Shown: in pieces, positions 1 to 64,000 of the stretch
Layout: each line of letters begins with the position of its first letter
How positions within the stretch are numbered: position 1 is the first letter of the stretch
NCBI GenBank assembly: GCA_964500205.1
Contig: CAZCNS010000004.1
Location: 98,260 to 162,259, forward strand
Direction of reading: 5' to 3'
Origin: an uncultured Chryseobacterium sp.
GTDB lineage: Bacteria > Bacteroidota > Bacteroidia > UBA10329
Length of the DNA stretch: 64,000 bases
The notes under the pieces: model-generated
What the model was told of the DNA's origin: nothing
The model's database searches: none
Seen by the model: the letters and a program-made list of their open reading frames with translations, nothing else
Position numbers and translations under genes: made by a program

Positions 1-826
1 TACAGCACGCGCATTGTGGTTGGCCGTGTTCCTGTCGGTATCCGTTTATGTGGTTTCCTCTTGGTGGAACTGGTACTACGGATCCAGTTTCGGGATGAGG
101 GCCATGATCGACCATCTGCCATTCTTCATGGTGATGATGACGTATCTGCTACGTGCCGTTCCATCCTCCGTGCGGATGTTTCTCATCCCGCTGTCAATGT
201 TGGCCGTGCCGCTCAATTTCATCCAGACCTTTCAGTACAACAAGTTCATTATTCACTGGGATGGCATGGATCGCGAACGGTATTGGAAGGTGTTCTTGCG
301 GACAGCCCCGCATTTCGAGGGCATTTTTTACCGGACCGAGAGCGGACCGTTATTCAATGAGGCCGATGTAGAAAGGGTCCATGTGCTTGCCACCGATCTT
401 GAAGATCTGGGCGATGATTGGGGCACACAGGGAAGGACTGACGCGAGATCATTCTCAGGCCAGTGGTCGAGCCTCATTGGAAAGGACAACCCTTATGGCC
501 CGACCATCGGTGTGCCTTGGGCAAGCGCAGGCAATGAAGAAGGAAAGCGGTTCCTGAAACTGACCATGATGGCTTGGGCTGACAAGGCGTTCTCAAACCT
601 ACAGGTAGCCTATTCTTTCAATGCTGGTGAGCGCCACTACGGTCATAACTACATCGATCTTTCCACGCAACTTACGGACGCAAGGCTGTGGGTGGAGGTG
701 ACGCACATCGCGGAGGTTGCGCCCCCCGGATCGCCTGAGGACGCGTGGATCCTTTATCCCTACACGACCGGCAACAATGACATTTTCGTGGACGACATCA
801 GCTATGAGGTGGTGACGGTGAGGTGA
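1..826 (+). CDS. Hypothetical membrane protein, C-terminal part; the ORF runs off the 5' window edge
   Basis: Frame 2 is open from position 2 with no upstream stop. The N-terminal part is hydrophobic and is followed by a soluble domain. Codon usage is typical of the host. No family recognised. Confidence 0.5.
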   Translation, partial: TARALWLAVFLSVSVYVVSSWWNWYYGSSFGMRAMIDHLPFFMVMMTYLLRAVPSSVRMFLIPLSMLAVPLNFIQTFQYNKFIIHWDGMDRERYWKVFLRTAPHFEGIFYRTESGPLFNEADVERVHVLATDLEDLGDDWGTQGRTDARSFSGQWSSLIGKDNPYGPTIGVPWASAGNEEGKRFLKLTMMAWADKAFSNLQVAYSFNAGERHYGHNYIDLSTQLTDARLWVEVTHIAEVAPPGSPEDAWILYPYTTGNNDIFVDDISYEVVTVR

Positions 827-841
827 CAGCGGACTCGAGAT

Positions 842-2263
842 TCAGAACCAACCTTCCAGCACCTGCATGAGTCCTACGATGAGGACTATCGCCATCAGGT
901 TGACGAGGATGCCTGCCCGCATCATCTGCCCCACGGTGACCCGTCCACTGGCGAAGACCACTGCATTGGGCGGTGTGGAGATGGGCATCATGAAGGCACA
1001 GCTTGCAGCCAACGTGACGGGTATGGCGAGGTAGGCCGCACCGATGTCCGTCTGCTGCGCAATGCCGAACACCACCGGCAGCAGCACAGTGACCAGCGCC
1101 ACATTGCTCATCACCTCGGTGGCAAAAAGGGCCACGGCAGTCAGTCCAAGGCAGAGCAGCAGTGCAGACCCGCTGAAGGAGGATGCCACGTGCTCTCCCA
1201 CCAGCAGGATGATACCCGCCTGTTCCAATCCGCCTGCCATCGCCAGTCCGCCCCCGAACAGGATAAGGATACCCCAAGGCAGCCGAATGGTGCTGCGCCA
1301 GTCGAGGATGAACTCGCCTCTTTTCCATGAAACGGGCACCATGAACATCAGCAGTCCACCGCCCATCGCAATGTTCGTGTTGTTGAGGACTGAAGACCCG
1401 ATGACCGCGTTGATCTGCGGTGCAAAGACCCAGCAGAACACTGTCAGGGCAAACACGGCCAGCACCGAGCCCTCCGCACGCCCCAAACTGCCGAGGCCCT
1501 CCCATTTCCCGTCAAAAAGCTCCTTGAGGCCATCAATACGGACATCCTTCACAGGGAAGACCACTTTCGTCAGAAGCAGGTAGGTGAAAAGGAGCATCCC
1601 CGCGCCCACTGGGATTCCGATGACCAGCCATCTACCGAAGGCGAAATCCTCTCCGAACGCATCGAGCCAGTAGCCCGCGAACACGATGTTGGGCGGGGTG
1701 CCGATCAGCGTCACCATGCCCCCGATGTTGGCCGCATAGGCGATTCCAAGCATCAGCAGGAGGCCGAACCTCTTGACCGTCTTTTCATCCGCGCGACCTT
1801 CCACCACTGCCAGTACCGACAGCGCGATGGGCAGCATCATCACGGCCGTGGCGGTGTTGCTGATCCACATTGCCACCGCTGCGGTAGCCACCATGAAGCC
1901 GAGCACCACACCGTTGAGGCCCGTGCCGGTGAGCCGCACCAGCCCGAAGGCGATGCGTTCGTGAAGCCTGCGCTCTTCCATTGCCAGCGCAATGAGAAAA
2001 CCTCCGAGGAAAAGGAATACGATCGGACTGCCGTAGGGTGCGAAGGTCTCCTTGAGGCTCATGATGCCCAGCGCAGGGAAAAGTACCATCGGCAGCATGG
2101 CGGTGGTATAGATGGGCAGTGCCTCGGTGACCCACCAGACGAGCATCCACGCGGCCACGGCAAGCACACGGGTGGCGAGAACCGTCTGTCCGGGGTCGAG
2201 CAGCAGGACGAGGCCGAATGCCATCGGGCCGAGAATGTAACCGATGCGCCTGATTGCTGTCAT
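842..2263 (-). CDS. Divalent anion:Na+ symporter (DASS/SLC13 family; NadC/SdcS-like)
   Basis: 473 aa polytopic protein. The GTPPN motif appears twice (GTPPNIVFAG and ISTPPNAVVFASG), which is typical of DASS transporters. Confidence 0.8.
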   Translation of the reverse strand: MTAIRRIGYILGPMAFGLVLLLDPGQTVLATRVLAVAAWMLVWWVTEALPIYTTAMLPMVLFPALGIMSLKETFAPYGSPIVFLFLGGFLIALAMEERRLHERIAFGLVRLTGTGLNGVVLGFMVATAAVAMWISNTATAVMMLPIALSVLAVVEGRADEKTVKRFGLLLMLGIAYAANIGGMVTLIGTPPNIVFAGYWLDAFGEDFAFGRWLVIGIPVGAGMLLFTYLLLTKVVFPVKDVRIDGLKELFDGKWEGLGSLGRAEGSVLAVFALTVFCWVFAPQINAVIGSSVLNNTNIAMGGGLLMFMVPVSWKRGEFILDWRSTIRLPWGILILFGGGLAMAGGLEQAGIILLVGEHVASSFSGSALLLCLGLTAVALFATEVMSNVALVTVLLPVVFGIAQQTDIGAAYLAIPVTLAASCAFMMPISTPPNAVVFASGRVTVGQMMRAGILVNLMAIVLIVGLMQVLEGWF

Positions 2264-2394
2264 CAGGAGTGTTTCGTTGGAAAGTAGTCCAATGCCTGTC
2301 CCGATTATTCGGGAGTTTTAACCGTGGGAACCGCGTGGTTTCAGTGATTGCAGGAGAACCGCTTTAACGGTTTGGATTTTTGAAGGAAAAAAAG

Positions 2395-4305
2395 TCAGAG
2401 GCTACGCACGCCTTGTCCGATCGGCAGGAAGGCCGCTGTGCCGCTGCTCTCGCCCACGAGGATCCGCATCTCCTTGGGCCTAACCGATTCCTCGGGCAGG
2501 TCGAAGTGGTCCGCATCGGCATTGCCCACCGCGATGCGGATGCGGTTGCCCTTCGCCACCACGTAGCTTGTAGGGATCAGATTGACCAATGCAGCGCGGA
2601 ATTCCCAAGGTTGCAGCGGTTGGCGGTCCTCCTCCTTGTACGAATGTTGTGGGAAGCGGCATTCATAATCACCTTTCTCGCACACCTTGAGATGCGTGAT
2701 ATCGAGCATCCCCTCGGTGATGTAGCGGCTCGTGCCATCGGGCAGCACCTCCTCCAGATACACGAACAGGTGGCCGTATCCGGTCTCGGTCGCCACGTTG
2801 AGCGTGACAAACGGGTGGCCCGTTATCTCAGTGTCCTCCTCCAGAGCAGGGCTGTCGAACACCACCATCAGCGAATCCTGTGCGTTGCGTGGGCCGTAGA
2901 AGGTGTTCTCGTACTTGTAGAGTACCGTCAGCGAGTTCCAGCGCGTGCCACCGCCCTTGGGGCCGTAGCCCGTGGTGGTGGTGTAATCGCAGTTGTGCAA
3001 CAGGGTGTCCAAGGCGGTTGCCGTAGTGGACAAGGTATTCTTTCCGAAAGGAAATTCCCGCACCTCCACGTTGGCCGGAGGCCAGACGTCTGAGGCCACC
3101 CATTCCTCAGGCCCCATTCTGAAGAAATGCACGGGCGGGTCGGTGTCCAGACCGGTGTCAATACCCTTCACATGGTGGTCGAGAAACCGTAGGATCTCGC
3201 GCTCTACGTGGATGTCCTTCTCCTTTTTTATCCCTGAGAAATTGGAGAAATGCTGGCCCGGGCCATGATCCCAGGGGCCGACCATCACGCGCTTGGTGTT
3301 GGTGGTGTTCCACAGTCCCTTGAACACCGAGTTGGGCAATGCTCCATCGAACCAGCCGCCTATGCGGAAGATAGGCACCCCGCTGGCCTCGATGTCCTCC
3401 TTGCGGGCATGGATGCTGCAATCATCGGCTGTCAGTTCGGCCCCGTAGCCGCGGTCGGGTTCATTGCGCGAATTCACGCGGTACAGCCCTTCGAAGATGT
3501 CGTAGTTGCGCTTGTGCTCGGCCATGGCCTGTTGGAGCAGCACACCGCGCTTGTCGCCATGCACAGGGCTGGGCCATTTCACAAAGGTCTCGACTTTCTT
3601 GCCCAAAGGAGCCAGTGTGTTGAAATCGAGCGAGTTGGTGGTCAGTTTCCAAACTTTCACAAAAGGACTCTGACGGATACCGCCCGGATAGACGATGTCT
3701 GTGTACAGGTCGAAGATGTTGCTGCGCGGAATGGCCGCCTTAAGGGACGGGTGGCGGGTGATCAGAGCCAGCTCGGCCGTGGTGCCGGTATAGGAGATGC
3801 CCGTAGTGGCCGTATTGCCGTCACTCCATGGCTGGCCCACGATCCAGTCGAGCATCTCGCCCATGTCTTGCACCTCCTGCGGGCTGAACTCCATGTCGCG
3901 GTGACCGAACGAGGCACCTGTACCTCGCAGGTCAACGATGGCAACCGCGTAGCCGTGAGAGGTGAGGAATTTGACCTCCTCTTCCGCTACGCTGCCAAAG
4001 GCCGGGTTCTTCAACGGTCGCCAGAATGCCTTGAGCTGGAAGGTGCGCACATAGCGTACGAAATAGACCACGGTCGGCACCTGTTTCCCTTCCTCAAGCT
4101 GTTTCGGGAGGAACACGTCCACAGCCAGCCGCACGCTGTCCGACATCGGCACATAGCTGGAGTTGTAACTGAATCCTTTGTAGGATGGGGTAGGGGAGTA
4201 GTCCTTGCCTAAGGTCTTGGAGGTATTTCCCTTTCCGCCTCCGCCCGCCATCAGCGGGGTGGTCAGCAGCAAGGAGAATAGGAGGGGGAGGAGGTTCATT
4301 CGCAT
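2395..4305 (-). CDS. CocE/NonD family hydrolase (S15 Xaa-Pro dipeptidyl-peptidase-like), secreted
   Basis: 636 aa with an N-terminal signal peptide (MRMNLLPLLFSLLLTTPLMA). Contains the VDLRGTGASFG motif and a GxSYxG nucleophile elbow (GISYTG) characteristic of the CocE/NonD fold. Confidence 0.75.
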   Translation of the reverse strand: MRMNLLPLLFSLLLTTPLMAGGGGKGNTSKTLGKDYSPTPSYKGFSYNSSYVPMSDSVRLAVDVFLPKQLEEGKQVPTVVYFVRYVRTFQLKAFWRPLKNPAFGSVAEEEVKFLTSHGYAVAIVDLRGTGASFGHRDMEFSPQEVQDMGEMLDWIVGQPWSDGNTATTGISYTGTTAELALITRHPSLKAAIPRSNIFDLYTDIVYPGGIRQSPFVKVWKLTTNSLDFNTLAPLGKKVETFVKWPSPVHGDKRGVLLQQAMAEHKRNYDIFEGLYRVNSRNEPDRGYGAELTADDCSIHARKEDIEASGVPIFRIGGWFDGALPNSVFKGLWNTTNTKRVMVGPWDHGPGQHFSNFSGIKKEKDIHVEREILRFLDHHVKGIDTGLDTDPPVHFFRMGPEEWVASDVWPPANVEVREFPFGKNTLSTTATALDTLLHNCDYTTTTGYGPKGGGTRWNSLTVLYKYENTFYGPRNAQDSLMVVFDSPALEEDTEITGHPFVTLNVATETGYGHLFVYLEEVLPDGTSRYITEGMLDITHLKVCEKGDYECRFPQHSYKEEDRQPLQPWEFRAALVNLIPTSYVVAKGNRIRIAVGNADADHFDLPEESVRPKEMRILVGESSGTAAFLPIGQGVRSL

Positions 4306-4379
4306 GATGGCGAAGATAAGCGGCCCGCGTCACCCTCGGAAACTCCCGTATGCCGGAAATGAATTGATAACCTTGACGC

Positions 4380-4577
4380 TCAGCTACCCAGCCGGTGGAT
4401 CATCTTGGCCACTGTGATGGTCATCAGTACCAGCAGCACGCCCAGCACGAAGCTGAACGAGCCTTTGAAGAAATCCGGACGTTTCTTGATGTCCTCTCGA
4501 TACGCGTAAATCATGCCTGCCACGAACACGATGGCGAACACCCCTGCGAAAATCCAATGGCCTTTGGTGACGTTCAT
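4380..4577 (-). CDS. Small membrane protein (2 TM), hypothetical
   Basis: 65 aa with two hydrophobic helices. GC content matches the host. No overlapping larger gene. Confidence 0.4.
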   Translation of the reverse strand: MNVTKGHWIFAGVFAIVFVAGMIYAYREDIKKRPDFFKGSFSFVLGVLLVLMTITVAKMIHRLGS

Positions 4578-4714
4578 TGCTGTGGTTTTCTGACGGCAGC
4601 ACCCCCTCCCGCTCGATGCACCAAAGTTATGGTCTGCCCATGTGTTCAGTCATTTTTTTCGACCATTTGTAACCATTGTCCCGAACTTGGCATCTTCAGT
4701 CTGAGCCGAAGGCC

Positions 4715-5260
4715 ATGGACAGCAGCACACTGACAGACGCATTGCAAAGGGCGGACACGCGGGCGCAGCGATGGCTTTACGACACACATGCGTCCGCACT
4801 CTACGCCATCTGTCTGAGGTACATGCCTGACGAGGCCCGCGCTCAAGACTGTCTTCAGGAGACGTTCATCACCATCTACCGCAAGGTGGGAGAGCTGCGT
4901 GAGGCGGTCGCCCTGGAGGGCTGGATGAGGCGCATTACCGTCAACACCTGCCTGATGGCACTCCGCAAGGACGGTAGGCGTGACCTTGGGCTTGACAACC
5001 TTGGTGTAGATGAGCCAGTGGCAATGGACGCAGATGCGGTGTCGGCCATGTCGGCAGACGAACTTTTTACCACCGTCCGTCAACTACCCGATGGGCTGCG
5101 CGAGGTGTTTAACCTCTTCGCCATAGAGGGCCATCCGCATTCGGAGATAGCCACGATGCTCGGCATCTCAGAGTCTAACTCGAAGGTGCGGCTCAACAGA
5201 GCGAGGAGTATTCTGAAGGAAAAACTGGAAAAAATGGGAGTCACCGCCAGCAGCAGGTGA
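4715..5260 (+). CDS. RNA polymerase sigma-70 factor, ECF subfamily
   Basis: Sigma-70 regions 2 and 4 are recognisable (CLRYMPDEARAQDCLQETFITIY ... EIATMLGISESNSKVRLNRAR). The internal ATG at 4715 is preferred over the ORF-table start at 4676. Confidence 0.8.
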   Translation: MDSSTLTDALQRADTRAQRWLYDTHASALYAICLRYMPDEARAQDCLQETFITIYRKVGELREAVALEGWMRRITVNTCLMALRKDGRRDLGLDNLGVDEPVAMDADAVSAMSADELFTTVRQLPDGLREVFNLFAIEGHPHSEIATMLGISESNSKVRLNRARSILKEKLEKMGVTASSR

Positions 5261-5280
5261 TTCCAAAAGATGAGATCGTC

Positions 5281-6645
5281 ATGGAGAGCAAGAACAGCAC
5301 AGCAGAGGAGCAGATGGCCGCGAAGCTTCGCGGGCACAGCGTGGCCCCGCCCCAGGGGGTCTGGACGGGCATCGAAGACAGGCTCGCAGGTGGGAGCAAG
5401 AAGATAGGGCTGATGTGGCTGCCCGATGCCGGTGCCATGGTGCTCTGGCTTACCATGACAGTGGGCTTCCACACGGGAATGCTCGGTTCCTCCGGGCTGT
5501 CGCACGCGAATGGGCCAGTGACAGCGTCTGCTGTGGAAGCAGAGGTCGGTGAGGCAGTCGAAGCCCCGATTCGCCAGTCCGATTTCTCCAAAAGTGAAAA
5601 GGAGACAACTGGCGCATTGAAAGCAGAGTACGCTGACGGGCTGGTGAAAAGCTCTTATTCAAGTAGAAATGAAGCAGCCAGAACAGCGGAATTACCGAGG
5701 GAGGGCAACACAGCTTCCCATTCGCAACTCGAGGCCTCCAAGTCTCAGATGAAGATTGTGGCCGATGTCCCTGCCATGGCCGAAAAGCTCGATTCGGAGG
5801 GGTCGCTGATAGCGGATGCGGCCATGTCCTCTGCGAAGCAGATGTCGGCAGCAAGTGCTGCCGTGCAGATTGAGAAGACCGCTCCCTCACTCATGGGGTG
5901 GAGGCCCCTCAGCCCGATTTTTTCTGGGGAAAGTCCTTTGGAAGAAATAGTAGAGGATGACATGATGGCGGAGCGGAATCCCTTCGCGAAGGCCCTGAGG
6001 CGGCATCAGTTCTTTCTCGGAATCGGTGGCACGGCCAATCTGGTCTCCATTTTCAACCAGAATAACCGCAATGCCTTTGGAGGCCGTGAGTTGCCATACA
6101 AACCCACGTTCGGCTACGCGGGCTATTTGCGCATTGGCTACCGTTATCGCCATCGCTATGGAGTGGAGACGGGGTTCGTCTTCCATAGCAGGCAGGGCCA
6201 GCACTATGAGGGGCGGATCAACAATGCCGTGGCCACTCGGCAGGTGGACATGACATATATGCAGGTGCCGCTGGTATTGCGTTACACATTTGGCAAGACC
6301 TTCTCTAAGAATATGCCCTCACCTTGGGTCATTGGCATCGGGGCGCAGTTCGGATTCCTGACCGCAGCCTCAGAGCAGTTCGAGGGCAACGAGGCATCGT
6401 TTCAAGGAGAATTCTTCCCGGTAGAAGACTATCGCGCCTATCTGCGGCCGATGGAGGTGGCCGGGGTGCTTACCATCGACAAGGAGTTCTATTTCCACAG
6501 GAACATGTTCGTGTCGGTGGGGCTGCGGACCACCATCGGCAGCGACATCAATGCAGAGGGATCGCCAGCCCCCGATGATTACGGCAAGAGCCACAATTTC
6601 ACCTTCGGACTCAACGTGTCATTCAATGGCTTTCTCGAAAGATGA
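5281..6645 (+). CDS. Putative anti-sigma factor fused to a C-terminal outer-membrane beta-barrel (PorT/OMP_b-brl_2-like) domain
   Basis: Lies immediately downstream of the ECF sigma gene with a 4-bp overlap region. N-terminal cytoplasmic segment, then one TM helix (LMWLPDAGAMVLWLTMTVGF), a long Ser/Ala-rich linker, and a C-terminal ~200 aa with alternating aromatic beta-strand pattern ending in ...FGLNVSFNGFLER. Confidence 0.6.
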   Translation: MESKNSTAEEQMAAKLRGHSVAPPQGVWTGIEDRLAGGSKKIGLMWLPDAGAMVLWLTMTVGFHTGMLGSSGLSHANGPVTASAVEAEVGEAVEAPIRQSDFSKSEKETTGALKAEYADGLVKSSYSSRNEAARTAELPREGNTASHSQLEASKSQMKIVADVPAMAEKLDSEGSLIADAAMSSAKQMSAASAAVQIEKTAPSLMGWRPLSPIFSGESPLEEIVEDDMMAERNPFAKALRRHQFFLGIGGTANLVSIFNQNNRNAFGGRELPYKPTFGYAGYLRIGYRYRHRYGVETGFVFHSRQGQHYEGRINNAVATRQVDMTYMQVPLVLRYTFGKTFSKNMPSPWVIGIGAQFGFLTAASEQFEGNEASFQGEFFPVEDYRAYLRPMEVAGVLTIDKEFYFHRNMFVSVGLRTTIGSDINAEGSPAPDDYGKSHNFTFGLNVSFNGFLER

Positions 6646-6695
6646 ACCATCACTGACCGACCACTCTCGTCCCTCGCCCCTCGCCCCTCGTCCCT

Positions 6696-7688
6696 TCACA
6701 AAAGTCCCTTCTCCATCAGCATCTCCAGGATCTGCACCGAGTTGGTGGCTGCGCCCTTGCGAAGATTATCGGAAACAACCCAAAGGTTGATACTGTTCTC
6801 CTCGCTCTCGTCCTTGCGGATGCGGCCCACGAACACCTCGTCCCGTCCCTCAGCGTTCAGCGGCATGGGATAGATGCTCCTTGCAGGGTCGTCCTGCACA
6901 ATGACACCGGGCGAATCAGCAAGTATCTGACGCACTTGGTCCAAGCTCACAGGTTTCGAGAACCGCGCATTCACCGCCTCGCTGTGACCGCCCGTGACGG
7001 GGACGCGTACCGCTGTGGCCGTCACTTTAAGATTCGGCAGCCCCATGATCTTGCGGCTCTCGTTCACCACCTTCATCTCCTCCTTGGTGTATCCGTTCTC
7101 AAGGAACACATCGCACTGCGGGATCACATTGCGGTGAATCGTGTGTGCATACGGGCTGTCACTCACGGTCTCGCCCGACTGCTCACGGTTCAGGGTGTCC
7201 ATGGCATGTTTGCCCGTACCCGTCACTGACTGGTAGGTGCTCACCACCATGCGCTCAAGTCCGAATGCCTTGTGCAGCGGCCACATGGCGACTACGAGCT
7301 GTATGGTCGAGCAGTTCGGATTGGCGATGATGCGGCTCTCGCTGGTCAGTGCATCAGGGTTCACCTCGGGCACCACAAGCGGAATAGCAGGGTCCATGCG
7401 CCATGCCGATGAGTTGTCGATGACGTATGTGCCCACCTCCGCAAACTTCGGTGCCCATTCCAAACTCGTGCCTCCGCCTGCCGAGAACAGTGCCACATCA
7501 GGCCGCAGCGTCACCGCCTGCTTCATCCCGATCACCGTGTACTCCTTTCCCTTGAAAACGACCTTGCTGCCCGCGCTGCGCTCACTGGCTACGGGTATCA
7601 GTTCAGTGCAGGGAATGTTGCGCTCCTCCAGCACTTGCAGCATGATGCGACCTACCATGCCCGTGGCCCCGACAACAGCTATTCTCAT
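6696..7688 (-). CDS. asd: Aspartate-semialdehyde dehydrogenase
   Basis: 330 aa. N-terminal Rossmann motif MRIAVVGATGMVGR and the catalytic region NPNCSTIQLVVAMWPL typical of Asd. Confidence 0.9.
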   Translation of the reverse strand: MRIAVVGATGMVGRIMLQVLEERNIPCTELIPVASERSAGSKVVFKGKEYTVIGMKQAVTLRPDVALFSAGGGTSLEWAPKFAEVGTYVIDNSSAWRMDPAIPLVVPEVNPDALTSESRIIANPNCSTIQLVVAMWPLHKAFGLERMVVSTYQSVTGTGKHAMDTLNREQSGETVSDSPYAHTIHRNVIPQCDVFLENGYTKEEMKVVNESRKIMGLPNLKVTATAVRVPVTGGHSEAVNARFSKPVSLDQVRQILADSPGVIVQDDPARSIYPMPLNAEGRDEVFVGRIRKDESEENSINLWVVSDNLRKGAATNSVQILEMLMEKGLL

Positions 7689-7827
7689 GTGTTGCTTAAC
7701 AGTTGGTTAATCCCTCGCGGGGCCGCGAAACTACTACATTTACCGCCCTGCCTTGTGCGGTTGGGAGTTACGTATCTGAACGATTCAAGCAAAGCGTTCC
7801 CAATCATCGAAGTGAAAAATTATCCAG

Positions 7828-10533
7828 ATGACCGTGAAGCACTGGTTTGTCAGTTTACTAATGTCCTTTATGCGGAGAAAGGCTCCGCTCTCGTTTGTGG
7901 AGGAACCGAGTAGAAGGGTCATTTTGCCCGCCTCCACCATCTTCCTATTCCTATTTTCCATTTTCCCCTTCCACACCTCTTTCGCCCAGTTCACCGACAG
8001 CTTCACAGACGGTGACTTCACTCAGAACCCCACTTGGACGGGCAACACCGACCGCTTTGAGATAGACGCCCAGAGCCGCCTCTGGCTCAACGCCCCTGCC
8101 GAAGGCGCCACCTCTTACCTCGCCACGGCCAGCCAGGCCATCAACGATGCTTCGTGGGAATTCCTTGCTCGGATGGAGTTCAACCCTTCCAGCAGCAACT
8201 TCGCCCGCGTTTATCTCGTGTCGAGCTCCGATGACCTCACAGGCGACCTCAACGGCTACTTCGTCCGTCTGGGCGGAGAGACCGAGGACCGCATCTCGCT
8301 CTACAGGCAGTCGGGCGCATCCACCTCGCAGCTCATCGCTTCTGCGGACGGACTCCTCAATACCGACCCCGTGGAGGCACGCATCCGCGTCACCCGCGAT
8401 GCCATCGGCAATTGGGAGCTGCTGGCCGATGTGACGGGTGGAACGGACTTCACCTCCATCGGCACCGCCTTTGACGAATCCCATATTCTCAGCTTCCATT
8501 TCGGGGTTTGGTGCCGCTATACCAGCACGCGCAGCGACAAGTTCCGGTTCGATGATTTCTCTGTCACAGGCACGGGCTTCGTGGATGAGGTGACCCCTGT
8601 TCTGAACAGTGTGACAGTCGCCTCACAGACGGAGCTGCTGCTCGCATTTTCAGAGCCGGTGAGTGCTCCCACGGCAGAGAACCCCGCCAATTATGTGGCC
8701 GATGGCGGTCTGGGCAGCCCCGCCACCGCTGCCCGCGAAACGGGTGCTCCTGACCAGGTCCGGCTCACCTTCGGCACGGGCTTCACTGAAGGACAGACCT
8801 ACCAGCTTACCGTCTCTGGCTTAGAGGACCTTGCAGGCAATGCGATGGTCTCTACCACGCTGCCATTCACCTTTGCCATCCCCGTGCCTGCGGAATTCCG
8901 CGACATCGTCATCAACGAGTTCATGGCCGATGAGAACCCCAGTCAGGGACTCCCAGAAACGGAGTACGTGGAGGTCTTCAACACCACTTCCGACAAGTTC
9001 ATCGACCTCACAGGCTGGAAGCTCTGCGACAACAGTGGCTGTGGCACGGTTCAGTCCATCATCATCGGACCGGGGCAGTTCGCGGTGCTTGTGCCCACCT
9101 CAGGGGGAGAGCTGTTCCCGTTCACGCCCAATGTGGTCACGGTCACCTCGTGGGCTTCGCTCAACAATACAGGCGATGACATCGTGCTGCAAGATGCCGA
9201 GGAGAACACCATCGACCAACTCTCCTATACCACTGCCTGGTATGCAGATGAGGATAAGCAGGATGGAGGCTTCAGCATCGAGCAGGTCAACCCGTTCCGC
9301 AGTTGCACCGTGCAGGAGAACTGGCGGGCGTCCGAGAATGCCAATGGCGGAACGCCCGGATTCCCCAATTCCATCCTCGATACCACGCCCGACACCCTCG
9401 GCCCGCAGGTTACAGGTGTGGTCATCATCGCCAACGACCACTTGCAGTTGCTCGTGGACGAACCAGTTGACTTCAATTCAGTCGATGCCGCCAACATCAG
9501 CATCACCCCGGATGTGGGAGTCCTCATCGCATCTGCGGTCGAGCCGGGCCTCACCTCCATCGACATCTTCCTCACCTCACCGCTCGATACGGCAGTCACC
9601 TATCTGCTCACCATCAGCGCACTGGCCGATTGCGAGGGCAACCTGCAGGAGGGTTCGGCCACTGTGGAGGTGGAGCTGGCCTTCGATATCCGTCCGGGCG
9701 ATCTGATCATCAACGAGGTGCTCTTCAACCCCTTCACAGGTGGGCGCGACTATGTGGAGCTGCGCAACGTCAGCGGAAGACCCGTCAACCTGCGCGGCTG
9801 CCACCTCGCCAATTTTGCTGACGACACTGTCAGCTCCCTGCGCCTCATCACCGAGAACAATTACTCCATTCCGCCCGATGGATACGTCTGCCTCACGCAG
9901 GATACGCTCGATGTCATCGGTAAGTACATCAACCACGGCATTGGCAATTTCATTCAGATGACCTCGCTGCCGTCTTACAACAATGGCGAGGGCAACGTCC
10001 TCTTTCTCGGCCCTGATTCCACGCTTTTAGAACGTTTCGACTATGATGAGAAGATGCACTTCCCGCTGCTCAGCGATGTGAAGGGCGTGTCGCTCGAACG
10101 CCTCGACCCTAACCGACCGGTCGAGGACCGTGGCAACTGGACCTCGGCCGCTCAGACCGCAGGCTTCGGCACGCCCGGTCTGCCCAACTCGCAGATCAAC
10201 ATCTCATCAGGTGCAGTAGGGGAGGTGAGCACCGAGCCGGATATATTCTCTCCCGACAGTGACGGCATTCAGGATGTGCTGCTCATCAACTACCGCTTCG
10301 AGACGCCCAATACCGTGGCCACCGTGCGCATCTTCGACTCCAACGGACGGCCTATGCGCCTGCTCGCGGCCAATCAGACCCTCAGCACCGAGGGCACCTT
10401 CACTTGGGACGGCACCCGTGACGATGGCACCAAGGCCCGCATCGGCATCTATGTCATCCTCTTTGAGGCATTCGACCCCAGCGGGAAATCCTACACCCAC
10501 CGCTTGAGCGCGGTGCTCGGAGGCAGATTGTAA
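7828..10533 (+). CDS. Large secreted lamin-tail-domain (LTD) repeat protein with T9SS type-B (CHU_C/SprB-like) C-terminal sorting domain
   Basis: Signal peptide ending ...HTSFAQ. Two LTD-like segments (IVINEFMADENP...YVEVFN and LIINEVLFNPFTGGRDYVELRN). C-terminal FSPDSDGIQDVLLINYRF motif typical of the gliding-associated CTD. An alternative start is the ATG at 7861. Confidence 0.7.
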   Translation: MTVKHWFVSLLMSFMRRKAPLSFVEEPSRRVILPASTIFLFLFSIFPFHTSFAQFTDSFTDGDFTQNPTWTGNTDRFEIDAQSRLWLNAPAEGATSYLATASQAINDASWEFLARMEFNPSSSNFARVYLVSSSDDLTGDLNGYFVRLGGETEDRISLYRQSGASTSQLIASADGLLNTDPVEARIRVTRDAIGNWELLADVTGGTDFTSIGTAFDESHILSFHFGVWCRYTSTRSDKFRFDDFSVTGTGFVDEVTPVLNSVTVASQTELLLAFSEPVSAPTAENPANYVADGGLGSPATAARETGAPDQVRLTFGTGFTEGQTYQLTVSGLEDLAGNAMVSTTLPFTFAIPVPAEFRDIVINEFMADENPSQGLPETEYVEVFNTTSDKFIDLTGWKLCDNSGCGTVQSIIIGPGQFAVLVPTSGGELFPFTPNVVTVTSWASLNNTGDDIVLQDAEENTIDQLSYTTAWYADEDKQDGGFSIEQVNPFRSCTVQENWRASENANGGTPGFPNSILDTTPDTLGPQVTGVVIIANDHLQLLVDEPVDFNSVDAANISITPDVGVLIASAVEPGLTSIDIFLTSPLDTAVTYLLTISALADCEGNLQEGSATVEVELAFDIRPGDLIINEVLFNPFTGGRDYVELRNVSGRPVNLRGCHLANFADDTVSSLRLITENNYSIPPDGYVCLTQDTLDVIGKYINHGIGNFIQMTSLPSYNNGEGNVLFLGPDSTLLERFDYDEKMHFPLLSDVKGVSLERLDPNRPVEDRGNWTSAAQTAGFGTPGLPNSQINISSGAVGEVSTEPDIFSPDSDGIQDVLLINYRFETPNTVATVRIFDSNGRPMRLLAANQTLSTEGTFTWDGTRDDGTKARIGIYVILFEAFDPSGKSYTHRLSAVLGGRL

Positions 10534-10833
10534 AAGTTGTATAGGAGCCACAGAGGCTCATCCCATTACAGGGAGTTCAAAGATGCGGATACTCTCACCG
10601 CATCCACCGCAGCATATTCAGCCCTTTAGGCATGATGCGCACACCGGGTTCGGTAGGGGGCGACATCATCACCATGCTGATCTCTTTGTCGATGGTCACT
10701 TTGCGGATAGTCGGGCGGTTGTAGTTTTTCATGGTGTAAGGTGTACGAAGTTGTAAGGTGCGAGGCTCGGGGTTCATGACACTGACCAACCCGTTGTCTA
10801 TCTCCCCTATTTTTAATTCTTAATTCCTGATTT

Positions 10834-13800
10834 TTAATTGATCACAATCTTCTTGCTCTCCACTCCCTGCTCCGTCTCCACGCGCACCACGTAGATGCCC
10901 GTGGTCACGTTGGTGGCGATGGCCGTGCGTGTGCCGTTCAATGCAGCGGTCTGCACCACGCGGCCCGTCATGTCCATGATGGTCACCGTGCCGCGCTGCT
11001 CCTCGCTCTGGATGATGTTCACGGTGCGGTCGTAGGCGAAAATGTCCGTAGAGACGCGATTCATCGCGTCTCCGTCCATACCCACCACCTGTGCCGAGAA
11101 ATGCAGCACAAAACGGTTCTCGAACGTTCCGCCCTCACTCGTAAAGGTGTAGCTGGGCTCGTTGTCAAGACTTTGGAACGCTCCCGTGCCCAGGTCTTCC
11201 AGCCATGCGCTCACAGGCAGATCGAGCTCTGATGCGTTGATGGTGTACTCGCCTGCGGCCTGCACCCGGATGCCGAGCGGCACACTGGGCTGCGTCTCTG
11301 GGCTGTTGACCCCGTTGATGGCCATGCGCGTGCCCTCCACAATGCTCCAGAGCTGCGGCACCTCGGCAGGGGCCATCTGCTTCTGCGAGTCGTAGAGGTC
11401 GATGCCATTGCTGGCCAGGTCGTTGAAGTGGAGCATCGCCTCATCGGTTTGCGTCCCGTTGGTCAGCGTGAGGCGGATAAGGTCGATCCCATCGCGCAGG
11501 GTCTCGTCAGCGAGGTGGCTGCGCATGTCGTTGTTCATGGCAAGGATGCCCGTGTTGCCATCCTCGTTCACCCGCACCCAGAAGGCCTGCCCGGGGTGGA
11601 CGAACTCCGTTGCGCCCAGCAGCCCTATGCCGATCACGGCATTGTAGGTCGAGAAGACCATGTTGCCGGTCTGCTGCGTGCGGTACCAGATGGTGGGCAG
11701 CAGGTTGATGCTTCCCGCGCTGTAGGCGTCTCCCCAGTTGAGGAAGCTCGGGTAGGGGTTCCCAATGAGGTGGTAACCGCGCTGGCTGTTGGTGGTGCCG
11801 GTGCGGCTCAGGTCTGTGAGGCTCAGGTTGCCTGTGTTGAAGGTGCCGCCTGTGTATTCCACGGTCTCGGTTGCACCGAGGCGGGCGAGGTATCCGCGCA
11901 TGGGGCTTAGGGCGCTCACATCGTCCGTGATCTCGCCCCAGCCGCTGCCGTTGGGCCCGTTGGCCTCGGCCACCTCATCGTGCCCCCAGATGCGGTTGTC
12001 GCCCGCTGCACCGTAGGCCCCGCTGACAGTGCCGCTCACCGTGGGTGCCACGTACCAGTGGCGGCCATCGGGCGTGCCGCCACCGCTGCCCGTCAGGTAC
12101 TGCTGCGCAATGAAGGTGCCGCTGCCGCCCACCGTGCCGAGGGTTATTACGGTGCCGTTGCCCGTGGCATCGCTCTCCAAGGTCATGCTGCCGTTGTTCG
12201 TTACGTTGCCGCTCACCGTCAGCGCCCTGCCCGGCTCTACCACCACCTCGGCCCCCGCATCCACCGTCAGGTTGCGGCATGTGGCAGGGTTCTCCGGTGT
12301 CAGGTCGATGTGTGGCTGGTTCGCGGGGTCGGCTGTGATCAGCACATCATCATCCGCGCCCGGCACCGCGCCCGATGACCAGTTCCCCGCATTGCTCCAG
12401 AGGTTGCTCTCGCTGCCGTCCCAGCCATCGTAGATCCGTACTGTGTAATCCTCCACCTGCCCGAACCCGGAGTTGCCGCACGGGGTATCGTTCGGCCCGA
12501 AGGTCGGGCTGGTGTCATGCAGCCGCACGCGCATCCGGGTGGTGCCTGTGCTCGCATTGGCAGGTATCGCGATCGTGCCCGTGCGCGTGCCCAAGCCCGT
12601 CTGGTCGAACAGCAGCTCGTTCACCTCGTCAAACTCCCCGTCTCCGTTCAGGTCTATCCATATCAGCGTCTGGTCGCTGGAGTATCCGTTGGATATCGTC
12701 ACCGACACAGGATAGCTCGCACCGCGTGCCACCGTGCCTACCAGCCCGGTGTGATTCTCATACCCCCCGGTGGTCGATGTCGTGTTGTCTATTCCCGCGA
12801 ACTGCACCCTGCCTATCTTCTCATACTCGCTGCTGTTCGCACTGGCCGCGCAGTAGCTCACGCACGGGTCGCTGCCTATCGCCACCGCGCCCAGCGAGTG
12901 CCGCAGCGAGCTACGAGGGCCTCCGTCCACCACCGCGTTCATCCGCACCGACTGGCCCTCCGTGAACATGTGCATGCAGCCGTCCACCGTGTAGTCCATG
13001 TAGTTCATGAACATCTCACCGTTGGCATTGCTCCCGCAGGCGTTGTTCGGTCTTCTCGGGAACGCAGGGCAGCCTCCGTTCGATTCCAACTGAGGGGGCG
13101 TGTCGTCCACCAGGTCGTTGCCGCAGGTGGCATCGCCCCAGATATGCCGCAGGTTCAGCCAGTGGCCCACCTCGTGCGTCATCGTCCGGCCCTTGTTGTA
13201 AACAGGGTTGTCGGGGTGGGGCGTCTCTATCGACCCTGTGGTGTAGTACGCGTTCACCACCCCGTCTGTCAGCGCGTTGCCGCCCGGGAACTGCGCATAG
13301 CCCAGCAGGTCATCGCTGGCGTTGAAGCGCACCGTCCACACGTTCAGGTAGTTGTCCCGGTCCCAGATCGTGGCGGGCTTCAGTGTGCTGTTGATCTGCG
13401 TGCGGGTCCAATCCGCCCGGCCCCCGTTCACCCTCACGATCCCGGTCGTGGGCTGGCAGTCGGGCGTGCGCTGCGCCAGAGCGAACTGTATCCTCGTGTT
13501 CGCGGCCGCTGGGGCGAAGGCCCCCGGTATCAGCCCCACATCCGAGTTCAGCAGCGCGAAGTCAGCGTTCATCTGCGCCAGTTGCGCGTGGATGTACACC
13601 TCGTCCAGGTTCTCGCCCGTGCCCACTGCCTGTCCGTTGTGTACGATGTGGAATACCACCGGTATCACCACCACATCCTCCTCGCCCGACCGCTGCGACA
13701 GGTCATACTGTGCCGTGTACTCCTCCAGGTCGTCCAGCACCCGCTGCATGTCCGGGTTCTGCTGCAGTTGCTCTGCCAGTTCCGTCATCGTGCCGCAGGT

Positions 13801-13872
13801 GCGCTGTGCCCAAGCACCGGTCGTCATCAGCAGCAGCAGGAGGGAGGTAAGGGTCCTTTTCATCCTTGTCAT
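10834..13872 (-). CDS. M43 (pappalysin/ulilysin-like) zinc metalloprotease with GEVED domain and T9SS type-A C-terminal sorting domain
   Basis: Metzincin motif HEVGHWLNLRH. GEVED-like GFGQVEDYTVRIYDG. C-terminal GIYVVRVETEQGVESKKIVIN is typical of Por-secretion CTDs. Start chosen at MTRMKRT with signal peptide (13872); the ORF-table start at 14013 lacks a signal peptide. Confidence 0.8.
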   Translation of the reverse strand: MTRMKRTLTSLLLLLMTTGAWAQRTCGTMTELAEQLQQNPDMQRVLDDLEEYTAQYDLSQRSGEEDVVVIPVVFHIVHNGQAVGTGENLDEVYIHAQLAQMNADFALLNSDVGLIPGAFAPAAANTRIQFALAQRTPDCQPTTGIVRVNGGRADWTRTQINSTLKPATIWDRDNYLNVWTVRFNASDDLLGYAQFPGGNALTDGVVNAYYTTGSIETPHPDNPVYNKGRTMTHEVGHWLNLRHIWGDATCGNDLVDDTPPQLESNGGCPAFPRRPNNACGSNANGEMFMNYMDYTVDGCMHMFTEGQSVRMNAVVDGGPRSSLRHSLGAVAIGSDPCVSYCAASANSSEYEKIGRVQFAGIDNTTSTTGGYENHTGLVGTVARGASYPVSVTISNGYSSDQTLIWIDLNGDGEFDEVNELLFDQTGLGTRTGTIAIPANASTGTTRMRVRLHDTSPTFGPNDTPCGNSGFGQVEDYTVRIYDGWDGSESNLWSNAGNWSSGAVPGADDDVLITADPANQPHIDLTPENPATCRNLTVDAGAEVVVEPGRALTVSGNVTNNGSMTLESDATGNGTVITLGTVGGSGTFIAQQYLTGSGGGTPDGRHWYVAPTVSGTVSGAYGAAGDNRIWGHDEVAEANGPNGSGWGEITDDVSALSPMRGYLARLGATETVEYTGGTFNTGNLSLTDLSRTGTTNSQRGYHLIGNPYPSFLNWGDAYSAGSINLLPTIWYRTQQTGNMVFSTYNAVIGIGLLGATEFVHPGQAFWVRVNEDGNTGILAMNNDMRSHLADETLRDGIDLIRLTLTNGTQTDEAMLHFNDLASNGIDLYDSQKQMAPAEVPQLWSIVEGTRMAINGVNSPETQPSVPLGIRVQAAGEYTINASELDLPVSAWLEDLGTGAFQSLDNEPSYTFTSEGGTFENRFVLHFSAQVVGMDGDAMNRVSTDIFAYDRTVNIIQSEEQRGTVTIMDMTGRVVQTAALNGTRTAIATNVTTGIYVVRVETEQGVESKKIVIN

Positions 13873-13966
13873 GGTTGGTTTGCGGTTGCAAAGTGCGGAA
13901 AATTCCATCACAGCACCACGCCATTCCGACAAACCCCACCAAATCACCTCCCGCCACCCGAACCCG

Positions 13967-14182
13967 TCACTGCGAGCGCAGCGAAGCAGTCTCCCCGTTA
14001 CCCTCCTCCGCAACCATCACCCCCTCCGCGCAGTAGTCGCGCAGCACCTCGTTTAGCAGGTCAGCCGTAAGGTCAGTGCTGCCGGCCAGTATGGTGCGGA
14101 ACACCTCCAAGCGGTCATCCACGCTCAGGGTGTTCAGCCTTTCATCATCGCGGAAGAAGGACATGAAGTCGTCTCGGGTCAT
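13967..14182 (-). CDS. Hypothetical small protein (72 aa from ATG; the longer ORF would need a TTG start)
   Basis: GC-rich ORF abutting the low-GC HNH islet, with acidic composition. No recognisable family. Confidence 0.3.
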   Translation of the reverse strand: MTRDDFMSFFRDDERLNTLSVDDRLEVFRTILAGSTDLTADLLNEVLRDYCAEGVMVAEEGNGETASLRSQ

Positions 14183-14223
14183 GGGATAATGGGATGTCAG
14201 TGGAGAATAGCTAAGCCTATGGT

Positions 14224-14478
14224 TCAACTTGCAATTCCGTATGAACTCTTCGTGAAGTGTATCCCTTCAATTGCCACAACTGCTTCATAGCGTGAAAGGG
14301 TCTCTTCATCAGAGGCATACTCTTCTAACAAGGAATCACATATGTAGACCTGAATGGCCTCCAAGGACGTCCTTCCTCTACTGTTGCCAATATGTCTTCC
14401 GTACTTGAAGATCGCGAACAGCGTGAAGCATTCGAGAGTTTTATGGGATGGACGAATGAATCGAGATTTGTTCGTCAT
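14224..14478 (-). CDS. Hypothetical small protein, 4-bp ATGA overlap with upstream HNH gene
   Basis: 84 aa ORF in a low-GC segment. Its start overlaps the HNH stop, which suggests translational coupling. Could equally be a gene remnant. Confidence 0.3.
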   Translation of the reverse strand: MTNKSRFIRPSHKTLECFTLFAIFKYGRHIGNSRGRTSLEAIQVYICDSLLEEYASDEETLSRYEAVVAIEGIHFTKSSYGIAS

Positions 14479-15257
14479 TGTTGAAATCGGTTATCGTAAT
14501 GCTCCTTCAGAAACTCTTTATCAGGCCAAAACTTCTTCGGCTCCTGAATACGCTTTCCTTCATACTGAAAGAATAATTCCTCCAGTTTACTTGGCTCACC
14601 ATAGCCTTTCAACTTGGGTGAGACCTTAATGATGTAGTCAGGCGTGATAGAGATCAGCCCTTGCTCATAGGCTTTGTCATGCAGGGCGTTGATCGCAATG
14701 CCGTTGTGTGGGTTCATCCTGTTCTTCTCATCATCTGCCCAACGCTTGATGTGACCCGCAACCAAGAGTTCAGGTTTGCTGATACCCGTGATGCAGCACG
14801 TGCCATCATAGGCTGAGAGCACCATTTTCCGGAAGAATGACTGATTCACCCGCATCTTCACCACCCTTTCACGCTCCTCTCCTCCTTTACTGAGGATAGC
14901 ATCGAGGTCAGGCTCATCTGCAAGCACATCTTCAATGTTGCGAAGCTCTTTTTGGGCCCGCAGCAGTTCACTCTCAAAGGCTACGCTCTCAATATTACCA
15001 TAGAACTCATCCCATATCTCCCTGTCCAACTTGCTTGCGTTCGTAGCACCTTTTACGCCCCGTGCTTGAAGCATGGGGTCGAAGCTTGCAAGATTCCCCA
15101 GTTTCAACCCAACGGACGAAGGCGTCCTGCCGATCAGGTTGGCAAGTGCGATCACTTCAGAGTTGTTCTTATGAAACTTGCCAAACGGCAGCTTAGAATA
15201 CAGGTTGATTGCCAGTATTAACTCCTCTCTTGTCCAAAGTTTCTGTCCTGCTTTCAT
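14475..15257 (-). CDS. HNH endonuclease (HNH_2 / putative restriction-endonuclease-like family), solitary
   Basis: 260 aa. C-terminal HNH core ...YDGTCCITGISKPELLVAGHIKRW...NPHNGIAINALHDKAYEQGLI. Local GC is roughly 44% versus ~60% for the flanks. Confidence 0.75.
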   Translation of the reverse strand: MKAGQKLWTREELILAINLYSKLPFGKFHKNNSEVIALANLIGRTPSSVGLKLGNLASFDPMLQARGVKGATNASKLDREIWDEFYGNIESVAFESELLRAQKELRNIEDVLADEPDLDAILSKGGEERERVVKMRVNQSFFRKMVLSAYDGTCCITGISKPELLVAGHIKRWADDEKNRMNPHNGIAINALHDKAYEQGLISITPDYIIKVSPKLKGYGEPSKLEELFFQYEGKRIQEPKKFWPDKEFLKEHYDNRFQQ

Positions 15258-15290
15258 TGCTCTTAGCTTGAGGGTGCAATCTACTACTGC

Positions 15291-15626
15291 TCACACTTTC
15301 CCCAACTCCTCAATCAACTCTCTCACCTTGCCCAACTCCTTCTCATACCACTCACGTACCCCGAACACCTCGGCCTTCACCACCTCGTCTCTTCCATTAT
15401 AAAAGGTCATGCCCATGATGGTGCGCACGCCCTCCTCCGAGAACTGCGTGGGGAACTTCGCCAACTGAGGCACTACCTCGTTGCGTTCGTTGGTGGTCAG
15501 TGTCATCGGCCCCACCTGCACGATCAGGTTGCACCGTTCCAGCATCCTGACGCTAAGTGTGCGTTCATAAGCCAATGCTCGCTCTTCAAGTTCTTGCAGG
15601 GTCTGTTCAAGTCTGTGTCTGTCCAT
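15291..15626 (-). CDS. Hypothetical protein
   Basis: About 111 aa from the internal ATG (MDRHRLEQTLQELEER...). Host-like GC. No family recognised. Confidence 0.4.
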   Translation of the reverse strand: MDRHRLEQTLQELEERALAYERTLSVRMLERCNLIVQVGPMTLTTNERNEVVPQLAKFPTQFSEEGVRTIMGMTFYNGRDEVVKAEVFGVREWYEKELGKVRELIEELGKV

Positions 15627-15718
15627 GATGCAAACCAACACCCCCACACCGTAACCTATTTACGGTCTGCGCTGTGGCTGGGTCTGTTGCATGGCCGGGT
15701 GTGGGCCGCTTGGTTCTG

Positions 15719-15955
15719 TCAGCGCGTGCGGATAGGCACGAAGCTTCTTCTTTTCTGCCATCTGCACGTGCAGAAGGGCACAAAGGGTTCCCTTTTATAC
15801 AATCTGCACGTGCGGAAGGGCACAAAGGGTTTCCTTTTATACAATCTGTACTTGCAGAAGGGCACAAAGGGTTTCCTTTTATACAATCTGCACGTGCGGA
15901 AGGACACAAAGGGTTTCCTTTTAAACAATCTGCACGTGCTGATAATCGGAAAGCT
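15719..15955. repeat. Tandem direct repeat array, ~42-bp unit x ~5 (tctgcacgtgcRgaagggcacaaagggtttccttttatacaa)
   Basis: Read directly from the sequence. Four near-identical contiguous copies (15767-15935) plus degenerate partial copies on each side. No spacers, so it is not CRISPR. Each unit contains the CACGTG palindrome. Confidence 0.9.
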
Positions 15956-16227
15956 TTTGCTTTGATATGATATGCACGGGCGGATGGGTAGCAGGTATCT
16001 TTTTCGGGAGAATGGTAGCGTGCGGATGAGGGAGGGCCGGCAGGCCGCCCGCAGGGAAGGTGAACTGATGGTGGAGGAGCAAGAGCTTGTCGGAATCGTG
16101 TAAGGACATCCCGCAGATGGAGATACGTGATACACGTATGTGCAAAAGACGGGCGATAAAGGCAATAAAAGTTACTAAAATAAATGATCCGCAAAAATCT
16201 CGTGTTGATGTATTTCAATATGCAATC

Positions 16228-16236
16228 TATTGTTTG
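16228..16236 (+). promoter_or_regulatory. Bacteroidetes-type -7 promoter element TATTGTTTG (TAnnTTTG consensus), with a TTG about 23 bp upstream
   Basis: Lies 42 bp upstream of the ATG at 16278. Matches the sigma-A -7 consensus known for Bacteroidetes. Confidence 0.4.
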
Positions 16237-16277
16237 CCAGAAATTTGCGACCATGTCTAACCTTAAAAACAAACAAA

Positions 16278-17249
16278 ATGAGCGACACATCCTGGCATTA
16301 CCTGAGCAACCAGTTTGAAACGGCCACGCGGGGCAGTTTCAAGCGGACCAACATCCTGAACAACGACCACCTGAGCAAGCTGAACAGCGAGGCGGCCGAC
16401 CCTGACATGGCGGCCCTGTCAGCCCGAACGGCCCCGCTGAGCGCGGCTTTCAGTGCGGCCTACAGCAACTACATCATGATAAACGGCACCTATAAGGGCC
16501 ACACCCAGCTGGTGGACAACCTGCTGCTTGAACTGAGCAGTCAGAAGATCAAGCAGTGGGACATTCAGGTACAGGTGCAGCATCTGGAGGGCACTCCTAC
16601 TTATATGATGATATTGCCCAACAGGCGCGGGCCTTTTCAGGAAGGCACGAAGGACGACCGTCTGAGTGCGGTGGAGGCTTTGGCCGAGGCACTGCTGGCC
16701 TATCCGGCCCTTGCGGCCACACAGGCTGATGTGGACAGCTTCGCCACGCAGCTTCGCACGGCCCGCGACAACCAGCAGCAGAAGGAGCAGCTCGCGGCCA
16801 TGGCGAGCGACCAGCTGGAAGTGGCACGCAAGGCACTCTGCACCATGATGTACGGCAACCTCGGGGTGCTGATGGACAAGTACCGAGACACGCCCGACAT
16901 GATCGAGAACTTCTGGCAGCTGGACCTGATAAGGCGGACGGGGCAGGGAAACGATGATGACGACCTGCCACAGAACGGCATCCGCATAGCAGGGACGGTG
17001 CGCTCGCAGAACGGCAACATGGGCATTCCCAACGCACTGGTGCGGGCCTACAACGCCATGCAGGGCCCAGGGGCAGGCACCATGGAGGTATTCTCCGGTG
17101 CGGACGGATCATACCTTCTTGCGGTGGATGACCTTCCGGAGGCCATCATGCTGGTGATCGAGGTATCGGCCGCGGGCTATCCGTCTCAGAGCAGGAACCT
17201 GAACGTATCGCCCGGTCAGACCTACGAGGGCGAGGATTTCTATCTCTGA
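16278..17249 (+). CDS. Hypothetical protein with C-terminal carboxypeptidase-regulatory-like beta-sandwich domain
   Basis: Start placed at MSDTSWHY downstream of the -7 motif. No signal peptide. C-terminal GIRIAGTVRSQNGN...GADGSYLL pattern. Confidence 0.5.
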   Translation: MSDTSWHYLSNQFETATRGSFKRTNILNNDHLSKLNSEAADPDMAALSARTAPLSAAFSAAYSNYIMINGTYKGHTQLVDNLLLELSSQKIKQWDIQVQVQHLEGTPTYMMILPNRRGPFQEGTKDDRLSAVEALAEALLAYPALAATQADVDSFATQLRTARDNQQQKEQLAAMASDQLEVARKALCTMMYGNLGVLMDKYRDTPDMIENFWQLDLIRRTGQGNDDDDLPQNGIRIAGTVRSQNGNMGIPNALVRAYNAMQGPGAGTMEVFSGADGSYLLAVDDLPEAIMLVIEVSAAGYPSQSRNLNVSPGQTYEGEDFYL

Positions 17250-17450
17250 AGACAACGCCCTTGTGTGCCCAGAGGGCCGTGCTTCCGAATGGGGGCGCGG
17301 CCTTTTTTCATTTCCACAGGGGCATCAGCGGCCCTCGTCTCTCGTCCCCCGTCCCTTCGTTGAGCGAAGCGAACTCCCGCCCAAGCGGGACACCCAATCG
17401 CAAATCGCAAATCGTTAATCGTTCTTCGCCAATCCCTCGCCCCTCGCCCC

Positions 17451-18245
17451 TCAATCCAAAAACCCCCTCACCGCCCTCATAAAACCCTCCGCATCCTCTG
17501 CGTGCAGCCAGTGGCCCGCCTCCAAGGCGTGGAACTGTGCGTTGGGGAAAAGCTCCCGGATCCCCGCCTCGTCCTCCGGCAGGATGTACCGCGACCGCGT
17601 GCCACGGATGAAGAGGGCCGGCACCTCGCTGCCATGCGGCACCGGCAGACCCATCTCTCCGATGTCCATCGCCAGCACATCGAGGTTGAAACGCCACGCG
17701 TAGCAAGGCTCACCGTCCGCGTTCTTCCCCCGGTAGATGTTCTTGGTGAGGAACAGCACCACATCGCGCTCCTCTATGAACCGCGACAACTCCTCCTCGG
17801 CCTCACTGCGCGAGGCCACGTTCGGCAGGTCTATCGCCTGCATCGAGCGGATGATGAGGTCGTGGTGTATCGGATACGCCTTCACGCCCATGTCGGCCAC
17901 GATGAGCCGGCTCACCAGCTCGGGGTAAGCTGCCGCGAAGCGCATGGCCGTCTTGCCGCCCATGCTGTGGCCTATCACCACCGCGTCCGCGATGTCGTGG
18001 TCTGTGAAGAAGCGGTGCAGGTCCTCTACCATGCCCGCGTAGGTGTGCGTGTCCGTATGGGGCGAGTGCCCGTGGTTGCGCTGGTCCACGGCATAGACGT
18101 GGTAATGCTCGCCCAGCGTTCTGGCAATGCCCGCCCAGTTGTCCAACGACCCGAACAGCCCGTGCAGGATCACCAATGGCCTCCCCGAGCCGTATTCCTT
18201 ATAGTTCAGTGCTACAGTCTCCATGCCCGCAAAGGTCGTGAGCAT
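17451..18245 (-). CDS. Alpha/beta hydrolase (esterase YbfF-like)
   Basis: HGLFGS oxyanion region and GHSMGG nucleophile elbow. Its start overlaps the toxin stop, giving a TGATG coupling sequence. Confidence 0.8.
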   Translation of the reverse strand: MLTTFAGMETVALNYKEYGSGRPLVILHGLFGSLDNWAGIARTLGEHYHVYAVDQRNHGHSPHTDTHTYAGMVEDLHRFFTDHDIADAVVIGHSMGGKTAMRFAAAYPELVSRLIVADMGVKAYPIHHDLIIRSMQAIDLPNVASRSEAEEELSRFIEERDVVLFLTKNIYRGKNADGEPCYAWRFNLDVLAMDIGEMGLPVPHGSEVPALFIRGTRSRYILPEDEAGIRELFPNAQFHALEAGHWLHAEDAEGFMRAVRGFLD

Positions 18246-18598
18246 CAGTCTTCTTCCCGGAAGTACATCGAATCGGGACGCATTCTCGTGGGAAAGAAAT
18301 CAGTCACCTGAACGGTCATGAGTCTGTCATCGGAGAAGTACAAGATTTTCACCTCGAAATGACGAGTCTCTCTATGCAGTATGTATCTGGGTTCAAGTTC
18401 ATCATGCTCAAGGAATGATTCTTTTGCACCCCTATTGGGCATGATGGCAAGAGAGTCCACGTTGTTCAAAATGGACCCGAGTATCTCGACCGCCCGATTC
18501 TCTGAGAAATTCTTTAGCAGATATGGAATGATAGTGTCTCGGAGCCTTGTTCTCGCAGTCTCCGATATCAAGACGCGGTACCTGTCTTGCGTATCCAT
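18245..18598 (-). CDS. Type II toxin, RelE/ParE superfamily (ParE-like)
   Basis: 117 aa, overlapping the upstream small antitoxin gene by about 30 bp. Shows the ParE-like pattern ...AxxDLxxIxxYL ... MPNRGAKE ... RYILHRETRHFEVKILYF. Confidence 0.6.
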   Translation of the reverse strand: MDTQDRYRVLISETARTRLRDTIIPYLLKNFSENRAVEILGSILNNVDSLAIMPNRGAKESFLEHDELEPRYILHRETRHFEVKILYFSDDRLMTVQVTDFFPTRMRPDSMYFREED

Positions 18599-18789
18599 CG
18601 GTCACAGTCTTTTCGCAACTCGTCTAACGTTACAGTTCTACCGTTCGCAATGTCATCGAGTGATTCCTCAAAACGGGCCTGCATCTCAGCCTTCATAAGC
18701 ATCTCATCTATCTGGTCGAGAAGACGTTCGCTTTTCACCGCAAGGACTCGCTGAGAAAGTTCCAGCTGTCGGTTGTTTGTTGCATTCAT
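18568..18789 (-). CDS. Antitoxin, putative addiction-module component (TIGR02574-like)
   Basis: 73 aa from the internal ATG (MNATNNRQLELSQRVLAVKSERLLDQIDEMLMKAEMQARFEESLDD...). Helical, overlaps the toxin gene, and lies in a low-GC segment. Confidence 0.55.
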   Translation of the reverse strand: MNATNNRQLELSQRVLAVKSERLLDQIDEMLMKAEMQARFEESLDDIANGRTVTLDELRKDCDRWIRKTGTAS

Positions 18790-18967
18790 TTGAATCGGAT
18801 AAGCAATACAAAAATACAAAGCCATACTGTGCGCGGTCAGGGTGGAACATGTCACTGCTCAATACCGGTCTCTGTCCTCCGTCCGTTGAACGCAGTGAAA
18901 TCCCGCGTCTGCGGGATCCCTCGTCCCCCGTCCCCCGTCCCTCGTCCCCATCAACAATCAACAATCA

Positions 18968-20407
18968 TCATTTCAAAAACTCCTTGAACCACAGCCCTGT
19001 GTCCTTCAGGATCCGCTGCTGCGTCTCGAAGTCCACATGCACCAGTCCGAAGCGGGTGCGGTAGCCCTCGGCCCACTCGAAGTTGTCGAGCAGCGTCCAG
19101 CAGAAGTAGCCGTTCACGTTCACGCCCTCGCGCTTGGCCCGCAGCACCTCGCGGAGGTAGTCCTGATAGAATTTCGTGCGCTGCGCGTCATGCACCCGGC
19201 CGTTTTCCACCGTGTCGGGGAAGGCGGCACCGTTCTCCGTCACGATGATGTTCTTGATGCCCTCATACTTGTCGAAGTACTTCAGCATCTTGTAGATGCC
19301 CATCGGATGCACCTCCCAGTCCATGTCTGTGATCTCGGGCTGCGGCTTGAGCTTCTTGGGCTTCATGGGCGAACCCTTCACAAAGGGGATGATGCCGTTG
19401 CCCTTCACCACCGAGCGGGTGTAGTTCTGCAGGCCGTAGAAGTCGAAGTCGAACTTCACCTTGTCCATGTCGCCCGGCTGTATCCAGTTCTCCAGCTTGC
19501 GCAGCATCGGCAGGTCGTCTATCGGGTAGCCGAGGCCCTGCGGTGGTTCGATGTACAGGCGGTTGAAGAGCACGTCCAACCTTTTCACCGCCTCATCATG
19601 CACCCGCTTGCCGTTCACCGGCTCTGCCGATGAGCACGAGAAAGTGGTGCCGATGAAGGCGTCAGGCACATTTGCGCGGATGATGCGCCCGCCCTCGGCC
19701 TGGCACAGCGTGGCGTGGTGTACGGTGGGGATGAAGTTCCTCGGCCATTTCTTGCCCGGTGCGTGGATGCCCAGCAGGTAGCCCACTGCCGTGAAGGCCA
19801 TCGGCTCGTTCAGCACCATCCAGTTCTTCACCTTGTCGCCATAGGTCTTGGTCACCAGCTCGGCATACTCGCTGAACCAGCCCACCACATCGCGGTTCTG
19901 CCAGCCGCCCTTGTCCTCCAGTGCCTGTGGCAGGTCCCAGTGGTAGAGCGTGATCCAAGGCTGCACCCCGTTCTCAAGGCAGGTATCGATCACGCGGTGG
20001 TAGAAGTCGATGCCCTTCTGGTTCACCTGACCCGTGCCTTGCGGTATCAGCCGCGACCACGCGGTCGAGAACCGGAACACGTCCATGTTCATCTCCTTCA
20101 CGAAGGCGATGTCCGTGGGGTATCGGTTGTAGAAGTCGCAGCTCACGTCCCCGTTCTCGTTGTTGTCGATCTTGCCGCGCTTGTGCGAGAAGGTGTCCCA
20201 CACCGAGGGGCCTTTGCCGTCAGCATTCCATGCCCCTTCTATCTGATAGGCGGCCGTGGCCACGCCCCAGAGGAAGTCCTTGCCGAAATCGGCAGCCGTG
20301 AAATCGAGTGTCGGCACCGCAAAGGGGTTCATTCCCTTGGCGTAAGGGGCCAGTGCCATACCGGCTGTGGCAAGTCCGAGCCGTTTGAGGTGGTCGCGTC
20401 TGTTCAT
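18968..20407 (-). CDS. GH1 beta-glucosidase with Tat signal
   Basis: Tat-type N-terminus MNRRDHLKRLGLATAGMA. GH1 signatures LNEP (acid/base) and ITENG (nucleophile). Confidence 0.9.
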   Translation of the reverse strand: MNRRDHLKRLGLATAGMALAPYAKGMNPFAVPTLDFTAADFGKDFLWGVATAAYQIEGAWNADGKGPSVWDTFSHKRGKIDNNENGDVSCDFYNRYPTDIAFVKEMNMDVFRFSTAWSRLIPQGTGQVNQKGIDFYHRVIDTCLENGVQPWITLYHWDLPQALEDKGGWQNRDVVGWFSEYAELVTKTYGDKVKNWMVLNEPMAFTAVGYLLGIHAPGKKWPRNFIPTVHHATLCQAEGGRIIRANVPDAFIGTTFSCSSAEPVNGKRVHDEAVKRLDVLFNRLYIEPPQGLGYPIDDLPMLRKLENWIQPGDMDKVKFDFDFYGLQNYTRSVVKGNGIIPFVKGSPMKPKKLKPQPEITDMDWEVHPMGIYKMLKYFDKYEGIKNIIVTENGAAFPDTVENGRVHDAQRTKFYQDYLREVLRAKREGVNVNGYFCWTLLDNFEWAEGYRTRFGLVHVDFETQQRILKDTGLWFKEFLK

Positions 20408-20478
20408 GTGCTTTTATTGAGGAATGCCAAAAATATCCATCCTTGCTCCACGGCATGCCTCCGGCACACATTAACCGC

Positions 20479-22410
20479 CTAATGAATGCAGATGCGCGTG
20501 GACGACACCATGCCGCCCGTCTCGATCAGCAGCAGATACATGCCCGGTGCGTTGCCGCTCAGGTCCAGCTCCATCACCGGGCCGGAGACCGGACGGCTCT
20601 GCAGCAGTCTGCCGGTGAGGTCGGTCAGCAGCAGGGTGCCATTCACCACATCCTCCGCAAAACGCACCGTTACCATGCCCTCGCTCGGATTGGGGAACAC
20701 GCTGAACATGCCCGAGGAGGACTCCTGCACGCTGCTGAGGGCACATTGCGGCTGGCTCACGGTGATCTGCCCGAACTCGAAGTTGAAGGCCGAGCGCACG
20801 GTGTCGGCCCCGTTGGGGAAGAACACCTGGGTCACAGGGTTATCGGTATCGCCATAGATCACCTCGTAGCGCACCACGCATCTGTACTGACCCGAGTTGG
20901 ACTCAGTGGCATTCGCGATGGTCAGTTGAGACGTGGTCTCACCGGGCAGTTCCTCCCCGTTCTTCTCCCACTGGTAGGACACCTCTGTATCGGACTGCAT
21001 GCTGAGCACGATGCTCTCTCCGGGGCATATCACCGTATCGCCCGCACCGATCATCTCAATGTCCGGATAGACGAACCTTCCCAGCGCACACCTGTGGTCG
21101 CTGAACTCGCCCAGTTCCCAGAGTACGGGTTCGAGGCTCCGCATGGTGATGATGTCGTTGGTGGCCTCCAACGCCACCAGGTGTGACCTGTCGCCCCAGG
21201 CGTTGTCAATGATCTTTCCGAACTCTCCATCGAAGGTGGAGTTGTAAAAGCCAATGTGATAGGGAATGTAGGGCCCGATGGAATCGAGCATGGCGGGATA
21301 CAGATTCTCGGGGTGTATGGGCGATACGTTGAAATCGCCACCGAAGATGACCGGCTCACCGTCCGGGATGTTCTGGGCATCAATGAAATCCCTGATCTCA
21401 CCCATCTGCGTCCGCTTGGCAAGGATGTCGTCCTCCTGTCCGCCTGCATCCATGTGGGTGCCGAAGAGATGGTAGCGCTTTCCGAGCTTGTTGACCCTTG
21501 CGTACTTGATACCCTTCGAGGCGAGGCAGTCCTGCGCTGCCTGACCGCAAAGCGTGAAATCGAAGTCGTCCTCGAATTCAATGGGCCAACGGCTGAAGAA
21601 CATCACGCCACCGTTCCAGGGAATGGGTAGGATGGAATTGGTCGGATTCAGCACCTCAGTCCTGTAAGCGAAGCCAGCGGCCTGCATTGCAGGGATCAGC
21701 GCATTCTGACGCGGGCCGTCATCAAACACCTCGCAGTACATCACCACGTCCTGATAAGGCGATATCTGCTCAGGAAGCAGCGATGCGCGGTCACCGGCCT
21801 GGGGCAGACCGCTCACCCCGAAAGGCAACATCTGGATGTTGTAGAACATGGCGTTCATCACATTGGGGTCATTGAAATCCTCCTCGCTTATCTCATAGAT
21901 GGGGAGGTCGTGTATGGTGAAAAAGACATTGCGCTGCTGCTCCGCATCGGAGTTGTCTGCCCGGTACTTGATGACCACGCTCTTCCCCATTAACGTGGTC
22001 TCCAATTCCTGGAAATCCGGGCTGTCGGTCCATGGCTGGGAGAAACCCGGCCCATCTATGGTGAACTGCATGGCGGTGCTGTCCTCAAACCCGATCAGCC
22101 GCATCCGCAGGCGGAGCGTGTCCTGTGCCCCTCTGAGCAGTATCTGGATGACAGCGGTATCACCCTCGGCCACTGCTGCATTGGTGCGGTTGCATGAGAA
22201 CACCTCTACCGGCTGCTGGTCCCACCAGCCGAGTACAGTGTCCGTGAGCAGTTGCCATTCGGATTCAGGGACAAGGGATGTCCCCGCCTGTTGCACTTCG
22301 AGTGTGAAATCCTGCCAAGTACTGTTGCGCACCCTGAATGTGCTTTGCGCTGAGGCCAATGTTGAGCCTATAATGAGGAAGACGGCAGTTGAAATAATTG
22401 TGAATTTCAT
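20479..22410 (-). CDS. Endonuclease/exonuclease/phosphatase (EEP) family protein, sphingomyelinase-C-like, with Ig-like domain and T9SS C-terminal sorting domain
   Basis: Signal peptide present. EEP motifs (GTHMDAGGQEDD, GGDFNV, SDH). C-terminal FSVFPNPSEGMVTVRF...GMYLLLIETGG matches the type-A CTD. Confidence 0.7.
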   Translation of the reverse strand: MKFTIISTAVFLIIGSTLASAQSTFRVRNSTWQDFTLEVQQAGTSLVPESEWQLLTDTVLGWWDQQPVEVFSCNRTNAAVAEGDTAVIQILLRGAQDTLRLRMRLIGFEDSTAMQFTIDGPGFSQPWTDSPDFQELETTLMGKSVVIKYRADNSDAEQQRNVFFTIHDLPIYEISEEDFNDPNVMNAMFYNIQMLPFGVSGLPQAGDRASLLPEQISPYQDVVMYCEVFDDGPRQNALIPAMQAAGFAYRTEVLNPTNSILPIPWNGGVMFFSRWPIEFEDDFDFTLCGQAAQDCLASKGIKYARVNKLGKRYHLFGTHMDAGGQEDDILAKRTQMGEIRDFIDAQNIPDGEPVIFGGDFNVSPIHPENLYPAMLDSIGPYIPYHIGFYNSTFDGEFGKIIDNAWGDRSHLVALEATNDIITMRSLEPVLWELGEFSDHRCALGRFVYPDIEMIGAGDTVICPGESIVLSMQSDTEVSYQWEKNGEELPGETTSQLTIANATESNSGQYRCVVRYEVIYGDTDNPVTQVFFPNGADTVRSAFNFEFGQITVSQPQCALSSVQESSSGMFSVFPNPSEGMVTVRFAEDVVNGTLLLTDLTGRLLQSRPVSGPVMELDLSGNAPGMYLLLIETGGMVSSTRICIH

Positions 22411-22542
22411 GTTACCCGTGCATTAAGAAGTTGCCAAAGTATAAATTGAAGCATTTGGTGAGTGACTGTGCGCTCAGAATAATATCAATTGTCTTTTACG
22501 GGAGGTAAGGTCTATTTTCGCCCGCCTTCAAATCGCGACCGT

Positions 22543-23862
22543 ATGAGACACATTCTCCTCCTTCCACTGCTGATGATCGGTGCCTTGGCCCCGCAGGTCA
22601 AGGCACAGACCGGACCCCACCGCTGCTACACCACACAGGCCACTGACCTGCGCGAACAGCTCCTTCCTGGCTACCGGGCTGCTGTGGACGAGGCTTTCCG
22701 CTCCGCAAAAAGCCATGCCAAGCAGGGCCATAGGAATGATGAGGTTTACGTGATACCCGTGGTGGTGCATGTGGTGTACAACAACCCCGAGCACAACATA
22801 TCCGATGAGGTGATCCAAAGCCAGATCGATGTGCTGAACGAGGATTTCCGCAGGTGGAACCCCGATGCCGACCAGACCCGTGAGGAGTTCCTGCCCGTGG
22901 CGGCCGATGCGGGCATACAGTTCGTCTTCGCCACTGAGGATCCGGATGGCAACCCCACCACGGGCATCACCCGCACCGAGACCACCCGCACCAGCTGGCT
23001 GGGCTTCCCGGAGTTTCTTCCCAATGACATCAAGCGCACCGCAGAGGGCGGCATCGATGCATGGGACACTGAGCGTTACCTCAACATCTGGGTGGGCGAT
23101 CTGTCACTGGCCGGAGCACCGTTCATCCTCGGATTCGCCTATCCTCCTGCAGATCTCGACAACTGGCCTGCCGATAGCGATGCCCCAGAGCCGGGCCTCG
23201 AGGGCGTGGTGGTGCACAATGCAGTTTTCGGACGGAACAGTCCTCTCTCCTCTGACCTGCTTGCCACCAACGACCGTGGCCGCACCTGCACCCACGAGGT
23301 GGGCCATTTCCTCGGCCTGCGCCACACTTGGGGAGATGGGGGCGGTCTCTTCGGTGGCGGGGAAGGCTGCACCGTGGATGATGGAATGGAGGACACGCCT
23401 AACTGCGCGGACGCCCAACAGCAGGAGTGCGACCCGGCCTCCAACACCTGCGTGGACGAACCCATAGACCTCCCCGACCAGATCGAGAACTATATGGACT
23501 ACAGCGATGAGCGTTGCCAGAACATGTTCACCCGTCAGCAGGCCGACCTCATGCGTGCCGTGTTGGAAACAAGCCGCAGTGGACTCGTCACCGCCATTCC
23601 GGCCAGCGTGCCAGAGACAGCGTCTGACCGGGAGATCACCATTTTCCCCAACCCCACCGATGGACTGGTCACCCTGAACTGGGAGAAGGCCACAGAGATG
23701 AACATCACCGTGAGCGATGCCCTCGGGCGTGAGGTGGCAACGCAGTCCGTTACAGCAGCCGGAAAGGCTGAACTCGACCTCAATGGGTTCCCATCAGGCG
23801 TGTACACGGTTTTGCTGCGTTCATCAGATAGGCAGTGGGCTAAGCGGCTGGTGGTGAGGTGA
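22543..23862 (+). CDS. M43 zinc metalloprotease with T9SS C-terminal sorting domain
   Basis: Signal peptide MRHILLLPLLMIGALAPQVKAQ. Metzincin motif HEVGHFLGLRH. C-terminal ITIFPNPTDGLVTLNW...GVYTVLL CTD. Confidence 0.8.
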   Translation: MRHILLLPLLMIGALAPQVKAQTGPHRCYTTQATDLREQLLPGYRAAVDEAFRSAKSHAKQGHRNDEVYVIPVVVHVVYNNPEHNISDEVIQSQIDVLNEDFRRWNPDADQTREEFLPVAADAGIQFVFATEDPDGNPTTGITRTETTRTSWLGFPEFLPNDIKRTAEGGIDAWDTERYLNIWVGDLSLAGAPFILGFAYPPADLDNWPADSDAPEPGLEGVVVHNAVFGRNSPLSSDLLATNDRGRTCTHEVGHFLGLRHTWGDGGGLFGGGEGCTVDDGMEDTPNCADAQQQECDPASNTCVDEPIDLPDQIENYMDYSDERCQNMFTRQQADLMRAVLETSRSGLVTAIPASVPETASDREITIFPNPTDGLVTLNWEKATEMNITVSDALGREVATQSVTAAGKAELDLNGFPSGVYTVLLRSSDRQWAKRLVVR

Positions 23863-23910
23863 TCCGTTGAGAATAGGTCGCACAGGTCGTTCGCTTCTGA
23901 GCAGAAAAAC

Positions 23911-23946
23911 GGTACAGATGTGGGAATCGACTACCGGATTTGTACT
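23911..23946. promoter_or_regulatory. Imperfect 36-bp palindrome GGTACAGAT-N-ATTTGTAC (operator-like), copy 1
   Basis: Read from the sequence. Shares about 80% identity with copy 2 at 24065-24100. Confidence 0.5.
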
Positions 23947-24064
23947 GACCCTGATGCACTGTTGGCCGATCGTCAGATGTTCCAATTCCGATGGCACACA
24001 AGTTTTATTTGAGTGTTCATAGGATTTATGCCCATTTCTGCAATTGTTGTTGAGACTGAGAACT

Positions 24065-24100
24065 GGTACAGATTAGGGAATCAATTCCCATATTTGTACC
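24065..24100. promoter_or_regulatory. Nested 36-bp palindrome GGTACAGATTAGGGAATCAATTCCCATATTTGTACC, copy 2, ending about 12 bp before the ATPase start
   Basis: The outer arms (GGTACA / TGTACC) and inner arms (GGGAAT / ATTCCC) are both reverse-complementary. It overlaps the predicted promoter/RBS zone of the 24112 gene. Confidence 0.55.
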
Positions 24101-24111
24101 AATTTTAGATC

Positions 24112-25272
24112 ATGTCAGTAAGAATAGACCGAGAGATGCTAGGGTCTCTCAGCAACACCGCAGCGCAGTTCAGGGCAGTGATGGTCGTGGGCCCGAGGCA
24201 ATCTGGAAAGACCACCCTTGTGCGAACCACGTTTGCAGACAAGCCCTATGCATCGCTCGAGAATCCTGATGAGCGGCTGCTGGCCGAGCGCGACCCGCGT
24301 GCATTTCTCGGCCGATTCCCTGACGGGGCCGTTCTGGACGAGGTGCAGCGCGCACCGTCCATTCTCAACTATCTACAAGAGATACTCGACAACACAGAGA
24401 AGGACGGGCTTTTCATCCTTACGGGCAGCAACAATATCCTCTTGCAAGAGAATATCAGCCAGACACTTGCGGGGCGGGTGGGCGTGCTTGACCTTCTGCC
24501 CCTGAGTTTTAAGGAACTGAAACAAGCGGGCATCGACATGGGTCTTGACGAGCTGATTCTGAAAGGTGGCTACCCCGAAGTGCATGGCAAGGGCCGTGAC
24601 CCCAAGGCATGGTATCCTGCCTATGTCAGAACCTATGTGGAGCGGGATGTCCGTCAGGTAAAGAACATCGAGAACACGCTGCTTTTTACCCGCTTTCTCC
24701 GTCTGTGCGCGGGCCGTGTTGGTCAGATGCTCAATGCCTCGGCCCTCAGCAACGAGTGCGGCATTGATGTCAAAACAGTCAACGCGTGGCTGTCGGTGCT
24801 TGAAAGCACTTACGTGATAAAGATGCTCACCCCGTTTCACAGGAATTTCAATAAACGCATCACCAAATCCCCCAAGCTGTATTTCGTTGATACCGGGCTG
24901 GCCTGCTCTCTGCTGGGAATACGGAGCGTCAATGAATTGGCACTTTCGCATTTCCGAGGAGCACTGGCGGAGAATCTTGTCGTGGTCGAGGCATGGAAAA
25001 ACGCTCTGAATGCAGGTCGGCACGATGCATTTCACTACTGGCGCGACAACAAAGGAGTGGAGGTGGACCTGATAGTGGACAGCGGGCAGGATTTCATGCC
25101 TATTGAAATAAAGTCTGCCAAGACCTTCTCGGAGGATTTCCTGAAGAACATCAACAAGTTTCAAGAATATGCCGGTGGTTCAGCAGGTACGTTGCTCTAT
25201 GACGGCACTATGGAGTTCACCACCTCCGACAACGTACGTGTGTGCAACTGGAAAACCTTTCTGATGGATTGA
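24112..25272 (+). CDS. AAA+ ATPase, DUF4143 family (COG1373-like)
   Basis: Walker A VVGPRQSGKTTL and Walker B ILDEVQ. C-terminal DUF4143-like region. Lies in a low-GC segment. Confidence 0.8.
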   Translation: MSVRIDREMLGSLSNTAAQFRAVMVVGPRQSGKTTLVRTTFADKPYASLENPDERLLAERDPRAFLGRFPDGAVLDEVQRAPSILNYLQEILDNTEKDGLFILTGSNNILLQENISQTLAGRVGVLDLLPLSFKELKQAGIDMGLDELILKGGYPEVHGKGRDPKAWYPAYVRTYVERDVRQVKNIENTLLFTRFLRLCAGRVGQMLNASALSNECGIDVKTVNAWLSVLESTYVIKMLTPFHRNFNKRITKSPKLYFVDTGLACSLLGIRSVNELALSHFRGALAENLVVVEAWKNALNAGRHDAFHYWRDNKGVEVDLIVDSGQDFMPIEIKSAKTFSEDFLKNINKFQEYAGGSAGTLLYDGTMEFTTSDNVRVCNWKTFLMD

Positions 25273-25445
25273 GAGGGTGGGGTAATGCTTTTGAACCGCA
25301 ATGACAACGAGTTGCATGAAACCTGACATCACTTAACAGGCAGTACATTCGCCCTGCAACAGCGCCAAAACCAGTGTAAATCTTTCATCGTACTCCTTTC
25401 GTCATATCCGCTCCGCATGTGCGGGGTTCCTAATCCGCAACCCAG

Positions 25446-26984
25446 ATGCTTGTAAAAACCTTCGGAAGCGCAGTGTACGGGGTCGATGCCAACCTCATCA
25501 CCATAGAGACCAACATCACGCTGGGCGGGGTCAACTTCTTCATGGTGGGCCTGCCCGACAACGCGGTGAAGGAGAGCCAGCAGCGCATACAGACCGCGCT
25601 CAAGAACAACGGCCTCAAATGGCCCGGCAAGCACATCGTCATCAACATGGCCCCTGCCGATGTGCGCAAGGAAGGCTCGGCCTACGATCTCACCTTGGCC
25701 GTGGGCATCCTCTCTGCATCGGAGCAGATCCCTGCCGATCAGGTCAGCGATTATATGATTATGGGCGAGTTGGCCCTCGATGGCAGTATGAGGCCCATCA
25801 AGGGTGCGCTTCCTATAGCTATCCTTGCCCGCGAGAAAGGTCTGAAGGGCTTTATCCTGCCCAGTGCCAATGCCCGCGAGGCTGCCATTGTAGATGGCAT
25901 AGAGGTTTATGGCGTAGACAACATCACGCAGGTCATCGACTTCTTCAAGGGCGACAGACCTCTGGAACCCACCGTGGTCAATACCCGTGAGGAGTTTTTC
26001 AAGCATCTCTACCAGAGCGATGTCGATTTCAGCGATGTGAAAGGGCAGGAGAACATCAAGCGGGCAATGGAGATAGCCGCTGCGGGTGGGCACAACATCC
26101 TGCTCATCGGCCCACCAGGCGCGGGCAAGACCATGCTGGCCAAAAGGTTGCCCACTGTGCTGCCACCCCTTTCGCTGCGTGAAGCTTTGGAGACCACCAA
26201 GATCCATTCTGTGGTCGGAAACCTCGGCCGCGAGTCTGCCCTCATCTCGCAGCGGCCGTTCCGCTCACCGCACCACACCATCTCTGACGTGGCCCTGGTG
26301 GGCGGAGGGCAGATCCCGCAACCGGGCGAGATCTCATTGGCACACAACGGGGTGCTTTTTCTCGATGAACTGCCCGAGTTCAGCCGAGGGGTGCTGGAGG
26401 TGATGCGTCAGCCCTTGGAAGACCGTAGGGTCACCATCAGCCGTGCGCGGCTCTCGGTGGAATACCCCAGTAGCTTCATGCTGGTGGCGAGCATGAACCC
26501 GTGCCCCTGCGGCTATTACAACCACCCCGACAAGGACTGCGTGTGCGCCCCGGGCGTGGTGCAGAAATACCTGAACAAGATCAGCGGGCCGCTGCTCGAC
26601 CGCATCGACATGCACGTGGAGGTGACGCCCGTGCCCATCAACGAGCTGGCCGATGCCCACAACAGCGAGAAGAGCGAGGAGGTGCGCAAGCGCGTGATCA
26701 GTGCACGGGAGGCGCAGACCGAGCGGTTCAAGGGCACCGACATCCACTGCAATGCGCAGATGGGCGCCAAGACCCTGCGCGAGGTGTGTGCATTGGACGA
26801 TGCGGGCCGTGCCATGCTCAAGAAGGCCACTGACCGCCTCGGACTCAGTGCCCGTGCCTTCGACCGCATCCTCAAGGTGTCGCGCACCATTGCCGATCTC
26901 GATGGCAGCGACCGCATCCTGCCCAACCACCTCGCAGAGGCGATACAGTACAGGAGCTTGGACAGGGCGAACTGGGCGGGGTGA
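25446..26984 (+). CDS. comM: Mg-chelatase-like ATPase YifB/ComM
   Basis: 512 aa. Lon-like N-domain, Walker A GPPGAGKT, and the typical C-terminal ChlI helix bundle. Confidence 0.9.
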   Translation: MLVKTFGSAVYGVDANLITIETNITLGGVNFFMVGLPDNAVKESQQRIQTALKNNGLKWPGKHIVINMAPADVRKEGSAYDLTLAVGILSASEQIPADQVSDYMIMGELALDGSMRPIKGALPIAILAREKGLKGFILPSANAREAAIVDGIEVYGVDNITQVIDFFKGDRPLEPTVVNTREEFFKHLYQSDVDFSDVKGQENIKRAMEIAAAGGHNILLIGPPGAGKTMLAKRLPTVLPPLSLREALETTKIHSVVGNLGRESALISQRPFRSPHHTISDVALVGGGQIPQPGEISLAHNGVLFLDELPEFSRGVLEVMRQPLEDRRVTISRARLSVEYPSSFMLVASMNPCPCGYYNHPDKDCVCAPGVVQKYLNKISGPLLDRIDMHVEVTPVPINELADAHNSEKSEEVRKRVISAREAQTERFKGTDIHCNAQMGAKTLREVCALDDAGRAMLKKATDRLGLSARAFDRILKVSRTIADLDGSDRILPNHLAEAIQYRSLDRANWAG

Positions 26985-27005
26985 GAAGCCAACAAATGGC
27001 TCAGT

Positions 27006-27431
27006 TCATTTGAACATGTCCTCAAATTCTGCTTTGGTCAGAATATTCAGTCGTTTGAACTTTTCTTCGAGACGGGCTTTCTCCTGAAGAATGTGTCTGT
27101 CCCCACTTGTTATAAAGCCGCTGTTGGTCTGGAGGGCAAGGGCGACCACATAATCATCGTCCCTATCGGCAGGGATATACCTTTTGATGGGCGGCTTGAG
27201 TGCGAACGGGATGGTGTTGTCTCGGATGAAGCGCAGTGCATAGCTCCTATTCACACCGTACTTCTCAAGGTGCGGATAAGCGAGCACCCTGCGAATTTCG
27301 GTCAGCAGTTCCTCACAGCAGAAAATTGCAATTCGATGTTCGGCAATGATCTGCAACAGGGTCTCTTCCTGCCTTCCGATGAGGTAACTAACCCATACGT
27401 TTGCATCCAACACGAACCTGTCCTTACGCAT
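27006..27431 (-). CDS. PIN-domain toxin (TIGR00305-like toxin-antitoxin PIN family)
   Basis: About 141 aa from the internal ATG MRKDRFVLDANVWVSYL. Acidic PIN residues are present. Its start overlaps the upstream small gene. Confidence 0.65.
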   Translation of the reverse strand: MRKDRFVLDANVWVSYLIGRQEETLLQIIAEHRIAIFCCEELLTEIRRVLAYPHLEKYGVNRSYALRFIRDNTIPFALKPPIKRYIPADRDDDYVVALALQTNSGFITSGDRHILQEKARLEEKFKRLNILTKAEFEDMFK

Positions 27432-27642
27432 CCGCTTGGCGCGACAGGTGTTTGATACGGTCAATCTCTTCCAATGAAGGCGCGCTCAGACCTTTGGGCA
27501 TAGCTGTTCTGTCAGGGATGCCATCACTCAGGAGCTTCCTCGCACGGAGGCTTATAAGCAGGGCCTGCTGCTGCTCATTGCTCATGGCTTTCAGTTCAAC
27601 CATCAGCTCCTTGAGCATCATATCAGTATCAGAGGTGGGCAT
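27424..27642 (-). CDS. Putative antitoxin partner of the PIN toxin
   Basis: 72 aa small helical protein whose 3' end overlaps the PIN gene start, as is typical for TA operons. No family assigned. Confidence 0.45.
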   Translation of the reverse strand: MPTSDTDMMLKELMVELKAMSNEQQQALLISLRARKLLSDGIPDRTAMPKGLSAPSLEEIDRIKHLSRQADA

Positions 27643-27832
27643 ATCCAGTCAGTTGTCAAGCAAAATTACACAGATTCGTTCTTCAACATCAGACACTGCT
27701 GTCCAGGGCAGGCGAACTGGGTGGGGTGATGTGTACGGAGCACAATTCATAGATGTGGATCACGCGTGCATAATTTGCAACATTCATTTTTCATATATAA
27801 CAGTAAATCAGATGTTAATGTTATTTCAATCC

Positions 27833-27872
27833 CCGTAAATCATCAGTTTAACTGACGATTTACGGGGTTGAA
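27833..27872. promoter_or_regulatory. 36-40-bp palindrome CCCCGTAAATCATCAGTT|AACTGACGATTTACGGGG immediately upstream of the second DUF4143 ATPase gene
   Basis: The arms are reverse-complementary with one mismatch. The element sits at the 5' end of the 27868 ORF, before the alternative start at 27919. Confidence 0.5.
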
Positions 27873-29076
27873 TTTTTCTATCTTTGCGGCCGTCATGGCA
27901 CTAACGAGGATATTTGATATGCGGCTGTTGAAGCTGCTCCGGACCTTCCCGGCTGTGGGCCTGATAGGTCCGAGGCAGGCAGGCAAGACCACGGCTGCCA
28001 AACTGGTGCAGCGTCAACTGAAAAAGCCGGCCATCTATCTCGACCTCGAAAGTCCGTCTGATTTCCGCAGATTCTCCGACCCCGAGCTGTTCCTCACAGA
28101 GCTGGAGGACACCTGCGTCATCATTGACGAGGTGCAGCGGATGCCCGAGCTTTTCCCACTGCTGCGCTCACTGATAGACCGCAACCGTAAGCCCGGACGG
28201 TTCCTGCTGCTGGGTTCGGCCTCGCCTGAGCTGGTAGCGGGCGTGAGCGAGTCGCTGGCGGGGCGTATCAGCTATCTGGAGGCGCATCCCTTCCATATCC
28301 TCGAACTTCCCGACCGTCCGACAACGCAGCGGAAACACTGGTTCCGTGGCGGATTCCCCGATGCGTGGAAGGCCCGCAGCGATGATGCTCGTTTCGAGTG
28401 GACGGACAACTTCGTGCGGACGTTCGTGGAGCGCGACCTCAACATGCTCTTCGGTACATCATTCTCCCCTCAGGTGATGTTCCGCCTCTGGCGAATGTTG
28501 GCACATCACCATGGAGGGGCGTGGAACGCGCAGTCCATCGCCAAGGCACTTGACATGAGCCCGACCACGGTGAACCGCTACGTGGATTTCCTCGAAGGGG
28601 CGTTCATGCTGCGCAGGCTCGCGCCCTACCACGCCAACACCCGCAAACGCCTGAGCAAGACACCGAAGGTCTATGTGCGTGACAGCGGGCTGCTGCACTA
28701 CCTGCTCGACATCAACCGGGCGGCCGATCTGCTCTCGCACCCATCGGTGGGGCATTCGTGGGAAGGGCATGTCATCGAGCAGATCATCGCCCTGCTGCCA
28801 AGGACAATACAACCGTTCTACTACCGCACCCATGACGGGGCGGAAATGGACCTGGTGCTGGTGAAAGGGGTCGCCCCGATAGCCTCCATCGAGGTGAAGC
28901 TGACGCTCTCGCCCACCGTGACGCGCGGGATGCGGGAAAGCATCAAAGACCTGGGCACAGCGCAGAACTTCATCATCACCCCGCAGGATTCGCCTTCCTA
29001 CCCCATCGCTGACGATATCCGTGTATTGGGGCTGCGGGAGTTCGTCACCACGCTGCTCCCGAAGTTGGTGAAATGA
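27868..29076 (+). CDS. AAA+ ATPase, DUF4143 family (second copy; diverged paralogue)
   Basis: Walker A LIGPRQAGKTT and Walker B IIDEVQ. The alternative start MRLLKLL at 27919 lies downstream of the palindrome. Confidence 0.8.
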   Translation: MNFSIFAAVMALTRIFDMRLLKLLRTFPAVGLIGPRQAGKTTAAKLVQRQLKKPAIYLDLESPSDFRRFSDPELFLTELEDTCVIIDEVQRMPELFPLLRSLIDRNRKPGRFLLLGSASPELVAGVSESLAGRISYLEAHPFHILELPDRPTTQRKHWFRGGFPDAWKARSDDARFEWTDNFVRTFVERDLNMLFGTSFSPQVMFRLWRMLAHHHGGAWNAQSIAKALDMSPTTVNRYVDFLEGAFMLRRLAPYHANTRKRLSKTPKVYVRDSGLLHYLLDINRAADLLSHPSVGHSWEGHVIEQIIALLPRTIQPFYYRTHDGAEMDLVLVKGVAPIASIEVKLTLSPTVTRGMRESIKDLGTAQNFIITPQDSPSYPIADDIRVLGLREFVTTLLPKLVK

Positions 29077-29245
29077 TACCGCTGAACAACTTGAAGAGCA
29101 ATCCACAGCGACCGCATCCTGCCAACCACCTCGCGGAGGCGATTCAATATCGGAGTTTGGACAGGGCGAACCGGGCGGGGTGAAAAACAAACCCCGACAC
29201 CGCCTCAAGGACAGGGTCGGGGAAAGTTCTGAATTTTGGCAGCTA

Positions 29246-29587
29246 TCAGGCTGCCTGAAGAGATTGACGGAAGTCCTTCTTGTACGCCCTCCCGATCGGA
29301 ATGCTGAACCTCATGTCGCGCTCCATCATCTCGATATTGTTCCCTCGAACGAAACCTATCTTGTCCAGATTCACGATGAACGACCGGTGCGAACGTGCGA
29401 AACGCTCGGCAGGAAGTTTCTCCTCCAGTTCCTTCATGGTGCAGAGGGTGATGTGTTTGCCAGAGGTGGTCTTGACGATCACATAGTCCGCCAAAGCCTT
29501 GATAAAAAGGATGTCATCGAATGCTACGGACACTGACTCATAGTTTGCACGGATCACGATGCGTTCGCGTTTCATGTCGGTTCTCAT
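29246..29587 (-). CDS. LytTR-family DNA-binding domain protein (stand-alone)
   Basis: 113 aa. The ...DDILFIKALADYVIVKTTSGKHITLCTMKELEEKLPAERFARSHRSFIVNLDKI pattern is a canonical LytTR domain. Confidence 0.8.
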   Translation of the reverse strand: MRTDMKRERIVIRANYESVSVAFDDILFIKALADYVIVKTTSGKHITLCTMKELEEKLPAERFARSHRSFIVNLDKIGFVRGNNIEMMERDMRFSIPIGRAYKKDFRQSLQAA

Positions 29588-29742
29588 GGCATTGGGGCTT
29601 GAGGTTAATTACTGTGAGTGTTTACCCGCTGATGCCGCTGCCGTTCAGAAATTTAGACGAACGACCGCTTTTCTCCGTTGGATATGACCATGGCTTTCGA
29701 TGACCAAGAGCTGCTGATGATGCCCAAAGCGGTTTCATACCT

Positions 29743-31797
29743 TTGCAACCCTTCTTCAGGACGAACGCCATCCGACAACATTTCCATCTGGTCGCATTGA
29801 ATCTCTTGGCGCATCGCATCGCAATTGTTCTGTTTCTGCTCTCAGTGGTCTGGGGAGATGCCTCAGCACAGGGCAAACTCATCATCAACGGACTGGTGAC
29901 CAAGGAGGGTGCACCTCTGGCCGAGGCGGAGATCAAGATCTTCAAGGCCACAGGAGGACTGATGTACTCCTATGCCAACAATGCAGGCAAGTTCCGCACG
30001 TCATTGGGCCTCAACGATGAGTACATCATCAGTGTGACAGAGCCCGGGTACGCTACGCACTCCATGACCATACTTACCGAACTGCCCAATGGAAAGGACG
30101 GCCAGTACGAGCAGAGCATCACCCTCGACCTGCAGCGTATGCGTAAGGACAAGGATGGCAAGGATATCCGTGAGGAGCTGGCAGGGGGCATCATGTTCAA
30201 TGAGGCCACAGGCGACTTCGTGACCGTGACCCGCGACATCAGCCGATTGAAGGAAGATATCGCCATGGCCGAGGAAGCTGCCAAGCGAAGGAAGGAGGCT
30301 CAGGAGAAAGCGATGGCAAGGGCGCGCGAGCAGGCACGCCTCGATTCCATTGCCAACGTGCAGGAACAGGCCCGTCTCGATTCCATCGCCAATGCAGAGC
30401 GTCTGCTTGCAGAGTTGGCAGTCGCCAAGGAGAAGGCACGCCTCGATTCGCTCGCTGCCGTGGAAGCCCATCTTGCCAAGATGAAGGAGAAACTACTGGC
30501 AAAGGAACGCGAGACCAAGGCTGAGCAGGCCAAGCTCGATTCACTGGCCAATGCCGAGCGCGAGCGCAAAAGGATCGAGGCCATGAAAGCAGCTCAGGCC
30601 GATTCGGCATCCCTGGCCGAACAGGCCGCACTTGATGCCGCAGCAACTGCCCGAAAAGCCAGAGAAGACTCCATCGCAGCGGCAAAGGAGGCAGAGAGGC
30701 AGGCCGCCCTGCTCGCCAAGGAAATGGATGCACAGCGCAAGAAGGCCATGGCCGACAGTATTGCGGCAGCCAAGGAGGCTGAAAAACAGGCTGCCCTGCT
30801 TGCCAAAGAGCTGGAAGCACAGCGCAAGAAGGCCGAGGCCGACTCGCTCCTTGCACTCAAGGATGCGGAGAAATATGCCGCAGAAAAGGCCAAAGAGGCC
30901 GAGCAGCAGCGCAAACAGGCCATTGCCGACAGCCTTGCGGCTATCAAGGAAGCTGAGAGACAGGCCGCACTCCTCGCCAAGGAATTGGAGGCACAGCGTA
31001 AGAAGGCGGAAGCCGACTCTCTCCTCGCTGTGAAGGAAGCAGAGAAAGCTGCGGCCAACAAGGCAAGAGAACTTGAGGAGCAACGTAAGAAAGCAGTCGC
31101 TGACAGTTTGGCCGCCATCAAGGAGGCAGAGAGGCAGGCCGCACTCCTCGCCAAGGAACTTGAGAACCAGCGGAAGAAGGTGGTTGCGGACAGCATTGCA
31201 GCAGTGCGTGAGGCAGAGCGCTTGGCCAAGGAGCAGGAACGCCTCGCCATTGAGGCGCAGAAAAAAGCCGTTGCAGACAGCGTGGCCGCTGTAAGAGAAG
31301 CAGAAAGGCTTGCACAAGAGGAGCTCAGGCTTGCGGCAGAGGCTCGCAGGAAGGCTGTGGCTGACAGTATAGCCGAAGCCGCCCGTCAGCTACAAATGGC
31401 AGAGCAGGCGCAAGCCGATTCCATTGCACAGGCTCGTGAAACAGCGAGGCTGGAACGTCTTCGAGAACAGGAGGAGGCTGAGAAGGCGGCAGCCGAGGCC
31501 GAGCGGCAGCGCAAGGAGGCCATCGCGGCAGAGCGCAAGGCTGAGGAACAACGCGTTCGTGAGCAGCGAAAGGTCAACTCCATCCGTGAAAAGACCACCA
31601 CTGAACCCAATGGTCGTATCACGGTAGTGACCCAAACCGACATCTATGGTGTCAAGGCTACCTACAAGCGGGTCACTCAGAGTTGGGGCGAGACCTACTA
31701 CTACAAGGGCGAGGCCATCATCTCCGAGGGTATATACCGCACAGAGCTGGAGACGGCAAGGGCAGAGGTCAACCCCGAGAACATCATCGTAGAGTGA
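29743..31797 (+). CDS. Secreted/anchored protein with N-terminal CarbopepD_reg-like domain and a long coiled-coil built from ~9 tandem 29-aa repeats (ADSIAAxKEAERQAALLAKELEAQRKKA)
   Basis: Signal-like hydrophobic N-terminus. The repeat unit is 87 bp at DNA level and is tandemly repeated across about 30290-31450. A C-terminal beta-rich domain follows. Confidence 0.65.
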   Translation: MQPFFRTNAIRQHFHLVALNLLAHRIAIVLFLLSVVWGDASAQGKLIINGLVTKEGAPLAEAEIKIFKATGGLMYSYANNAGKFRTSLGLNDEYIISVTEPGYATHSMTILTELPNGKDGQYEQSITLDLQRMRKDKDGKDIREELAGGIMFNEATGDFVTVTRDISRLKEDIAMAEEAAKRRKEAQEKAMARAREQARLDSIANVQEQARLDSIANAERLLAELAVAKEKARLDSLAAVEAHLAKMKEKLLAKERETKAEQAKLDSLANAERERKRIEAMKAAQADSASLAEQAALDAAATARKAREDSIAAAKEAERQAALLAKEMDAQRKKAMADSIAAAKEAEKQAALLAKELEAQRKKAEADSLLALKDAEKYAAEKAKEAEQQRKQAIADSLAAIKEAERQAALLAKELEAQRKKAEADSLLAVKEAEKAAANKARELEEQRKKAVADSLAAIKEAERQAALLAKELENQRKKVVADSIAAVREAERLAKEQERLAIEAQKKAVADSVAAVREAERLAQEELRLAAEARRKAVADSIAEAARQLQMAEQAQADSIAQARETARLERLREQEEAEKAAAEAERQRKEAIAAERKAEEQRVREQRKVNSIREKTTTEPNGRITVVTQTDIYGVKATYKRVTQSWGETYYYKGEAIISEGIYRTELETARAEVNPENIIVE

Positions 31798-31809
31798 TGG
31801 AGGGCGCGA

Positions 31810-32658
31810 TCAGCATCGCGCCAGCATCCATTCGGTCAGCAGTTGGAATACCTGCGTCTGCTCTGGTTCGTTGTGACATTCGTGGAAAAGACCTTCCCAG
31901 GAGTGCCATGTCACATCGCCTTTCACTTTTGAGGCAAACTCCTTCGATGCATCGTGCGATGTGAGCCTGTCGGCAGTGCCGTGGTAAATGAGAAGCGGCA
32001 GTTCCATTCTGCCTGCGTTGTCGAGTGCCCATTGGGCTGCATCCTCTATCTCCACGAAGAAACCCGGAGTGATGCGGCCATGGACCAACGGGTCTTTCAG
32101 GTAGGTGTCAACCACGGCCTTGTCTCGGCTTATGGCGGTAGCATCGAGGTTGGTGGGCTGCCCCAGCGATGGCAGCAGTCCTTTCACCAATCTTGCAAGC
32201 TTCACCTGAATAGCAGGTGGGGTGAACGCCAACCGCAGATAGGGGGCCGATGCGATGATTCCGTTCACCTTGGGCTTGCGGATGAGCGCATGGTTCAGCA
32301 CCACGTTGCCGCCCATGCTGTGGCCCATCAGGAACTTCGGTGCTGAGGGTGCGAGTCTGGACATCTCATCCAACAACTGGTCTACACCGTCCAGCAGATG
32401 CCCTACGGAAGGAGTATGACCCCGCTGCCCAGTGCTCCTGCCATGGCCGCGATGGTCGTAAGCCACCACGCTGATGCCTGCTGCGTTCATGGCTTCGGCC
32501 ACATGAGCATAGCGGCTGCTGTGCTCTCCCATGCCGTGTACTATACCGAGCACGTCCTTGGGCTCATTCACGGTCCAAGATTGGGCGAATAGGGTAAGTC
32601 CCTCACGGGTCTTCCATTGGGTGGTGCTGTGTGCCATGCGCTTCGAGGTTTTGCCCAA
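31810..32658 (-). CDS. Alpha/beta hydrolase (lysophospholipase/monoacylglycerol-lipase-like)
   Basis: HGMGEHSSRY, GHSMGG nucleophile elbow, and C-terminal His region. Confidence 0.8.
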   Translation of the reverse strand: MGKTSKRMAHSTTQWKTREGLTLFAQSWTVNEPKDVLGIVHGMGEHSSRYAHVAEAMNAAGISVVAYDHRGHGRSTGQRGHTPSVGHLLDGVDQLLDEMSRLAPSAPKFLMGHSMGGNVVLNHALIRKPKVNGIIASAPYLRLAFTPPAIQVKLARLVKGLLPSLGQPTNLDATAISRDKAVVDTYLKDPLVHGRITPGFFVEIEDAAQWALDNAGRMELPLLIYHGTADRLTSHDASKEFASKVKGDVTWHSWEGLFHECHNEPEQTQVFQLLTEWMLARC

Positions 32659-32689
32659 AAATAGGCTGAACGAAGGCTATCTTCGCCCC

Positions 32690-32839
32690 ATGTCTATCTG
32701 GCGCGTACTGCTGTGTATCATCTTCCCGCCCCTTGCGGTCATTGACAAGGGCTGCGGCTCTGTGCTCATCGTGGTGCTGCTCACCCTCGCGGGCTGGGTG
32801 CCGGGCGTCATTGGTGCGCTGGTCATCAACAAGAAGTAG
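32690..32839 (+). CDS. YqaE/Pmp3 (UPF0057) family small stress-responsive membrane protein
   Basis: 49 aa from the internal ATG: MSIWRVLLCIIFPPLAVIDKGCGSVLIVVLLTLAGWVPGVIGALVINKK, a textbook Pmp3 signature. Confidence 0.75.
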   Translation: MSIWRVLLCIIFPPLAVIDKGCGSVLIVVLLTLAGWVPGVIGALVINKK

Positions 32840-32869
32840 AGGCCCGTTGCCGGCCCGTACCTTTGCCGC

Positions 32870-33526
32870 ATGTGGCAGCACGTGCGTACCCTATTTCTCA
32901 AGGAATTCCGTTTGGAGCTGCGCAACCGGTATGCGCTCAACGGCATTCTGCTCTATGTGGTGAGCACCGTTTTTGTCTGCTATCTCAGCTTCAAGCAGGT
33001 CGTTAGCGCACCCGTTTGGAATGCGCTTTTCTGGGTCATCATGCTGTTCGCTGCGCTGAATGCCGTGGGGCGGTCGTTCGTGCAGGAGGGCCGTGGGCGG
33101 ATGCTCTACTACTATTCCGTCATCGGGCCGCAGGCGTTCGTGCTGGCCAAGATGCTCTACAATGCCCTGCTGATGGCTGTCATCGGGGTGCTGGCCTACG
33201 TCATCTATGCGTGGTGGATAGGCGACATGGTGCAGGACCACGGCATGTTCGTCCTCGCGCTGGTGTTGGGCAGCGTGGGCTTCGCGGGGATCCTCACGCT
33301 CATGTCGGCCATCGCGGCCAAGACGGACAACAACCTCAGCCTGATGGCCATTCTCAGCTTCCCTGTGCAGCTGCCGTTCCTGCTCACCCTCATCAAACTC
33401 TCGAAGAACGCGGTCGATGGCCTCGAACCTTCTGTCAGCTACCCGCTCATCGGGATCCTTGCGCTGCTGCTGGTGATCATCATCACCCTCAGCCTGCTGT
33501 TGTTCCCGTACCTTTGGCGGGATTGA
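32870..33526 (+). CDS. ccmB: Heme exporter protein B (CcmB), ABC permease
   Basis: 218 aa with six TM helices, followed by ccmC, ccmD, ccmE and ccmF. Confidence 0.75.
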   Translation: MWQHVRTLFLKEFRLELRNRYALNGILLYVVSTVFVCYLSFKQVVSAPVWNALFWVIMLFAALNAVGRSFVQEGRGRMLYYYSVIGPQAFVLAKMLYNALLMAVIGVLAYVIYAWWIGDMVQDHGMFVLALVLGSVGFAGILTLMSAIAAKTDNNLSLMAILSFPVQLPFLLTLIKLSKNAVDGLEPSVSYPLIGILALLLVIIITLSLLLFPYLWRD

Positions 33527-33644
33527 TTGTGAAGTGATTTTTTAGCATTTAAGGATGAAGGAAATGGGACGGGGGACGAGGGACGAAGGACGAGAGTGCG
33601 CGGTACGAACCATTTTCAATTTTCAATTTTCCATTCACTGAGTT

Positions 33645-34316
33645 TTGTTCAACGCAAGAATCCTCGGCCTTCATTGGTGGAAATGGCTTGCCATTCTCCT
33701 CATCCTCTTCTCGCTGACAGCGGGGATGCTCATTGATGTGCCTGAACTTCCCATCCTCAACGAGAGCATCCGTAACCTGTTCTACCACGTCACGCAGTGG
33801 TTCGGGATGATGATCATCCTGACGGCATCATTGGTCTATAGCGTCATCCACCTGGTGAAGGGCGACATGCGCAGCGACCGCATCGCAGCAGAGAGCATCA
33901 ATGTGGCCCTGTTCATGGGCGTGCTGGGCATCCTCACGGGCAGCCTGTGGGCCAAGTTCACTTGGGGTGGATGGTGGACCAACGACCCCAAGCTCAACGG
34001 GGTGGCGATGGGAATGCTCGTCTATCTGGCGTACATCGTGCTGCGCGGCAGCATGGACGAGGAGCAGAAGCGCGCCCGCGTGGCGGCCGTCTACAACATC
34101 TTCGCTTACGTGATGTTCATGGTGTTCATCATGGTGCTACCAAGGCTCACGGACAGTCTGCACCCTGGCAACGGGGGCAATCCCGGCTTCGGGGGCTACG
34201 ACCTGAATGACAACATGAAACTGGTGTTCTACCCTGCCATCATCGGGTGGACCCTGCTGGGGGTGTGGCTGGTGAATCTGAGAGTGAGACTCGTAAACTT
34301 GAAAGAGGAAATATGA
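33645..34316 (+). CDS. ccmC: Heme exporter protein C (CcmC)
   Basis: WWD-type tryptophan-rich motif WGGWWTNDPKLNG. Confidence 0.85.
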   Translation: MFNARILGLHWWKWLAILLILFSLTAGMLIDVPELPILNESIRNLFYHVTQWFGMMIILTASLVYSVIHLVKGDMRSDRIAAESINVALFMGVLGILTGSLWAKFTWGGWWTNDPKLNGVAMGMLVYLAYIVLRGSMDEEQKRARVAAVYNIFAYVMFMVFIMVLPRLTDSLHPGNGGNPGFGGYDLNDNMKLVFYPAIIGWTLLGVWLVNLRVRLVNLKEEI

Positions 34317-34555
34317 AAGCTGAAAGTGCGTATCTTTCTGTGAGACAGGGAAAATTGAAAATGGTGTGGAGTCTGCTGGCGTTGCTGATGCCTGTGGTCT
34401 CGTTTGCGCAAGGCGTTGACATGGCAGAGACCATGCGCAGCGAAGGCAAGATATATGTAGTGGTGGGTGTCATCGCCATCATCTTCATGGGTCTGGCTTT
34501 CTACCTCATCGCTCTCGACAGACGCATCTCGAAAATGGAGAATCGTAAACGGTGA
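34313..34555 (+). CDS. ccmD: CcmD-like small membrane protein
   Basis: Small single-TM protein between ccmC and ccmE. The start could be 34313 (4-bp overlap with ccmC) or 34361. Confidence 0.5.
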   Translation: MKAESAYLSVRQGKLKMVWSLLALLMPVVSFAQGVDMAETMRSEGKIYVVVGVIAIIFMGLAFYLIALDRRISKMENRKR

Positions 34556-34658
34556 AACTGAAACTGAAAGATGGGAATAGGGTTGGAAATCACTGGATAT
34601 TTTCTGCTCCCCTTGCCCCATTCGTAAATTCGACCCGCACGTGCGGGACTCGTAATTC

Positions 34659-35075
34659 GTGAATAAAGTGAAACGTACACACATCATCGGCATCATCGTC
34701 ATCGCCATCGCCATCGGAGCCATCATGAGCACGGTGGCAGACAGCAGCACCTACGCCTCATTCGCAGAGGCCATTGATAACCCCGGAAAGGAATACCACG
34801 TGGTGGGCCAGCTGAACAAGGAGGCTGAAATGACCTACAACCCTCAGGTGGACGCGAACCTGTTCTCGTTCTACATGTTGGACAACGAGGGCCGCGAGGA
34901 GCAGGTGCATTTCCATGGGAGCAAGCCGCAGGACTTTGAGCGTTCGGAGCAGGTGGTGCTGGTTGGCCGCTACAATGGTGAGATTTTCGAGGCGAATAAA
35001 ATCCTGATGAAATGCCCCTCCAAGTACGAGGATGGACAGCCGGGCGAGATGAAGGAATTCACGGCTGAGGGCTGA
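34659..35075 (+). CDS. ccmE: Cytochrome c-type biogenesis protein CcmE (heme chaperone)
   Basis: N-terminal TM anchor followed by an OB-fold-sized domain, in position between ccmD and ccmF. Confidence 0.75.
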   Translation: MNKVKRTHIIGIIVIAIAIGAIMSTVADSSTYASFAEAIDNPGKEYHVVGQLNKEAEMTYNPQVDANLFSFYMLDNEGREEQVHFHGSKPQDFERSEQVVLVGRYNGEIFEANKILMKCPSKYEDGQPGEMKEFTAEG

Positions 35076-35108
35076 ACCTAACAACCCATTAAGGGTTAAA
35101 TCTTTTCG

Positions 35109-37517
35109 ATGGAAATCAACTACATAGGTGAACAACTGATGCCCGGCAAGCTCGGGCATTTCTTTATCGTGCTGGGCTTCGTGTCGGCACTGGTGGCGGC
35201 CATCGCTTACTATTTCGGGGCGAAGGATGATGCCGAGTCGAATGGCTGGCGCAAGATGGGCCGTGTGGCGTTCGGCATCCATTCGTTCTCTGTGCTCAGT
35301 GTGGTAGGCATATTGCTCGGACTATTGGCCAACCATCGCTTCGAATACCATTACATCTGGCAGCACTCGAATACCGAGATGCCCATGGAATATATTCTTT
35401 CCAGCTTCTGGGAAGGGCAGGAGGGCAGTTTCTTGCTGTGGTTGTTCTGGCATGTGGTGCTGGGTCTCATCCTGATGTTCTCGGCCAAGAAATGGGAATC
35501 GCCCGTGATGGCGGTGTTCGCGCTGGTGCAGGCATTCCTCGTGTCGATGCTGCTGGGCACGCAGCTCGGTGATTTCCGTCTCGGCAGCAACCCGTTCGTG
35601 CTGCTGCGAGACCATCCCGATTTTATGAATCTGCCTTTCCTTCAGAACGCGAGCTACCTCACCAATCTGGACGGTCGCGGCCTCAACCCGCTGCTCCAGA
35701 ACTACTGGATGACTATCCACCCACCCACGCTGTTCTTAGGTTTTGCCAGTACGCTCGTGCCGTTTGCCTTCGCGATAGCGGGCCTTTGGAAAAAGCAGTA
35801 CACCGAATGGCTGAAGCCCGCCCTGCCTTGGACGTTCTTCGGTATCATGATTCTCGGCACGGGCATCCTTATGGGAGGTGCATGGGCCTACGAGGCATTG
35901 AGTTTCGGAGGATTCTGGGCTTGGGACCCCGTGGAGAATGCCAGCCTTGTACCGTGGATCACACTCGTTGGCGCGGCCCACGTCATGGTGATTCAGAAGA
36001 ACAAGGGGCAGTCGCTTATCATCACGTTCGTGCTCACGCTCATCACGTTCATCCTCATCCTTTACTCCACCTTCCTTACGCGGAGCGGGGTGCTCGGTGA
36101 GACAAGCGTGCACGCCTTCACCGACCTCGGCATGTCGGGCCAGCTGTTGGTCTATCTGCTATCTTTCCTGTTTCTGGCGATGCTGCTGCTGGCCGTGCGT
36201 TGGAAGGAACTGCCCAAGGCTGCTGAGGAGGAGAGTCTATACAGCCGCGAGTTCTGGATGTTCGTGGGTGCGATGGTGCTCAGCATTTCAGCCTTCCAGA
36301 TCAGTTTCAGCACCAGCATACCGGTCATCAACAAGGTGCTGGGCACGAACATCGCCCCACCCCTCGACCCCATTTCGCACTACAACAGTTGGCAGCTGCC
36401 GCTGGCGATCATCGTGGCGCTGCTCATTGCGGTGACTCAGTACCTCAAGTATCGCAAGACCGAGCCGAGGAAGTTCTACTCCGCGCTGGCGATTCCGTTC
36501 GGAGTTGCGCTGGTGCTGACCGTAGCGATTGCGGTGGCGATGAAATACACCCATTTCATGTATCTGCTGATGCTGTTCGCCACGCTCTTCACAGTGACAG
36601 CCAATCTCGGCTACTGGATTCAGATTCTGAAAGGGAAAATGGCTGTGGCGGGCGCATCGGTGGCGCACGTAGGATTCGGACTCATACTGCTGGGCGCATT
36701 CCTCAGTACCTCCAAGACTCAGACCATCAGCATGAACACAAGCGGTCTGGACGTCTCCAGCCTCGGGACCGACTACTCCAACCGCGAGAACATCCTGCTG
36801 ATGAAGGGCGACACGCTGCGGATGGCTGAGTATTTCGTCACCTACAAGGGGCGCAACAAGGAGGGAGTGAATATCTTCTACGAGGTGGAATACATGACGC
36901 AGCCCGCCCCTGGGCAGTACGAGACGGCCTTCACGCTCTACCCACGCGTGCAGACCAACCCGCGCATGGGCAACGTGGCCGAGCCTGACACGCGCCATTT
37001 CCTACACAAGGACATCTACACCTTCGTGACCTACGCGGAGATTGAGAAGCCCGATGTGAAGCCCGAGGACTTCAAGAACACCACCACCAAGGCACTGGCC
37101 GTGGGCGACACGCTCTTTGCGGGCAATGCCATCATCACCTTCGATGGTTTCGACCGCAATGTGGACAAGGCAGAACTCGGTCTGAAGGATGCGGATATTG
37201 CAGTGGGCGCCAAATTCACAGCGGTTGACATCAACAGCACGCGACATACGGCCATGCCCGTCTATGCGCTGCGCGATGCCTACGCCATCCCCGTGGAGGC
37301 GGAGATCGAACAGCTTGGCCTGAAATTCCGCATCAAGCGGCTCATACCTGAAGAGGGAAAAGTGGAGGTGGAACTCTACGAACGGGCCGACAACTACCGC
37401 GAGTTCATCGTGCTGAAAGCCCTTGTCTTCCCATGGATCAACATCCTGTGGGCGGGCTGCGTCATCATGGTCATCGGGACGGTGATGGCGATAAGGAGGA
37501 GGGTGAGGTTGGGGTAA
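35109..37517 (+). CDS. ccmF: Cytochrome c-type biogenesis protein CcmF (heme lyase component)
   Basis: 802 aa polytopic protein with the WWD motif WAYEALSFGGFWAWDPVENASLVPW. Confidence 0.9.
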   Translation: MEINYIGEQLMPGKLGHFFIVLGFVSALVAAIAYYFGAKDDAESNGWRKMGRVAFGIHSFSVLSVVGILLGLLANHRFEYHYIWQHSNTEMPMEYILSSFWEGQEGSFLLWLFWHVVLGLILMFSAKKWESPVMAVFALVQAFLVSMLLGTQLGDFRLGSNPFVLLRDHPDFMNLPFLQNASYLTNLDGRGLNPLLQNYWMTIHPPTLFLGFASTLVPFAFAIAGLWKKQYTEWLKPALPWTFFGIMILGTGILMGGAWAYEALSFGGFWAWDPVENASLVPWITLVGAAHVMVIQKNKGQSLIITFVLTLITFILILYSTFLTRSGVLGETSVHAFTDLGMSGQLLVYLLSFLFLAMLLLAVRWKELPKAAEEESLYSREFWMFVGAMVLSISAFQISFSTSIPVINKVLGTNIAPPLDPISHYNSWQLPLAIIVALLIAVTQYLKYRKTEPRKFYSALAIPFGVALVLTVAIAVAMKYTHFMYLLMLFATLFTVTANLGYWIQILKGKMAVAGASVAHVGFGLILLGAFLSTSKTQTISMNTSGLDVSSLGTDYSNRENILLMKGDTLRMAEYFVTYKGRNKEGVNIFYEVEYMTQPAPGQYETAFTLYPRVQTNPRMGNVAEPDTRHFLHKDIYTFVTYAEIEKPDVKPEDFKNTTTKALAVGDTLFAGNAIITFDGFDRNVDKAELGLKDADIAVGAKFTAVDINSTRHTAMPVYALRDAYAIPVEAEIEQLGLKFRIKRLIPEEGKVEVELYERADNYREFIVLKALVFPWINILWAGCVIMVIGTVMAIRRRVRLG

Positions 37518-37866
37518 GTCGGGCTGATTGCCCCTCGTTTTATTGGCGCAAAGTGCCCGTTTCAATGCTGTTTTGGGATTCCCTCATATTTCTTGGTGAC
37601 TCGGATGCCATGCGTTCAGATAAGAATATTCCTGCGGGCTGGAATTTATTAAGTACATGAAAAATTCTATTGTTTCTTTTCTGGCAATCGTACTCGGGAA
37701 CATTTTGTGTGCTAAATACTATCACACTCAAAGCGGTTTTAGATTTTTATCATTGCTAGGGCTTTTTATGGTTTTGGCATCAATTTTTTCCTTCTGAGCA
37801 AATTTTTCGAGGCTTTTTCGCAGCAGTAATGAACAACGTATTTCTGAAGAGAAATCTGTAACTATT

Positions 37867-38175
37867 ATGGCGATTGTTTTGGTGGTGTTAATTGTGCTAC
37901 AGGTGTTTGGGATGGTATTTTTTGATGATCATCAGAACAGATTACTTGAAGAACATGGACAATTTACAGAAACCATAGTTGTGAATAAAACGCGGGAAAG
38001 GCGCGGAAGAGGTGCCGCAGGCTACTACATACATTATATTTTCACTTACAATGGAAAGGAGTATAAACACGATGCAGAAATTGACTCTGTCGAAATTGGT
38101 GATACGATAGAAATTAAGTTTTATCCTGAGAACCCTGAAAACCACCGAGTCTTAACGAAAGGCTCGAATCGTTAA
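37867..38175 (+). CDS. DUF3592-like small membrane-anchored protein
   Basis: 102 aa with an N-terminal TM helix, then a beta-rich region with the IEIKFYPENPENHRVL pattern. Lies in an AT-rich segment. Confidence 0.5.
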   Translation: MAIVLVVLIVLQVFGMVFFDDHQNRLLEEHGQFTETIVVNKTRERRGRGAAGYYIHYIFTYNGKEYKHDAEIDSVEIGDTIEIKFYPENPENHRVLTKGSNR

Positions 38176-38344
38176 TAATTCAGTCTTAATCGTATGGCTG
38201 CTGCTTTTGTTTTGATTCGCTGTTAGTTCTCAGGAGGGGGTGTTATTGTGGTCTCTTTGCGATTTCATTAGCGTAGTAATTGTGATAGTTTGAAGTTGTC
38301 GTGAGCCGATTAGCAGGGTTATTCGGCTCACGATTCGGTCATTT

Positions 38345-38470
38345 ATGAGCCGATTGCAGCGTAGTGCATCCAAGGCCACCGCCACCCGCGACCTGCAAGA
38401 CCTTTCGGAAAAAGGGATTCTTACCGTGTCGGGCGGAGGAAGAAGCACGGGGTATCAGGTGAATCTCTGA
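38345..38470 (+). pseudogene. Remnant of the C-terminal winged-helix domain of a Fic/DOC-family protein
   Basis: The 41-codon ORF MSRLQRSASKATATRDLQDLSEKGILTVSGGGRSTGYQVNL matches the conserved C-terminal wHTH tail of Fic proteins. No Fic core lies upstream. Confidence 0.45.
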
Positions 38471-38550
38471 ATGTTCGGAGGGGATGCGTCATCGTGGTCA
38501 TCGGTACGGTGATGGCGATACGAAGGAGGGTGAGGTCGGGTTGACCTAAC

Positions 38551-40032
38551 TTGCGGCCTGAGATGGCTGCTTTCCTGAAAATGCGGGTGATACTGTCCTT
38601 GTCGACCATCGCTGTGTTGTTGGTCTTCTCCTTTTTCCGATTCTCTGCCTATCATTATCCCTTTCTTGATTCTGACATGGCCATCCATGTGCTCATGGCG
38701 CGTGGGTTCGAGTTTTACCATAATCTCTACTACTGGGGACAGACCCGCTTGGGCAGTCTTCTGCCGCTGGTGGCATTCTTTCCCTGGAAAGTCGGGCTGA
38801 ACCCGCTGAAGGCAGTTTCGCTGGCGCAGTGCGGCATGGTCGTGGTCACACTGGGCGGTTTTTTTCTTTTGGAAAGAAAGTGGTTGGGGTCGGTCGTGCT
38901 GGCCGCACTGTTCCTGCTTCCCCCACCGGCATTGGTGTACACGCTGATGCCCGGTCATCCTGCGTTGCCGCACATCATGCTCACGGTGCTCGGTGCGTAT
39001 GCCGTGATGAGGGTAGGTGCAGGCGATGCCCGTGCAGACAGTTTTTGGTTCTTGACCGGTTGGCTTTGCGCACTGATGGCGGTCTGGGTGTCCGATCTTG
39101 CCATGGTCACCGCACCTGCGCTGTGGGTCTGGATGGTGGTTCGGGTCAGGATTCGGTCGGGAGCTGACACATCGGTCCGGATATCGGTGGCTGTCGTCCT
39201 TGCCACTCTTTCACTTCCGTTGTGGGTGGCATGGCTCAAGAGCGGAAGGGTCGATTATTCGGGTTATGATGAGCAATCTGTTGCAGGGCTAATGATGGCT
39301 GGGAAGGGGCTGACAGCCCACCTTTATTCTCTTCTTGAGACGCTTATGATGAAGGATGGTTTCAGGTGGTCGGGGCTGTGGGCGGGTTTCATGGCACTGG
39401 CAACGGGTCTTGGTGTGCATGTACTGGTCGGTGATGCAAGGAGACGAGGCATGGCCGATACCCTGACGCATCCCTCGTTGCTGTTTTTGCTGCTTGCTGC
39501 GTTGACGTATGCCGCTACTATGATGAGCGGATGGGCCGCACTCAATGGCTACGATTCGCGTTACCTGGCAGTGCCGGTCGTGTTTCTCATGATGTCGCTC
39601 TGCATGATGTTAACGAACGAACGGCCACGGATGCCACTCGTCTTGACGCTGGTCATCGCTGCCATCGCCTCTGGATTGTCTTTCGGGGAGCAGGTGCCGC
39701 ACCCTGATAGGTTTCAAGTGAACGATGACGCTCGTGACCGCTTGCGTGCCATGCGGTCGGCCACCATTTTGGGCGACTACTGGTTCTGTTATGCCATGGC
39801 CTCGTACAATGCGGATGAGATTATTCCGATGCCGTTCGGGGAGGATTTTTACCGTAACGGACATCAGATAGAGGCAGCTTTTCTCAGCGATTCCATTTTC
39901 GTTTGCACTTCGACCAAGTATCCTCAGCTAAGTGACACATTGCATCAGCATGGTCGGATGCTACTGAAGACCGGTGAACCGCATTTCCAAGTCGGGAATG
40001 CTGTTTTGGCCAGGTATACCGTCCAACTCTAA
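38551..40032 (+). CDS. Polytopic integral membrane protein (GT-C/ArnT-like fold suspected), hypothetical
   Basis: 493 aa (start ambiguous, 38551-38581) with more than 10 predicted TM helices. Function unknown. Confidence 0.5.
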   Translation: MRPEMAAFLKMRVILSLSTIAVLLVFSFFRFSAYHYPFLDSDMAIHVLMARGFEFYHNLYYWGQTRLGSLLPLVAFFPWKVGLNPLKAVSLAQCGMVVVTLGGFFLLERKWLGSVVLAALFLLPPPALVYTLMPGHPALPHIMLTVLGAYAVMRVGAGDARADSFWFLTGWLCALMAVWVSDLAMVTAPALWVWMVVRVRIRSGADTSVRISVAVVLATLSLPLWVAWLKSGRVDYSGYDEQSVAGLMMAGKGLTAHLYSLLETLMMKDGFRWSGLWAGFMALATGLGVHVLVGDARRRGMADTLTHPSLLFLLLAALTYAATMMSGWAALNGYDSRYLAVPVVFLMMSLCMMLTNERPRMPLVLTLVIAAIASGLSFGEQVPHPDRFQVNDDARDRLRAMRSATILGDYWFCYAMASYNADEIIPMPFGEDFYRNGHQIEAAFLSDSIFVCTSTKYPQLSDTLHQHGRMLLKTGEPHFQVGNAVLARYTVQL

Positions 40033-41300
40033 AAACTCCACTTCAGCCTGAGAAACACGCTGTTGCTCAGGTTCTGGTAGCGGCTCACGAGCGCACCATC
40101 CTCAATTTCGGGGAATTCTGAGAAGAACAGCTGGCCCGTCAGCAGCAGGTCGATGTTCGTGGAGGCCGACCACGTGAGCGTGGGGTTCAGCAGCAGCAGG
40201 TGCGGGCCGAAGCCGTAGATAGCAGCAAAGCTGGCGTTGATGAGCGGGGTGATGGGGTAACTCACGGTCACAAAGGCGTTGTAGCGCGTGGGCATCAGGT
40301 TCTTCGCGCTCAGGACGGCCCCGCTGAAGAACGTGGCGAGCTTGGCGGGGTCAGAATCATCAATGCCGTTGCTGTTGAAGAGCACCGATCCGTTGAGGTA
40401 GAGCGAGTTGCGGAACGCATAGTCCACTGTCAGTGCGGCCGTAACGGTGTGGGTGCTGTCGGCAAAGCCCTCGAACGGCCCGAACCACTGCGCCTCGCCC
40501 TTGAAACCCGCGTTGCGGATGTTGCCCGCCCAGCCGATGCCAGCCGTCACATCGCGCCTGAACTGCCCTGCGATGAACTGGAGGTCATAGCCCCGCGCAT
40601 TCATCTTGTACATCACCGCTGCGGTCGATTCGTCCCAGCGTTCGCGGGGGGCCACCGCAATCTCGAAACCGCTCATGTTCTTCGCGAAATACTGGAACCG
40701 TACCGCGTCCGCACCAGGCCGTTCCTCATAGTCGAAGTCGATGAAGTTGTAGGCGTTGAAGATGTCGTTGGGGTTCCACGCGAGGTTCACGCCCCAGTTG
40801 ATGCGCTGGCGGCCCGCACGGATGTCCACCCTGCTGTTGCCCCAGCCTACGTACAGGCGGTCGAGGGAGGTGTTGAGCAGCACCGCTTCGTTGTTCCCGA
40901 TGTTCCACGTCATGTCCACGAGGCCATCATCCGCTTCGAGCATGTCGCGAGAGGCGGGGGTGGTCACCGTCCGTCCTGCATAGAAGAGGCGCGTGCGCAG
41001 CTCTGCTGCTACTGTGAAACCCGCGCTTGGGGTGATGCGCAAGTTCAGGCGGTTGTGGATGAAGTTCTCTGTGCTGTTACCGATGAGCGGGTTGCCTGAT
41101 AGCGACACGATGTTGAGGTTCTTCACATAGCCCCGCAGTTGCACGATGTCGGAGAATTTCGGACGCGGGGCGGAGGTGGTGTCGGATTCCTGAGCGTTCG
41201 CGATGCTGATCATCAACAGAGTGGTTGCGGCCACCCACCACCCCTTAGAGACGCGATTAATCGCGTCTCTACACGCCCATCGGAATGCCCTGTTAACCAT
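40029..41300 (-). CDS. Outer-membrane beta-barrel protein, hypothetical, first gene of the Lol-like ABC cluster
   Basis: Signal peptide, alternating beta-strand pattern and C-terminal aromatic residue (…LRLKWSF). 4-bp overlap with the downstream membrane protein gene. Confidence 0.55.
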   Translation of the reverse strand: MVNRAFRWACRDAINRVSKGWWVAATTLLMISIANAQESDTTSAPRPKFSDIVQLRGYVKNLNIVSLSGNPLIGNSTENFIHNRLNLRITPSAGFTVAAELRTRLFYAGRTVTTPASRDMLEADDGLVDMTWNIGNNEAVLLNTSLDRLYVGWGNSRVDIRAGRQRINWGVNLAWNPNDIFNAYNFIDFDYEERPGADAVRFQYFAKNMSGFEIAVAPRERWDESTAAVMYKMNARGYDLQFIAGQFRRDVTAGIGWAGNIRNAGFKGEAQWFGPFEGFADSTHTVTAALTVDYAFRNSLYLNGSVLFNSNGIDDSDPAKLATFFSGAVLSAKNLMPTRYNAFVTVSYPITPLINASFAAIYGFGPHLLLLNPTLTWSASTNIDLLLTGQLFFSEFPEIEDGALVSRYQNLSNSVFLRLKWSF

Positions 41301-41319
41301 TCTCTATTATCCGTTAACC

Positions 41320-42000
41320 CTACCGCCTCTCATCACTCACAACCCTTCCATCTTCCAGAACGATTACCCTGCGCGCACGGTCTATCACGCGCTGGTCGTG
41401 GGTCGAGAAGATGAACGTGATGCCCTCCTCCGCGTTGAGCCGCGCCATGATGTCGAGCAGGTTGAAGGCGCTCTTGCTGTCGAGGTTGGCGGTGGGTTCA
41501 TCGGCCAGCACGAAATCGGGCTTGGAGGCCAGTGCCCGTGCCACGGCCACGCGCTGCTGCTGGCCACCTGAGAGCTGGGTTGGACGCTTGTCCATCTGGT
41601 CTGCCAGACCCACTTCTCGAAGCAGTTGCTCCACACGGGCATCACGTTCGGCCTTGGGCACGTTCTGAAGGAGCATGATGAACTCCGCGTTCTCGCGGGC
41701 CGTGAGTACGGGGATGAGGTTGTAGCTCTGAAACACGAACCCGATGTGCCGCAGGCGGAAGTCTATCAGTTCGCTGTCCGTGAGGCCCGTCAGCTCCTTG
41801 CCGTTCACTTGGATACTGCCCGAAGTCGGACGGTCGAGACCACCGATCATGTTCAGCAGCGTGGTCTTGCCACTGCCCGAAGGCCCGATGACAGCGGTGA
41901 ATTCATTGTCCTCGATGGTCAGATCGACCTTCTTCACCGCATGAACGGGCACTACCCCTTCGTAGGTCTTGGTAAGCTGTTTTGTCTCAATTACGTTCAT
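41320..42000 (-). CDS. ABC transporter ATP-binding protein (LolD/MacB-type)
   Basis: Walker A GPSGSGKTT, ABC signature LSGGQQQRV, and Walker B FVLADEPT. Confidence 0.9.
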   Translation of the reverse strand: MNVIETKQLTKTYEGVVPVHAVKKVDLTIEDNEFTAVIGPSGSGKTTLLNMIGGLDRPTSGSIQVNGKELTGLTDSELIDFRLRHIGFVFQSYNLIPVLTARENAEFIMLLQNVPKAERDARVEQLLREVGLADQMDKRPTQLSGGQQQRVAVARALASKPDFVLADEPTANLDSKSAFNLLDIMARLNAEEGITFIFSTHDQRVIDRARRVIVLEDGRVVSDERR

Positions 42001-42009
42001 GGCAATTGC

Positions 42010-43224
42010 TCATTGGTTTCTTATTGCTTCAACAGGATTTAATCCCAACGCCTTTCTCGCTGGGTAAACGGCCGCAAGCACCGCCATTACCGCCACCATC
42101 CCCGCCACCTCGAAGTAGGATTTCGTGTCGAGGTGCGGATGGATGATGTTCGAGAAGCCGAGGTCTGCGTATGCGGCCGAGCCGAGGTCGATGCCTACCT
42201 CCCCGAAATAGGTGACAAACGCCCACGACAGCAGCAGCCCCAGCGGCCCGCCTATCATGGTGAGCATGACGGTCTCCAGCAGTATCATGCTGAACACCCG
42301 CGCCTTGCCCATGCCCACGGCCATCAGCACGCCTATCTCGCGCACCCGCTCCAATACGGCCATCAGCATGGTGTTGAGGATGCTGAACAGCAGCGCCACC
42401 AGTATGATGCCCACGATGAAATAGACGTACACCCCGATGACCTCCACCATGTAGCGCATGCCCGTGGCGAGGTCGAGCCAGAGCAGCACCTCCAGTTCGG
42501 GGTGCGCCTCCTGATACTTGGCGGCCAGCGGCTCGGCCAGGTCGTGGTCGCGCAGGGCCACGGCTATCTGATGCACGCCCGATTCGATGTGAAGCAGGTT
42601 GCGAAGATCCTGCTGACGCACGTAGAGCTGCATCTCATCGAACATGCCGTTGCCCGACTCGAAGATGCCCACCACACGGAATGCGCCCGCGATTATTTCA
42701 CCCTCCACGTCCTGCACAGTCAGCACCAATTTGGATCGCAGTTCCACGCCATACTTGTCCGCCACCTTGCGGCTGATATAGACGGGCGTGCGGCCCTCAT
42801 CGCTCAGGTATTCACCATCGGTCACCTTGGCATCGATGCCCGTGACAGCCGCCTCGTCAGTAGGATTCACGCCCACGATGCGGATGGCCCCCGATTGCCT
42901 TGCCGAGGCTACCATGCCCATGCTCACCAGCCGTCCTGATACGCCTGCCACCGCTGGCTCCTCAAGCACTTCGGCCATGATGCCGTCTGCGTTCGGAATG
43001 TAGAGCTTCGTCAGGAACTCATCCTTGAACCCTGGCACATGGAACTGGAAGTCGCTGTATTCCAGTTTGATGACGCTTTCCACCTTCTGCACCATCATGC
43101 CCTGCACAAACGCAGATGCGAATACCCCCGCCAACAGTCCGATGGCAATGGCCATGATGACCACGAGGCTGCGGGTACGGTTGCGCCAGATGTTGCGCCA
43201 AGCGATTTTTATAAGCATAGCCAT
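42010..43224 (-). CDS. ABC transporter permease, FtsX/LolC-E family
   Basis: N-terminal TM helix, large periplasmic domain and C-terminal three-TM FtsX domain. Start taken at MAMLIKIAW. Confidence 0.8.
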   Translation of the reverse strand: MAMLIKIAWRNIWRNRTRSLVVIMAIAIGLLAGVFASAFVQGMMVQKVESVIKLEYSDFQFHVPGFKDEFLTKLYIPNADGIMAEVLEEPAVAGVSGRLVSMGMVASARQSGAIRIVGVNPTDEAAVTGIDAKVTDGEYLSDEGRTPVYISRKVADKYGVELRSKLVLTVQDVEGEIIAGAFRVVGIFESGNGMFDEMQLYVRQQDLRNLLHIESGVHQIAVALRDHDLAEPLAAKYQEAHPELEVLLWLDLATGMRYMVEVIGVYVYFIVGIILVALLFSILNTMLMAVLERVREIGVLMAVGMGKARVFSMILLETVMLTMIGGPLGLLLSWAFVTYFGEVGIDLGSAAYADLGFSNIIHPHLDTKSYFEVAGMVAVMAVLAAVYPARKALGLNPVEAIRNQ

Positions 43225-43352
43225 TCGCTTTTCGCCTTTCGCTCTTCGCGGAAAAGGCACTGGTTTTTCGGTTGTGCTTCTGCAAACATTTTTCTTCGAA
43301 TCTCTGTGTGCTCAATGGTTCGGTGGCGAACAGTGAACAGCGAACGGCTTTC

Positions 43353-44579
43353 TCATCCCCTCATCGCATCAATCGCCTTCAACCTTGCAATCCTCATCAT
43401 AGGATACAGTGCAATCAAGCTGGTGATAATGGCAACCACAATGGCCTGCGTGGCAAACACCTCCAAGTCGATCGAGGCCTGCAGGACGGGTTCGAGGCCG
43501 TATTCCTCAAACATCTTGGCGAAGTCCTCGCCCTCACCGAACGTGATGGGGAAATAATAGAACCAGCCGCAGACGGGCAGCGCGCCCAACATGCCGAGCA
43601 GCGAGCCGAGCAGGGCCAGCAGCAGCACTTCGAGCCAGAAGATGACGGCCAGTTTCCAGCGTTTCATGCCCACGGCCACCAGCACCCCGAACTCGTGCAT
43701 CCGCTCGGCCAGCATCATCAGCATGGTGCCGAAGATGCCGAACGCGATGACCAGATATAGGATGAACATGAAGACGTAGCCCTCCACGCGGTCGGTCTCG
43801 ATCATGTTCTTGAGGTCGGGCGAGAGGACTTCCCAGTCGTGGGCCACGAGGCCGCTCGGGAGGCTTCCGCTGAGGTCGGCCGAGATGCTGCCCGAACGGT
43901 CGGGATTGGCCGTCTGCACCACGATGTTGGTACACAGGCCCTCCGCCCCGAAGAGCCACTGCGCCTCTTTCAGGGGCATCACCACCAACTGCTTGCTCAG
44001 CTCTGGCGACCCGAACGTGAGCAGGCCCTTCACCGCGTACTTGCCCGCTGCGGTGCTGCCCCGATAGCCCATGCCCATCAGTACGATGGTGTCGCCCACG
44101 CCCAGACGGAGGTACTTGCCAAGCCCCGAGCCGAGCAGCACCGAGCGGTCATCGGCCTTGAGGTATTCGCCCTCGCTCACGCGCTGGTCCATGCCACTGT
44201 GGCCGCGCTCGCGTTCTGGGTCTATGCCCACCACCATCGCGCCCCGCGTCAGCTCATCAGATGCCGACAGCGCGAAGCTCTCGATGCGCGGTGCGTAGCC
44301 TGTTACGCCCCGCGTGGACATGATGATTTCCCCGAGGCCGTCCGACATCGGCAGGGCATCGTCCAGCGAACGGTCGGGCAGGTATTCCTCTGCCTGCACC
44401 TGCACGAAGCCCGTGAACGACCCTATCATCGATTCCATCATGCGGTTGTACATTCCCTCCTTGATACTCATCATGAGGGTGGAGAGTATCACCGCGAAGA
44501 ACACCGACATCAGGTTGATGGCCGTTCTGCGCTTGTTGCGCCAGATGTTGCGGTAGGCGAGGCGGATCAGCATGGCCAC
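43353..44579 (-). CDS. ABC transporter permease, FtsX/LolC-E family (paralogue)
   Basis: Same architecture as the 42010 gene, with N-terminus MAMLIRLAYRNIWRNKRRT. Confidence 0.8.
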   Translation of the reverse strand: MAMLIRLAYRNIWRNKRRTAINLMSVFFAVILSTLMMSIKEGMYNRMMESMIGSFTGFVQVQAEEYLPDRSLDDALPMSDGLGEIIMSTRGVTGYAPRIESFALSASDELTRGAMVVGIDPERERGHSGMDQRVSEGEYLKADDRSVLLGSGLGKYLRLGVGDTIVLMGMGYRGSTAAGKYAVKGLLTFGSPELSKQLVVMPLKEAQWLFGAEGLCTNIVVQTANPDRSGSISADLSGSLPSGLVAHDWEVLSPDLKNMIETDRVEGYVFMFILYLVIAFGIFGTMLMMLAERMHEFGVLVAVGMKRWKLAVIFWLEVLLLALLGSLLGMLGALPVCGWFYYFPITFGEGEDFAKMFEEYGLEPVLQASIDLEVFATQAIVVAIITSLIALYPMMRIARLKAIDAMRG

Positions 44580-44760
44580 AAGCTTTTAGCTGCAAGCCGC
44601 AAGCGGGAGGAAGCTTCAAGCTTCAAGCTTCTGGCTTCAAGCGATGGGCGCATGTTACATTCGTTTCTTGATGAACGGCTTATCATGGGTGCTTGGTGTC
44701 TTGCTTGTAGCTTGAGGCTAAAGGCTTGCAGCTACATATTTGAAGCTAACGGCTTGCAGC

Positions 44761-45138
44761 TTACTTGTTTTTAATGTCACGGTTGATGGTGGCGATGAGA
44801 CCGCTAATCATGCGCTGTTCCTCCTCGATGGCTGCAAGGGCCTTGTCAATCGATCCTTCGGGACTGTTCGGGGCAAGTTCAAGCTCTTTAATAATGAGCA
44901 ACTGGGTCTCCAGTTCAAATGCGCTGCCAAGGCTTATCTCAAGGAAACGCCTGTAGTCGGGGTCGCTGAACCTGCTGCTGCCCTCCGCGATGTTGGACGG
45001 AATGGAGACGGCTGCCCGAGTCATCTGCGACCTCAGTCCATATCTCTCCTCATCAGGCAGGAACCGAGATACAGCATAAACCTGTTTCACAATACCCATC
45101 CCCTGCTTCCAGATCTTGAGTTGCTTGAAGTTTTTCAT
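44761..45138 (-). CDS. Four-helix-bundle protein (TIGR02436 family)
   Basis: 125 aa helical protein with the ...AVSIPSNIAEGSSR... signature of this family. Local GC is lower than the flanks, and the gene is flanked by GCTTGCAGC-type repeats. Confidence 0.7.
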   Translation of the reverse strand: MKNFKQLKIWKQGMGIVKQVYAVSRFLPDEERYGLRSQMTRAAVSIPSNIAEGSSRFSDPDYRRFLEISLGSAFELETQLLIIKELELAPNSPEGSIDKALAAIEEEQRMISGLIATINRDIKNK

Positions 45139-45254
45139 GTTTCGATGATTTAGAGTTGTTCAACAAATGTATTTCCCCCACCACATTACCCTTGCGGTCT
45201 TCGCTTCGCTTCACGTGGCGCTTGAAGCTTGCGGCTTATGGCTTGCAGCTTCGC

Positions 45255-46070
45255 TCACTTCACATTCTTCATATTGGACGTACTGAAAAACGAATCCTCA
45301 ATCGGTTTGTCGAATTCGATCGAGGTTATCTCCATCATCGTCTTGTTGCCTGGCTTATCGACTGGGATCATCTCCATCTTGGACGCCAGCTTTTTCCCAC
45401 CCAATTCCTTGATGTCTGATGAGTTGAGGATGTTGATGAGGTAGCCGTCCTCGTCATACATCTCGCTGCGGAGCTGGATGAAGTCGGCTTTGTCGATGAA
45501 GAGGATGATGCGGCCCCAGACCACGGCTGCATCGGGCTTGGGGTCGAGTTGGATTTTCCAGCAGTTGCGTCCGAGAATGGTGCTGTCGCCCACGATGCTG
45601 TGGGTGTAGTCGTTGAGGGTCGATGATTCGCGCACGAGGTCATCGTTGGTGAAGTCGGTGCCCATCCAGCTCTGCATCATCATGCTGGGCGGCAGTTTGA
45701 TGGTGCGCTCAATGCTGGGCATCCAGTTCCATATCTCCTTCTCGCGCTTGAGGAATGCCGTTCCCCTGTCCTTCGCGGGCGAACGGACGACCGAGAGGCT
45801 GAAATCCTCCCCCTTGCTCCAACTCTTAAGAGTCATCTCGCGGGTCCACTTGGGACGCACGGTGGTGATGGTCATCTCGGTGATGGCCGATTTGGTGCCG
45901 CGCATCTTCTGGTCGGCCATCTCGATGATTTCGCGGACGGTTTGAGCTTGAGCTGCAAGCTGTACGCTACAAGCCACAAGCACGAGGAGCGGCAAGCGAT
46001 AAGCCACAAGCCGCGAGCGCGATTTGAATAGCGCAGGAGTGAGGGTTAGGATGGTTTGATTTTTTGTCAT
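45255..46070 (-). CDS. Outer-membrane lipoprotein-sorting (LolA-like, DUF4292-type) protein
   Basis: Signal peptide, about 250 aa of beta-rich sequence, and context with the LolCDE-like ABC genes. Confidence 0.55.
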   Translation of the reverse strand: MTKNQTILTLTPALFKSRSRLVAYRLPLLVLVACSVQLAAQAQTVREIIEMADQKMRGTKSAITEMTITTVRPKWTREMTLKSWSKGEDFSLSVVRSPAKDRGTAFLKREKEIWNWMPSIERTIKLPPSMMMQSWMGTDFTNDDLVRESSTLNDYTHSIVGDSTILGRNCWKIQLDPKPDAAVVWGRIILFIDKADFIQLRSEMYDEDGYLINILNSSDIKELGGKKLASKMEMIPVDKPGNKTMMEITSIEFDKPIEDSFFSTSNMKNVK

Positions 46071-46209
46071 CTTATTTTGAGCTAAATGCTAATGGCTACG
46101 TTCCTATATCTATCTGCTTGTGGCCCCGCTCTGCGGGATTTCGCTTCTCTCAACTTGCTGCTTATGGCTTTCATTGCTTGCGGCTTGTAGCTAATGGCTT
46201 GCGGCTTTC

Positions 46210-46785
46210 TTAAGCGAACTGCTCTATCACCATCTGTTTCACTTTTTCCACGGGAAAATTGTCGGGGTCGAGGAGGGCGTGCATCTGCACCCCATCGAGC
46301 ACGGCATTGTAGTAGCGCATCATGGTCACAGGGTCTTCATAGCCTTTGGCGTGGAAATACTGCGACATGCTCATCATAAAGGGCGTCACCTTGGGCAGCA
46401 TGGTCTCCATCAGTAACGGGGTCACATCGGGCTGGAACGCCAGCGACATGTAGAGTTTCCACCGTTGGGGTTCTTGCACGGCAATATCGATGCTCACTTC
46501 GATGATCTCAATGAACCGTTCCCGGGTCAACTCTTCGCCCGGGGTGATTCTGAGCAACCCTACCACAACATCGAACAGGTCGTTCACCAACGTGAGCAAC
46601 ACCTGCTCCTTGCTCTCGAAATAGTTGTACATCAATCCCTTGCTCACGCCCGCCTCCTTGGCGATCATGCTGACCGAGGCCGAGTGGTAGCCGTTGTTGG
46701 CAAACACCGTCAGTGCTGCATCAAGGATGGCCTGCCTGCGGTCTTTGCGGAGGTCTTCGAACTGCTGCTTGGTGCGTGGCGACAT
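46210..46785 (-). CDS. TetR/AcrR family transcriptional regulator
   Basis: N-terminal HTH ...SVSMIAKEAGVSKGLMYNYFESKE... Confidence 0.85.
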   Translation of the reverse strand: MSPRTKQQFEDLRKDRRQAILDAALTVFANNGYHSASVSMIAKEAGVSKGLMYNYFESKEQVLLTLVNDLFDVVVGLLRITPGEELTRERFIEIIEVSIDIAVQEPQRWKLYMSLAFQPDVTPLLMETMLPKVTPFMMSMSQYFHAKGYEDPVTMMRYYNAVLDGVQMHALLDPDNFPVEKVKQMVIEQFA

Positions 46786-46880
46786 TGTTTATGACTGAAC
46801 GGTCGGTCAAAGGAATGGAAAGTTTTTGAATGAACGGGTGGTCAGTGAAAAATATTTTGCGACAGACCCGCTGGTCTTGC

Positions 46881-47777
46881 TCAGAGATGTGCGGCAATTT
46901 CCCGCGCCATCAGCCTTGCCGCCAACGGATGATGCCGCAGCCACAGCTCAGGCTCTATCAGTTCCAGCTCGGTGAGTGCCGACCTGCCATCATTGTCTCG
47001 GATGATGTCCGCACGGGCATAGACCGGTGCAATGCTGCAGGCGGCAACAGCGTTCTCAGCGAATTCAATCTCTTCCGAAGTCGGCTCGTAAGTCATGGCC
47101 GTCCCCCCGAAATCATCCTGCACCCGGAAGTCGCCCGCCTTGGCCCGCTTCAACACCGCATGGGAGTATTTCCCCCCGATGACCATCAGGCTCATCTCGC
47201 CTTGTTCTACCACGTTGTGTTGGAAAGGCTGCAACAACATGGCCTCGTTGCGGGTCAGTTCGTGGAAGATGGCATCGTGCATTCCCAGATTGTTCTGGTT
47301 CAATCGGTAGGTGTGCCGCGCAGCCCCAGCGATGGCGGGTTTCAGAACGGTCTCCGTCCAACCTGTCCGAGCGTGTATTCCTAGCAATGATTCCTCCGTC
47401 CCAGCCTCGATGAACAGCGTCTCAGGAATGTGGATACCGCGTTGGTTCAGGTCGCGGAGGTAGTGCTTGTCCCAGTTCCAACGGATAAGTGCGGGCGGAT
47501 TCACAAGCTTTGTTCTCTGCTCCACCATCGCCAACCAATCCCTGAACTCAGCGAAACGGTTGAAGTAGTCCCACGTGGTGCGGAACACGGCCATTTGCGT
47601 GCTTCCCCAGTCGAAATCGGGGTCTGCCCAGTCCTTCCTCATCACGCGGAGGCCCAGTTTCTCCAACTCGGCCGTGAGCAATGCGTCATCCTCCAGAATC
47701 TGACGGGCGTACCAGTCTGGGTTTACGGGGTTGACGTAGCGAGACTCGGTGAGGAAGACGATATCGAATTCGGGCAT
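46881..47777 (-). CDS. ATP-grasp family protein (RimK/GshB-like)
   Basis: 298 aa with a central ATP-grasp pattern (LVLKPAIAGAARHTYRL ... MVIGGKYSHAV). Confidence 0.6.
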   Translation of the reverse strand: MPEFDIVFLTESRYVNPVNPDWYARQILEDDALLTAELEKLGLRVMRKDWADPDFDWGSTQMAVFRTTWDYFNRFAEFRDWLAMVEQRTKLVNPPALIRWNWDKHYLRDLNQRGIHIPETLFIEAGTEESLLGIHARTGWTETVLKPAIAGAARHTYRLNQNNLGMHDAIFHELTRNEAMLLQPFQHNVVEQGEMSLMVIGGKYSHAVLKRAKAGDFRVQDDFGGTAMTYEPTSEEIEFAENAVAACSIAPVYARADIIRDNDGRSALTELELIEPELWLRHHPLAARLMAREIAAHL

Positions 47778-47825
47778 CAGAAAAATGGAAGGTTGAAAAT
47801 AGTGTGGCCGATATGTGGCTTTGTA

Positions 47826-47864
47826 CGAATTCCCCCTCTCCTTGGGAGAGGGGTCAGGGGAGAG
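47826..47864. repeat. 39-bp element GAATTCCCCCTCTCCTTGGGAGAGGGGTCAGGGGAGAGG; its inverted-orientation copy is at ~48720-48758
   Basis: The two copies match exactly as reverse complements. Each contains the 9-bp-stem hairpin CCCCTCTCC-TTG-GGAGAGGGG. Together they flank the 47868-48617 hydrolase gene. Confidence 0.85.
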
Positions 47865-47867
47865 GTC

Positions 47868-48617
47868 TCACACCCTCTCCTCCAACCAAGGCCCCAGCAG
47901 CCTGTTGAACTCCTCGGGGTGCTCCATCATGGGCGCGTGGCCGCACTTGTCAATCCAGAAAAGGGACGAATCAGGCAGCAGCTGGTGAAACTCCTCGGCC
48001 ACCTCGGGCGGGGTCACCGTGTCGTTGCGGCCCCAGATGAGGCACACAGGGATGGTGATGCTCGGTAGCTCATCGCGCATGTTGTGGCGGATGGCCGATT
48101 TCGCGATGGCCAGAATGCGGAACAGCTTCGACTTGTCGTTGATGATGCCGAACACCTCCTCCACCAGCTCGTCCGTGGCGTTGGCGGGGTCGTAGAAAGT
48201 GGTCTCCACCTTGTTGCGGATGTAGCTCCTGTCCTCCCTGCGCGGGAACGAACCCCCGAACGCATTCTCATACAGCCCCGAACTGCCCGTGAGGATCAAT
48301 GCCCGCACCATCTTCGGGTGCTTCACGGTATAGACCAGTGAAACGTGCCCGCCCAGCGAGTTGCCCAGCAGCGTCACGTCCTTGTAGCCACGGTCGTTGA
48401 TGAACGTGTGGATGTAATCGGCCAGTGCTGGGACGTTCGTCCTTTTCAAGGGAAGGTCATAGATGGGCATGAGCGGGATAACCACTCTGTAGCGCTGGGA
48501 GAAATGCCCCAGCACATGGGTGAAGTTACTCAGCGCACCGAACAGCCCGTGTAGCACGATAAGCACTGGCCCCTCGCCCTGCTCAATGAATCTGTGCTGT
48601 CCCTGTTCCTGTATCAC
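47868..48617 (-). CDS. Alpha/beta hydrolase
   Basis: HGLFGA and GNSLGG motifs. GTG start. Flanked by the inverted 39-bp elements. Confidence 0.75.
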   Translation of the reverse strand: MIQEQGQHRFIEQGEGPVLIVLHGLFGALSNFTHVLGHFSQRYRVVIPLMPIYDLPLKRTNVPALADYIHTFINDRGYKDVTLLGNSLGGHVSLVYTVKHPKMVRALILTGSSGLYENAFGGSFPRREDRSYIRNKVETTFYDPANATDELVEEVFGIINDKSKLFRILAIAKSAIRHNMRDELPSITIPVCLIWGRNDTVTPPEVAEEFHQLLPDSSLFWIDKCGHAPMMEHPEEFNRLLGPWLEERV

Positions 48618-48719
48618 TGCTCCTGTTTATGGACTTCAAAATTAGAAAGCCGTTCTGCGCCCCTGTTGGCTTTTATCAATGAAAGGAAAGGTTCTCGGAA
48701 GGATAATGTTCAAAGTTGA

Positions 48720-48758
48720 CCTCTCCCCTGACCCCTCTCCCAAGGAGAGGGGGAATTC
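48720..48758. repeat. Inverted copy of the 39-bp hairpin-containing element
   Basis: Exact reverse complement of 47826-47864. Confidence 0.85.
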
Positions 48759-48805
48759 GGGGCGCGCCATTCGCCATATTCGTACCCATTCGAAATTAGC
48801 AACCA

Positions 48806-50467
48806 TCAAAAACTGAAGTGAAGCCCCGCAATGAAACTGAACCGCTGTGACGGATACCTGTCCCAAAGCTCATAGCGCATCGCACCGATGTTGCGGAAGT
48901 CCACGAACGCGCCCAGCCATTTCTTGTAGCGGTATTCCACCCCGAGGTTCGCATCCACGAAGGCATCCAGCCCGATCTTGGTATAGCGTTCCCCGAACGG
49001 GGTGACCTCATAACCCCGCGCCACCCGCTGACTCTGCGCCACGATACCCGCCTTGAAGATGAACTTGTCATTCAGGTTGTAATTGGCCCCGAACTGGAAC
49101 CTGAACGGTGCCTCGTGCCACGGGGCGATGCTGTCGCTCGGCATGGTGAAGAAGCGGTAGTCCGCCTGCGCCACCAGTTGCAGCTTCTCTTTCAGGTGGT
49201 AGCTCAGCTCACCGCTGATGCTCGTCACCATCACATCGTGATACTCTGGCGTGAAGCGGTTGCCCACCCCGTCACTCCAGTCGTTGACCCAGAACAGCTG
49301 CTGGCCCGTGATTACCTGCGCCACGCTGATGTCGTAGGCCAGCCCTCGGAAGATGATACCCTTGAAACCGCCCCACACGTTCAGTCGCTCCCAACTGTTG
49401 CTCAGCGTCAGGTCGGTGAGGGCGAAGGGGTTCACCTGCGAGATGGTGCGCAGGCCGTTGCGCTGCACCCCGCCCTTGGCCCCCGCATAGAAGCGGAAGA
49501 TGTCCTGCACCAGGAAATAGTGGAAGTCCAGCACGGGGAACACCATCACCTGGGTCGTGGTGTCGTTGATGTCGAGCGAGAGGTTGGCGCCCACCGCAAT
49601 GCCCCACCGCTTGCGCACCGCACGGAACTCAGGCTCGAAGCCGATGACCCCGTTGTTCAGCGACTGCGTGGGCATGTCGTTGCGCCAGTAGTCGCCCGTG
49701 ATGCGGCCGTAGAGCTTCTCCTTCTTGATGTTGAACACCAGTTCCACATCGGCCTTGGCGTGATGCTCGCGGCTGGCGAAGCGGTCGGTGGTGAAACCGT
49801 AGCCGATGCCCGCGCGGTTCAGGTGGCGCAGCTTCTTGCCGTCCTGCATGGCCGCGAGGTCCATGCTCACACCGATGTGGTGGAACGACTGGCGGATGTC
49901 ATTGTCGGCAAAGGCCGTGTCCTCTGGGTTGTAGCCGTAGAAGAAATTGCCATCATGGTCGTAGGTGATGCGCTCGGTGAGGGTGTGGCCCTTGAAGAAC
50001 TTCTTGCCGAAGAGGTCAACGCCCGCATCGGTGAAGCCGAACGGACGGCCGTCAAGCTCTGCGAACGAGGCGTGGTAGCGCGCAAACCCGCCCGCTTGGA
50101 ACGACTTGCTGCGCAGGCTGCCGAAGCTCGCCTCGAAGAACGGCATGGTGTAGTTGCCGAAGCCCACCTTGAGGTGGCCGCTGCGCAGCTTGGTCAGCGG
50201 CTCGTTGGCCAGCTGGGCCGCGTTCAGGGGCTGGGTCTCGTACTTCAGCTCCTGCCGCACGGGCAGCACCGAGTACTCCATCTCGGGCAGGGCGGCCGTG
50301 TCCGTAGGCACTTCGGGTGCGGGGATGATGCGCTGTGCATCCCGCGCCACGGGGCGGTACTCCTTCCTGATGGTGAACCGCAGACTGTCGGGCAGGGTCT
50401 GCTGGGCCACCACGGGCAGCGTGAGCAGCATCGCTCCGAGGGTCAGTATGCGGGGTAGTTGCTTCAT
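48806..50467 (-). CDS. Outer-membrane beta-barrel protein (putative porin), hypothetical
   Basis: Signal peptide MKQLPRILTLGAMLLTLPVVAQ. 553 aa with amphipathic beta-strands and a C-terminal ...GLHFSF. Confidence 0.55.
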   Translation of the reverse strand: MKQLPRILTLGAMLLTLPVVAQQTLPDSLRFTIRKEYRPVARDAQRIIPAPEVPTDTAALPEMEYSVLPVRQELKYETQPLNAAQLANEPLTKLRSGHLKVGFGNYTMPFFEASFGSLRSKSFQAGGFARYHASFAELDGRPFGFTDAGVDLFGKKFFKGHTLTERITYDHDGNFFYGYNPEDTAFADNDIRQSFHHIGVSMDLAAMQDGKKLRHLNRAGIGYGFTTDRFASREHHAKADVELVFNIKKEKLYGRITGDYWRNDMPTQSLNNGVIGFEPEFRAVRKRWGIAVGANLSLDINDTTTQVMVFPVLDFHYFLVQDIFRFYAGAKGGVQRNGLRTISQVNPFALTDLTLSNSWERLNVWGGFKGIIFRGLAYDISVAQVITGQQLFWVNDWSDGVGNRFTPEYHDVMVTSISGELSYHLKEKLQLVAQADYRFFTMPSDSIAPWHEAPFRFQFGANYNLNDKFIFKAGIVAQSQRVARGYEVTPFGERYTKIGLDAFVDANLGVEYRYKKWLGAFVDFRNIGAMRYELWDRYPSQRFSFIAGLHFSF

Positions 50468-50497
50468 TAAATTAAATCACATTCTTGCCTTGTTGAA

Positions 50498-51592
50498 CTA
50501 TAGTCTTATTTCTGATGACACATCCTCTAGGAGTTGTATGAAATCTCTTAACATAGATGTATTCAGTTTTTTCGGATTATGCACCAAATCGTTTCTAAAT
50601 CTTCGTAAACTATCGAGTTTGGCTGCCATCCCTGAATCAATCTTTTCCGCACGACTAACAGTTCGAATTGCTTCGAGCATCGTGGGGTTGCGACTGGTAG
50701 AATCTCCCACATGACTTATGAGCTTCTCTTCCAACTCAGCCCACTTCTGCAAAAACTCACCAACATCACCCGTCTGGAGTCCCTTATCCGCGAGGTCTTT
50801 TATTTCCTTACATAAATGAAAAATTGGGTCGTTGTCAGGATACAAGGACAATTTTGGGATTGGGTCAAAGCCATCACCCCAAAACGACTTATTAGTTGGA
50901 ATCTGGAACTTCGCCACTAGTCTTCGGTTAAAGTCCAATTCTGTTTTGTGCTCGTAATTGTAAGTGATTTCATCAGTTCCTGCCAAGTAACCTTCTTGAA
51001 AGTACGGTCTTAACGCAGTTGGGGGGCAAATGGACAGCAGTCTTATGTTGACCAAATCATGTTCAGAATTTATCGTTATTCTATTTGTTAGATAAGGTAG
51101 CCCAAATACAAATATGTATGCACTATCACCTTCATTTCCCATTGTAGCAAATGAGCATGCTACTCTCAGCGAATGGGTGAAATCGAGATATGGTGTATCA
51201 CAAACCTCATAGTGCTGAAGAACACTCCATTGCACCGCTTTTCTTCTCTTCAACTCCTTGAAGCCTTCAATTTCTTTCTGTTCAAACAGCTCAACAAGTG
51301 CTCTACTTGCACCCTCCAAAACATCGAATTTTCTTCGCATGTCTCGATGAAGGACGTATTCACCACGGTAGATGCTTGGATAAAAAGTAGAACTACCTGC
51401 CTTATTTCTATAGTCCTTGGATTGTCCCCTGTAGAAAAGCAGATGGTCTTTATTCTTAAAAGAAAGCTTCGCAGTTTGTTCCACCAGTTCACGGAAGGTC
51501 TTCACCTGATACGCATCAGACGAACCAACCTTGGTGTTTTCACCAAAGTGACTCAGTAACTCCTCCGTAAGTGTTGGCTGAATGTCTCGCAT
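50498..51592 (-). CDS. FRG-domain protein with C-terminal HEPN-like (Rx4H) domain; candidate defence/abortive-infection effector
   Basis: The FRG signature LLFYRGQSKDY...FYPSIYRG ... LQHYEVCDTPYLDFTHSLRVACSFA is read directly. The C-terminal helical region carries LRRFRNDLVHN, matching the HEPN R-x4-H motif. The gene is about 40% GC, 14 bp downstream of the TPR gene stop, with an internal ATG (MRDIQPTL) preferred as start. Confidence 0.6.
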   Translation of the reverse strand: MRDIQPTLTEELLSHFGENTKVGSSDAYQVKTFRELVEQTAKLSFKNKDHLLFYRGQSKDYRNKAGSSTFYPSIYRGEYVLHRDMRRKFDVLEGASRALVELFEQKEIEGFKELKRRKAVQWSVLQHYEVCDTPYLDFTHSLRVACSFATMGNEGDSAYIFVFGLPYLTNRITINSEHDLVNIRLLSICPPTALRPYFQEGYLAGTDEITYNYEHKTELDFNRRLVAKFQIPTNKSFWGDGFDPIPKLSLYPDNDPIFHLCKEIKDLADKGLQTGDVGEFLQKWAELEEKLISHVGDSTSRNPTMLEAIRTVSRAEKIDSGMAAKLDSLRRFRNDLVHNPKKLNTSMLRDFIQLLEDVSSEIRL

Positions 51593-51605
51593 TACTTCAC
51601 ATACA

Positions 51606-54600
51606 TTATTCCTCCTCCACTTCCTCAACCCCCTCAAAAAGCTTCGCATCGCGTTGCCGTTCCTGCTCAAATTCCACCTCGAACGATGAACCGTCCTGCC
51701 GTTCCTGTAGGCGCGGCTGCGCGGCATTGATGGCGTCCAGCTTCTTCTGCGCATCCTCCTTGAGCACACCGAGGTAGTTGTCCACCACGTTCTGCAATGT
51801 GAGCTTGGCCTGGAAGAGGTCGCCCTGCTTCTCGTAGCTGTCGGCCAGCAGGATGAACGCCTTGGCTATCCACACCTTGTAGTTGGGGAAGATGTTGACC
51901 ATCTCGAACACCATGCGCTCGGTCTCCTCATAGTTGCCGCTGAGGAACTGGATGCGCGCGAGGTTGTACATGGCCTCGGCCCCCATCTCGCTGTTGCTGC
52001 GCAGCAGGGTCTCCTGAAAACGGGCCTCGGCCATCCGCAGGTCGTTCTGCGCCAGCGCGCACTTGGCGGATATGAGGTGGGCCTCGCTCACCAGTTCCTG
52101 CGGGGCGCGGTCGGCACGGATCACCTTCTGGGCATACTCCTCGGCCTGCCCGAAACTGTTGAGTGCAAAGTGGCTGCGCATCAGTCCCGCGCGGGCCTCC
52201 AGCAGGTTGTCCGCCCGCTCGGCCAGCTCCTCCAGCATGGTGAAGCGCAGCATGGCCTCCTGGTGCCGCTGCTGTGCGGTGTAGATGCGCCCAGCGGCCA
52301 GCAGCGACCGCTCGGTGAAGCCGTTCTTGGCGAAACTCAGCACCTTGTCGTAGCCGCGCAGGGCATCGTCATACATCCTGAGCTGGTTGGCGGCCTCGGC
52401 CTGATAGAAGTGCGCGTTGAGGGCGAAATACCCGTTGGGGAAGCGGTCGAGGTAGCCGCCCAGCTCCTTGATGGCGTTGCTGAGGTCGCCCCTTACGTAG
52501 CGCAGCTCCGCAGCCTGATAGTAGGAGGTGTCGAGCGCGCCCTTGGTGATGTCCGGGAAGTCCTTGGAGGCCATGTAAGTTTCAAACCCAGCCACATCGG
52601 TGTTCTCGATGTATATCTTCTGAATCTTCATCAGCGCCTCCTTGGCCTCGGGCGTGGCGGGGTGGTTCTCGGCCACATCCTTGAAGACGGGCAGGGCGCG
52701 GTCGTCATCGCTCTGGTTGTAGAAGATGAGGCCACGGTTGAGCTTCGCCCTGCGCATGTAGCTGCTGTTGGGGTGCTCGGCAATGATGCGGTCGAACCAA
52801 GCGAGGGCATCGGTGGTGTTGTCCATGAAGAAATAGGTCTCGCCTATCTCGTATTTCGCGTCAGCGGCAAATCCCGTCCTGGGGTAGTTGTCGAGCATGG
52901 CCTTGAGCGTCTCGACCTTGCTGGCCGACTTGCCCTGAATGCCGTAGCACACGGCTATCTGGAAGATGGCGTAGTCGGCATCGGGCCGCTGCATCCGCAG
53001 GGCGCGGTCGTAGAATTCGATGGCGAGGCCAGGGTTGCGCTGCAGATAGTAGCAGTCGCCTGTGCGCATGTGGGCATCGCTGATGCGGGCGCTGTCCTGC
53101 CCCGTCAGCTCGGTGAACCTGCGGAACCACGATGCGGCCTCGGTGTAGTTCTCCTGGTCGAAATAGAGGTAGCCCATGCCGTAGTGCGCCATGCCGTACT
53201 CAGGCAGGCGGATGGCCCCTGGCGACTCGATGAAACTCGTGTAGTACTCCTGCGCGGCCTTCGGCTTTTTCATGCGGGCATACGCCTCAGCCTTCCAGAA
53301 ACGGCCCTGCGCAAGGGTGTGCTGGTCGATGGGATATTTCTCGGCAAGGTGGAAGAAATGCACCGCCCGCTCGAACTTGAGGTCGTGCATCAGCTCGGTG
53401 CCACGGGTGTAGGCCACGCGCTGATAGGTGCGCTGCAATTCGGGGTCCTTCTTCTTGATGCGCTCGATGGCATCGATGGCGGCCTCGTAGTTGCGGGTCA
53501 CCAAGTAGATTTGGAGCAGGAAGCTGTACGATTCGTCAATCCGCTCGCTCTCTGGGTGGCTGGCGATGTACTCGCTGAACGCCTGCACGGCCTCGTTATA
53601 GGGGTCGAAGCTGAGTTTGTAGGCCAGCTTCGCGAAGTTGAACAACGCGTCCTCCTGCAGTTTCTCATTGAACGAGAGGCGCGATGCGGAACGGAAGGCG
53701 TTACGGGCCTGCATCTTCTGCCCGTCCTTGAGGTGGCAGTCGCCCATGTGGTAGTACGACAGTTGGGCCATGGCGTCCTGCTCACGCACTACCTGACTGA
53801 AATAGTTGACGGCCTTGGTGCAGTCGCCCGCGCGGTAGCTGGCATAGCCGAGCTTGTAGCGGTCATCGCGGTTGCCGCCCAGTTCGGCCACGGCCTGTTC
53901 GAGGTGCGGCACGGCCTTGGCGTAGCGTTCGAGGCTGTAGTTGGCCTCACCGAGAATGCGATGCACCTCGCCCGTCTTGCCCTTGGCGAAGTCCTTCTTC
54001 AAAAGGGCCTCTCCGTAAGTAATGACCTCCTCGTTGTTCTGCTGGCGGTAGAGTATCTGCAGGATGTAGAACGGCACGGTGCTGCCGAACAGCGCATCGT
54101 CCTCCAACTCGCGGAAACCCTTGAGGGCCATCTCGTTGTTGCCTTTCCGATAAAGGATGTAGGAATTGTAATAGATGGCGGGCGAGCGGTATTTCTTGCC
54201 GCCTTTCATCACGTGGGCCAGCGCGTCCTGCGCCTCGGGGTACTGCTCCTGCTGGAAATGCGCGTAGCCTTTCTTGAAGTAGAATTCCTCCAGATAGGAG
54301 TCGTCCAGCTCGTGGGGGTCCACCTTGGCGAACGCATCCGTCACAGCTTTGAACTTTTTCCTGTGGAAATGGCTGCGTCCGAGATGGAAATGCGCGTCCA
54401 CCGACTTGGGATGCTCTGGGTGCGAGGCCACGAAGCCTTCCATCATCGGCTCACCATCGGGGTTGAAGAGTTCCAGCGCATCGAGGGCGGAGTAGAACCC
54501 GCTGTTCTCCACGATGATGGAGGGCAGTTCGTCCCTGCGCTGCAAGGCACGGTCGAAGTGGTGCTGCGCCACGGAGTATTTCTGTTTCTGCTGATGCTCC

Positions 54601-54716
54601 AAGGCCACGTTGTACTCCCGCATCGGGCCGTAGTCGTTGGCCACGCGCTGGGCGAGGGCATCTGAGACGGTAATGATTGCGACCGCAAATGCCAGCACAG
54701 CAGTGCGGGAAAGCAT
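51606..54716 (-). CDS. Tetratricopeptide-repeat protein (about 1036 aa), secreted/lipoprotein-like
   Basis: Signal peptide MLSRTAVLAFAVAIITVSDALAQ, followed by TPR-like helical repeats throughout and an acidic C-terminus. Confidence 0.75.
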   Translation of the reverse strand: MLSRTAVLAFAVAIITVSDALAQRVANDYGPMREYNVALEHQQKQKYSVAQHHFDRALQRRDELPSIIVENSGFYSALDALELFNPDGEPMMEGFVASHPEHPKSVDAHFHLGRSHFHRKKFKAVTDAFAKVDPHELDDSYLEEFYFKKGYAHFQQEQYPEAQDALAHVMKGGKKYRSPAIYYNSYILYRKGNNEMALKGFRELEDDALFGSTVPFYILQILYRQQNNEEVITYGEALLKKDFAKGKTGEVHRILGEANYSLERYAKAVPHLEQAVAELGGNRDDRYKLGYASYRAGDCTKAVNYFSQVVREQDAMAQLSYYHMGDCHLKDGQKMQARNAFRSASRLSFNEKLQEDALFNFAKLAYKLSFDPYNEAVQAFSEYIASHPESERIDESYSFLLQIYLVTRNYEAAIDAIERIKKKDPELQRTYQRVAYTRGTELMHDLKFERAVHFFHLAEKYPIDQHTLAQGRFWKAEAYARMKKPKAAQEYYTSFIESPGAIRLPEYGMAHYGMGYLYFDQENYTEAASWFRRFTELTGQDSARISDAHMRTGDCYYLQRNPGLAIEFYDRALRMQRPDADYAIFQIAVCYGIQGKSASKVETLKAMLDNYPRTGFAADAKYEIGETYFFMDNTTDALAWFDRIIAEHPNSSYMRRAKLNRGLIFYNQSDDDRALPVFKDVAENHPATPEAKEALMKIQKIYIENTDVAGFETYMASKDFPDITKGALDTSYYQAAELRYVRGDLSNAIKELGGYLDRFPNGYFALNAHFYQAEAANQLRMYDDALRGYDKVLSFAKNGFTERSLLAAGRIYTAQQRHQEAMLRFTMLEELAERADNLLEARAGLMRSHFALNSFGQAEEYAQKVIRADRAPQELVSEAHLISAKCALAQNDLRMAEARFQETLLRSNSEMGAEAMYNLARIQFLSGNYEETERMVFEMVNIFPNYKVWIAKAFILLADSYEKQGDLFQAKLTLQNVVDNYLGVLKEDAQKKLDAINAAQPRLQERQDGSSFEVEFEQERQRDAKLFEGVEEVEEE

Positions 54717-54901
54717 CGTGGAGTCGGGCTTTATGTGGCGCGTCATGTCTCGGCTAAAGTAGCGGGATGCCATTCGTGGCATTTTTCGCCACTGGCGTAC
54801 TTATGAACGCGGAAGTGTTGAAATTATTGGCAACATGACATATCGAAGTCAAGGCGCATCCGTCTGCCAGAATGAGAAGCAAGCCGTCTGAAAATCGAGG
54901 C

Positions 54902-56515
54902 TTAGTTACCTTCGAGTACGCTCAGCGCCTCAAGCACCGTGCTGTCGGTCTCGTTCATCACGCTGTGGTAGCCGTCACCGTTCCAGACCGAGCGGGCCAC
55001 AAGTGCCCTCACGTTCCTAAGTATTCCGCGTTTGGCGTGGTTCACCTGTTCGGGTGTGGCCTTGATGCCCCGCTCCCTTCCAAGGGTTATCAGGCGTTCG
55101 AGCTCGCTGTCGCTAACTTGGAATTTCTTCTTGAACTCGTCCACACCACTGAATGACCCGAGTTCCTGTTTCCGCTCTGTGGCCAGTTCCAAGGCGAACT
55201 CACGCAACAGTCCGTTGCTTATGAGGCGGTTGTGGAAGGTTGAGTAGTCTGAGGTATCGAGGGGTATGAAGATGTCGGGCACGATACCACCTCCGCCATA
55301 GACCACCTTACCGCTCGGAGTGGTGTAGCGGTCTTCCTCGTTCACCTTAATGCTGTCTGCCTCATAGAGTTCTCCTTGGTCAAGGCGGTGGAAGAAATCA
55401 CCGAAATACTCCTCGTTGTTGTCGTAAGGTTTCTGTATGCAACGTCCTGTGGGGGTGTAGTACCGGGCAATGGTGAGTCGCACTGCCGACCCATCGGGCA
55501 GTTCGGCCTGCTCTTGCACCAGTCCTTTGCCAAAGGATCTGCGGCCAATGACCGTGCCCCGGTCGTTGTCCTGAATGGCTCCTGCTACTATCTCGCTGGC
55601 AGAGGCCGACCCTTCGTCTATCAGCACCACCACTTCCACATCTTGCAGGTCGCCCTTGGAGGTGGCAAAACTCTCTTGTCGGGCACGTGCTTTGCCTTCG
55701 GTGTAAACGATCAGTTTCCCTTTGGTCAGGAACTCATCGCTGATGGCGATGGCCGCATTGAGATAGCCGCCCGGATTGCCCCGTAGGTCGAGGATGAGGC
55801 TCTTCATACCCTGTTTTTTCAGGGAAAGTATTTTCTCACGGAACTCATCATGGGTTGTGGCGGCAAAACGGCTAACCTTCACGTAGCCGATACCGGGTCG
55901 CATCATCAGGCCAGCGTCAACACTGTAAATGGGAATCTTGTCGCGGGTGATGGTGAAATCGAGCAGTTCGCGCTGCCCCCTGCGGGAAATGCCCACGCGT
56001 ACCTTGGTGCCGCGCAGCCCTCGTAGTTTGCTGATCACGTCCTCGTTGCGGATGCCGATGCCTGCCACGGTGGTATCTTCGATGGTTACGATGCGGTCGC
56101 CTGCCATGATGCCGAGCTTTTCGGACGGCCCACCTGAAATAGGTGCAACCACCACGATTGTGTCTCGGATGATGTTGAACTCTACCCCGATACCATCGAA
56201 ATTACCTTGAAGTGGCTGGTTCATGGCCTCGAGGTCCTGTGCTGGGATGTAGCCTGAATGTGGGTCGAGCTGGTTCAGCAGGCTGATGATGGCGTCCTCC
56301 GTGAGGCCGTCCATATCGATGCTGTCCACGTATTGCTCGGCCACGTAGTTAAGCAGGTTGGTGATCTTGCGGGCATTGTCATTGGCCCCACCTACATTGA
56401 TGGTATAGCTGGGAGCAGCAGGTTGCAGGTAGGCTCCGAGCCAGATACCGCCTGCGAGAATCATTGCGAAGACGATAGGCAGATAGATGAAAGGTCTCAA
56501 TCGTCCGTTACTCAT
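54902..56515 (-). CDS. ctpA: Carboxyl-terminal processing protease (S41, CtpA/Prc-like)
   Basis: PDZ domain plus the S41 catalytic region (GSASASEIVAGA ... K). Confidence 0.85.
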   Translation of the reverse strand: MSNGRLRPFIYLPIVFAMILAGGIWLGAYLQPAAPSYTINVGGANDNARKITNLLNYVAEQYVDSIDMDGLTEDAIISLLNQLDPHSGYIPAQDLEAMNQPLQGNFDGIGVEFNIIRDTIVVVAPISGGPSEKLGIMAGDRIVTIEDTTVAGIGIRNEDVISKLRGLRGTKVRVGISRRGQRELLDFTITRDKIPIYSVDAGLMMRPGIGYVKVSRFAATTHDEFREKILSLKKQGMKSLILDLRGNPGGYLNAAIAISDEFLTKGKLIVYTEGKARARQESFATSKGDLQDVEVVVLIDEGSASASEIVAGAIQDNDRGTVIGRRSFGKGLVQEQAELPDGSAVRLTIARYYTPTGRCIQKPYDNNEEYFGDFFHRLDQGELYEADSIKVNEEDRYTTPSGKVVYGGGGIVPDIFIPLDTSDYSTFHNRLISNGLLREFALELATERKQELGSFSGVDEFKKKFQVSDSELERLITLGRERGIKATPEQVNHAKRGILRNVRALVARSVWNGDGYHSVMNETDSTVLEALSVLEGN

Positions 56516-56972
56516 TGCCCACTTTCACATCTGCTATCTGTACCACTTCCACCCCGGCCTTTTCAAGGAAATCGATTCCAGAGCAATCCTTGTATCCATT
56601 GATGTAAACCAGCCTCCTGATGCCCGCCTGATGGACAAGCTTGCTACAGTCCTTGCATGGCGACATGGTGAGATACAACGTGGAATCCTTGGCACTGTTC
56701 ATCGACCGGGCCACTTTCATGATGGCGTTGGCCTCTGCATGCAGGACATACCAATGGGTATTGCCATCGCAGTCCTCGCAGGTGTTGTCGAATCCGGATG
56801 GCGTGCCATTGTAGCCATCTGCGATGATCTGTCCGTCCTTCACGATGAGTGCGCCCACCTGCCTCCGTCTGCAATGCGATAGCTTGGCCCACTCCAAGGC
56901 CATGCGCAGGTATGCACGGTCGTAGCGTTCCTGTTTCTGGGGGTCGTCATATTTGATGAACACATTCTCCAT
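56508..56972 (-). CDS. dCMP deaminase (ComEB-type)
   Basis: Zinc-binding HAEANAI and PCKDC motifs. Start overlaps the ctpA stop. Confidence 0.85.
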   Translation of the reverse strand: MENVFIKYDDPQKQERYDRAYLRMALEWAKLSHCRRRQVGALIVKDGQIIADGYNGTPSGFDNTCEDCDGNTHWYVLHAEANAIMKVARSMNSAKDSTLYLTMSPCKDCSKLVHQAGIRRLVYINGYKDCSGIDFLEKAGVEVVQIADVKVGNE

Positions 56973-57107
56973 GTGGCCGCGAAGCTACGGGAAGAAGTGA
57001 GTAGAGGTGGCGCAGGGTGTGGTGAACAGAAACTTGCTTTTCACTTGATGCATGATTTTTTTACCCAAGACTTCAATACATAAGAAACTAATGTATATGT
57101 TTGCAGC

Positions 57108-57461
57108 ATGTATTCGCAAGAGCTCTTGAAGGGAACCCTCCAGATCATCGTCCTCAGCCTGCTGGCCGAGAAGGAGAAGATGTACGGCTATGAGATCACC
57201 CAACACGTCAAGGAACGTACAGAGGGGAAGATCCAACTGACCGAGGGGGCGCTGTATCCCACCCTGCACAAACTGGAGGCCGAGGGGCTGCTCACCACCG
57301 AGAAGGTGAGCATCGGAAAGCGGGTGCGCAAGTACTACCGCCTCACCGAGCGTGGCAACGTGCAGGCCAACGACCGCGTGGAGGAGTTCCGTAGTTTCTC
57401 GCAGACCATGAATGCATTGCTCAATCCCTTTATCCCACAACCCCAACTGTCATGGAGCTGA
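57108..57461 (+). CDS. PadR-family transcriptional regulator
   Basis: The sequence LKGTLQIIVLSLLAEKEKMYGYEITQHVKERTEGKIQLTEGALYPTLHKLEAEGLL is a canonical PadR wHTH. Confidence 0.85.
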   Translation: MYSQELLKGTLQIIVLSLLAEKEKMYGYEITQHVKERTEGKIQLTEGALYPTLHKLEAEGLLTTEKVSIGKRVRKYYRLTERGNVQANDRVEEFRSFSQTMNALLNPFIPQPQLSWS

Positions 57462-58714
57462 ATGAAACGCAGATAGAACTTATCAGTGCCTACATCCAAC
57501 AGAACGGGGTGGCACAGGCCGAGCTGCACGATGACCTGCTTGACCACATCTGCACGGCAATAGAAAACAGAATTCAACAAGGCGACTCGTTTGAGGACGC
57601 TTTTCTACATACAGTCAGGCTCTTTGGTCCGGGGGGCTTGATGCAGGTTCAGCAGGACACCTTTCAATTACTAACCGAAATAAATGCAACCATGAAAAAG
57701 GTAACATTCACTTTCGGGCTGACTTCAACATTTCTTCTCTTGGCGGGGACGATCTTCAAACTCATGCATTGGCCTGGTGCCAGCATCATGATAGTTCTGG
57801 GCTCAGGACTGTTGGTGCTGGCCTACCTACCGCTCATTCTGCACTATAAGCTGAAAGAATCGCCCAGCAGCGAATATGTCATGCACATAGCAGGCTGGGT
57901 GGGCCTCTCGTTCACGGTGCTTGGAGTGCTTTTCAAGGTGATGCACTGGCCCGGTGCAGGGATCATATTGCTGGGAGGCATATCGGTGATGGCCTTTCTT
58001 TATGTCCCCATCTACTTCTACAAGCAATACCGCACCTCAGTGAACAGACCCATCACGCTGTCCACATCTCTGGTGGCAATGACCTGCCTGATTCTTGTGT
58101 TCGCACTTTCGCGAATTAACCCCAGTATCAACTATGAGATGGGTTCAACGATGATTGATGATGAGTTGCGCCAATCTGCGTCTGCTGCTTCATCCAACCA
58201 ACTGCTCTATGCCGACCTCGTTGGCAACACTTCAGCACAGACGCTGCAAGCGCGAACCAATGCGGTTTTCGGTTACATAGATGACCTGAAGGCGACCGTG
58301 GTCATGGAAGCGGAAGGTGTGAGTGAGACTGAGGCCCGCACGATGCCGATGTCGCAGATGCGGAACAAGGCCAATTTCGATGCGACCACCCGTTTGATGT
58401 TCATGGTAGAAAAGCCGGACCGCTATCATCACACAGAATTGGTAAAAGAACTGGAAGGGCTGCGCAAAACGCTGCTTGCCACCTATCCTCCCCACTTGTA
58501 TGACCGGATGGCAGCCACTTTCCCGTACGACCTTGGCAGGTCGTACGAGAAGCACGGGGAACAACTGGACTGGGCGCACTACCACTTTTACCACGTGCCG
58601 CTGGTGGGTGTGGTATCGTACCTCTCCAAACTTCAGAACGACATCAGACAGGCCGAGAATCAGGCACTTGTCTACCTGCTAAGTCAGCCCGAGGTCTCAA
58701 ACCCGCCAAGTTGA
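57452..58714 (+). CDS. PadR-associated membrane protein, hypothetical
   Basis: Overlaps the padR stop by 10 bp. Central four-TM region with a duplicated KLMHWPGA / KVMHWPGAG motif. Confidence 0.5.
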   Translation: MELNETQIELISAYIQQNGVAQAELHDDLLDHICTAIENRIQQGDSFEDAFLHTVRLFGPGGLMQVQQDTFQLLTEINATMKKVTFTFGLTSTFLLLAGTIFKLMHWPGASIMIVLGSGLLVLAYLPLILHYKLKESPSSEYVMHIAGWVGLSFTVLGVLFKVMHWPGAGIILLGGISVMAFLYVPIYFYKQYRTSVNRPITLSTSLVAMTCLILVFALSRINPSINYEMGSTMIDDELRQSASAASSNQLLYADLVGNTSAQTLQARTNAVFGYIDDLKATVVMEAEGVSETEARTMPMSQMRNKANFDATTRLMFMVEKPDRYHHTELVKELEGLRKTLLATYPPHLYDRMAATFPYDLGRSYEKHGEQLDWAHYHFYHVPLVGVVSYLSKLQNDIRQAENQALVYLLSQPEVSNPPS

Positions 58715-58807
58715 GACCAAGGCAAGACCCCTGTCAGCCTAAGGCGGCAGGGGTCAAAAATTACAAGGAAGCCCTGACCTCCAAAACGGTGGTCAGGGCT
58801 TCTGATG

Positions 58808-58889
58808 TACCGAAGGCCGGGATCGAACCGGCACGCCTTGCGGCACACGAGTTTGAGTCGTGCGCGTCTACCAATTCCGCCACTTCGGC
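58808..58889 (-). tRNA. tRNA-Leu (anticodon CAA)
   Basis: Folded by hand. Acceptor stem GCCGAAG/CTTCGGT (G1-U72), D-loop AATTGGTAGA, anticodon loop CT-CAA-AC, long variable arm and T-loop GGTTCGATCC. Length 82 nt. CCA is not encoded. Confidence 0.8.
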
Positions 58890-58900
58890 AAAGCGGGCCG

Positions 58901-58908
58901 CAAATATA
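58901..58908 (-). promoter_or_regulatory. Bacteroidetes -7 element TATATTTG about 12 bp upstream of the tRNA-Leu 5' end
   Basis: Reverse complement of caaatata. Matches the TAnnTTTG consensus. Confidence 0.4.
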
Positions 58909-59048
58909 AAGGCAGAGGAGCCATGATCGGCTTTTTCATTAGCCAACCATCAGCAAAAATGCCCGTCTGAAACCTGTGTGCATGCACGGACAGAGGCGCA
59001 CCCGCATTTTGCGTAAAATTGTGACCCTCGAAACGGCCTTTTCATCCT

Positions 59049-62000
59049 ATGTCCCGTCTGATCTCCCTCGTAGCCATCTTGCTGACCGTGCTTTCGGCAT
59101 GGGGGCAGGAGTGCGGTTACATTTATGTCACCCCGAATGGTGCTTCCGGAGCAGGCGCAGGTACGCGCTCTAATCCGGCATCTTTTGCCCACGCCATGAC
59201 GATGGCCGCCAGTGGTGGACATCTGCGTATCGCCCACGGGACCTATCCTTTGGACAACACGGTGGACATCCCTTCCGGCATCACCATGGAAGGAGGATTC
59301 ATTGCAGGCTCGTGGCGCAAAAGCAATGTGGACTCCACGCGTTTCATCCGCAGCTCGGCCAATTATGATGAGCAGAACAAGGCGTTGATCGGATTCCGTG
59401 CATTAGGGCAGTCAGATTTCCGAGTGCAGGACATTGTATTGAGGGTGGGAGACGCTCCGGACAGCGGGGTATCGGTTTACGGCATGTATTTTTCTGGATG
59501 CTCGGAATATGTGGTCTCGCGTTGCCTTGTTTTGACTGGAAACGGCTCGGATGGTATCGATGGGGAGGAAGGCGAGCCCGGAATGGACGGGGCAGCAGGT
59601 GAGGACGGTGAAACGGGCATAGACGAGGGAAATTGCTGCCGAACGGGCGGAAATGGTGCGGGAGGTTCTTTTCTCGGAAGCAATGGCGGAGGCCGAGGTG
59701 GTGATGGTGGCGAGTGGGGCGGATTTGAGGTCCAAGAGGTGTGCGTGCCTATCATCAACCTCTGCCAATGGATCATCACTCCCGGAAGTGAATTCACCAA
59801 TCCCGGCAGCAATGGACTTCCAGGTCAGGGTTCTGGAGCCGGAATGGGCGGTCAGCGGGGAGTGGGCGTTTGCGAGATCACTTATGCGGTGCAGACCTGC
59901 CCAGCGCAGCCGATCAACTACGGAAAGCCCGGCACGCCCGGCTTCGAGGGAATTGACGGAGGGCCGGGCCCACAGGGTTTTGCCAGCATCGTGGGAGGCT
60001 TCTACACTCCCGGTATAGGTGGACAGGGAGACCCTGGACAGACACATGGTTCCGGTGGTGGCGGAGGCGGAGGCGGTGGTGGCAAGGGCTGCGAGCCTGC
60101 TGCGCTGCAGCCCTACATCCCCACCAATGGTCCTGCTCCCTATGCTGGCGACACGGTTTACAACACTGCCGGATCCGGTGGCGGTGGAGGAGGTGGTGGC
60201 GAAGGCGGACAGTTCGGACTTGGTGGTCTCGGAGGCCACGGTGGTGGTGGCTCTTTCTGCATTTTTGTTCATGATAATGGTGATAATGGCATTGTTCAGG
60301 ACTGCCGTCTCACGCCCGGTCTCGGTGGCGCAGGCGGGCAAGGAGGTGCCGGTGGTGCAGGTGGACAGGGAGGTGCCGGGGGTCTTGGCGGTTTCCTTGG
60401 GGACAATGGTCCCGTGAACAGTTGCAACATCGGCAAAGGAGGTGATGGCGGACAAGGTGGCCCCGGAGGCAACGGTGGCCCCGGTGGCAAAGGCTCTGAT
60501 GGCATCAGGCGCGGTCTCTATCAGGTGGAGGGTCAACCCGTGCTCGACCCGAACATTTATAACCCATGGGAACCCAAGATCACGGTCGAGTATTTCGGTT
60601 GTACCAACTCGGACGTGGCAGTTTCGACAGATGCCACGGGAAACCTCACTTGGATATTCGGTTTCGGGGCTACACCTCAGAACAGCACCTCGGCAAGCGA
60701 CACCGTGCAGTACAGCGGTCAGCTCGGCTCGCGCAACCTGACGCTCATTGTTGACGGTGTGCCCTATTTCTACGCCAACTATCTGATTGTGGGCACCGAC
60801 TTCGATCCTCCGGTGATCAGCGCCACCCGCAATACCATCTGCGCTGGCGAGAGCACGGATCTCTCCACCACGTTTGACGGACTGTCCTATGATTGGGTGA
60901 TACCTGGTGGTTCCATTACCTCATCCACGCAGCAAAACCCGGGGCAGGTCAGTTTCGCACAGCCGGGTGAGTATGTTGTGCAGCTCACAGTGACCAGCTG
61001 CTGTGGCACATCGCGTACCACCGATACCATTTATGTTCTGGATCAAGTGGAGGTCGATCTGGGCGAGGATCTCCGTGCTTGTTTCCTCGGGGGGGCACCC
61101 GTGTTGAACGCGGGAGGTAATCCCGGGGCCACGTACGCATGGACGCTGAACGGAAACTCCTACGGAGGAACTGCCCGCACGCAGTCCACGCTGATCACGG
61201 GGACCTACGGTGTCACGATGAGCTATGGTCCCGGTTGCTCAGGCACAGACGATGTTTTCGTGGAGATCTACACCATCACCCCCGTAGACCTCGGCCCCGA
61301 CCAGGCCATTTGCCCCAACAGTCCGCTGCCAGTGCTTAATGCCGGGGTTGAAGAGGCCAGTTACAACTGGACTTTAAATGGGAACCCCATCGGTACCGAT
61401 TTCCCAGAACTGGAGGTGAGCCTGCCCGGGGTTTATGCCGTCAATGTGACCGAAAGCTCAGGCTGCTCTGGTAACGACCAGCTCAATGTACTGGTGAGCG
61501 AGCCCGCTGTGTTCCTCGGTGCAGACATAAGCGTGTGCGCCAATGCTGCTTTTCCAGTGCTTGATGCCAGCAATTCCGGAGCTTCGTTCCAATGGTTTCG
61601 TGATGGGCAGGAGATAACAGGAGCGACCCAGCAGACCTACCAGCCTACGCAAGGGGGCACGTTCACGGTGGTGATGACCAATATCTACGGCTGTCAGGCC
61701 ACGGACGACCTTGTAGTTTCCACTTTCCCGACCCTCAACGCTGGCTTCAATGCACCGCTCAATGCCGAACTGGGTCAGCCGGTGCAGTTCGTGGACGTGA
61801 CCACCCCTGCACCCACAGGCTGGGCATGGAATTTCGGTGATGGTTCGGCTGTTGTCAATGCGCAGAACCCAACTCACACGTTCCAAGCGGTTGGGGAGAG
61901 GCCTGTGTTCATGATCGCCAGCAACAGCATCTGTTCCGACACTGCCTATGCGGTCGTGGACGTCCTTTACAACTGCGCAACGCTCGGACTCACCGCTGAC

Positions 62001-62510
62001 TTCTCCATGACCCCCGACCCGGTCACACTTTCTGCTGCGGGTACGGTCACCACCACCAACCTCAGCACCAACGCCACTCAGTTTCTGTGGACCTTCGGTG
62101 ACGGATTGCCAGCTAATCCCAATGTGAGCCCGATTCATGCCTACACCGAGGTGGGTACTTATGAGGTGACGCTCACGGCCATCAATTACAACTGTACCAC
62201 CAGCACCTCGCAGAGTATCAATGTGGTGGAGTTCGGTGTCGGTATCGATGAGGTGGCATTGGATGGTAGTCTTTTGGTTTACCCCAATCCCAACAACGGA
62301 CAGTTCAACGTCACGCTCGACCTTGAGTCGGCCTCGCATGTGACCGTGGAGCTCACCAATGCCCTCGGTCAGCGGGTATTTGCCGAAGACCTGGGCACCC
62401 GCAGGTTCTGGCAGCGCGATTTCGACCTCGCATCCTTTGTGAGCGGGGTGTATGTACTGCGCGTCACCACAGGAAGTGGCGTCATCGTCAGGCGCATCGT
62501 GGTGGGCTGA
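59049..62510 (+). CDS. Large T9SS cargo protein with beta-helix-like N-terminus, collagen-like/poly-Gly region, PKD-like repeats and type-A C-terminal sorting domain
   Basis: Signal peptide present. G-x-y triplets (GEPGMDGAAGEDGETG, GKPGTPGFEGIDGGPGPQG) and Gly runs. Several W-x-FGDG PKD-like modules. C-terminal LLVYPNPNNGQFNV...GVYVLRVTTGSG CTD. Confidence 0.75.
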   Translation: MSRLISLVAILLTVLSAWGQECGYIYVTPNGASGAGAGTRSNPASFAHAMTMAASGGHLRIAHGTYPLDNTVDIPSGITMEGGFIAGSWRKSNVDSTRFIRSSANYDEQNKALIGFRALGQSDFRVQDIVLRVGDAPDSGVSVYGMYFSGCSEYVVSRCLVLTGNGSDGIDGEEGEPGMDGAAGEDGETGIDEGNCCRTGGNGAGGSFLGSNGGGRGGDGGEWGGFEVQEVCVPIINLCQWIITPGSEFTNPGSNGLPGQGSGAGMGGQRGVGVCEITYAVQTCPAQPINYGKPGTPGFEGIDGGPGPQGFASIVGGFYTPGIGGQGDPGQTHGSGGGGGGGGGGKGCEPAALQPYIPTNGPAPYAGDTVYNTAGSGGGGGGGGEGGQFGLGGLGGHGGGGSFCIFVHDNGDNGIVQDCRLTPGLGGAGGQGGAGGAGGQGGAGGLGGFLGDNGPVNSCNIGKGGDGGQGGPGGNGGPGGKGSDGIRRGLYQVEGQPVLDPNIYNPWEPKITVEYFGCTNSDVAVSTDATGNLTWIFGFGATPQNSTSASDTVQYSGQLGSRNLTLIVDGVPYFYANYLIVGTDFDPPVISATRNTICAGESTDLSTTFDGLSYDWVIPGGSITSSTQQNPGQVSFAQPGEYVVQLTVTSCCGTSRTTDTIYVLDQVEVDLGEDLRACFLGGAPVLNAGGNPGATYAWTLNGNSYGGTARTQSTLITGTYGVTMSYGPGCSGTDDVFVEIYTITPVDLGPDQAICPNSPLPVLNAGVEEASYNWTLNGNPIGTDFPELEVSLPGVYAVNVTESSGCSGNDQLNVLVSEPAVFLGADISVCANAAFPVLDASNSGASFQWFRDGQEITGATQQTYQPTQGGTFTVVMTNIYGCQATDDLVVSTFPTLNAGFNAPLNAELGQPVQFVDVTTPAPTGWAWNFGDGSAVVNAQNPTHTFQAVGERPVFMIASNSICSDTAYAVVDVLYNCATLGLTADFSMTPDPVTLSAAGTVTTTNLSTNATQFLWTFGDGLPANPNVSPIHAYTEVGTYEVTLTAINYNCTTSTSQSINVVEFGVGIDEVALDGSLLVYPNPNNGQFNVTLDLESASHVTVELTNALGQRVFAEDLGTRRFWQRDFDLASFVSGVYVLRVTTGSGVIVRRIVVG

Positions 62511-62616
62511 TCCCCACTTGCCCAGACCGGTTCATCAAGACCGTCAGACTGTCCGGATTCTATATTTGCCACAAGGGCATTCTGAGCATGGAATGTTCCG
62601 ACAAAACAATTTTGCC

Positions 62617-64000
62617 ATGACAGAAGTTTCCGAAGCCGCAGCTCCGTCCATCACCAAGGACGAGTTTACCAGAGAGGTGCTCCACGATTTTCGCATCGCC
62701 AACGAGAGCCGCCAGGCCAGCCTCTTGGGGCGCAAGGAAGTGCTCACCGGAAAGGCCAAGTTCGGCATTTTTGGAGACGGCAAGGAGGTGGCGCAGATCG
62801 CCATGGCGAAGGCGTTCCGAAACGGTGACTGGCGTTCGGGTTACTATCGTGACCAGACCTTCATGATGGCATCTGGGCTGCTCACCGTGCAGGAATTCTT
62901 CGCACAGCTCTATGCCCACCCCGACCTCGCTGCCGACCCATCGAGCGCGGGCCGCAGCATGAACGGACATTTCAGCACGCGCAGCATCAACGCGGACGGT
63001 TCGTGGAAAAACCTCGTGGAGCAGAAGAACAGCGCTGCCGACCTCTCACCTACCGCAGGGCAGGTGCCGCGTTTGCTGGGGCTGGCACAGGCCAGCAAGT
63101 TCTTCCGTGAGAATGAGACTTTGCACGGCATGACGCAGTTCTCCCGCAAGGGCGATGAGGTGGCGTTCGGCACCATTGGCGATGCCAGCACCAGCGAGGG
63201 CCATTTCTGGGAAACACTGAATGCCGCGAGTGTGCTGCAAGTACCGCTGGTGCTTTCTGTTTGGGACGATGGCTACGGCATTTCCGTGCCCAAGAAATTC
63301 CAGACGGTGAAGGAGAGCATCAGCGAGGCGCTGAAAGGATTTCAGGCCGAGGAAGGCAAGCCCGGGCTGCACATCTTCAAGACCAAAGGATGGGATTACG
63401 CCCATCTCGTGCAAACCTATGCCAAGGCCGCTGCAATGAGCCGCGAGAAGCATGTGCCCTGCCTCATCCACGTGGAAGAGGTTACGCAGCCACAGGGTCA
63501 CAGCACCAGCGGATCGCACGAGCGCTACAAGAACTCGGAACGATTGGAGTGGGAGGCAGAGTTCGACTGCATCCGCCAGATGCGACTTTTCATCGTGGAG
63601 AAAGGCATCGCCACCGAAGAGGAGTGCGATGGTATTGAGAATGAGGCGAAGAAGAACGTCCGCGAGCAACAGAAGGCGGCCTGGGCGGCTTTCGTGGGCA
63701 GCATCAAGGCCGAGATAGCCGAGTTGCAGACCTTATTGAACAACCTGGGCGCGGCCACGGGCACCGAGGCCATGAACGCCCTTTCCAACGGGCTGGACAA
63801 GGCCATCGACCCGCTGCGCAAGGAACTGATGGAGACCGCCCGCGAGGCATTGTTGCTGGTGGCCGGTAACACTTCCGAGGAAGCGGTGGAATTGCGGGAA
63901 TGGCTCCGCAGGATGGAGAAGTTGAACCACGACCGCTTCAATTCGCACCTCTACAGCGAGGGGCCGAACAGCGGCATGAACATCGCGCCCGTTGCCCCGC
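62617..64000 (+). CDS. 2-oxoacid dehydrogenase E1 component (TPP-dependent, alpha/beta-fused type), N-terminal part; ORF runs off the 3' window edge
   Basis: Translated by hand. TPP-binding region GDASTSEGHFWE and an E1-alpha-like fold. No stop codon before the window end. Confidence 0.65.
   Translation, partial: MTEVSEAAAPSITKDEFTREVLHDFRIANESRQASLLGRKEVLTGKAKFGIFGDGKEVAQIAMAKAFRNGDWRSGYYRDQTFMMASGLLTVQEFFAQLYAHPDLAADPSSAGRSMNGHFSTRSINADGSWKNLVEQKNSAADLSPTAGQVPRLLGLAQASKFFRENETLHGMTQFSRKGDEVAFGTIGDASTSEGHFWETLNAASVLQVPLVLSVWDDGYGISVPKKFQTVKESISEALKGFQAEEGKPGLHIFKTKGWDYAHLVQTYAKAAAMSREKHVPCLIHVEEVTQPQGHSTSGSHERYKNSERLEWEAEFDCIRQMRLFIVEKGIATEEECDGIENEAKKNVREQQKAAWAAFVGSIKAEIAELQTLLNNLGAATGTEAMNALSNGLDKAIDPLRKELMETAREALLLVAGNTSEEAVELREWLRRMEKLNHDRFNSHLYSEGPNSGMNIAPVAP

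What the first reader, a model, noticed from the sequence alone, without database searches (positions are those of the whole stretch)
6665..6696. Dispersed family of tandem GGGGACGAG-type G-rich repeats placed on the sense strand of 3' UTRs (locus 1: asd)
The string ctcgtccctcgcccctcgcccctcgtccc lies exactly between the convergent anti-sigma/OMP and asd genes. Its reverse complement, GGGACGAG-GGGCGAG-GGGCGAG-GGACGAG, falls in the 3' UTR of asd. Closely related arrays occur at 17332-17360 plus 17431-17452 (3' UTR of the minus-strand hydrolase), 18917-18949 (3' UTR of the beta-glucosidase) and 33566-33596 (sense strand, ccmB-ccmC spacer). In all five cases the G-rich version is on the transcribed strand downstream of a gene. 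Each has at least three or four G3-5 tracts, which gives G-quadruplex potential. Alternatively they are sites for an RNA-binding protein, or non-canonical terminators. I do not recognise this as a described Bacteroidota element.
Basis: seen in the sequence. Interest (0 to 1): 0.6.

Follow-up and report, generated by a model that had tools for sequence, protein, structure and literature searches.

The report
G-rich seven-base repeats at gene ends
These are short tandem arrays of a G-rich seven-base unit (GGGRCGR) sitting against gene ends, a new sequence family of a repeat class already described in Xanthomonas and Nostoc whose function is still unknown, so the finding is real but only moderately new.

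Summary
Five arrays of a GGGRCGR heptamer lie in four intergenic regions, G-rich on the strand of the gene whose stop codon they touch (13 two-unit matches against 0.5 expected). They are a subset of a wider pattern. Period-7 arrays with many different units fill this genome's intergenic DNA: 9 strict arrays, all intergenic, against 0.3 expected.

Two of the G arrays flank a conserved 33-nt two-hairpin core, which also turns up in many phyla.

GGGRCGR arrays occur widely in metagenomes and viral contigs. There, the 5' end of the G strand abuts the neighbouring ORF, and inverted pairs are always convergent (24:0). These are the properties published for GGGAATC/GGGGAYT repeats by Rehm et al. 2015.

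Close relatives show that the arrays grew in place from a GGGAC seed, are gained and lost, and drift without keeping their G tracts. One array lies inside the ccm operon, so they are not terminators. Only 2 of the 5 have four G3 tracts.

Verdict: a new member of a known class of G4-capable heptamer simple-sequence repeats. They are probably slippage products kept only where they are tolerated. Interest is moderate.

The parts
6666..6695 (-). G-rich heptamer array, locus 1 (GGGACGA GGGGCGA GGGGCGA GGGACGA). It starts 1 nt after the asd stop codon and lies 20 nt from the stop of the convergent OMP gene.
   Evidence: An identical copy is in Logan contig L001.
17332..17356 (-). G-rich heptamer array, locus 2a (GGGACGG GGGACGA GAGACGA GGG). 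It lies on the 5' side of core copy A as read on the + strand.
17434..17452 (-). G-rich heptamer array, locus 2b (TGA-GGGGCGA-GGGGCGA-GGG). It overlaps the stop codon of the a/b-hydrolase gene 17451-18245.
18917..18949 (-). G-rich heptamer array, locus 3 (4.7 units). It lies 18 nt after the GH1 stop, and that gap is filled by a TGATTGT array.
33566..33594 (+). G-rich heptamer array, locus 4 (GGGACGG GGGACGA GGGACGA AGGACGA). It lies inside the ccm operon, between ccmB and ccmC.
   Evidence: Its ortholog in L360 has 4 point changes, and it is absent from L358 and L359.
17359..17391 (+). Core copy A: GTTGAGCGAAGCGAACTCCCGC-CCAA-GCGGGAC. It has two mini-hairpins.
18885..18916 (+). Core copy B: GTTGAACGCAGTGAAATCCCGC-GTCT-GCGGGA. 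It directly abuts G array 3, and degenerate C-rich units (18870-18884) lie on its other side.
46124..46154 (-). Core copy C. It sits inside AAGCNNN-type heptamer arrays (46071-46123 and 46155-46209) between the LolA-like and TetR genes.
17392..17424 (.). AATCGCA/AATCGTT heptamer array between core A and G array 2b.
18950..18967 (-). TGATTGT heptamer array (ATCAACA on +). It begins at the GH1 stop codon.
33612..33635 (+). ATTTTCA heptamer array just upstream of ccmC. It is identical in L360.
10808..10833 (.). ATTCTTA-type heptamer array abutting the stop of the M43 peptidase gene 10834-14013 (-).
43325..43349 (.). GCGAACA heptamer array abutting the stop of the FtsX/MacB permease gene 43353-44579 (-). 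The same unit occurs next to asd in L241.
44588..44639 (.). AAGCTTC / AAGCCGC heptamer arrays immediately upstream of the start of gene 43353-44579 (-).
45199..45254 (.). CTTCGCT / TTGCGGC-type heptamer arrays abutting the stop of the LolA-like gene 45255-46070 (-).

Best explanation
The arrays are intergenic simple-sequence repeats of a 7-nt G-rich unit (GGGRCGR). They form one unit family among several heptamer arrays in a Flavobacteriales-like (Bacteroidota) genome. They belong to the class of G4-capable heptameric repeats described as GGGAATC in Xanthomonas and GGGGAYT in Nostoc.

Shown:
- They arise in place. A pre-existing GGGAC motif in the ccmB-ccmC spacer of relatives is multiplied in the window lineage.
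- They are gained and lost between close relatives.
- They then drift by point mutation without preserving their G tracts.
- They sit with the 5' end of the G strand against the neighbouring ORF.

Inferred:
- Units are added by slipped-strand replication, for which a 7-nt register is favoured (the proposal of Mrazek 2007, as cited in PMC4679880 and PMC4692102).
- Arrays persist only where the transcript tolerates them. G-rich RNA is harmless just after a stop codon, and C-rich RNA is harmless just before a start codon. G-rich RNA over a ribosome-binding site, or C-rich and Rho-attracting RNA just after a stop, would be removed by selection.
- Any effect they have acts through nucleic-acid structure at the gene boundary: a G-rich or G4 cap, or a long hairpin when two arrays converge. 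It is neither sequence-specific nor essential, and they are not transcription terminators.
For: Period 7 is the dominant repeat period. It gives 8 runs against 0-3 for other periods. Nine strict arrays are all intergenic, against 0.3 expected.

Many unit sequences occur in the same genome. In other contigs, patchworks with other heptamers lie near 13-15% of G arrays.

The class properties match Rehm et al. 2015. The 5' end of the G strand is closer to the neighbouring ORF 56:24, for both ORF orientations. Stop adjacency is 15:2 and 21:0. Convergent inverted pairs are 16:0 and 8:0.

Gain and loss: the asd 3' end carries arrays in the window and in L241 (91% aa identity), but none in L243 (89%) or L244 (82%). 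The ccm spacers carry arrays in the window and L360, but not in L358 or L359. Those two carry the putative seed CCAATGGGACTG instead.

Near-neutral drift: there are 4 substitutions in the 28-nt array between the window and L360. They break and make G tracts, and the two CcmB proteins are 98% identical.

Only 2 of 5 arrays have four G3 tracts.

The position inside the ccm operon, and before a Shine-Dalgarno and ATG in phages, argues against termination.
Against: In one family of 8 related viral contigs, a four-unit array between a stop codon and AGGAGG-N6-ATG is 100% conserved. The upstream gene varies at about 15% of columns and the stop codon itself switches between TAA and TGA. That hints at purifying selection.

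Chains of G3 tracts peak at four in metagenome and viral arrays, as Rehm et al. report, although my search pattern favours four.

A filter model does not by itself explain why arrays abut the ORF within 0-7 nt. Nor does it explain why C-then-G pairs are never seen at convergent gene ends, where Rho loading should be harmless.

Slippage was not observed directly: the window/L360 comparison shows no change in unit number.
Confidence: 0.6

Rival explanations
1. Functional G-quadruplex element. In the sense orientation, the nascent or mature RNA (or the non-template DNA) folds into a G4 right after the stop codon. The G4 then acts as a barrier to 3'-to-5' exonucleases, as a pause or R-loop site, or as a ribosome-sensitive switch that couples translation of the next gene.
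For: Arrays start 0-7 nt after Pfam-verified genes on the G strand. Four tracts is the commonest chain length. A four-unit array between a stop codon and a Shine-Dalgarno sequence is perfectly conserved in 8 phage relatives. ViennaRNA with G-quadruplex energies predicts a G4 for loci 1 and 3. Related units form G4 in vitro by CD, and four units are preferred in Xanthomonas and Nostoc (PMC4692102).
Against: Three of the five window arrays have only three G3 tracts. The ccmB-ccmC array has three G3 tracts in both the window and L360, at different positions, so the G tracts are not conserved. About 43% of arrays in co-directional spacers are antisense. In Xanthomonas RNA-seq the C-rich strand is transcribed slightly more often. 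Non-G heptamer arrays occupy the same stop-adjacent positions in this window, so G4 cannot be the general reason for the placement.
Confidence: 0.2
2. The C-rich strand is the functional one. Read antisense, (CYCGYCC)n is a C-rich, G-poor Rho-loading (rut-like) site placed at the edge of a gene. It would stop convergent or antisense transcription before it enters that gene.
For: At locus 1, the OMP transcript would carry about 80 nt of C-rich, G-poor RNA starting 20 nt after its stop. No hairpin terminator exists in that spacer. Arrays abut the gene they would protect. In convergent pairs, each incoming transcript meets the C-rich array last, just before the opposing gene.
Against: In pairs, the G and C arrays would base-pair in the transcript and hide the C-rich tract. 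At locus 2, a canonical terminator at 17271-17306 already stops the + strand gene before the arrays. Arrays are only 20-35 nt long, which is short for a rut site. Nothing in the data tests Rho directly.
Confidence: 0.07
3. The arrays are phased binding sites for a single-strand nucleic-acid-binding protein that covers about 7 nt per domain (cold-shock, S1 or CsrA-type). MacGregor proposed this for TAACTGA repeats.
For: The 7-nt period is strict, the arrays lie in transcribed gene-proximal positions, and there is precedent in the discussion of PMC4679880.
Against: One genome carries at least eight unrelated unit sequences, which argues against a sequence-specific reader. Units drift freely. No candidate protein is linked to the arrays.
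Confidence: 0.05
4. The heptamer arrays are by-products or landing pads of the 33-nt two-hairpin core element. They would be, for example, amplified target-site duplications or footprints left by repeated insertion and excision.
For: In the window, two G arrays and one AAGC-type array flank core copies. In Bacteroidota MAG loci the core sits inside heptamer or octamer arrays that carry the same unit on both sides. In L048 (sequence), taking out a 30-nt core restores the array's register exactly, by my reading of the sequence.
Against: None of the 230 metagenome and viral loci with GGGRCGR arrays contains the core. Most window arrays have no core. In non-Bacteroidota genomes the core occurs without arrays. 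The ccmB-ccmC array grew from a local seed with no core present.
Confidence: 0.05

Closest known systems
G-rich, quadruplex-forming heptameric repeats GGGAATC (Xanthomonas campestris / X. axonopodis) and GGGGA(C/T)T (Nostoc PCC 7120); Rehm, Wurmthaler, Li, Frickey & Hartig, PLoS One 2015 (PMC4692102)
   Same: Both have a 7-nt unit with a G3-4 tract and are about 90% intergenic, with 2 to more than 10 units and four the commonest. The 5' end of the G strand lies much closer to the neighbouring ORF, whichever way that ORF points. In practice this means within 50 bp after a stop on the coding strand, or within 50 bp before a start on the non-coding strand. Both form frequent convergent inverted pairs, sit next to housekeeping genes of all classes, and vary in length and presence between relatives. 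Function is unknown in both.
   Different: The unit sequence differs (GGGRCGR, loop RCGR). The hosts differ: a Flavobacteriales-like bacterium, a Rhodanobacteraceae-like gammaproteobacterium, many unassigned metagenome contigs and viral contigs. In this window the arrays are few, short and mixed with non-G heptamer arrays, and two flank a conserved hairpin core. No biophysical or transcript data exist for this unit.
Cyanobacterial STRR (short tandemly repeated repetitive) heptanucleotide sequences. Also the small dispersed repeats (SDR) embedded in them (Mazel 1990; Elhai et al. 2008, Genome Res 18:1484). Both are cited from my own knowledge; the Elhai reference appears in the reference list of PMC3116915, and the paper itself was not held.
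   Same: Several heptamer unit families occur per genome in intergenic patchworks. A very small conserved hairpin element (21-33 nt) is nested inside the arrays.
   Different: The phylum differs, as do the units and the core sequence.
TAACTGA heptamer direct repeats of Beggiatoaceae, Cyanobacteria and five Bacteroidetes (MacGregor 2015, PMC4679880)
   Same: Intergenic heptamer arrays, also reported in Flavobacteriia (Gramella, Aequorivita). There the same spacers hold other heptamer repeats, and relatives lack them.
   Different: TAACTGA is AT-rich, carries stop codons in all frames, and lies mostly just upstream of start codons in the forward orientation. It has no G4 potential.
REP/BIME elements of enterobacteria
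   Same: Abundant short intergenic or intercistronic elements that often lie just after stop codons. They can stabilise upstream mRNA (textbook knowledge).
   Different: REPs are imperfect palindromes mobilised by RAYT transposases, not tandem heptamers. No palindrome exists within single arrays here, and no associated transposase was found.

Membership tests
G-rich G4-capable heptameric SSR class (Rehm et al. 2015) | Tandem arrays (2 units or more) of a 7-nt unit containing a G3-4 tract | tested here: met
   TRF finds period 7 with 2.7-4.7 copies at all five sites. The unit is GGGRCGR.
G-rich G4-capable heptameric SSR class (Rehm et al. 2015) | Strong over-representation in non-coding DNA | tested here: met
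   All 5 G arrays and all 9 strict period-7 arrays are intergenic, although intergenic DNA is about 13% of the window.
G-rich G4-capable heptameric SSR class (Rehm et al. 2015) | The 5' end of the G strand is closer to the neighbouring ORF than the 3' end, whatever the ORF orientation | tested here: met
   The count is 56 to 24 over 81 arrays with both neighbours. Median distances are 7 nt (same strand) and 29.5 nt (opposite strand), against 112-153 nt on the 3' side. Window loci 1, 2b and 3 abut stops at 0-18 nt. My gene calls are heuristic.
G-rich G4-capable heptameric SSR class (Rehm et al. 2015) | Paired arrays occur in convergent orientation | tested here: met
   G-then-C pairs outnumber C-then-G pairs 16 to 0 in metagenome loci and 8 to 0 in viral loci. 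There is no such pair in the window itself.
G-rich G4-capable heptameric SSR class (Rehm et al. 2015) | Preference for four units, i.e. four G tracts | tested here: inconclusive
   The five window segments have 5, 3, 3, 6 and 3 G3 tracts. The mode is four in 255 metagenome and viral arrays, but the 3-units-plus-G search pattern under-samples three-tract arrays.
G-rich G4-capable heptameric SSR class (Rehm et al. 2015) | G4 formation shown in vitro (CD, K+ dependence) | not testable with these tools
   Only prediction is available. ViennaRNA with G-quadruplex energies folds a G4 at loci 1 and 3 only.
G-rich G4-capable heptameric SSR class (Rehm et al. 2015) | Unit sequence GGGAATC or GGGGAYT | tested here: not met
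   The unit here is GGGRCGR. The strings GGGACGA and GGGGCGA do not occur in the paper. This is the same class but a different sequence family.
Intrinsic (Rho-independent) terminator | GC-rich hairpin followed by a U tract, at the end of a transcription unit | tested here: not met
   The consensus scan finds a terminator at 17271-17306 but none at the arrays. Single arrays hold no inverted repeat and no T run. Locus 4 lies inside the ccmBCDEF operon.
Canonical putative quadruplex sequence (G3+ N1-7)x4 | Four G3+ tracts with loops of 1-7 nt | tested here: inconclusive
   Met at loci 1 and 3. Not met at loci 2a, 2b and 4.
Cyanobacterial STRR heptamers | Several heptamer unit families in tandem arrays in the intergenic DNA of one genome | tested here: met
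   At least eight different units occur in the window. The named STRR units and the cyanobacterial host are not matched, so this is a resemblance and not membership.
REP / BIME | Imperfect palindromic unit with a conserved 5' tetranucleotide, and an associated RAYT transposase | tested here: not met
   The arrays are direct repeats. All-against-all clustering of ORFs around 120 core loci finds only generic families such as kinases and ABC ATPases.
Rfam RNA families | Match to a curated covariance model | tested here: not met
   The only match in the window at gathering threshold is a tRNA. Nothing relevant appears at E up to 10 in 17200-19000.

The most novel reading that the evidence does not exclude
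The heptamer arrays and the 33-nt two-hairpin core (GTTGAGCG-N-AGCGAAATCCCGC-loop-GCGGGR) would be two faces of one undescribed system. The core would be an ultra-small mobile or structured element, far below MITE size, present in many copies in at least eight phylum-level groups. It nests in heptamer or octamer arrays and may seed them, and it can sit in frame inside genes as the peptide VERSEIP. The G-rich arrays would then be gene-boundary elements under selection, as the perfectly conserved phage array suggests, rather than neutral microsatellites.
Probability: 0.12. Interest if true: 0.75.

Novelty: new member of a known kind. Interest (0 to 1): 0.4.

Why it matters
G-rich heptamer repeats at gene boundaries have been characterised in detail only in Xanthomonas and Nostoc, and their role is unresolved.

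This work shows a second unit family with the same positional rules in a Bacteroidota genome, a gammaproteobacterial lineage and viral contigs. Inverted pairs are strictly convergent, 24:0. The rules therefore belong to the repeat class and not to one lineage, and they call for a general explanation: either growth polarity or selection at the RNA level.

The relatives compared here also give a natural series from seed motif to array to drifting array. That series makes the neutral-versus-functional question testable.

In practice, these arrays explain some odd C-terminal extensions in gene calls. One example is the asd homologues ending in ...RGEGQGT.

Tried and rejected
- Terminator reading: rejected, because there is no hairpin or U tract and the arrays sit inside an operon or before an RBS.
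- Known RNA family: none in Rfam.
- CRISPR-like array: rejected, because the units are contiguous with no spacers.
- Link between G arrays and the hairpin core outside the window: none in 230 loci.
- A protein partner for the core: ORF clustering around 120 loci gave only common families.
- Shine-Dalgarno mimicry (GAGG within each unit): noted from the phage case but set aside. Bacteroidia largely initiate translation without SD (my own knowledge), and arrays also occur at convergent gene ends.
- TA target-site idea for the array's 5' junction: only 14 of 141 junctions are preceded by TA.
- Replication-strand explanation of polarity: rejected, because the two members of a convergent pair share a replication direction but have opposite G strands.
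- Literature search by raw heptamer strings: only primer noise. Search by core strings: nothing relevant.
- Elhai 2008 and Mrazek 2007 could not be opened.
- My first stop-to-stop gene caller put 65 of 144 arrays inside ORFs and mis-called GC-rich shadow frames. Later versions trim starts but remain heuristic.
- The four-tract preference could not be tested fairly, because the collection scans needed at least 3 units plus a G.
- The source assembly (an NCBI contig of 315 kb) could not be retrieved, so no whole-genome census was possible.
Full report
**1. The observation**

The string is at 6665-6696. It lies in the 50-nt spacer between a gene for an OMP_b-brl_2 protein (5257-6645, +) and asd (6696-7688, -). 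Both genes are confirmed by Pfam. On the asd strand it reads TGA-A-GGGACGA-GGGGCGA-GGGGCGA-GGGACGA.

- 17332-17356 and 17434-17452 lie after the a/b-hydrolase gene 17451-18245 (-). The second overlaps its TGA.
- 18917-18949 lies after the GH1 gene 18968-20407 (-).
- 33566-33594 lies between ccmB and ccmC, G-rich on +.

A two-unit pattern with up to one mismatch gives 13 matches against 0.48 expected. The family is real and not due to chance.

Three of the five arrays lie between convergent genes. There, 'sense strand' is decided only by which stop codon the array touches.

**2. The arrays are part of something larger in the window**

TRF and my own lag analysis show that period 7 is the preferred repeat period of this sequence. 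It gives 8 runs, against 0-3 for periods 4-12. By a stricter measure there are 9 arrays, all intergenic, against 0.3 expected, although only about 13% of the window is intergenic.

The units are diverse: AATCGCA, TGATTGT, ATTTTCA, GCGAACA, AAGCTTC, TTGCGGC and ATTCTTA, besides GGGRCGR. Most of these arrays also touch a stop codon. Examples are GH1, the FtsX/MacB permease, the LolA-like protein, TetR and the M43 peptidase. One array touches a start codon (44588-44639).

Stop-adjacency is therefore not special to the G-rich unit.

**3. A conserved core**

Two G arrays, and one AAGC-type array, flank a 31-33 nt element: GTTGAGCG-N-AGCGAAATCCCGC-loop-GCGGGR. Its copies are at 17359-17391 (+), 18885-18916 (+) and 46124-46154 (-). 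That is 3 matches against 0.01 expected.

By record titles, these come from Bacteroidota (several orders), Ignavibacteria, Desulfobacterota, Zixibacteria, Poribacteria, Nitrospinaceae, Fimbriimonadaceae, Opitutales and others.

Over 122 hits:
- The R and Y positions of RCG-N-AGY covary: GC 107, AT 9, GT 4, AC 2. About one AT would be expected if the positions were independent.
- The middle N is free.
- 95 of 119 hits carry GCGGG 2-14 nt downstream, although that was not part of the search pattern.

So the core has two small hairpins. The first has the GCGNAGC form known as a very stable DNA mini-hairpin (my own knowledge).

In Bacteroidota MAGs the core sits inside heptamer or octamer arrays that carry the same unit on both sides. 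In one MAG it lies in frame, translated as VERSEIP, in two ORFs that carry HATPase_c; one also has HisKA.

Its orientation relative to genes is only weakly biased, 26:16. No Rfam family, no paper in the library and no recurrent neighbouring protein matches it. A covariance model finds only the three full copies in the window.

The core is absent from all 230 metagenome and viral loci that carry GGGRCGR arrays. I therefore treat core and G arrays as separate things that share intergenic space in this lineage.

**4. The G-rich family elsewhere**

It also found 110 viral contigs. One locus, carrying DnaJ, belongs to a Rhodanobacteraceae-like gammaproteobacterium.

The window itself is Flavobacteriales-like. 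Its best named asd and ccmB homologues are Flavobacteriales MAGs at 72-77% identity, and it carries T9SS sorting domains.

*Polarity*
- A credible ORF stops within 10 nt before the array on the G strand versus the C strand 15:2 in metagenomes (p=0.002).
- The same count is 21:0 in viral contigs, and 24:1 within 25 nt.
- Nine of ten such upstream ORFs are full-length Pfam families (aminotransferase, aldehyde dehydrogenase, ADH, DnaJ, radical SAM, Mrp/ParA and others). Only two of nine C-strand candidates are real.
- Inverted pairs within 200 nt are always G-then-C: 16:0 and 8:0. This result needs no gene calls.

*No overall preference for the sense strand.* With start-trimmed gene calls, co-directional spacers hold the G strand in sense 37 times and antisense 28 times. 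What holds is that the 5' end of the G strand is nearer to its neighbouring ORF than the 3' end, 56:24 (p=0.0008). The median is 7 nt from a stop for same-strand neighbours and 29.5 nt from a start for opposite-strand neighbours.

**5. This is a described class**

Rehm et al. 2015 (PMC4692102) report the following for GGGAATC in Xanthomonas and GGGGAYT in Nostoc:
- 89-93% are intergenic in the two xanthomonads, and four units are preferred.
- CD gives evidence for G4.
- Repeats lie 'almost exclusively' closer to the 5' neighbouring ORF (28 nt against 160 nt), irrespective of its orientation.
- They lie within 50 bp of the stop on the coding strand, or within 50 bp upstream of a start on the non-coding strand.
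- There are 70-75 pairs in convergent orientation.
- Roughly equal shares lie on the coding and non-coding strands between aligned ORFs.
- Length varies between species.
- No function has been found.

Every positional property I measured agrees with this list. The unit GGGRCGR is not mentioned there. MacGregor 2015 (PMC4679880) documents other heptamer arrays in Flavobacteriia.

The kind, however, is known.

**6. How the arrays arise and evolve**

*asd.* The window and L241 (91% aa) carry G arrays directly after the asd coding sequence. In L241 the stop is lost, and the annotated protein ends in ...RGEGQGT. L243 (89%) and L244 (82%) have none, and have no period-7 arrays in 18-21 kb.

*ccmB-ccmC spacer*:
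- L358 (94%) and L359 (88%) have a spacer of about 58-59 nt (from the gene calls) without repeats. It contains CCAATGGGACTG.
- The window and L360 (98%) have, at the corresponding place, AAATGGGACGG GGGACGA GGGACGA AGGACGA, followed by an ATTTTCA array.

I read this as growth in place from a GGGAC seed.

Between the window and L360 the array keeps its length but differs at 4 of 28 positions: GGGACGA GGTACGA GGGACAC GGGACGA in L360. The rate is similar to that of the unconstrained spacer around it. Each version has only three G3 tracts, at different places.

The ccmC-ccmD and ccmD-ccmE spacers show the same lineage-specific gain of repeats.

The ccm gene order is conserved, so this array lies inside an operon.

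**7. Tests of function**

*G4.* Only loci 1 and 3 have four G3 tracts and a predicted G4. The peak at four tracts in the large sets is compromised by the search pattern.

*Terminator.* No hairpin or U tract lies at the arrays, whereas a canonical terminator exists nearby at 17271-17306. The operon position argues against termination too. So does a family of 8 viral contigs, where the order is stop, 4 nt, four units, AGGAGG, 6 nt, ATG.

In that phage family the array is 100% conserved. The upstream gene varies at about 15% of columns, and the stop codon alternates between TAA and TGA. This is the best hint that some arrays are under constraint.

**8. Conclusion**

The finding is a new unit family of the known class of G-rich, G4-capable heptamer simple-sequence repeats. 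It sits within a genome whose spacers are generally colonised by heptamer arrays and by a small hairpin core.

- Most likely (0.6): the arrays are slippage-type repeats that grow from local seeds. They survive only in positions and orientations where the transcript tolerates them, and have at most a modest structural effect at the gene boundary.
- Possible (0.2): a genuinely functional G4 or RNA-structure element.
- Minor alternatives: a Rho-loading role for the C strand, phased protein binding, and origin from the core element.

The polarity (5' anchoring, and convergent pairs 24:0) is robust but unexplained, here as in the literature.

Noticed in passing
window 17359-17391 (+), 18885-18916 (+), 46124-46154 (-); loci L002-L120: A 31-33 nt two-hairpin element, GTTGAGCG-N-AGCGAAATCCCGC-loop-GCGGGR. 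The first hairpin shows R/Y covariation. In Bacteroidota it is nested in heptamer or octamer arrays. There is no Rfam or literature match. It may be an undescribed miniature dispersed element.
   Followed up: partly
L005 (core at 96-117, +) and L025 (core at 5398-5419, -), both from MAG CAZOAL01: The core lies in frame inside two ORFs that carry HATPase_c (the L025 ORF also HisKA). It is translated as VERSEIP and lies upstream of those domains. L025 carries a second, diverged copy (VERNEIR) right behind it.
   Followed up: partly
window 47826-47867 and 48718-48759: A perfect 42-nt inverted repeat, each arm itself a hairpin (CCCCCTCTCCTTGGGAGAGGGG). The pair brackets exactly one a/b-hydrolase gene (47868-48617). 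It looks like a cassette or an invertible or mobile unit.
   Followed up: partly
window 15725-15984: A 42-bp tandem repeat, 4.3 copies at 92% identity, containing the palindrome TCTGCACGTGCAGA. It lies in a low-GC stretch (14-16 kb, GC 0.50) next to an HNH_2 endonuclease gene (14475-15257). It could be iterons or a mobile-element end.
   Followed up: no
L241 3745-3775 (and L242); proteins P0001-P0004: A different small repeat, GGGATCCTTCGACAAGCTCAGGACAGGCC, lies between asd and its G array. With the stop codon lost, asd is annotated with tails such as ...ILRQAQDRPRGEGQGT. P0001 and P0002 end in PSTSSGQA. Repeat-encoded C-terminal extensions are entering protein databases.
   Followed up: partly
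window 6646-6695 versus L241, L243 and L244: Synteny breaks exactly at the asd 3' end. Relatives have a 65-aa membrane protein gene downstream, whereas the window has a convergent ECF-sigma / OMP unit. The G array sits at the breakpoint.
   Followed up: no
L134 254-281; L153 5928-6057; viral loci L265, L267, L294, L318: GGGRCGR arrays also occur inside apparent coding sequence as in-frame low-complexity inserts (for example ...KRKGTRGEGRGTRDEGK...). Unit number varies between related phages, from 28 nt to more than 64 nt.
   Followed up: partly
window 34553-34569 and 34617-34658: A TGAAAC hexamer array lies just after the small ORF between ccmC and ccmE (CcmD_alt in the L360 gene calls), and a hairpin CCCGCACGTGCGGG flanked by ATTCGTA-type heptamers lies just before ccmE. 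Both are shared with L360 and absent from L358.
   Followed up: partly
window 26985-29105 versus L360: About 2.1 kb of the window, including the ORFs 27006-27464 (-) and 27868-29076 (+), has no counterpart in the 90-94% identical relative L360. This is an indel between close relatives.
   Followed up: no
window 30685-31199: 87/174-bp tandem repeats lie inside the large ORF 29743-31797. By the TRF consensus they are a coding repeat.
   Followed up: no
L263, L293, L126, L159 and other loci: Other heptamer units lie within 150 nt of GGGRCGR arrays. They include Nostoc-type GGGGACT/GGGGATT, plus GGCAAGG, GGTTTGC and AGAGGTT. Patchworks of heptamer families are therefore common beyond this window.
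   Followed up: no

What the first reader, a model, noticed from the sequence alone, without database searches (positions are those of the whole stretch)
13967..15650. Low-GC islet with a solitary HNH_2 restriction-like endonuclease and tightly coupled small ORFs
Roughly 14230-15290 drops to about 44% GC. It encodes a 260-aa HNH endonuclease of the restriction-endonuclease-like subtype, with an N-terminal ~100-aa domain of unknown function. No methyltransferase partner is visible. An 84-aa ORF overlaps its stop by ATGA. Small host-GC ORFs flank the islet on each side: a 72-aa ORF at 13967-14182 and a 111-aa ORF at 15291-15626. Solitary HNH_2 proteins are candidates for type IV (modification-dependent) restriction or for effector modules of unknown systems. 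The small coupled ORFs could be partner or immunity components.
Basis: partly seen in the sequence, partly recalled or inferred. Interest (0 to 1): 0.55.

Follow-up and report, generated by a model that had tools for sequence, protein, structure and literature searches.

The report
Stand-alone HNH nuclease in defence slot
The low-GC islet is a swappable cargo (an intact HNH restriction-type nuclease plus one orphan small gene) in a small defence hot spot; the two flanking small genes bracket the slot in close relatives and are not HNH partners, so this is a fairly ordinary defence-island gene from a large, untested family.

Summary
Four co-oriented minus-strand ORFs sit at the stated coordinates, HNH and the 84-aa ORF overlap by ATGA, and GC dips, though to 47%, not 44%.

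The HNH protein has an intact active site and is under strong purifying selection (dN/dS 0.02). It belongs to a very large family of 256-260 aa proteins, mainly in Bacteroidota. Its catalytic half resembles the type IV enzymes VcaM4I, TagI and the phosphorothioate-dependent SBD-HNH enzymes. Its N-terminal 105 residues form an all-helical, homeodomain-like domain with no solved or curated relative.

The main new result concerns the flanks. The 111-aa and 72-aa ORFs bracket a variable slot. In syntenic relatives, homology breaks exactly at the 111-aa stop codon and the 72-aa start codon. The same slot there holds a McrBC-like pair. Downstream of 111-aa homologs elsewhere lie MTase plus paraMORC-like modules, DUF6998 or a Schlafen-like helicase.

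So these two ORFs are not HNH partners. The 84-aa ORF is a lineage-restricted orphan that travels with HNH.

The most likely function is an MTase-independent, probably modification-dependent, restriction nuclease. The target is unknown and 5mC is unlikely. Interest is moderate to low.

The parts
15291..15626 (-). orf111: a conserved small gene directly upstream of the variable slot (left anchor or leader gene); not part of the swapped cargo
   Evidence: The family has 14 protein clusters at 61-100% identity plus distant relatives at 37-42%. dN/dS is 0.17 against L084. Homologs always sit directly upstream of, and co-oriented with, unrelated cargos: HNH, McrBC-like, C5 MTase + HEF_HK + Response_reg_2, DUF6998 and a Schlafen-like helicase. 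Homology between HNH-bearing and McrBC-bearing relatives ends at its stop codon. It has no Pfam, NCBIfam, PADLOC, PHROG or PDB match.
14183..15290 (-). Swapped cargo of the slot, i.e. the low-GC islet: HNH gene, 84-aa ORF and short spacers
   Evidence: L085 and L088 are collinear at 92.5% up to the orf111 stop and at 97.5% from the orf72 ATG. Between these points L085 has HNH + orf83 (1,108 bp) and L088 has a 4,090-bp McrBC-like pair. Cargo GC is 47.3% against 57.1% for the rest of the window.
14475..15257 (-). 260-aa stand-alone HNH_2 nuclease
   Evidence: Matches: Pfam HNH_2 8.6e-9; PADLOC model PDLC04132 'HNH' 1.4e-89 over residues 4-259; 4,454 homologs. H169, N182, N185, N190, H193 and D194 are invariant in 25 homologs. 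dN/dS is 0.02. The AF2 model has pLDDT 80, and its best PDB matches are VcaM4I and TagI.
14943..15257 (-). N-terminal domain (residues 1-105): an all-helical, homeodomain/Myb-like helix-turn-helix; presumed DNA-binding or reader module
   Evidence: The AF2 model of the domain alone has pLDDT 92.4 and six helices. Foldseek finds no significant match in PDB or BFVD; the best are homeodomains at TM 0.7 over ~59 residues. An hmmsearch of PDB finds nothing significant. The domain has 1,785 relatives among 1.84 billion representatives; nine of the ten atypical or longer ones scanned with Pfam carry HNH_2 or break off inside its motif. W8, Y20, R44 and N55 are invariant across 54 diverse members.
14475..14882 (-). 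C-terminal catalytic region (residues 126-260): helix plus beta-beta-alpha-metal HNH core and C-terminal extension
   Evidence: phmmer to VcaM4I 6yex gives 1.8e-8 for residues 126-216. NCBIfam PT-DNA_restrict aligns residues 110-258 to model positions 144-283 of 284.
14224..14478 (-). orf84: an orphan small ORF translationally coupled to HNH (ATGA overlap); part of the cargo
   Evidence: Only two protein clusters exist in the 5.8-billion database (itself, and a 90%-identical 83-aa protein). It keeps the same position in syntenic relatives L084-L086. dN/dS is 0.27 with low dS. No family hit. It is unrelated to the 105-aa family coupled to HNH elsewhere (hhalign probability 0.1).
13967..14182 (-). 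orf72: a conserved small gene at the right edge of the slot (right anchor); not part of the swapped cargo
   Evidence: Homology between the HNH-bearing L085 and the McrBC-bearing L088 resumes exactly at its ATG. It matches phrog_10158 at 3.2e-21. Homologs lie downstream of an HNH cassette in Lacibacter L070 and directly upstream of orf111 in L096. GC is host-like at 60.6%.

Best explanation
**Shown.** The low-GC islet (window 14183-15290) is the exchangeable cargo of a small defence hot spot in a Flavobacteriales-type genome. The slot lies between two small conserved genes, orf111 and orf72. In sister genomes the same slot, with breakpoints at the orf111 stop codon and the orf72 start codon, carries a McrBC-like pair. 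Directly downstream of orf111 homologs in other relatives lie C5- or N6/N4-MTase plus paraMORC-like/HEF_HK plus Response_reg_2 modules, a DUF6998 protein, or a Schlafen-group-3 helicase-like protein. Here the cargo is a 260-aa HNH_2 nuclease plus a translationally coupled 84-aa orphan ORF. The nuclease has an intact H-N-H site, is under strong purifying selection, and belongs to a family of thousands.

**Inferred.** The protein works as a single-chain, methyltransferase-independent restriction nuclease of type IV architecture. The N-terminal helical HTH domain, which occupies the position held by EVE, SRA or SBD readers in VcaM4I, TagI and SBD-HNH enzymes, would bind foreign DNA through a mark or a short sequence. 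The HNH domain, probably as a dimer and with a divalent metal, would then nick or cut nearby.

The mark is unknown. Plain 5-methylcytosine is unlikely, because homologs coexist with, and in one case are fused to, C5 methyltransferases. A homolog with an intact reading frame and catalytic motifs also sits in heavily 5mC-methylated Neisseria gonorrhoeae.

orf111 and orf72 are slot flanks, or possibly a cargo-independent leader gene; they are not HNH-specific partners. The role of orf84 is open.
For: **Hot spot.**
- L088 and L085 are collinear at 92.5% and 97.5% on the two sides, and their cargos are swapped exactly between the orf111 stop and the orf72 ATG.
- Further cargos lie behind orf111 homologs.
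- Every cargo has lower GC than its flanks.
- orf111 similarity follows host lineage, not cargo type.

**Nuclease.**
- HNH_2 is matched above threshold, and the PADLOC HNH model matches at 1.4e-89 over the full length.
- The catalytic residues are invariant.
- dN/dS is 0.02 against a syntenic relative that is ~80% identical in DNA.

**Type IV likeness.**
- The closest solved relatives are VcaM4I (sequence 1.8e-8; Foldseek 1.7e-4) and TagI.
- The C-terminal half aligns to NCBIfam PT-DNA_restrict.
- The N-terminal domain is a separate, confidently folded module (pLDDT 92).
- That domain is duplicated in P0121 and preceded by a weak Mrr_N-like match (E 0.002, below Pfam's cutoff) in P0163.
- Only 12 of 146 large neighbours within 1 kb, across 76 loci, are MTases, and several of those are truncated.
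- Family members sit next to bona fide type IV enzymes: SBD-HNH at 326 bits in L027 and SRA-HNH in L070.
- No MTase was found in the window.

**Tolerance of 5mC.**
- P0248 is a full-length C5 MTase-HNH fusion.
- The gonococcal homolog has an intact reading frame and catalytic motifs, between pheS and pheT. Gonococci carry many active 5mC MTases (PMC6789123).
Against: - No member of this exact family has been tested, as far as the held literature shows.
- The N-terminal domain matches no known modification reader (SRA, EVE, SBD, NEco, winged helix), so modification dependence rests on architecture and context only.
- About 16% of loci do have an adjacent MTase, and one fusion protein exists. 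In L002/L003 the same orf111-HNH unit is followed by an N6/N4 MTase plus an HK-like protein and a 603-aa ORF with no Pfam hit. This resembles the published association of HNH_2 with RR-like/HK-like R-M neighbourhoods (PMC8011034). In some lineages HNH may therefore act as the nuclease of an R-M-like system.
- An unlinked protecting MTase elsewhere in this genome cannot be excluded from a 64-kb window.
- An empty slot was not found.
- In L096 orf72 lies upstream of orf111, and in L098 orf111 is tightly coupled between a C5 MTase and HNH. So orf111 may be more than a passive flank.
Confidence: 0.55

Rival explanations
1. HNH is an orphaned or split type II restriction endonuclease. It would be the R gene of an R-M (or MTase + HK-like + RR-like) system whose methyltransferase has been lost here or lies elsewhere in the genome.
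For: - P0248 is an HTH_3-C5 MTase-Ndom-HNH fusion.
- C5 MTases lie directly upstream in 6 or more loci, and in L098 as a tight M-orf111-HNH operon.
- L002/L003 carry the same orf111-HNH unit followed by an N6/N4 MTase, a paraMORC-like HK and a 603-aa ORF with no Pfam hit.
- HNH_2 is the nuclease domain most often found next to such modules (PMC8011034).
- Some HNH_2 proteins are type II enzymes, e.g. AlwI and HphI (PMC5714182).
Against: - About 84% of 76 loci have no MTase within 1 kb.
- Where a C5 MTase is adjacent it is often truncated at varying points, while HNH stays intact. The same holds in N. gonorrhoeae, where the MTase is reported inactive.
- HNH here is under strong purifying selection without any MTase in 64 kb. 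A classical R gene does not survive loss of its M gene.
Confidence: 0.13
2. HNH and orf84 form a toxin-immunity or abortive-infection pair. HNH would be a non-specific DNase held in check by the small, translationally coupled protein.
For: - The two genes overlap by ATGA, and orf84 travels with HNH as part of the cargo.
- In 13 or more of 80 family loci a different ~105-aa ORF overlaps the 3' end of HNH by 20-23 nt, and other small ORF families occupy the same position.
- TA modules abound around the slot in relatives.
Against: - 45 of 81 family loci scanned have no close downstream co-oriented ORF, and many of the 36 ORFs that were found are ordinary larger genes.
- The downstream small ORFs are unrelated to one another.
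- orf84 has only two clusters in 5.8 billion proteins.
- There are no secretion or toxin-delivery domains.
- L002/L003 keep HNH at 85% identity without orf84.
Confidence: 0.1
3. HNH is a selfish, free-standing homing-type endonuclease that inserts itself near or into R-M genes.
For: - It is an HNH nuclease in a compositionally foreign islet.
- Homologs abut truncated C5 MTase and MvaI/BcnI-type genes in distant phyla.
Against: - Only one full-length hit in 50,697 phage records.
- No intron or intein context, and a single copy in the window.
- It is inherited in synteny with dN/dS 0.02.
- Exchange occurs at the same breakpoints as for unrelated cargos, which fits recombination in the flanks.
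Confidence: 0.05
4. HNH has a housekeeping or repair role, for example a Vsr-like nicking enzyme linked to cytosine methylation, or it is a DNA-binding regulator with a vestigial nuclease.
For: Vsr genes and C5 MTases recur next to family members (8 and 13 of 80 loci), including the Neisseria NgoAXIII remnant.
Against: - It occurs patchily, on islands and on a plasmid.
- It occupies a slot otherwise used by McrBC-like and R-M-like systems.
- The catalytic residues are strictly conserved.
- There is no MTase or Vsr in this window.
Confidence: 0.05

Closest known systems
VcaM4I (EVE-HNH) and TagI (SRA-HNH) modification-dependent restriction endonucleases (PDB 6yex, 6ghs)
   Same: Single-chain, two-domain layout with a C-terminal HNH_2-type beta-beta-alpha-metal domain. 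They are the best sequence and fold matches among solved structures. Like them, this gene is solitary, with no cognate MTase nearby.
   Different: The N-terminal EVE or SRA base-flipping reader is replaced by an all-helical, homeodomain-like domain with no detectable relation to either. Modification dependence is untested.
Phosphorothioate-dependent SBD-HNH enzymes (ScoMcrA/SprMcrA type; NCBIfam NF045808 PT-DNA_restrict)
   Same: The C-terminal 150 residues align to the model's C-terminal half. A true family member lies directly downstream of an HNH homolog in Pontibacter (L027).
   Different: The score is 54.9 bits against a cutoff of 180, and the sulfur-binding N-terminal half is absent.
[quoted passage not shown]
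   Same: Similar size (224-283 aa) and logic: a small DNA-binding domain plus HNH. HhiV4I's virus gives a weak tblastn hit to the HNH half. MTase neighbours are rare.
   Different: The predicted N-terminal domain has no beta wing and gives no winged-helix or DpnI-type match. The taxa also differ: haloarchaea against Bacteroidota.
Chromosomal defence hot spots with conserved boundary genes (for example P. aeruginosa core defence hot spots, PMC10250203; the pheT-bounded island holding MADS, bioRxiv 10.1101/2023.03.30.534895)
   Same: Fixed flanking genes, alternative defence cargos in the same place, and low-GC cargo.
   Different: The slot is very small, holding a single system of 1-6.6 kb. It is bounded by two tiny genes of unknown function, one of which (orf111) always leads the cargo and also occurs in non-syntenic contexts.
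NgoAXIII remnant locus of Neisseria gonorrhoeae (Vsr + truncated C5 MTase between pheS and pheT; PMC6789123)
   Same: It holds a 249-aa full-length homolog (42.6% identity) with an intact H-N-H motif, directly after the truncated MTase.
   Different: Different phylum, and no orf111, orf84 or orf72. The cited passages of the paper describe only the VSR gene and the MTase remnant and do not mention the HNH gene.

Membership tests
Pfam HNH_2 (PF13391) / His-Me finger nucleases | Profile match above the gathering score | tested here: met
   35.6 bits against a cutoff of 21, residues 154-204
Pfam HNH_2 (PF13391) / His-Me finger nucleases | Catalytic His, metal-binding Asn and His conserved, within a beta-beta-alpha fold | tested here: met
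   H169, N182, N185, N190, H193 and D194 are invariant in 25 homologs. The AF2 model places strands 164-167 and 187-190 followed by helix 191-198. It superposes on VcaM4I and TagI.
Type IV (modification-dependent) reader-HNH restriction endonucleases | Catalytic domain homologous to characterised members | tested here: met
   6yex at 1.8e-8; Foldseek 1.7e-4; partial PT-DNA_restrict match
Type IV (modification-dependent) reader-HNH restriction endonucleases | A recognised modified-base reader domain (SRA, EVE/PUA, SBD, NEco, winged helix) | tested here: not met
   The N-terminal domain has no Pfam, NCBIfam or PDB sequence match. Foldseek gives only insignificant homeodomain-like hits.
Type IV (modification-dependent) reader-HNH restriction endonucleases | No cognate methyltransferase | tested here: met
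   None in the 64-kb window. Only 12 MTase hits among 146 neighbours of 76 loci. The rest of the genome was not seen.
Type IV (modification-dependent) reader-HNH restriction endonucleases | Cleavage requires modified DNA | not testable with these tools
   Needs enzyme assays or in vivo restriction tests
NCBIfam NF045808 phosphorothioated-DNA-binding restriction endonuclease | Full-length match above the curated cutoff, including the sulfur-binding N-terminal half | tested here: not met
   54.9 bits against 180; only model positions 144-283 are matched
Type II restriction-modification system | Adjacent cognate methyltransferase | tested here: not met
   No MTase in the window; the gene neighbours are orf111, orf84 and orf72
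Homing endonuclease (free-standing or intron/intein-borne) | Phage, intron or intein context, or multiple mobile copies | tested here: not met
   One full-length hit in 50,697 phage records; inherited in synteny in L084-L086
Toxin-immunity / effector-partner pair with the small ORFs | The partner gene co-occurs with the nuclease across the family | tested here: not met
   orf111 is in 0 of 80 representative loci, orf84 in 0 of 80 and orf72 in 1 of 80. orf84 is unrelated to the other coupled small ORFs.
Defence hot spot cargo | Conserved flanks with alternative cargos at identical breakpoints | tested here: met
   L085 against L088; further cargos behind orf111 homologs
Defence hot spot cargo | The alternative cargos are recognisable defence genes | tested here: met
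   AAA_5 / PDC-M26A plus DUF2357/PDDEXK_7 (McrBC-like); C5 and N6/N4 MTases with HATPase_c_3/HEF_HK/Response_reg_2; a Schlafen-group-3 helicase-like protein. DUF6998 and the 250- and 261-aa proteins remain unassigned.
MADS (methylation-associated defence system) | mad6-8 core genes present | not tested
   The only hint is a weak mad2 hit (E 0.005) for the MTase in relative L002. Nothing of the kind is in the window.

The most novel reading that the evidence does not exclude
There are two linked readings.

(1) The ~105-residue homeodomain-like N-terminal domain may be a new class of DNA-mark or DNA-sequence reader. It would define a very large, untested family of stand-alone restriction nucleases (more than 4,000 protein clusters across Bacteroidota, Chlorobi, Ignavibacteria and Neisseria). 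Its target would not be ordinary 5mC.

(2) orf111 may not be a passive flank. It could be a dedicated leader or regulator gene of a miniature 'plug-in' slot that accepts unrelated defence cargos, with orf72 as the other boundary. The permuted order orf72-orf111-cargo in L096 hints at a circular or cassette-like intermediate.
Probability: 0.25. Interest if true: 0.6.

Novelty: new member of a known kind. Interest (0 to 1): 0.35.

Why it matters
On its own this is one more solitary restriction-type nuclease on a small genomic islet. Its value is mainly as a pointer.

- The family is large, highly conserved (about 60% identity across phyla) and catalogued only as 'HNH endonuclease' or 'putative restriction endonuclease'. 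Its N-terminal domain has no solved or curated relative. Determining what that domain recognises could add a new reader module to the type IV toolbox, which has been useful for epigenome mapping.
- The orf111/orf72-bounded slot gives a compact natural experiment in defence-cargo swapping in Bacteroidota. Defence hot spots in that phylum are little described in the literature I could search.

Tried and rejected
- **orf84 and the ~105-aa 'YLYRDAGNYK' family.** Is orf84 a diverged member of the family coupled to HNH in other loci? hhalign gives probability 0.1, so this was rejected.
- **A structured RNA under the conserved stretch 14075-14410.** Rfam finds nothing at E up to 1 or at gathering thresholds. 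The cause of the conservation remains unexplained.
- **R.NmeDI as a characterised homolog via the Neisseria pheS-pheT locus.** Rejected. R.NmeDI is a different 351-aa protein; no HNH is mentioned and its reported BLAST relatives are putative type II REases.
- **MADS membership suggested by the PADLOC model numbering.** The MADS preprint passages I read (the term 'endonuclease' does not occur in its main text) name no HNH component. Only a weak mad2 hit exists, for a relative's MTase. Not pursued.
- **Sigma-70 promoter and terminator scan.** Counts were at shuffle level, and the scan is not suited to Bacteroidota promoters.
- **orf72 in phage genomes.** tblastn finds no match, despite the PHROG profile hit.
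- **orf111 elsewhere.** It has no match in viral contigs, plasmids or PDB.
- **An empty slot (orf111 directly followed by orf72).** None was found. Only alternative occupants and a permuted order were seen.
- **The 42-bp tandem repeat as part of the system.** It is not conserved in relatives, so it was set aside.
Full report
**1. The observation**

- orf111 at 15291-15626;
- the 260-aa HNH gene at 14475-15257;
- orf84 at 14224-14478, whose start overlaps the HNH stop as ATGA;
- orf72 at 13967-14182.

The GC dip is real but milder than stated. The stretch 14230-15290 is 47.4% GC against a window mean of 56.9 +/- 3.8% for 1.1-kb windows, and only 2.5% of such windows are as low. HNH (48%) and orf84 (44%) are the low-GC genes. 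orf111 (54.5%) and orf72 (60.6%) look like the host. No methyltransferase was detectable in the 64-kb window with four MTase seeds and motif scans.

**2. The nuclease**

Family matches:
- The protein matches Pfam HNH_2 above threshold.
- A PADLOC model simply called 'HNH' matches over the full length at 1.4e-89.
- The C-terminal half of NCBIfam's phosphorothioate-dependent restriction endonuclease model matches well below cutoff (54.9 against 180 bits).
- The only solved relative by sequence is the EVE-HNH type IV enzyme VcaM4I, through the HNH half.

Distribution and conservation:
- The family is very large. There are 4,454 clusters with E of 1e-3 or better. The best 120 are almost all 248-262 aa, and those at about 60% identity include Flavobacteriia, Cytophagia, Chlorobi and Ignavibacteria.
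- 344 confirmed loci were found among GTDB species representatives.
- There is a 42.6%-identical copy in Neisseria gonorrhoeae and a 51% copy on a Hymenobacter plasmid.
- H169, N182, N185, N190, H193 and D194 are invariant.
- Against a syntenic relative about 80% identical in DNA, dN/dS is 0.02.

**3. The N-terminal domain**

Residues 1-105 are the most conserved part of the family. Modelled alone, the domain gives pLDDT 92.4 as six helices.

It matches no known fold significantly. Foldseek against PDB and BFVD returns only insignificant homeodomain- or Myb-like matches, with TM about 0.7 over the first three helices. A profile search of PDB sequences finds nothing. It is therefore not an SRA, EVE, SBD, NEco or winged-helix reader.

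A search of 1.84 billion representative proteins with the domain alone found 1,785 relatives. Of ten atypical or longer ones scanned with Pfam, eight carry HNH_2, and a ninth (P0163) breaks off inside the HNH motif. Informative variants among them are:
- a tandem duplication of the domain (P0121);
- a weak Mrr_N-like domain in front of it (P0163, E 0.002, below Pfam's cutoff);
- one HTH_3-C5 methyltransferase-Ndom-HNH fusion (P0248).

**4. What the small ORFs are**

orf84 has only one other cluster in 5.8 billion proteins. That cluster led to three metagenomic contigs, L084-L086. They are syntenic with the window at 78-84% DNA identity and carry the same four genes.

orf111 has 14 clusters. 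Their contexts are decisive.
- L088/L089 share the left flank (92.5% identity, ending exactly at the orf111 stop) and the right flank (97.5%, starting exactly at the orf72 ATG) with HNH-bearing L085. Between these points they carry an AAA_5 protein (PADLOC PDC-M26A) and a DUF2357/PDDEXK_7 protein, i.e. a McrBC-like pair, instead of HNH + orf84.
- Other orf111 homologs are followed directly by one of these cargos:
  - HNH + N6/N4 MTase + HATPase_c_3/HEF_HK + a 603-aa protein (L002/L003);
  - C5 MTase + HATPase_c_3/HEF_HK + Response_reg_2 (L087);
  - a split PDC-M26A-like pair + DUF2357/PDDEXK_7 (L090);
  - DUF6998 (L094/95);
  - a Schlafen-group-3 helicase-like protein (L096, L097, L099).
- Every cargo has lower GC than its flanks.
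- orf111 sequences group by host lineage, not by cargo.
- An orf111 profile finds no copy in the 80 representative HNH loci.

The window's islet (14183-15290) is thus one allele of a small defence slot. orf111 and orf72 bound the slot and are not HNH partners.

Two observations keep open the idea that orf111 is more than a passive flank.
- In the distant contig L098 it sits in a tight C5 MTase-orf111-HNH operon with a 4-nt overlap.
- In L096 orf72 lies directly upstream of orf111.

**5. Family-wide context**

I clustered the neighbours in 80 loci and found no universal partner. The recurrent neighbours are:
- a ~68-aa zinc-ribbon ORF upstream (14 loci);
- a ~105-aa ORF overlapping the 3' end of HNH by 20-23 nt (13 or more loci);
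- C5 MTases (13 loci);
- MvaI/BcnI-type nucleases (9 loci);
- Vsr (8 loci);
- second HNH_2 proteins.

Of 146 proteins of at least 140 aa within 1 kb of HNH in 76 loci, 9 are C5 MTases and 3 are N6/N4 MTases. About 84% of loci therefore lack an adjacent MTase.

The C5 MTases directly upstream are truncated at different positions but always abut HNH. The same holds in N. gonorrhoeae. There the homolog lies between pheS and pheT, after Vsr and a 133-aa MTase stump. This is the NgoAXIII remnant, whose MTase is reported inactive (PMC6789123).

Some neighbours are true type IV enzymes: an SBD-HNH at 326 bits in Pontibacter and an SRA-HNH in Lacibacter.

**6. Mechanism**

Shown:
- an intact, selected HNH nuclease with a separate helical N-terminal domain;
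- its residence as cargo in a defence slot;
- independence from any adjacent MTase.

Inferred: a single-chain restriction nuclease of type IV architecture. The N-terminal domain would target the enzyme to foreign DNA, and the HNH domain would cut nearby.

Plain 5mC is an unlikely trigger, for three reasons. Homologs coexist with full-length C5 MTases (L059, L032, L055). One homolog is fused to a C5 MTase (P0248). A homolog with an intact reading frame and catalytic motifs sits in gonococci, which methylate many cytosine motifs.

The main rival is an orphaned type II or R-M-like nuclease. It draws on the MTase adjacency in about 16% of loci, the L002-type operon, and the published association of HNH_2 with RR-like/HK-like R-M neighbourhoods (PMC8011034). 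It is weakened by the persistence of HNH after MTase decay.

A toxin-immunity pair with orf84, a homing endonuclease and a repair role are less likely. Details are in the rival explanations.

**7. Unexplained**

The 3' two-thirds of orf84, the spacer and the 5' half of orf72 (14075-14410) are 88-97% identical in DNA to L084. HNH is only 75-83% identical. dS is 0.27 for orf84 against about 3 for HNH. A recent recombination tract across the right junction is the simplest idea. No RNA family matches.

The substitutions in the C-terminal 58 codons of orf84 are mostly synonymous. That fits a real protein-coding gene, but the numbers are small.

**8. Verdict**

- The islet is a new member of a known kind: a solitary restriction-type HNH nuclease carried as defence-island cargo.
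- Its N-terminal domain is uncharacterised, and it sits in a neat, previously undescribed mini hot spot.
- Interest is moderate to low (0.35). It would rise if the N-terminal domain proves to be a new reader, or if orf111 proves to be a generic leader of defence cassettes.

Noticed in passing
window 15760-15939: A 42-bp tandem repeat of 4.3 copies at 92% identity. Each unit contains the perfect palindrome TGCACGTGCA and an AAAGGGTTTCCTTT inverted motif. It lies in the ~600-bp non-coding gap between orf111 and the CarboxypepD_reg-domain gene (16275-17249). It is unique in the window, and relatives have unrelated 21-bp repeats at the same place.
   Followed up: partly
window 14075-14410: DNA identity to the syntenic relatives L084-L086 peaks here at 88-97%, across the orf84 3' part, the spacer and the orf72 5' part. 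The neighbouring HNH gene is only 75-83% identical. No Rfam match.
   Followed up: partly
window 18150-18900: A second low-GC patch (47-49%) with two small overlapping minus-strand ORFs, 18245-18598 (117 aa) and 18568-18855 (95 aa), laid out like a toxin-antitoxin pair. No Pfam hit.
   Followed up: partly
window 36944-38970 and 50104-52065: Two further low-GC stretches (down to 41% GC near 50454), possibly other islands. I only listed the ORFs of the first one.
   Followed up: no
L006, L015, L039, L044, L046, L062 (upstream of HNH); L092 4332-4733 (N. gonorrhoeae): C5 DNA methyltransferase genes directly upstream of HNH homologs are truncated at different points but always abut HNH. MvaI/BcnI-type nuclease and Vsr genes or fragments are often nearby. 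The same picture appears in the gonococcal NgoAXIII remnant between pheS and pheT. One metagenomic protein (P0248) is a full-length MTase-HNH fusion.
   Followed up: partly
L014, L021, L035-L037, L047, L050, L057, L062, L070, L079 (directly downstream of HNH): An unannotated ~105-aa protein family (motif NxxFxYLYRDxGNYK ... DHxWxEF) overlaps the 3' end of HNH homologs by 20-23 nt (4 nt in L070) in 13 or more of 80 loci. A ~68-aa CxxC...C zinc-ribbon ORF sits directly upstream in 14 loci. Neither has a significant Pfam, PADLOC or NCBIfam hit.
   Followed up: partly
L096 726-1324; L098 33-2054: In L096 the orf72 homolog lies directly upstream of the orf111 homolog, followed by a Schlafen-like helicase cargo. 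This is a circular permutation of the window's gene order. In L098 a distant orf111 homolog sits in a tight C5 MTase-orf111-HNH operon (2-nt gap, then a 4-nt overlap).
   Followed up: partly
L002 6874-12541; L087 5341-10339: MTase + HATPase_c_3/HEF_HK ('paraMORC'-like) + Response_reg_2-type modules, as described in PMC8011034, occupy the slot behind orf111 in relatives. In L002 the module follows HNH; in L087 there is no HNH.
   Followed up: partly
L084-L086, L088 flanks of the slot: The region around the slot in relatives is rich in toxin-antitoxin pairs (HepT/MNT, PIN, DUF3368/UPF0175, DUF433/DUF5615) that differ between otherwise collinear contigs. The whole neighbourhood therefore appears to be variable.
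   Followed up: no

What the first reader, a model, noticed from the sequence alone, without database searches (positions are those of the whole stretch)
26907..29183. comM 3' end is an integration hotspot: tandem integrase-less islets bounded by three copies of an att-like core that preserves the ComM C-terminus
The last ~78 bp of comM (26907-26984) recur at 29107-29183 (~88% identity). The 22-25 bp core CAGGGCGAACYGGGYGGGGTGA also recurs at ~27692-27721. The substitutions in the distal copy are almost all synonymous with respect to the ComM frame (…NHLAEAIQYRSLDRAN(W/R)AG*), so that copy evolved as coding sequence. That is the signature of integrative elements that insert into a gene's 3' end and bring a replacement end with them. 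The two intervals carry a PIN toxin/antitoxin pair and a DUF4143 AAA ATPase but no recombinase. Either a trans-acting integrase exists elsewhere or the elements have decayed. comM is a known island target in other phyla, but this repeat-delimited tandem arrangement is not explained by any annotated feature.
Basis: partly seen in the sequence, partly recalled or inferred. Interest (0 to 1): 0.75.

Follow-up and report, generated by a model that had tools for sequence, protein, structure and literature searches.

The report
Gene-cassette stack behind comM
Behind the comM gene of an uncultured freshwater Bacteroidota bacterium sit two small self-contained gene cassettes (a toxin-antitoxin pair and a candidate anti-phage ATPase), each followed by a left-over copy of comM's last codons; related genomes carry none, other or reordered cassettes, so this gene end is a real, recombinase-less insertion hotspot.

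Summary
The last 80 nt of comM (26905-26984) recur at 29105-29183, and its last 19 nt recur at 27711-27729. The motif occurs nowhere else in the 64 kb except as a partial copy at 25275.

Comparative data show a hotspot:
- Empty sites: comM followed directly by mgtE (L001, L002).
- Toxin-antitoxin (TA) only: L187.
- orf167 plus TA: L162.
- TA plus DUF4143: window, L165, L189.
- DUF4143 plus TA, the reverse order: L188.

Each cassette is compact, has its own promoter, and ends in a displaced comM tail. The 5' boundary of that tail is cassette-specific (-80, -75, -67, -19) and conserved across genomes. Displaced and functional tails differ mostly at synonymous sites. The TA cassette is less diverged than comM (dS about 0.27 against 0.73), so it moved horizontally.

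No recombinase gene was found in the ORFs of 120 aa or more that I scanned in the window, or in any array. I favour a recombinase-independent mechanism: one-sided homologous recombination creates each cassette, and recombination through comM and the tail copies spreads it. A trans-acting site-specific recombinase is not excluded. Decay of classical integrase-bearing islands is unlikely. I rate this a new variant of a known kind, of moderate interest.

The parts
24112..25272 (+). DUF4143_A: a second AAA_14/DUF4143 ATPase (PADLOC candidate PDC-S01), inserted between the M43 peptidase gene and comM
   Evidence: Pfam DUF4143 E 5e-49 and AAA_14 E 7e-27. PADLOC PDC-S01 E 3e-101. Absent in L001, where M43 and comM are 50 bp apart. 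31% identical to DUF4143_B.
25275..25285 (+). Partial fourth copy of the tail motif (GGGTGGGGTAA), 2 nt after the DUF4143_A stop; unexplained
   Evidence: (repeat D16). 20/28 nt match 27719-27746. No homologous upstream region in relatives.
25446..26984 (+). comM (Mg-chelatase-like AAA+ competence helicase gene), intact
   Evidence: 94% amino-acid identity to L001.
26905..26984 (+). Functional comM tail (last 26 codons plus stop); the proximal repeat copy
26985..27710 (.). TA type-1 cassette (726 bp, GC 0.50), self-contained
   Evidence: About 90% identical to L162 and L189, with the same two ends. GC.
27006..27431 (-). PIN_3-family toxin gene (141 aa)
   Evidence: Pfam PIN_3 E 9e-13. Exact product found on L081. 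Homologues.
27424..27642 (-). 72-aa antitoxin gene; its stop overlaps the PIN start (ATGCGTAA)
   Evidence: No Pfam hit. Always paired with the PIN gene in L162, L164, L165 and L187-L189.
27661..27668 (-). Bacteroidota -7 promoter-like box TAATTTTG for the TA operon, inside the cassette
   Evidence: Read from the sequence. The motif assignment rests on established knowledge of Bacteroidetes promoters (TAnnTTTG).
27711..27729 (+). 19-nt displaced comM tail remnant (GGCGAACTGGGTGGGGTGA) that closes the TA cassette
   Evidence: The same junction GCA|GGCGAAC is present in L162 and L189.
27730..27830 (.). AT-rich spacer (GC about 0.36), the left part of the DUF4143 cassette
   Evidence: Homologous to L187 1298-1397 and to L189. 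GC.
27831..27867 (.). 18-bp-stem palindromic hairpin (core TCAGTTTAACTGA) followed by a T-run; conserved upstream of DUF4143_B-clade genes
   Evidence: repeat I8; dG -18.1 kcal/mol, z -6.2. Related hairpins in L166, L167, L169, L187, L188 and L189.
27879..27886 (+). Promoter-like box TATCTTTG, 9 nt upstream of the DUF4143_B start
   Evidence: The same layout (hairpin, T-run, TAnnTTTG, ATG) is present in L166, L167 and L169.
27895..29076 (+). DUF4143_B: AAA_14 plus wHTH plus DUF4143 (PD-(D/E)XK-like) ATPase, PADLOC candidate PDC-S01
   Evidence: Pfam. PADLOC E 1e-86. 89-91% nt identity to L188 and L189. No solved relative.
29077..29104 (.). 28-nt right end of the DUF4143 cassette (...CTTGAAGAGCAATCC)
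   Evidence: Junction conserved in L165, L188 and L189.
29105..29183 (+). Displaced comM tail (79 nt; 1-nt deletion after 29120, TGG to CGG at 29172); the distal repeat copy
   Evidence: 78/80 identical (L165 version) to the functional tail of L189.
29184..29587 (-). Flank shared with L188 and L189, including a LytTR-domain gene (29246..29587)

Best explanation
The comM 3' end of this Bacteroidota clade carries a stack of small, self-contained cassettes. Each cassette is made of cargo, its own promoter and a displaced copy of the comM tail. I propose that it is built and shuffled without a dedicated recombinase.

1. Founding event (inferred). Foreign DNA recombines homologously inside the highly conserved comM. 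Its far end joins illegitimately inside the recipient's comM tail. This is homology-facilitated illegitimate recombination. The donor tail becomes the functional end of comM, and the recipient's own last 19-80 nt are pushed downstream. Only events that keep comM intact survive.
2. Spread (inferred). Once formed, a cassette or a whole stack moves between genomes by recombination, with comM as the left arm and the displaced tail (the invariant last 19-25 nt) as the right arm. New arrivals land next to comM. Deletion removes cassettes.
3. Retention (inferred). TA addiction and candidate anti-phage function favour keeping the cargo.

Shown: the repeats, the empty and alternative occupancy states, cassette-specific conserved junctions, mostly synonymous differences between tails, a lower dS for the TA cassette, and the absence of recombinase genes.
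Inferred: the recombination pathway itself.
For: 1. Occupancy states.
- Empty, comM-mgtE: L001 and L002.
- TA2 plus a DUF4143-cassette remnant: L187.
- orf167 plus TA1: L162 and L163.
- TA1 plus DUF4143: window, L165, L189.
- DUF4143 plus TA2: L188.

2. Junctions. The 5' boundaries of the displaced tails differ between cassette types but are conserved across genomes for a given type: -80 for DUF4143, -75 for TA2, -67 for orf167, -19 for TA1, and -57 in the distant L127.

3. Tail alleles. Functional and displaced tails differ by 41 synonymous against 17 non-synonymous changes over seven pairs. In the window (L165 version) the count is 6 against 0. The window's displaced tail is 78/80 identical to L189's functional tail. 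It therefore looks like a recently functional recipient allele, while the cassette contents are about 10% diverged from L189's.

4. Horizontal movement. Between the window and L162, dS is 0.34 (PIN) and 0.16 (antitoxin) against 0.73 (comM). The right flanks differ.

5. No recombinase. Pfam scans of 41 of the window's ORFs of 120 aa or more found no integrase, resolvase or transposase domain; a few large ORFs were not scanned. None appears in the gene tables of L162/163, L165 or L187-L189.

6. Cargo-less or odd partial comM duplications: L106 (190 aa, directly downstream), L087 and L055.

7. Control. Extra tail-only copies occur at comM in 4 of about 160 loci, against about 2 of about 850 other genes of 250 aa or more.

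8. The same signature occurs away from comM. On phage contig L180 a DUF4143 gene lies behind a tail-protein gene, with a 32-nt duplicate of that gene's end and 2 differences, both synonymous.

9. Homology-facilitated illegitimate recombination is an established pathway (PMC6382021, PMC8116780).
Against: - A 19-nt right arm (TA1) is at or below the length usually needed for RecA-dependent exchange.
- In the window the displaced tail is entirely of the recipient type. The exchange therefore fell in the first 30 nt or fewer of the tail copy, as a site-specific crossover at the boundary would predict.
- Natural transformation is poorly documented in Bacteroidota (own knowledge).
- Why comM is favoured is not explained. 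The control is small and comM sits in the centre of every locus.
- Sliding identity shows no recombination tract in comM.
- Only 64 kb of this genome were available, so an unlinked recombinase cannot be excluded.
- All comparators are metagenomic contigs.
Confidence: 0.4

Rival explanations
1. The cassettes are substrates of an unlinked, trans-acting site-specific recombinase, in the manner of integron cassettes, Xer-dependent dif modules or CIME/IME accretion. The comM tail acts as attB, and each displaced tail as a hybrid att site. Cassettes excise as circles and re-integrate at any tail copy.
For: - Tandem arrays in which each unit ends in a tail copy, with cassette order differing between genomes.
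- TA1 has identical ends in two different right-flank contexts and shows evidence of horizontal transfer.
- The 19-25-nt block is invariant across the clade.
- The window's displaced tail is wholly of the recipient type, as expected for a crossover at the 5' edge of the identity block.
- Accretion arrays of this kind are known (PMC5704250).
Against: - Five different boundary positions would need several recombinases or crossover points.
- I saw no inverted-repeat or dyad architecture around the core by eye, and the repeat finder reported none among its longest pairs in the region. This was not a dedicated search.
- The long comM-like stretch upstream of the invariant block has no role in this model.
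- No recombinase gene lies in or near any array.
- The core sequence is absent from IMG/VR.
Confidence: 0.25
2. The islets are decayed remnants of classical integrase-bearing islands or prophages that integrated into the comM 3' end (CIMEs in the strict sense).
For: [quoted passage not shown]
- The DUF4143_B cassette lacks the downstream hairpin twin seen in L166, L167 and L169, which suggests a deletion next to its stop codon.
- L187 keeps only the spacer and hairpin of that cassette.
Against: - Five cassette types are each reduced to one gene or operon, with only 20-100 nt of flanks and no integrase pseudogene.
- They are conserved in that compact form across lineages and transferred in that form.
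- No intact integrase-bearing element was seen between comM-tail repeats in about 160 comM loci. The genes immediately downstream of comM were not screened for integrases.
Confidence: 0.1
3. Homing-like spread. A nuclease, for example the PD-(D/E)XK-like DUF4143 protein or an unlinked enzyme, cuts cassette-free comM tails. Repair from a cassette-bearing template copies in the cassette together with a synonymously recoded, cleavage-immune tail.
For: - The tails differ mainly at synonymous sites.
- DUF4143 genes recur with flanking repeats: palindromic twins in L166, L167 and L169; a 32-nt duplicate of the end of a phage gene in L180; a 134-nt direct repeat in L176.
- DUF4143 is classed in the PD-(D/E)XK superfamily (PMC3424549).
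Against: - TA and orf167 cassettes show the same architecture without a DUF4143 gene.
- There is no evidence of DNA cleavage activity or of a target site.
- Ordinary homing does not leave a displaced tail.
- 8 of 14 DUF4143 loci examined have no flanking repeat.
Confidence: 0.07

Closest known systems
CIME / tandem accretion of integrative elements at the 3' end of a gene (ICESt1/ICESt3 at fda in Streptococcus thermophilus; reviewed in PMC5704250)
   Same: Recombinase-less units lie in tandem at the 3' end of a protein-coding gene. They are separated by copies of the target end, and the gene is kept intact.
   Different: No related intact ICE or IME was found. Units are single genes of 0.6-1.4 kb. 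Repeat boundaries differ between units. Nothing shows integrase-mediated mobilisation in cis.
Integron cassette arrays
   Same: An ordered stack of compact single-gene cassettes, each ending in a recombination-prone repeat. Newest cassettes appear to sit next to the entry point. TA cassettes are common cargo in integrons (own knowledge).
   Different: No IntI, attI or attC hairpins. The repeats are coding tails of a host gene. The cassettes carry their own promoters.
Defence hotspots between core genes with no identifiable mobilisation (E. coli hotspot #37, PMC10121019; P. aeruginosa cDHS, PMC10250203)
   Same: A variable set of defence or TA genes sits at a fixed core-gene position. Many occupants lack any mobile-element hallmark.
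   Different: Here each insertion left a displaced gene-tail copy, which records the junctions and the order of events. I did not find such a signature described in the passages of PMC10121019 that I read; PMC10250203 was seen only as an abstract.
Homology-facilitated illegitimate recombination in transformable bacteria (PMC6382021, PMC8116780)
   Same: One homologous anchor plus an illegitimate or short-homology joint inserts foreign DNA. This predicts a donor-type gene end, foreign cargo and the retained recipient sequence.
   Different: Not demonstrated in this clade. The repeated use of one gene end and the later shuffling of cassettes go beyond the described laboratory events.
AbaR/Tn7-like islands in Acinetobacter comM (PMC11441513, PMC11014353) and serine-recombinase proviruses in comM (L175)
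   Same: The same target gene.
   Different: Those elements interrupt comM within the coding region and carry their own transposition or recombination genes. Here comM stays intact and no such genes are present.

Membership tests
Site-specific integrative island at a gene 3' end (tyrosine or serine recombinase type) | Recombinase gene inside the element | tested here: not met
   No Phage_integrase, Resolvase or transposase domain in the two intervals, in the 41 window ORFs scanned, or in the arrays of L162/163, L165 and L187-L189.
Site-specific integrative island at a gene 3' end (tyrosine or serine recombinase type) | Direct repeats derived from the target end; target gene reconstituted; empty site in relatives | tested here: met
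Site-specific integrative island at a gene 3' end (tyrosine or serine recombinase type) | One fixed crossover position or identity block shared by elements using the site | tested here: not met
   Boundaries at -80, -75, -67, -57 and -19, depending on the cassette.
CIME (cis-mobilizable element; PMC5704250) | Retains attL and attR but has lost integration and transfer genes | tested here: met
   The repeats flank each unit, and no mobility genes are present.
CIME (cis-mobilizable element; PMC5704250) | Derives by deletion from a recognisable ICE or IME; mobilised in cis by an incoming element | tested here: inconclusive
   No related intact element was recognised in about 190 fetched loci. Mobilisation cannot be tested in silico.
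Integron | IntI gene with attI and Pc next to the array; attC imperfect palindromes closing each cassette | tested here: not met
   No integrase. The repeats are comM coding tails; the distal-tail region folds only modestly better than shuffles (z -2.2, 4 of 200 shuffles as good) and no palindromic hairpin was evident. The cassettes have their own promoter boxes.
IMEX / dif modules (Xer-dependent) | About 28-bp dif-like site with inverted XerC and XerD arms at the module borders | tested here: not met
   I saw no dyad symmetry in or around GGCGAACTGGGCGGGGTGA by eye. This was not a formal search.
Tn7-like AbaR-type island in comM | tns genes; insertion interrupts comM | tested here: not met
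   comM is intact at 512 aa, and no transposition genes are present.
Type II toxin-antitoxin (PIN/VapC-like) | PIN-domain toxin with a small upstream, overlapping partner gene | tested here: met
   PIN_3 E 9e-13. An 8-nt overlap with the 72-aa ORF. The pair is conserved in 7 loci. Toxicity and neutralisation were not tested.
PADLOC candidate defence system PDC-S01 | Match to the PDC-S01 profile | tested here: met
   E 1e-86 (DUF4143_B) and 3e-101 (DUF4143_A). Anti-phage activity cannot be tested here.
Homology-facilitated illegitimate recombination product | Donor-type sequence on the anchor side, a foreign insert, and recipient sequence resuming at an illegitimate joint | tested here: inconclusive
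   The pattern of tail alleles fits. No recombination tract is visible in comM. Microhomology at the founding joints cannot be reconstructed.

The most novel reading that the evidence does not exclude
Displaced comM tails work as the recombination sites of an integron-like cassette system that has no linked integrase. It would be served either by an unlinked host recombinase or by the cargo nucleases themselves, with PDC-S01/DUF4143 acting as a homing-type enzyme. Small defence and TA cassettes would then be actively exchanged among Bacteroidota and their phages through the conserved ends of core genes.
Probability: 0.12. Interest if true: 0.85.

Novelty: new variant of a known kind. Interest (0 to 1): 0.55.

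Why it matters
How defence and TA genes reach 'hotspots' that contain no mobile-element genes is an open question. In E. coli hotspot #37, 68% of occupants have no detectable mobile element, and some P. aeruginosa hotspot occupants have no identifiable mode of mobilisation (PMC10121019).

At this locus every insertion left a displaced copy of the gene tail. These copies record the position of each joint, the order of arrivals and the donor and recipient alleles. The mechanism therefore becomes testable:
- by searching for the same signature (a displaced 3' tail) across pan-genomes;
- by checking for circular junctions;
- by testing RecA dependence.

The locus also ties the uncharacterised DUF4143/PDC-S01 ATPases to small, mobile, repeat-flanked cassettes in both bacteria and phages.

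Tried and rejected
- **REP-like repeat family.** Rejected. The core occurs only at this locus in the window and is simply the comM C-terminal coding sequence in relatives.
- **Assembly artefact.** Rejected. The same arrangement is present in two independent assemblies.
- **Integrase elsewhere in the window.** None found in four Pfam scans covering 41 ORFs of 120 aa or more. A few large ORFs, such as 10834..14013 and 51606..54782, were not scanned.
- **Phage attP carrying the comM tail.** No exact match to the 25-nt core in IMG/VR. The only viral comM hit is a mid-gene serine-recombinase insertion.
- **Structured RNA.** No Rfam match in 23500-30000 at E <= 0.1.
- **In-situ target-site duplication followed by drift.** Disfavoured by the excess of synonymous differences and by the allele match to L189. 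It cannot be fully excluded if comM alleles were later replaced.
- **Mosaic structure of comM as a trace of recombination.** No signal.
- **TA homologue at another locus (L164).** Similarity is confined to the coding region and there are no comM-like flanks, so it is uninformative.
- **P0030 (DUF4143 homologue seen on many contigs).** It sits in the same context in all of them, so it is not evidence of mobility.
- **Downstream hairpin twin as a general feature of DUF4143 genes.** Not found in four Cytophagales plasmid loci or in most IMG/VR loci.
- **Exact-sequence look-ups of ComM and DUF4143_B.** They found nothing.
- **Literature searches.** None turned up a paper on comM-tail integration in Bacteroidota, though the returned papers were not read for this.

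Full report
**1. What is in the window**

comM is the ORF 25446..26984 (+), with ChlI, Mg_chelatase and Mg_chelatase_C domains.
- Its last 80 nt (26905-26984) recur as 79 nt at 29105-29183, with 7 substitutions and one 1-nt deletion.
- Its last 19 nt recur at 27711-27729 with one mismatch.
- Chance expectation for the 19-mer at up to 3 mismatches is 0.01 per window.
- The shorter motif GGGYGGGGTRA occurs four times in 64 kb. All four are in this locus and on the + strand. The fourth lies at 25275-25285, just after an upstream DUF4143 gene.

The first interval, 26985-27710, holds a PIN_3 toxin gene (27006..27431, -) and an overlapping 72-aa antitoxin gene (27424..27642, -), with a TAATTTTG promoter-like box.

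The second interval, 27730-29104, holds in order:
- an AT-rich spacer;
- an 18-bp-stem palindromic hairpin (27831-27867; dG -18 kcal/mol, z -6.2);
- a TATCTTTG box;
- an AAA_14/DUF4143 ATPase gene (27895..29076, +).

Both DUF4143 proteins of the window match the PADLOC candidate defence family PDC-S01, at E 1e-86 and 3e-101. DUF4143 is classed in the PD-(D/E)XK superfamily (PMC3424549).

Pfam scans of 41 of the window's ORFs of 120 aa or more found no recombinase or transposase domain. A few large ORFs were not scanned. The region downstream of 29183 looks like ordinary chromosome (ccm genes, ABC/FtsX transporters, a LolA-like gene, an S41 peptidase).

The arrangement is not an assembly artefact. 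A Logan contig (L081) is 100% identical over 26856-33058, and an ENA contig (L165) is 99.5% identical over 26846-29448.

**2. The displaced tail evolved as coding sequence**

Six of the seven substitutions between the two long copies are synonymous. In strain L165 the distal copy has neither the 1-nt deletion nor the W-to-R change. The ancestral displaced copy therefore differed from the functional tail by six substitutions, all synonymous. The window strain then began to decay it.

The same bias holds across seven pairs of functional and displaced tails in six genomes: 41 synonymous against 17 non-synonymous differences. The window's displaced tail (L165 version) is 78/80 identical to the functional comM tail of L189, but only 74/80 identical to its own functional tail. 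The two copies are thus different comM alleles, not an in-situ duplication that drifted.

**3. Comparative evidence for a hotspot**

I fetched about 160 comM loci from GTDB genomes and JGI metagenomes. Further contexts came from homologues of the PIN toxin and of DUF4143_B.

| State (in comM orientation) | Loci |
|---|---|
| Empty: comM, then about 170 nt, then mgtE | L001, L002 |
| comM, TA type 2, 76-nt tail, spacer and hairpin only, then the native intergenic region resuming at +57, mgtE | L187 |
| comM, orf167, 74-nt tail, TA type 1, 19-nt remnant, native flank, mgtE | L162, L163 |
| comM, TA type 1, 19-nt remnant, DUF4143 cassette, 80-nt tail, LytTR flank | window, L165, L189 |
| comM, DUF4143 cassette, 79-nt tail, TA type 2, 71-nt tail, LytTR flank | L188 |

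In L162 the native flank aligns with L002 from 18 nt before its stop codon. The same two cassette kinds therefore occur in opposite orders in different genomes. TA type 1 and type 2 are only about 71% identical at the nucleotide level, while the flanking comM and DUF4143 sequences are 88-90% identical.

In a distant lineage (L127, activated sludge, ComM 70% identical) a different TA pair lies between comM and a 57-nt displaced tail. The pair is a Gp49/HigB-like toxin with an HTH_3 antitoxin. The tails differ at 3 synonymous sites and 1 non-synonymous site.

No array contains a recombinase gene.

**4. Cassettes are discrete units**

For a given cassette type, the junction between cargo and displaced tail is the same in every genome:

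| Cassette | Junction | Boundary |
|---|---|---|
| DUF4143 | ...CTTGAAGAGCAATCC\|ACAGCGACC | -80 |
| TA type 2 | ...ACGTCTGTSTGCATG\|ACCGCATCC | -75 |
| orf167 | ...\|TGCCCAACC | about -67 |
| TA type 1 | ...GCA\|GGCGAAC | -19 |

Each cassette is compact (0.56-1.4 kb), has its own promoter-like box and has only 20-100 nt of non-coding flank.

Between the window and L162 the TA type-1 cassette has dS 0.34 (PIN) and 0.16 (antitoxin). Pooled, this is 32 synonymous differences over 140 sites, against dS 0.73 for the adjacent comM (169 over 363 sites). The difference is about 4.9 standard errors by my own arithmetic on those counts. The right flanks are unrelated, and L002, the closest relative of L162, is empty. 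The cassette has therefore moved horizontally in its compact form and landed at the same position.

**5. Is comM special?**

In a control over 1013 genes of 250 aa or more in the same loci, extra copies of the last 80 nt were found for 18 genes.
- Most were tandem paralogues.
- Tail-only copies occurred at comM in 4 of about 160 loci: L055, L087, L106 and L127.
- Tail-only copies occurred at about 2 of about 850 other genes.

The sample is small, and comM sits in the centre of every locus. I read this as suggestive enrichment only.

Some of these cases carry no cargo. In L106 a 190-aa comM C-terminal fragment sits 67 nt after the intact gene. In L087 a 237-aa fragment lies just upstream of comM. 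In L055 a 151-aa fragment lies 9 kb downstream with no integrase in between.

**6. Mechanism**

Three models explain the repeats.

*(a) Recombinase-independent (favoured, about 0.4).* A founding homology-facilitated illegitimate recombination uses comM as the anchor and places the illegitimate joint inside the recipient's tail. This gives exactly the observed product: a donor-type functional tail, then cargo, then the recipient's tail starting at an arbitrary position. Later spread uses comM and the tail copy, or its invariant last 19-25 nt, as the arms. The model accounts for:
- the variable but heritable boundaries;
- the lack of recombinases;
- the cargo-less duplications;
- the allele pattern;
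- en-bloc arrival of the two-cassette stack in the window lineage. Its displaced tail is 'fresh' (no non-synonymous change in L165), while the cassette contents are about 10% diverged from L189's.

Its weak points are the very short right arm of TA type 1, the poor documentation of natural transformation in this phylum, and the unexplained preference for comM.

*(b) A trans-acting site-specific recombinase (about 0.25).* This fits the tandem layout and the precise re-use of the TA type-1 ends. It also fits the fact that the exchange in the window fell within the first 30 nt or fewer of the tail copy. It needs several crossover points, no dyad symmetry is apparent around the core by eye, and no candidate enzyme was found.

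*(c) Decay of classical islands into CIMEs (about 0.1).* This would require five independent reductions to single genes, with no integrase remnants, followed by transfer in the reduced form.

*(d) A homing-like model* driven by a cargo nuclease is speculative (about 0.07).

**7. Comparison with what is known**

- **CIME and accretion arrays** at gene 3' ends are the closest named concept (PMC5704250). The defining derivation from an ICE or IME could not be shown.
- **Integrons, dif modules and Tn7-like AbaR islands** fail their defining features (see the membership table).
- **Defence hotspots.** The cargo and the 'no mobility genes' situation match hotspots with unknown mobilisation in E. coli and P. 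aeruginosa (PMC10121019; PMC10250203). What is different here is the trail of displaced tails.
- **Other comM insertions.** The ones I can document interrupt the gene.

**8. Side observations on DUF4143 genes**

Genes of the DUF4143_B clade (64-72% identical) carry a related palindromic hairpin about 25 nt upstream of the start, with core TCAGTTnAACTGA. It is followed by a T-run and a TAnnTTTG box.
- In L166, L167 and L169 a 94-98% identical twin lies 2-10 nt after the stop.
- The window, L188 and L189 have only the upstream copy, and L187 has a solo hairpin.
- More distant plasmid homologues have an upstream palindrome but no twin. The upstream element is therefore probably an operator or insulator. 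The twins remain unexplained.
- On phage contig L180 a DUF4143 gene sits behind a tail-protein gene, with a 32-nt duplicate of that gene's end and two differences, both synonymous.
- In L176 a 134-nt direct repeat flanks the gene.

**9. Verdict**

I rate it a new variant of a known kind, interest 0.55. The limits are that only 64 kb of the genome were available, that all comparators are metagenomic contigs, and that no mechanism was tested directly.

Noticed in passing
window 24112-25285: A second DUF4143/PDC-S01 ATPase gene lies between the M43 peptidase gene and comM. It is absent in L001, where the two genes are 50 bp apart. It is followed 2 nt after its stop by GGGTGGGGTAA, which resembles the comM tail end and the start of the DUF4143_B cassette (20/28 nt). 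No flanking repeat was found and the origin is unexplained.
   Followed up: partly
window 27831-27867; L166 5934-5980 and 7184-7230; L167 5940-5977 and 7192-7229; L169 2944-2978 and 4188-4221; L187 (reverse complement) 1398-1437: A conserved palindromic hairpin (core TCAGTTnAACTGA) lies upstream of DUF4143_B-clade genes. In three unrelated contexts a near-identical twin lies right after the stop. L187 has a solo hairpin without the gene. It could be an operator or terminator, or the ends of a mobile unit.
   Followed up: partly
L180 2838-2869 and 4332-4363 (IMG/VR phage contig): A DUF4143 gene is inserted behind a phage tail-protein gene. There is a 32-nt duplicate of that gene's last 8 codons, its stop and the next gene's start. 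The 2 differences are both synonymous. This is the same signature as at comM.
   Followed up: partly
L176 2784-2917 and 4151-4284: A DUF4143 gene is flanked by a 134-nt direct repeat (92.5% identical) that seems non-coding. No Rfam match at gathering threshold anywhere in the locus.
   Followed up: partly
L175 2187-4647 (IMG/VR contig): A large serine recombinase gene abuts a comM fragment that starts at about residue 281. This is a provirus inserted inside comM, not at its tail.
   Followed up: partly
L106 6352-6930; L087 9215-9934; L055 20383-20838: Partial comM C-terminal duplications of 151-237 aa lie next to or near intact comM, without an integrase. L087 shows further local duplications and may be an assembly problem.
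   Followed up: partly
window ~26846-26856: Two independent assemblies of this organism (L081, L165) both end within comM, 50-60 nt upstream of the tail repeat. L165 has 3 SNPs in the adjacent 60 nt. This may indicate strain-level variation at the comM 3' end.
   Followed up: no
window 29743-31797: A 684-aa protein has a weak, sub-threshold match (25.1 bits against a 32.3-bit cut-off) to an N-terminal CarboxypepD_reg-like domain. Most of its length is charged 29-aa (87-nt) tandem repeats. It is conserved with the LytTR gene in L081.
   Followed up: no
L166 3494-7182: Downstream of recG in another Bacteroidia MAG sits a cluster with similar content: a PIN_3 TA pair, SHOCT, LytTR and a DUF4143 gene. 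The same small genes travel together elsewhere.
   Followed up: no
window 14475-15257 and 50498-54782: An HNH_2 endonuclease gene, and an FRG-domain protein gene next to a 1058-aa ORF that I did not annotate. These may be further defence-type genes.
   Followed up: no
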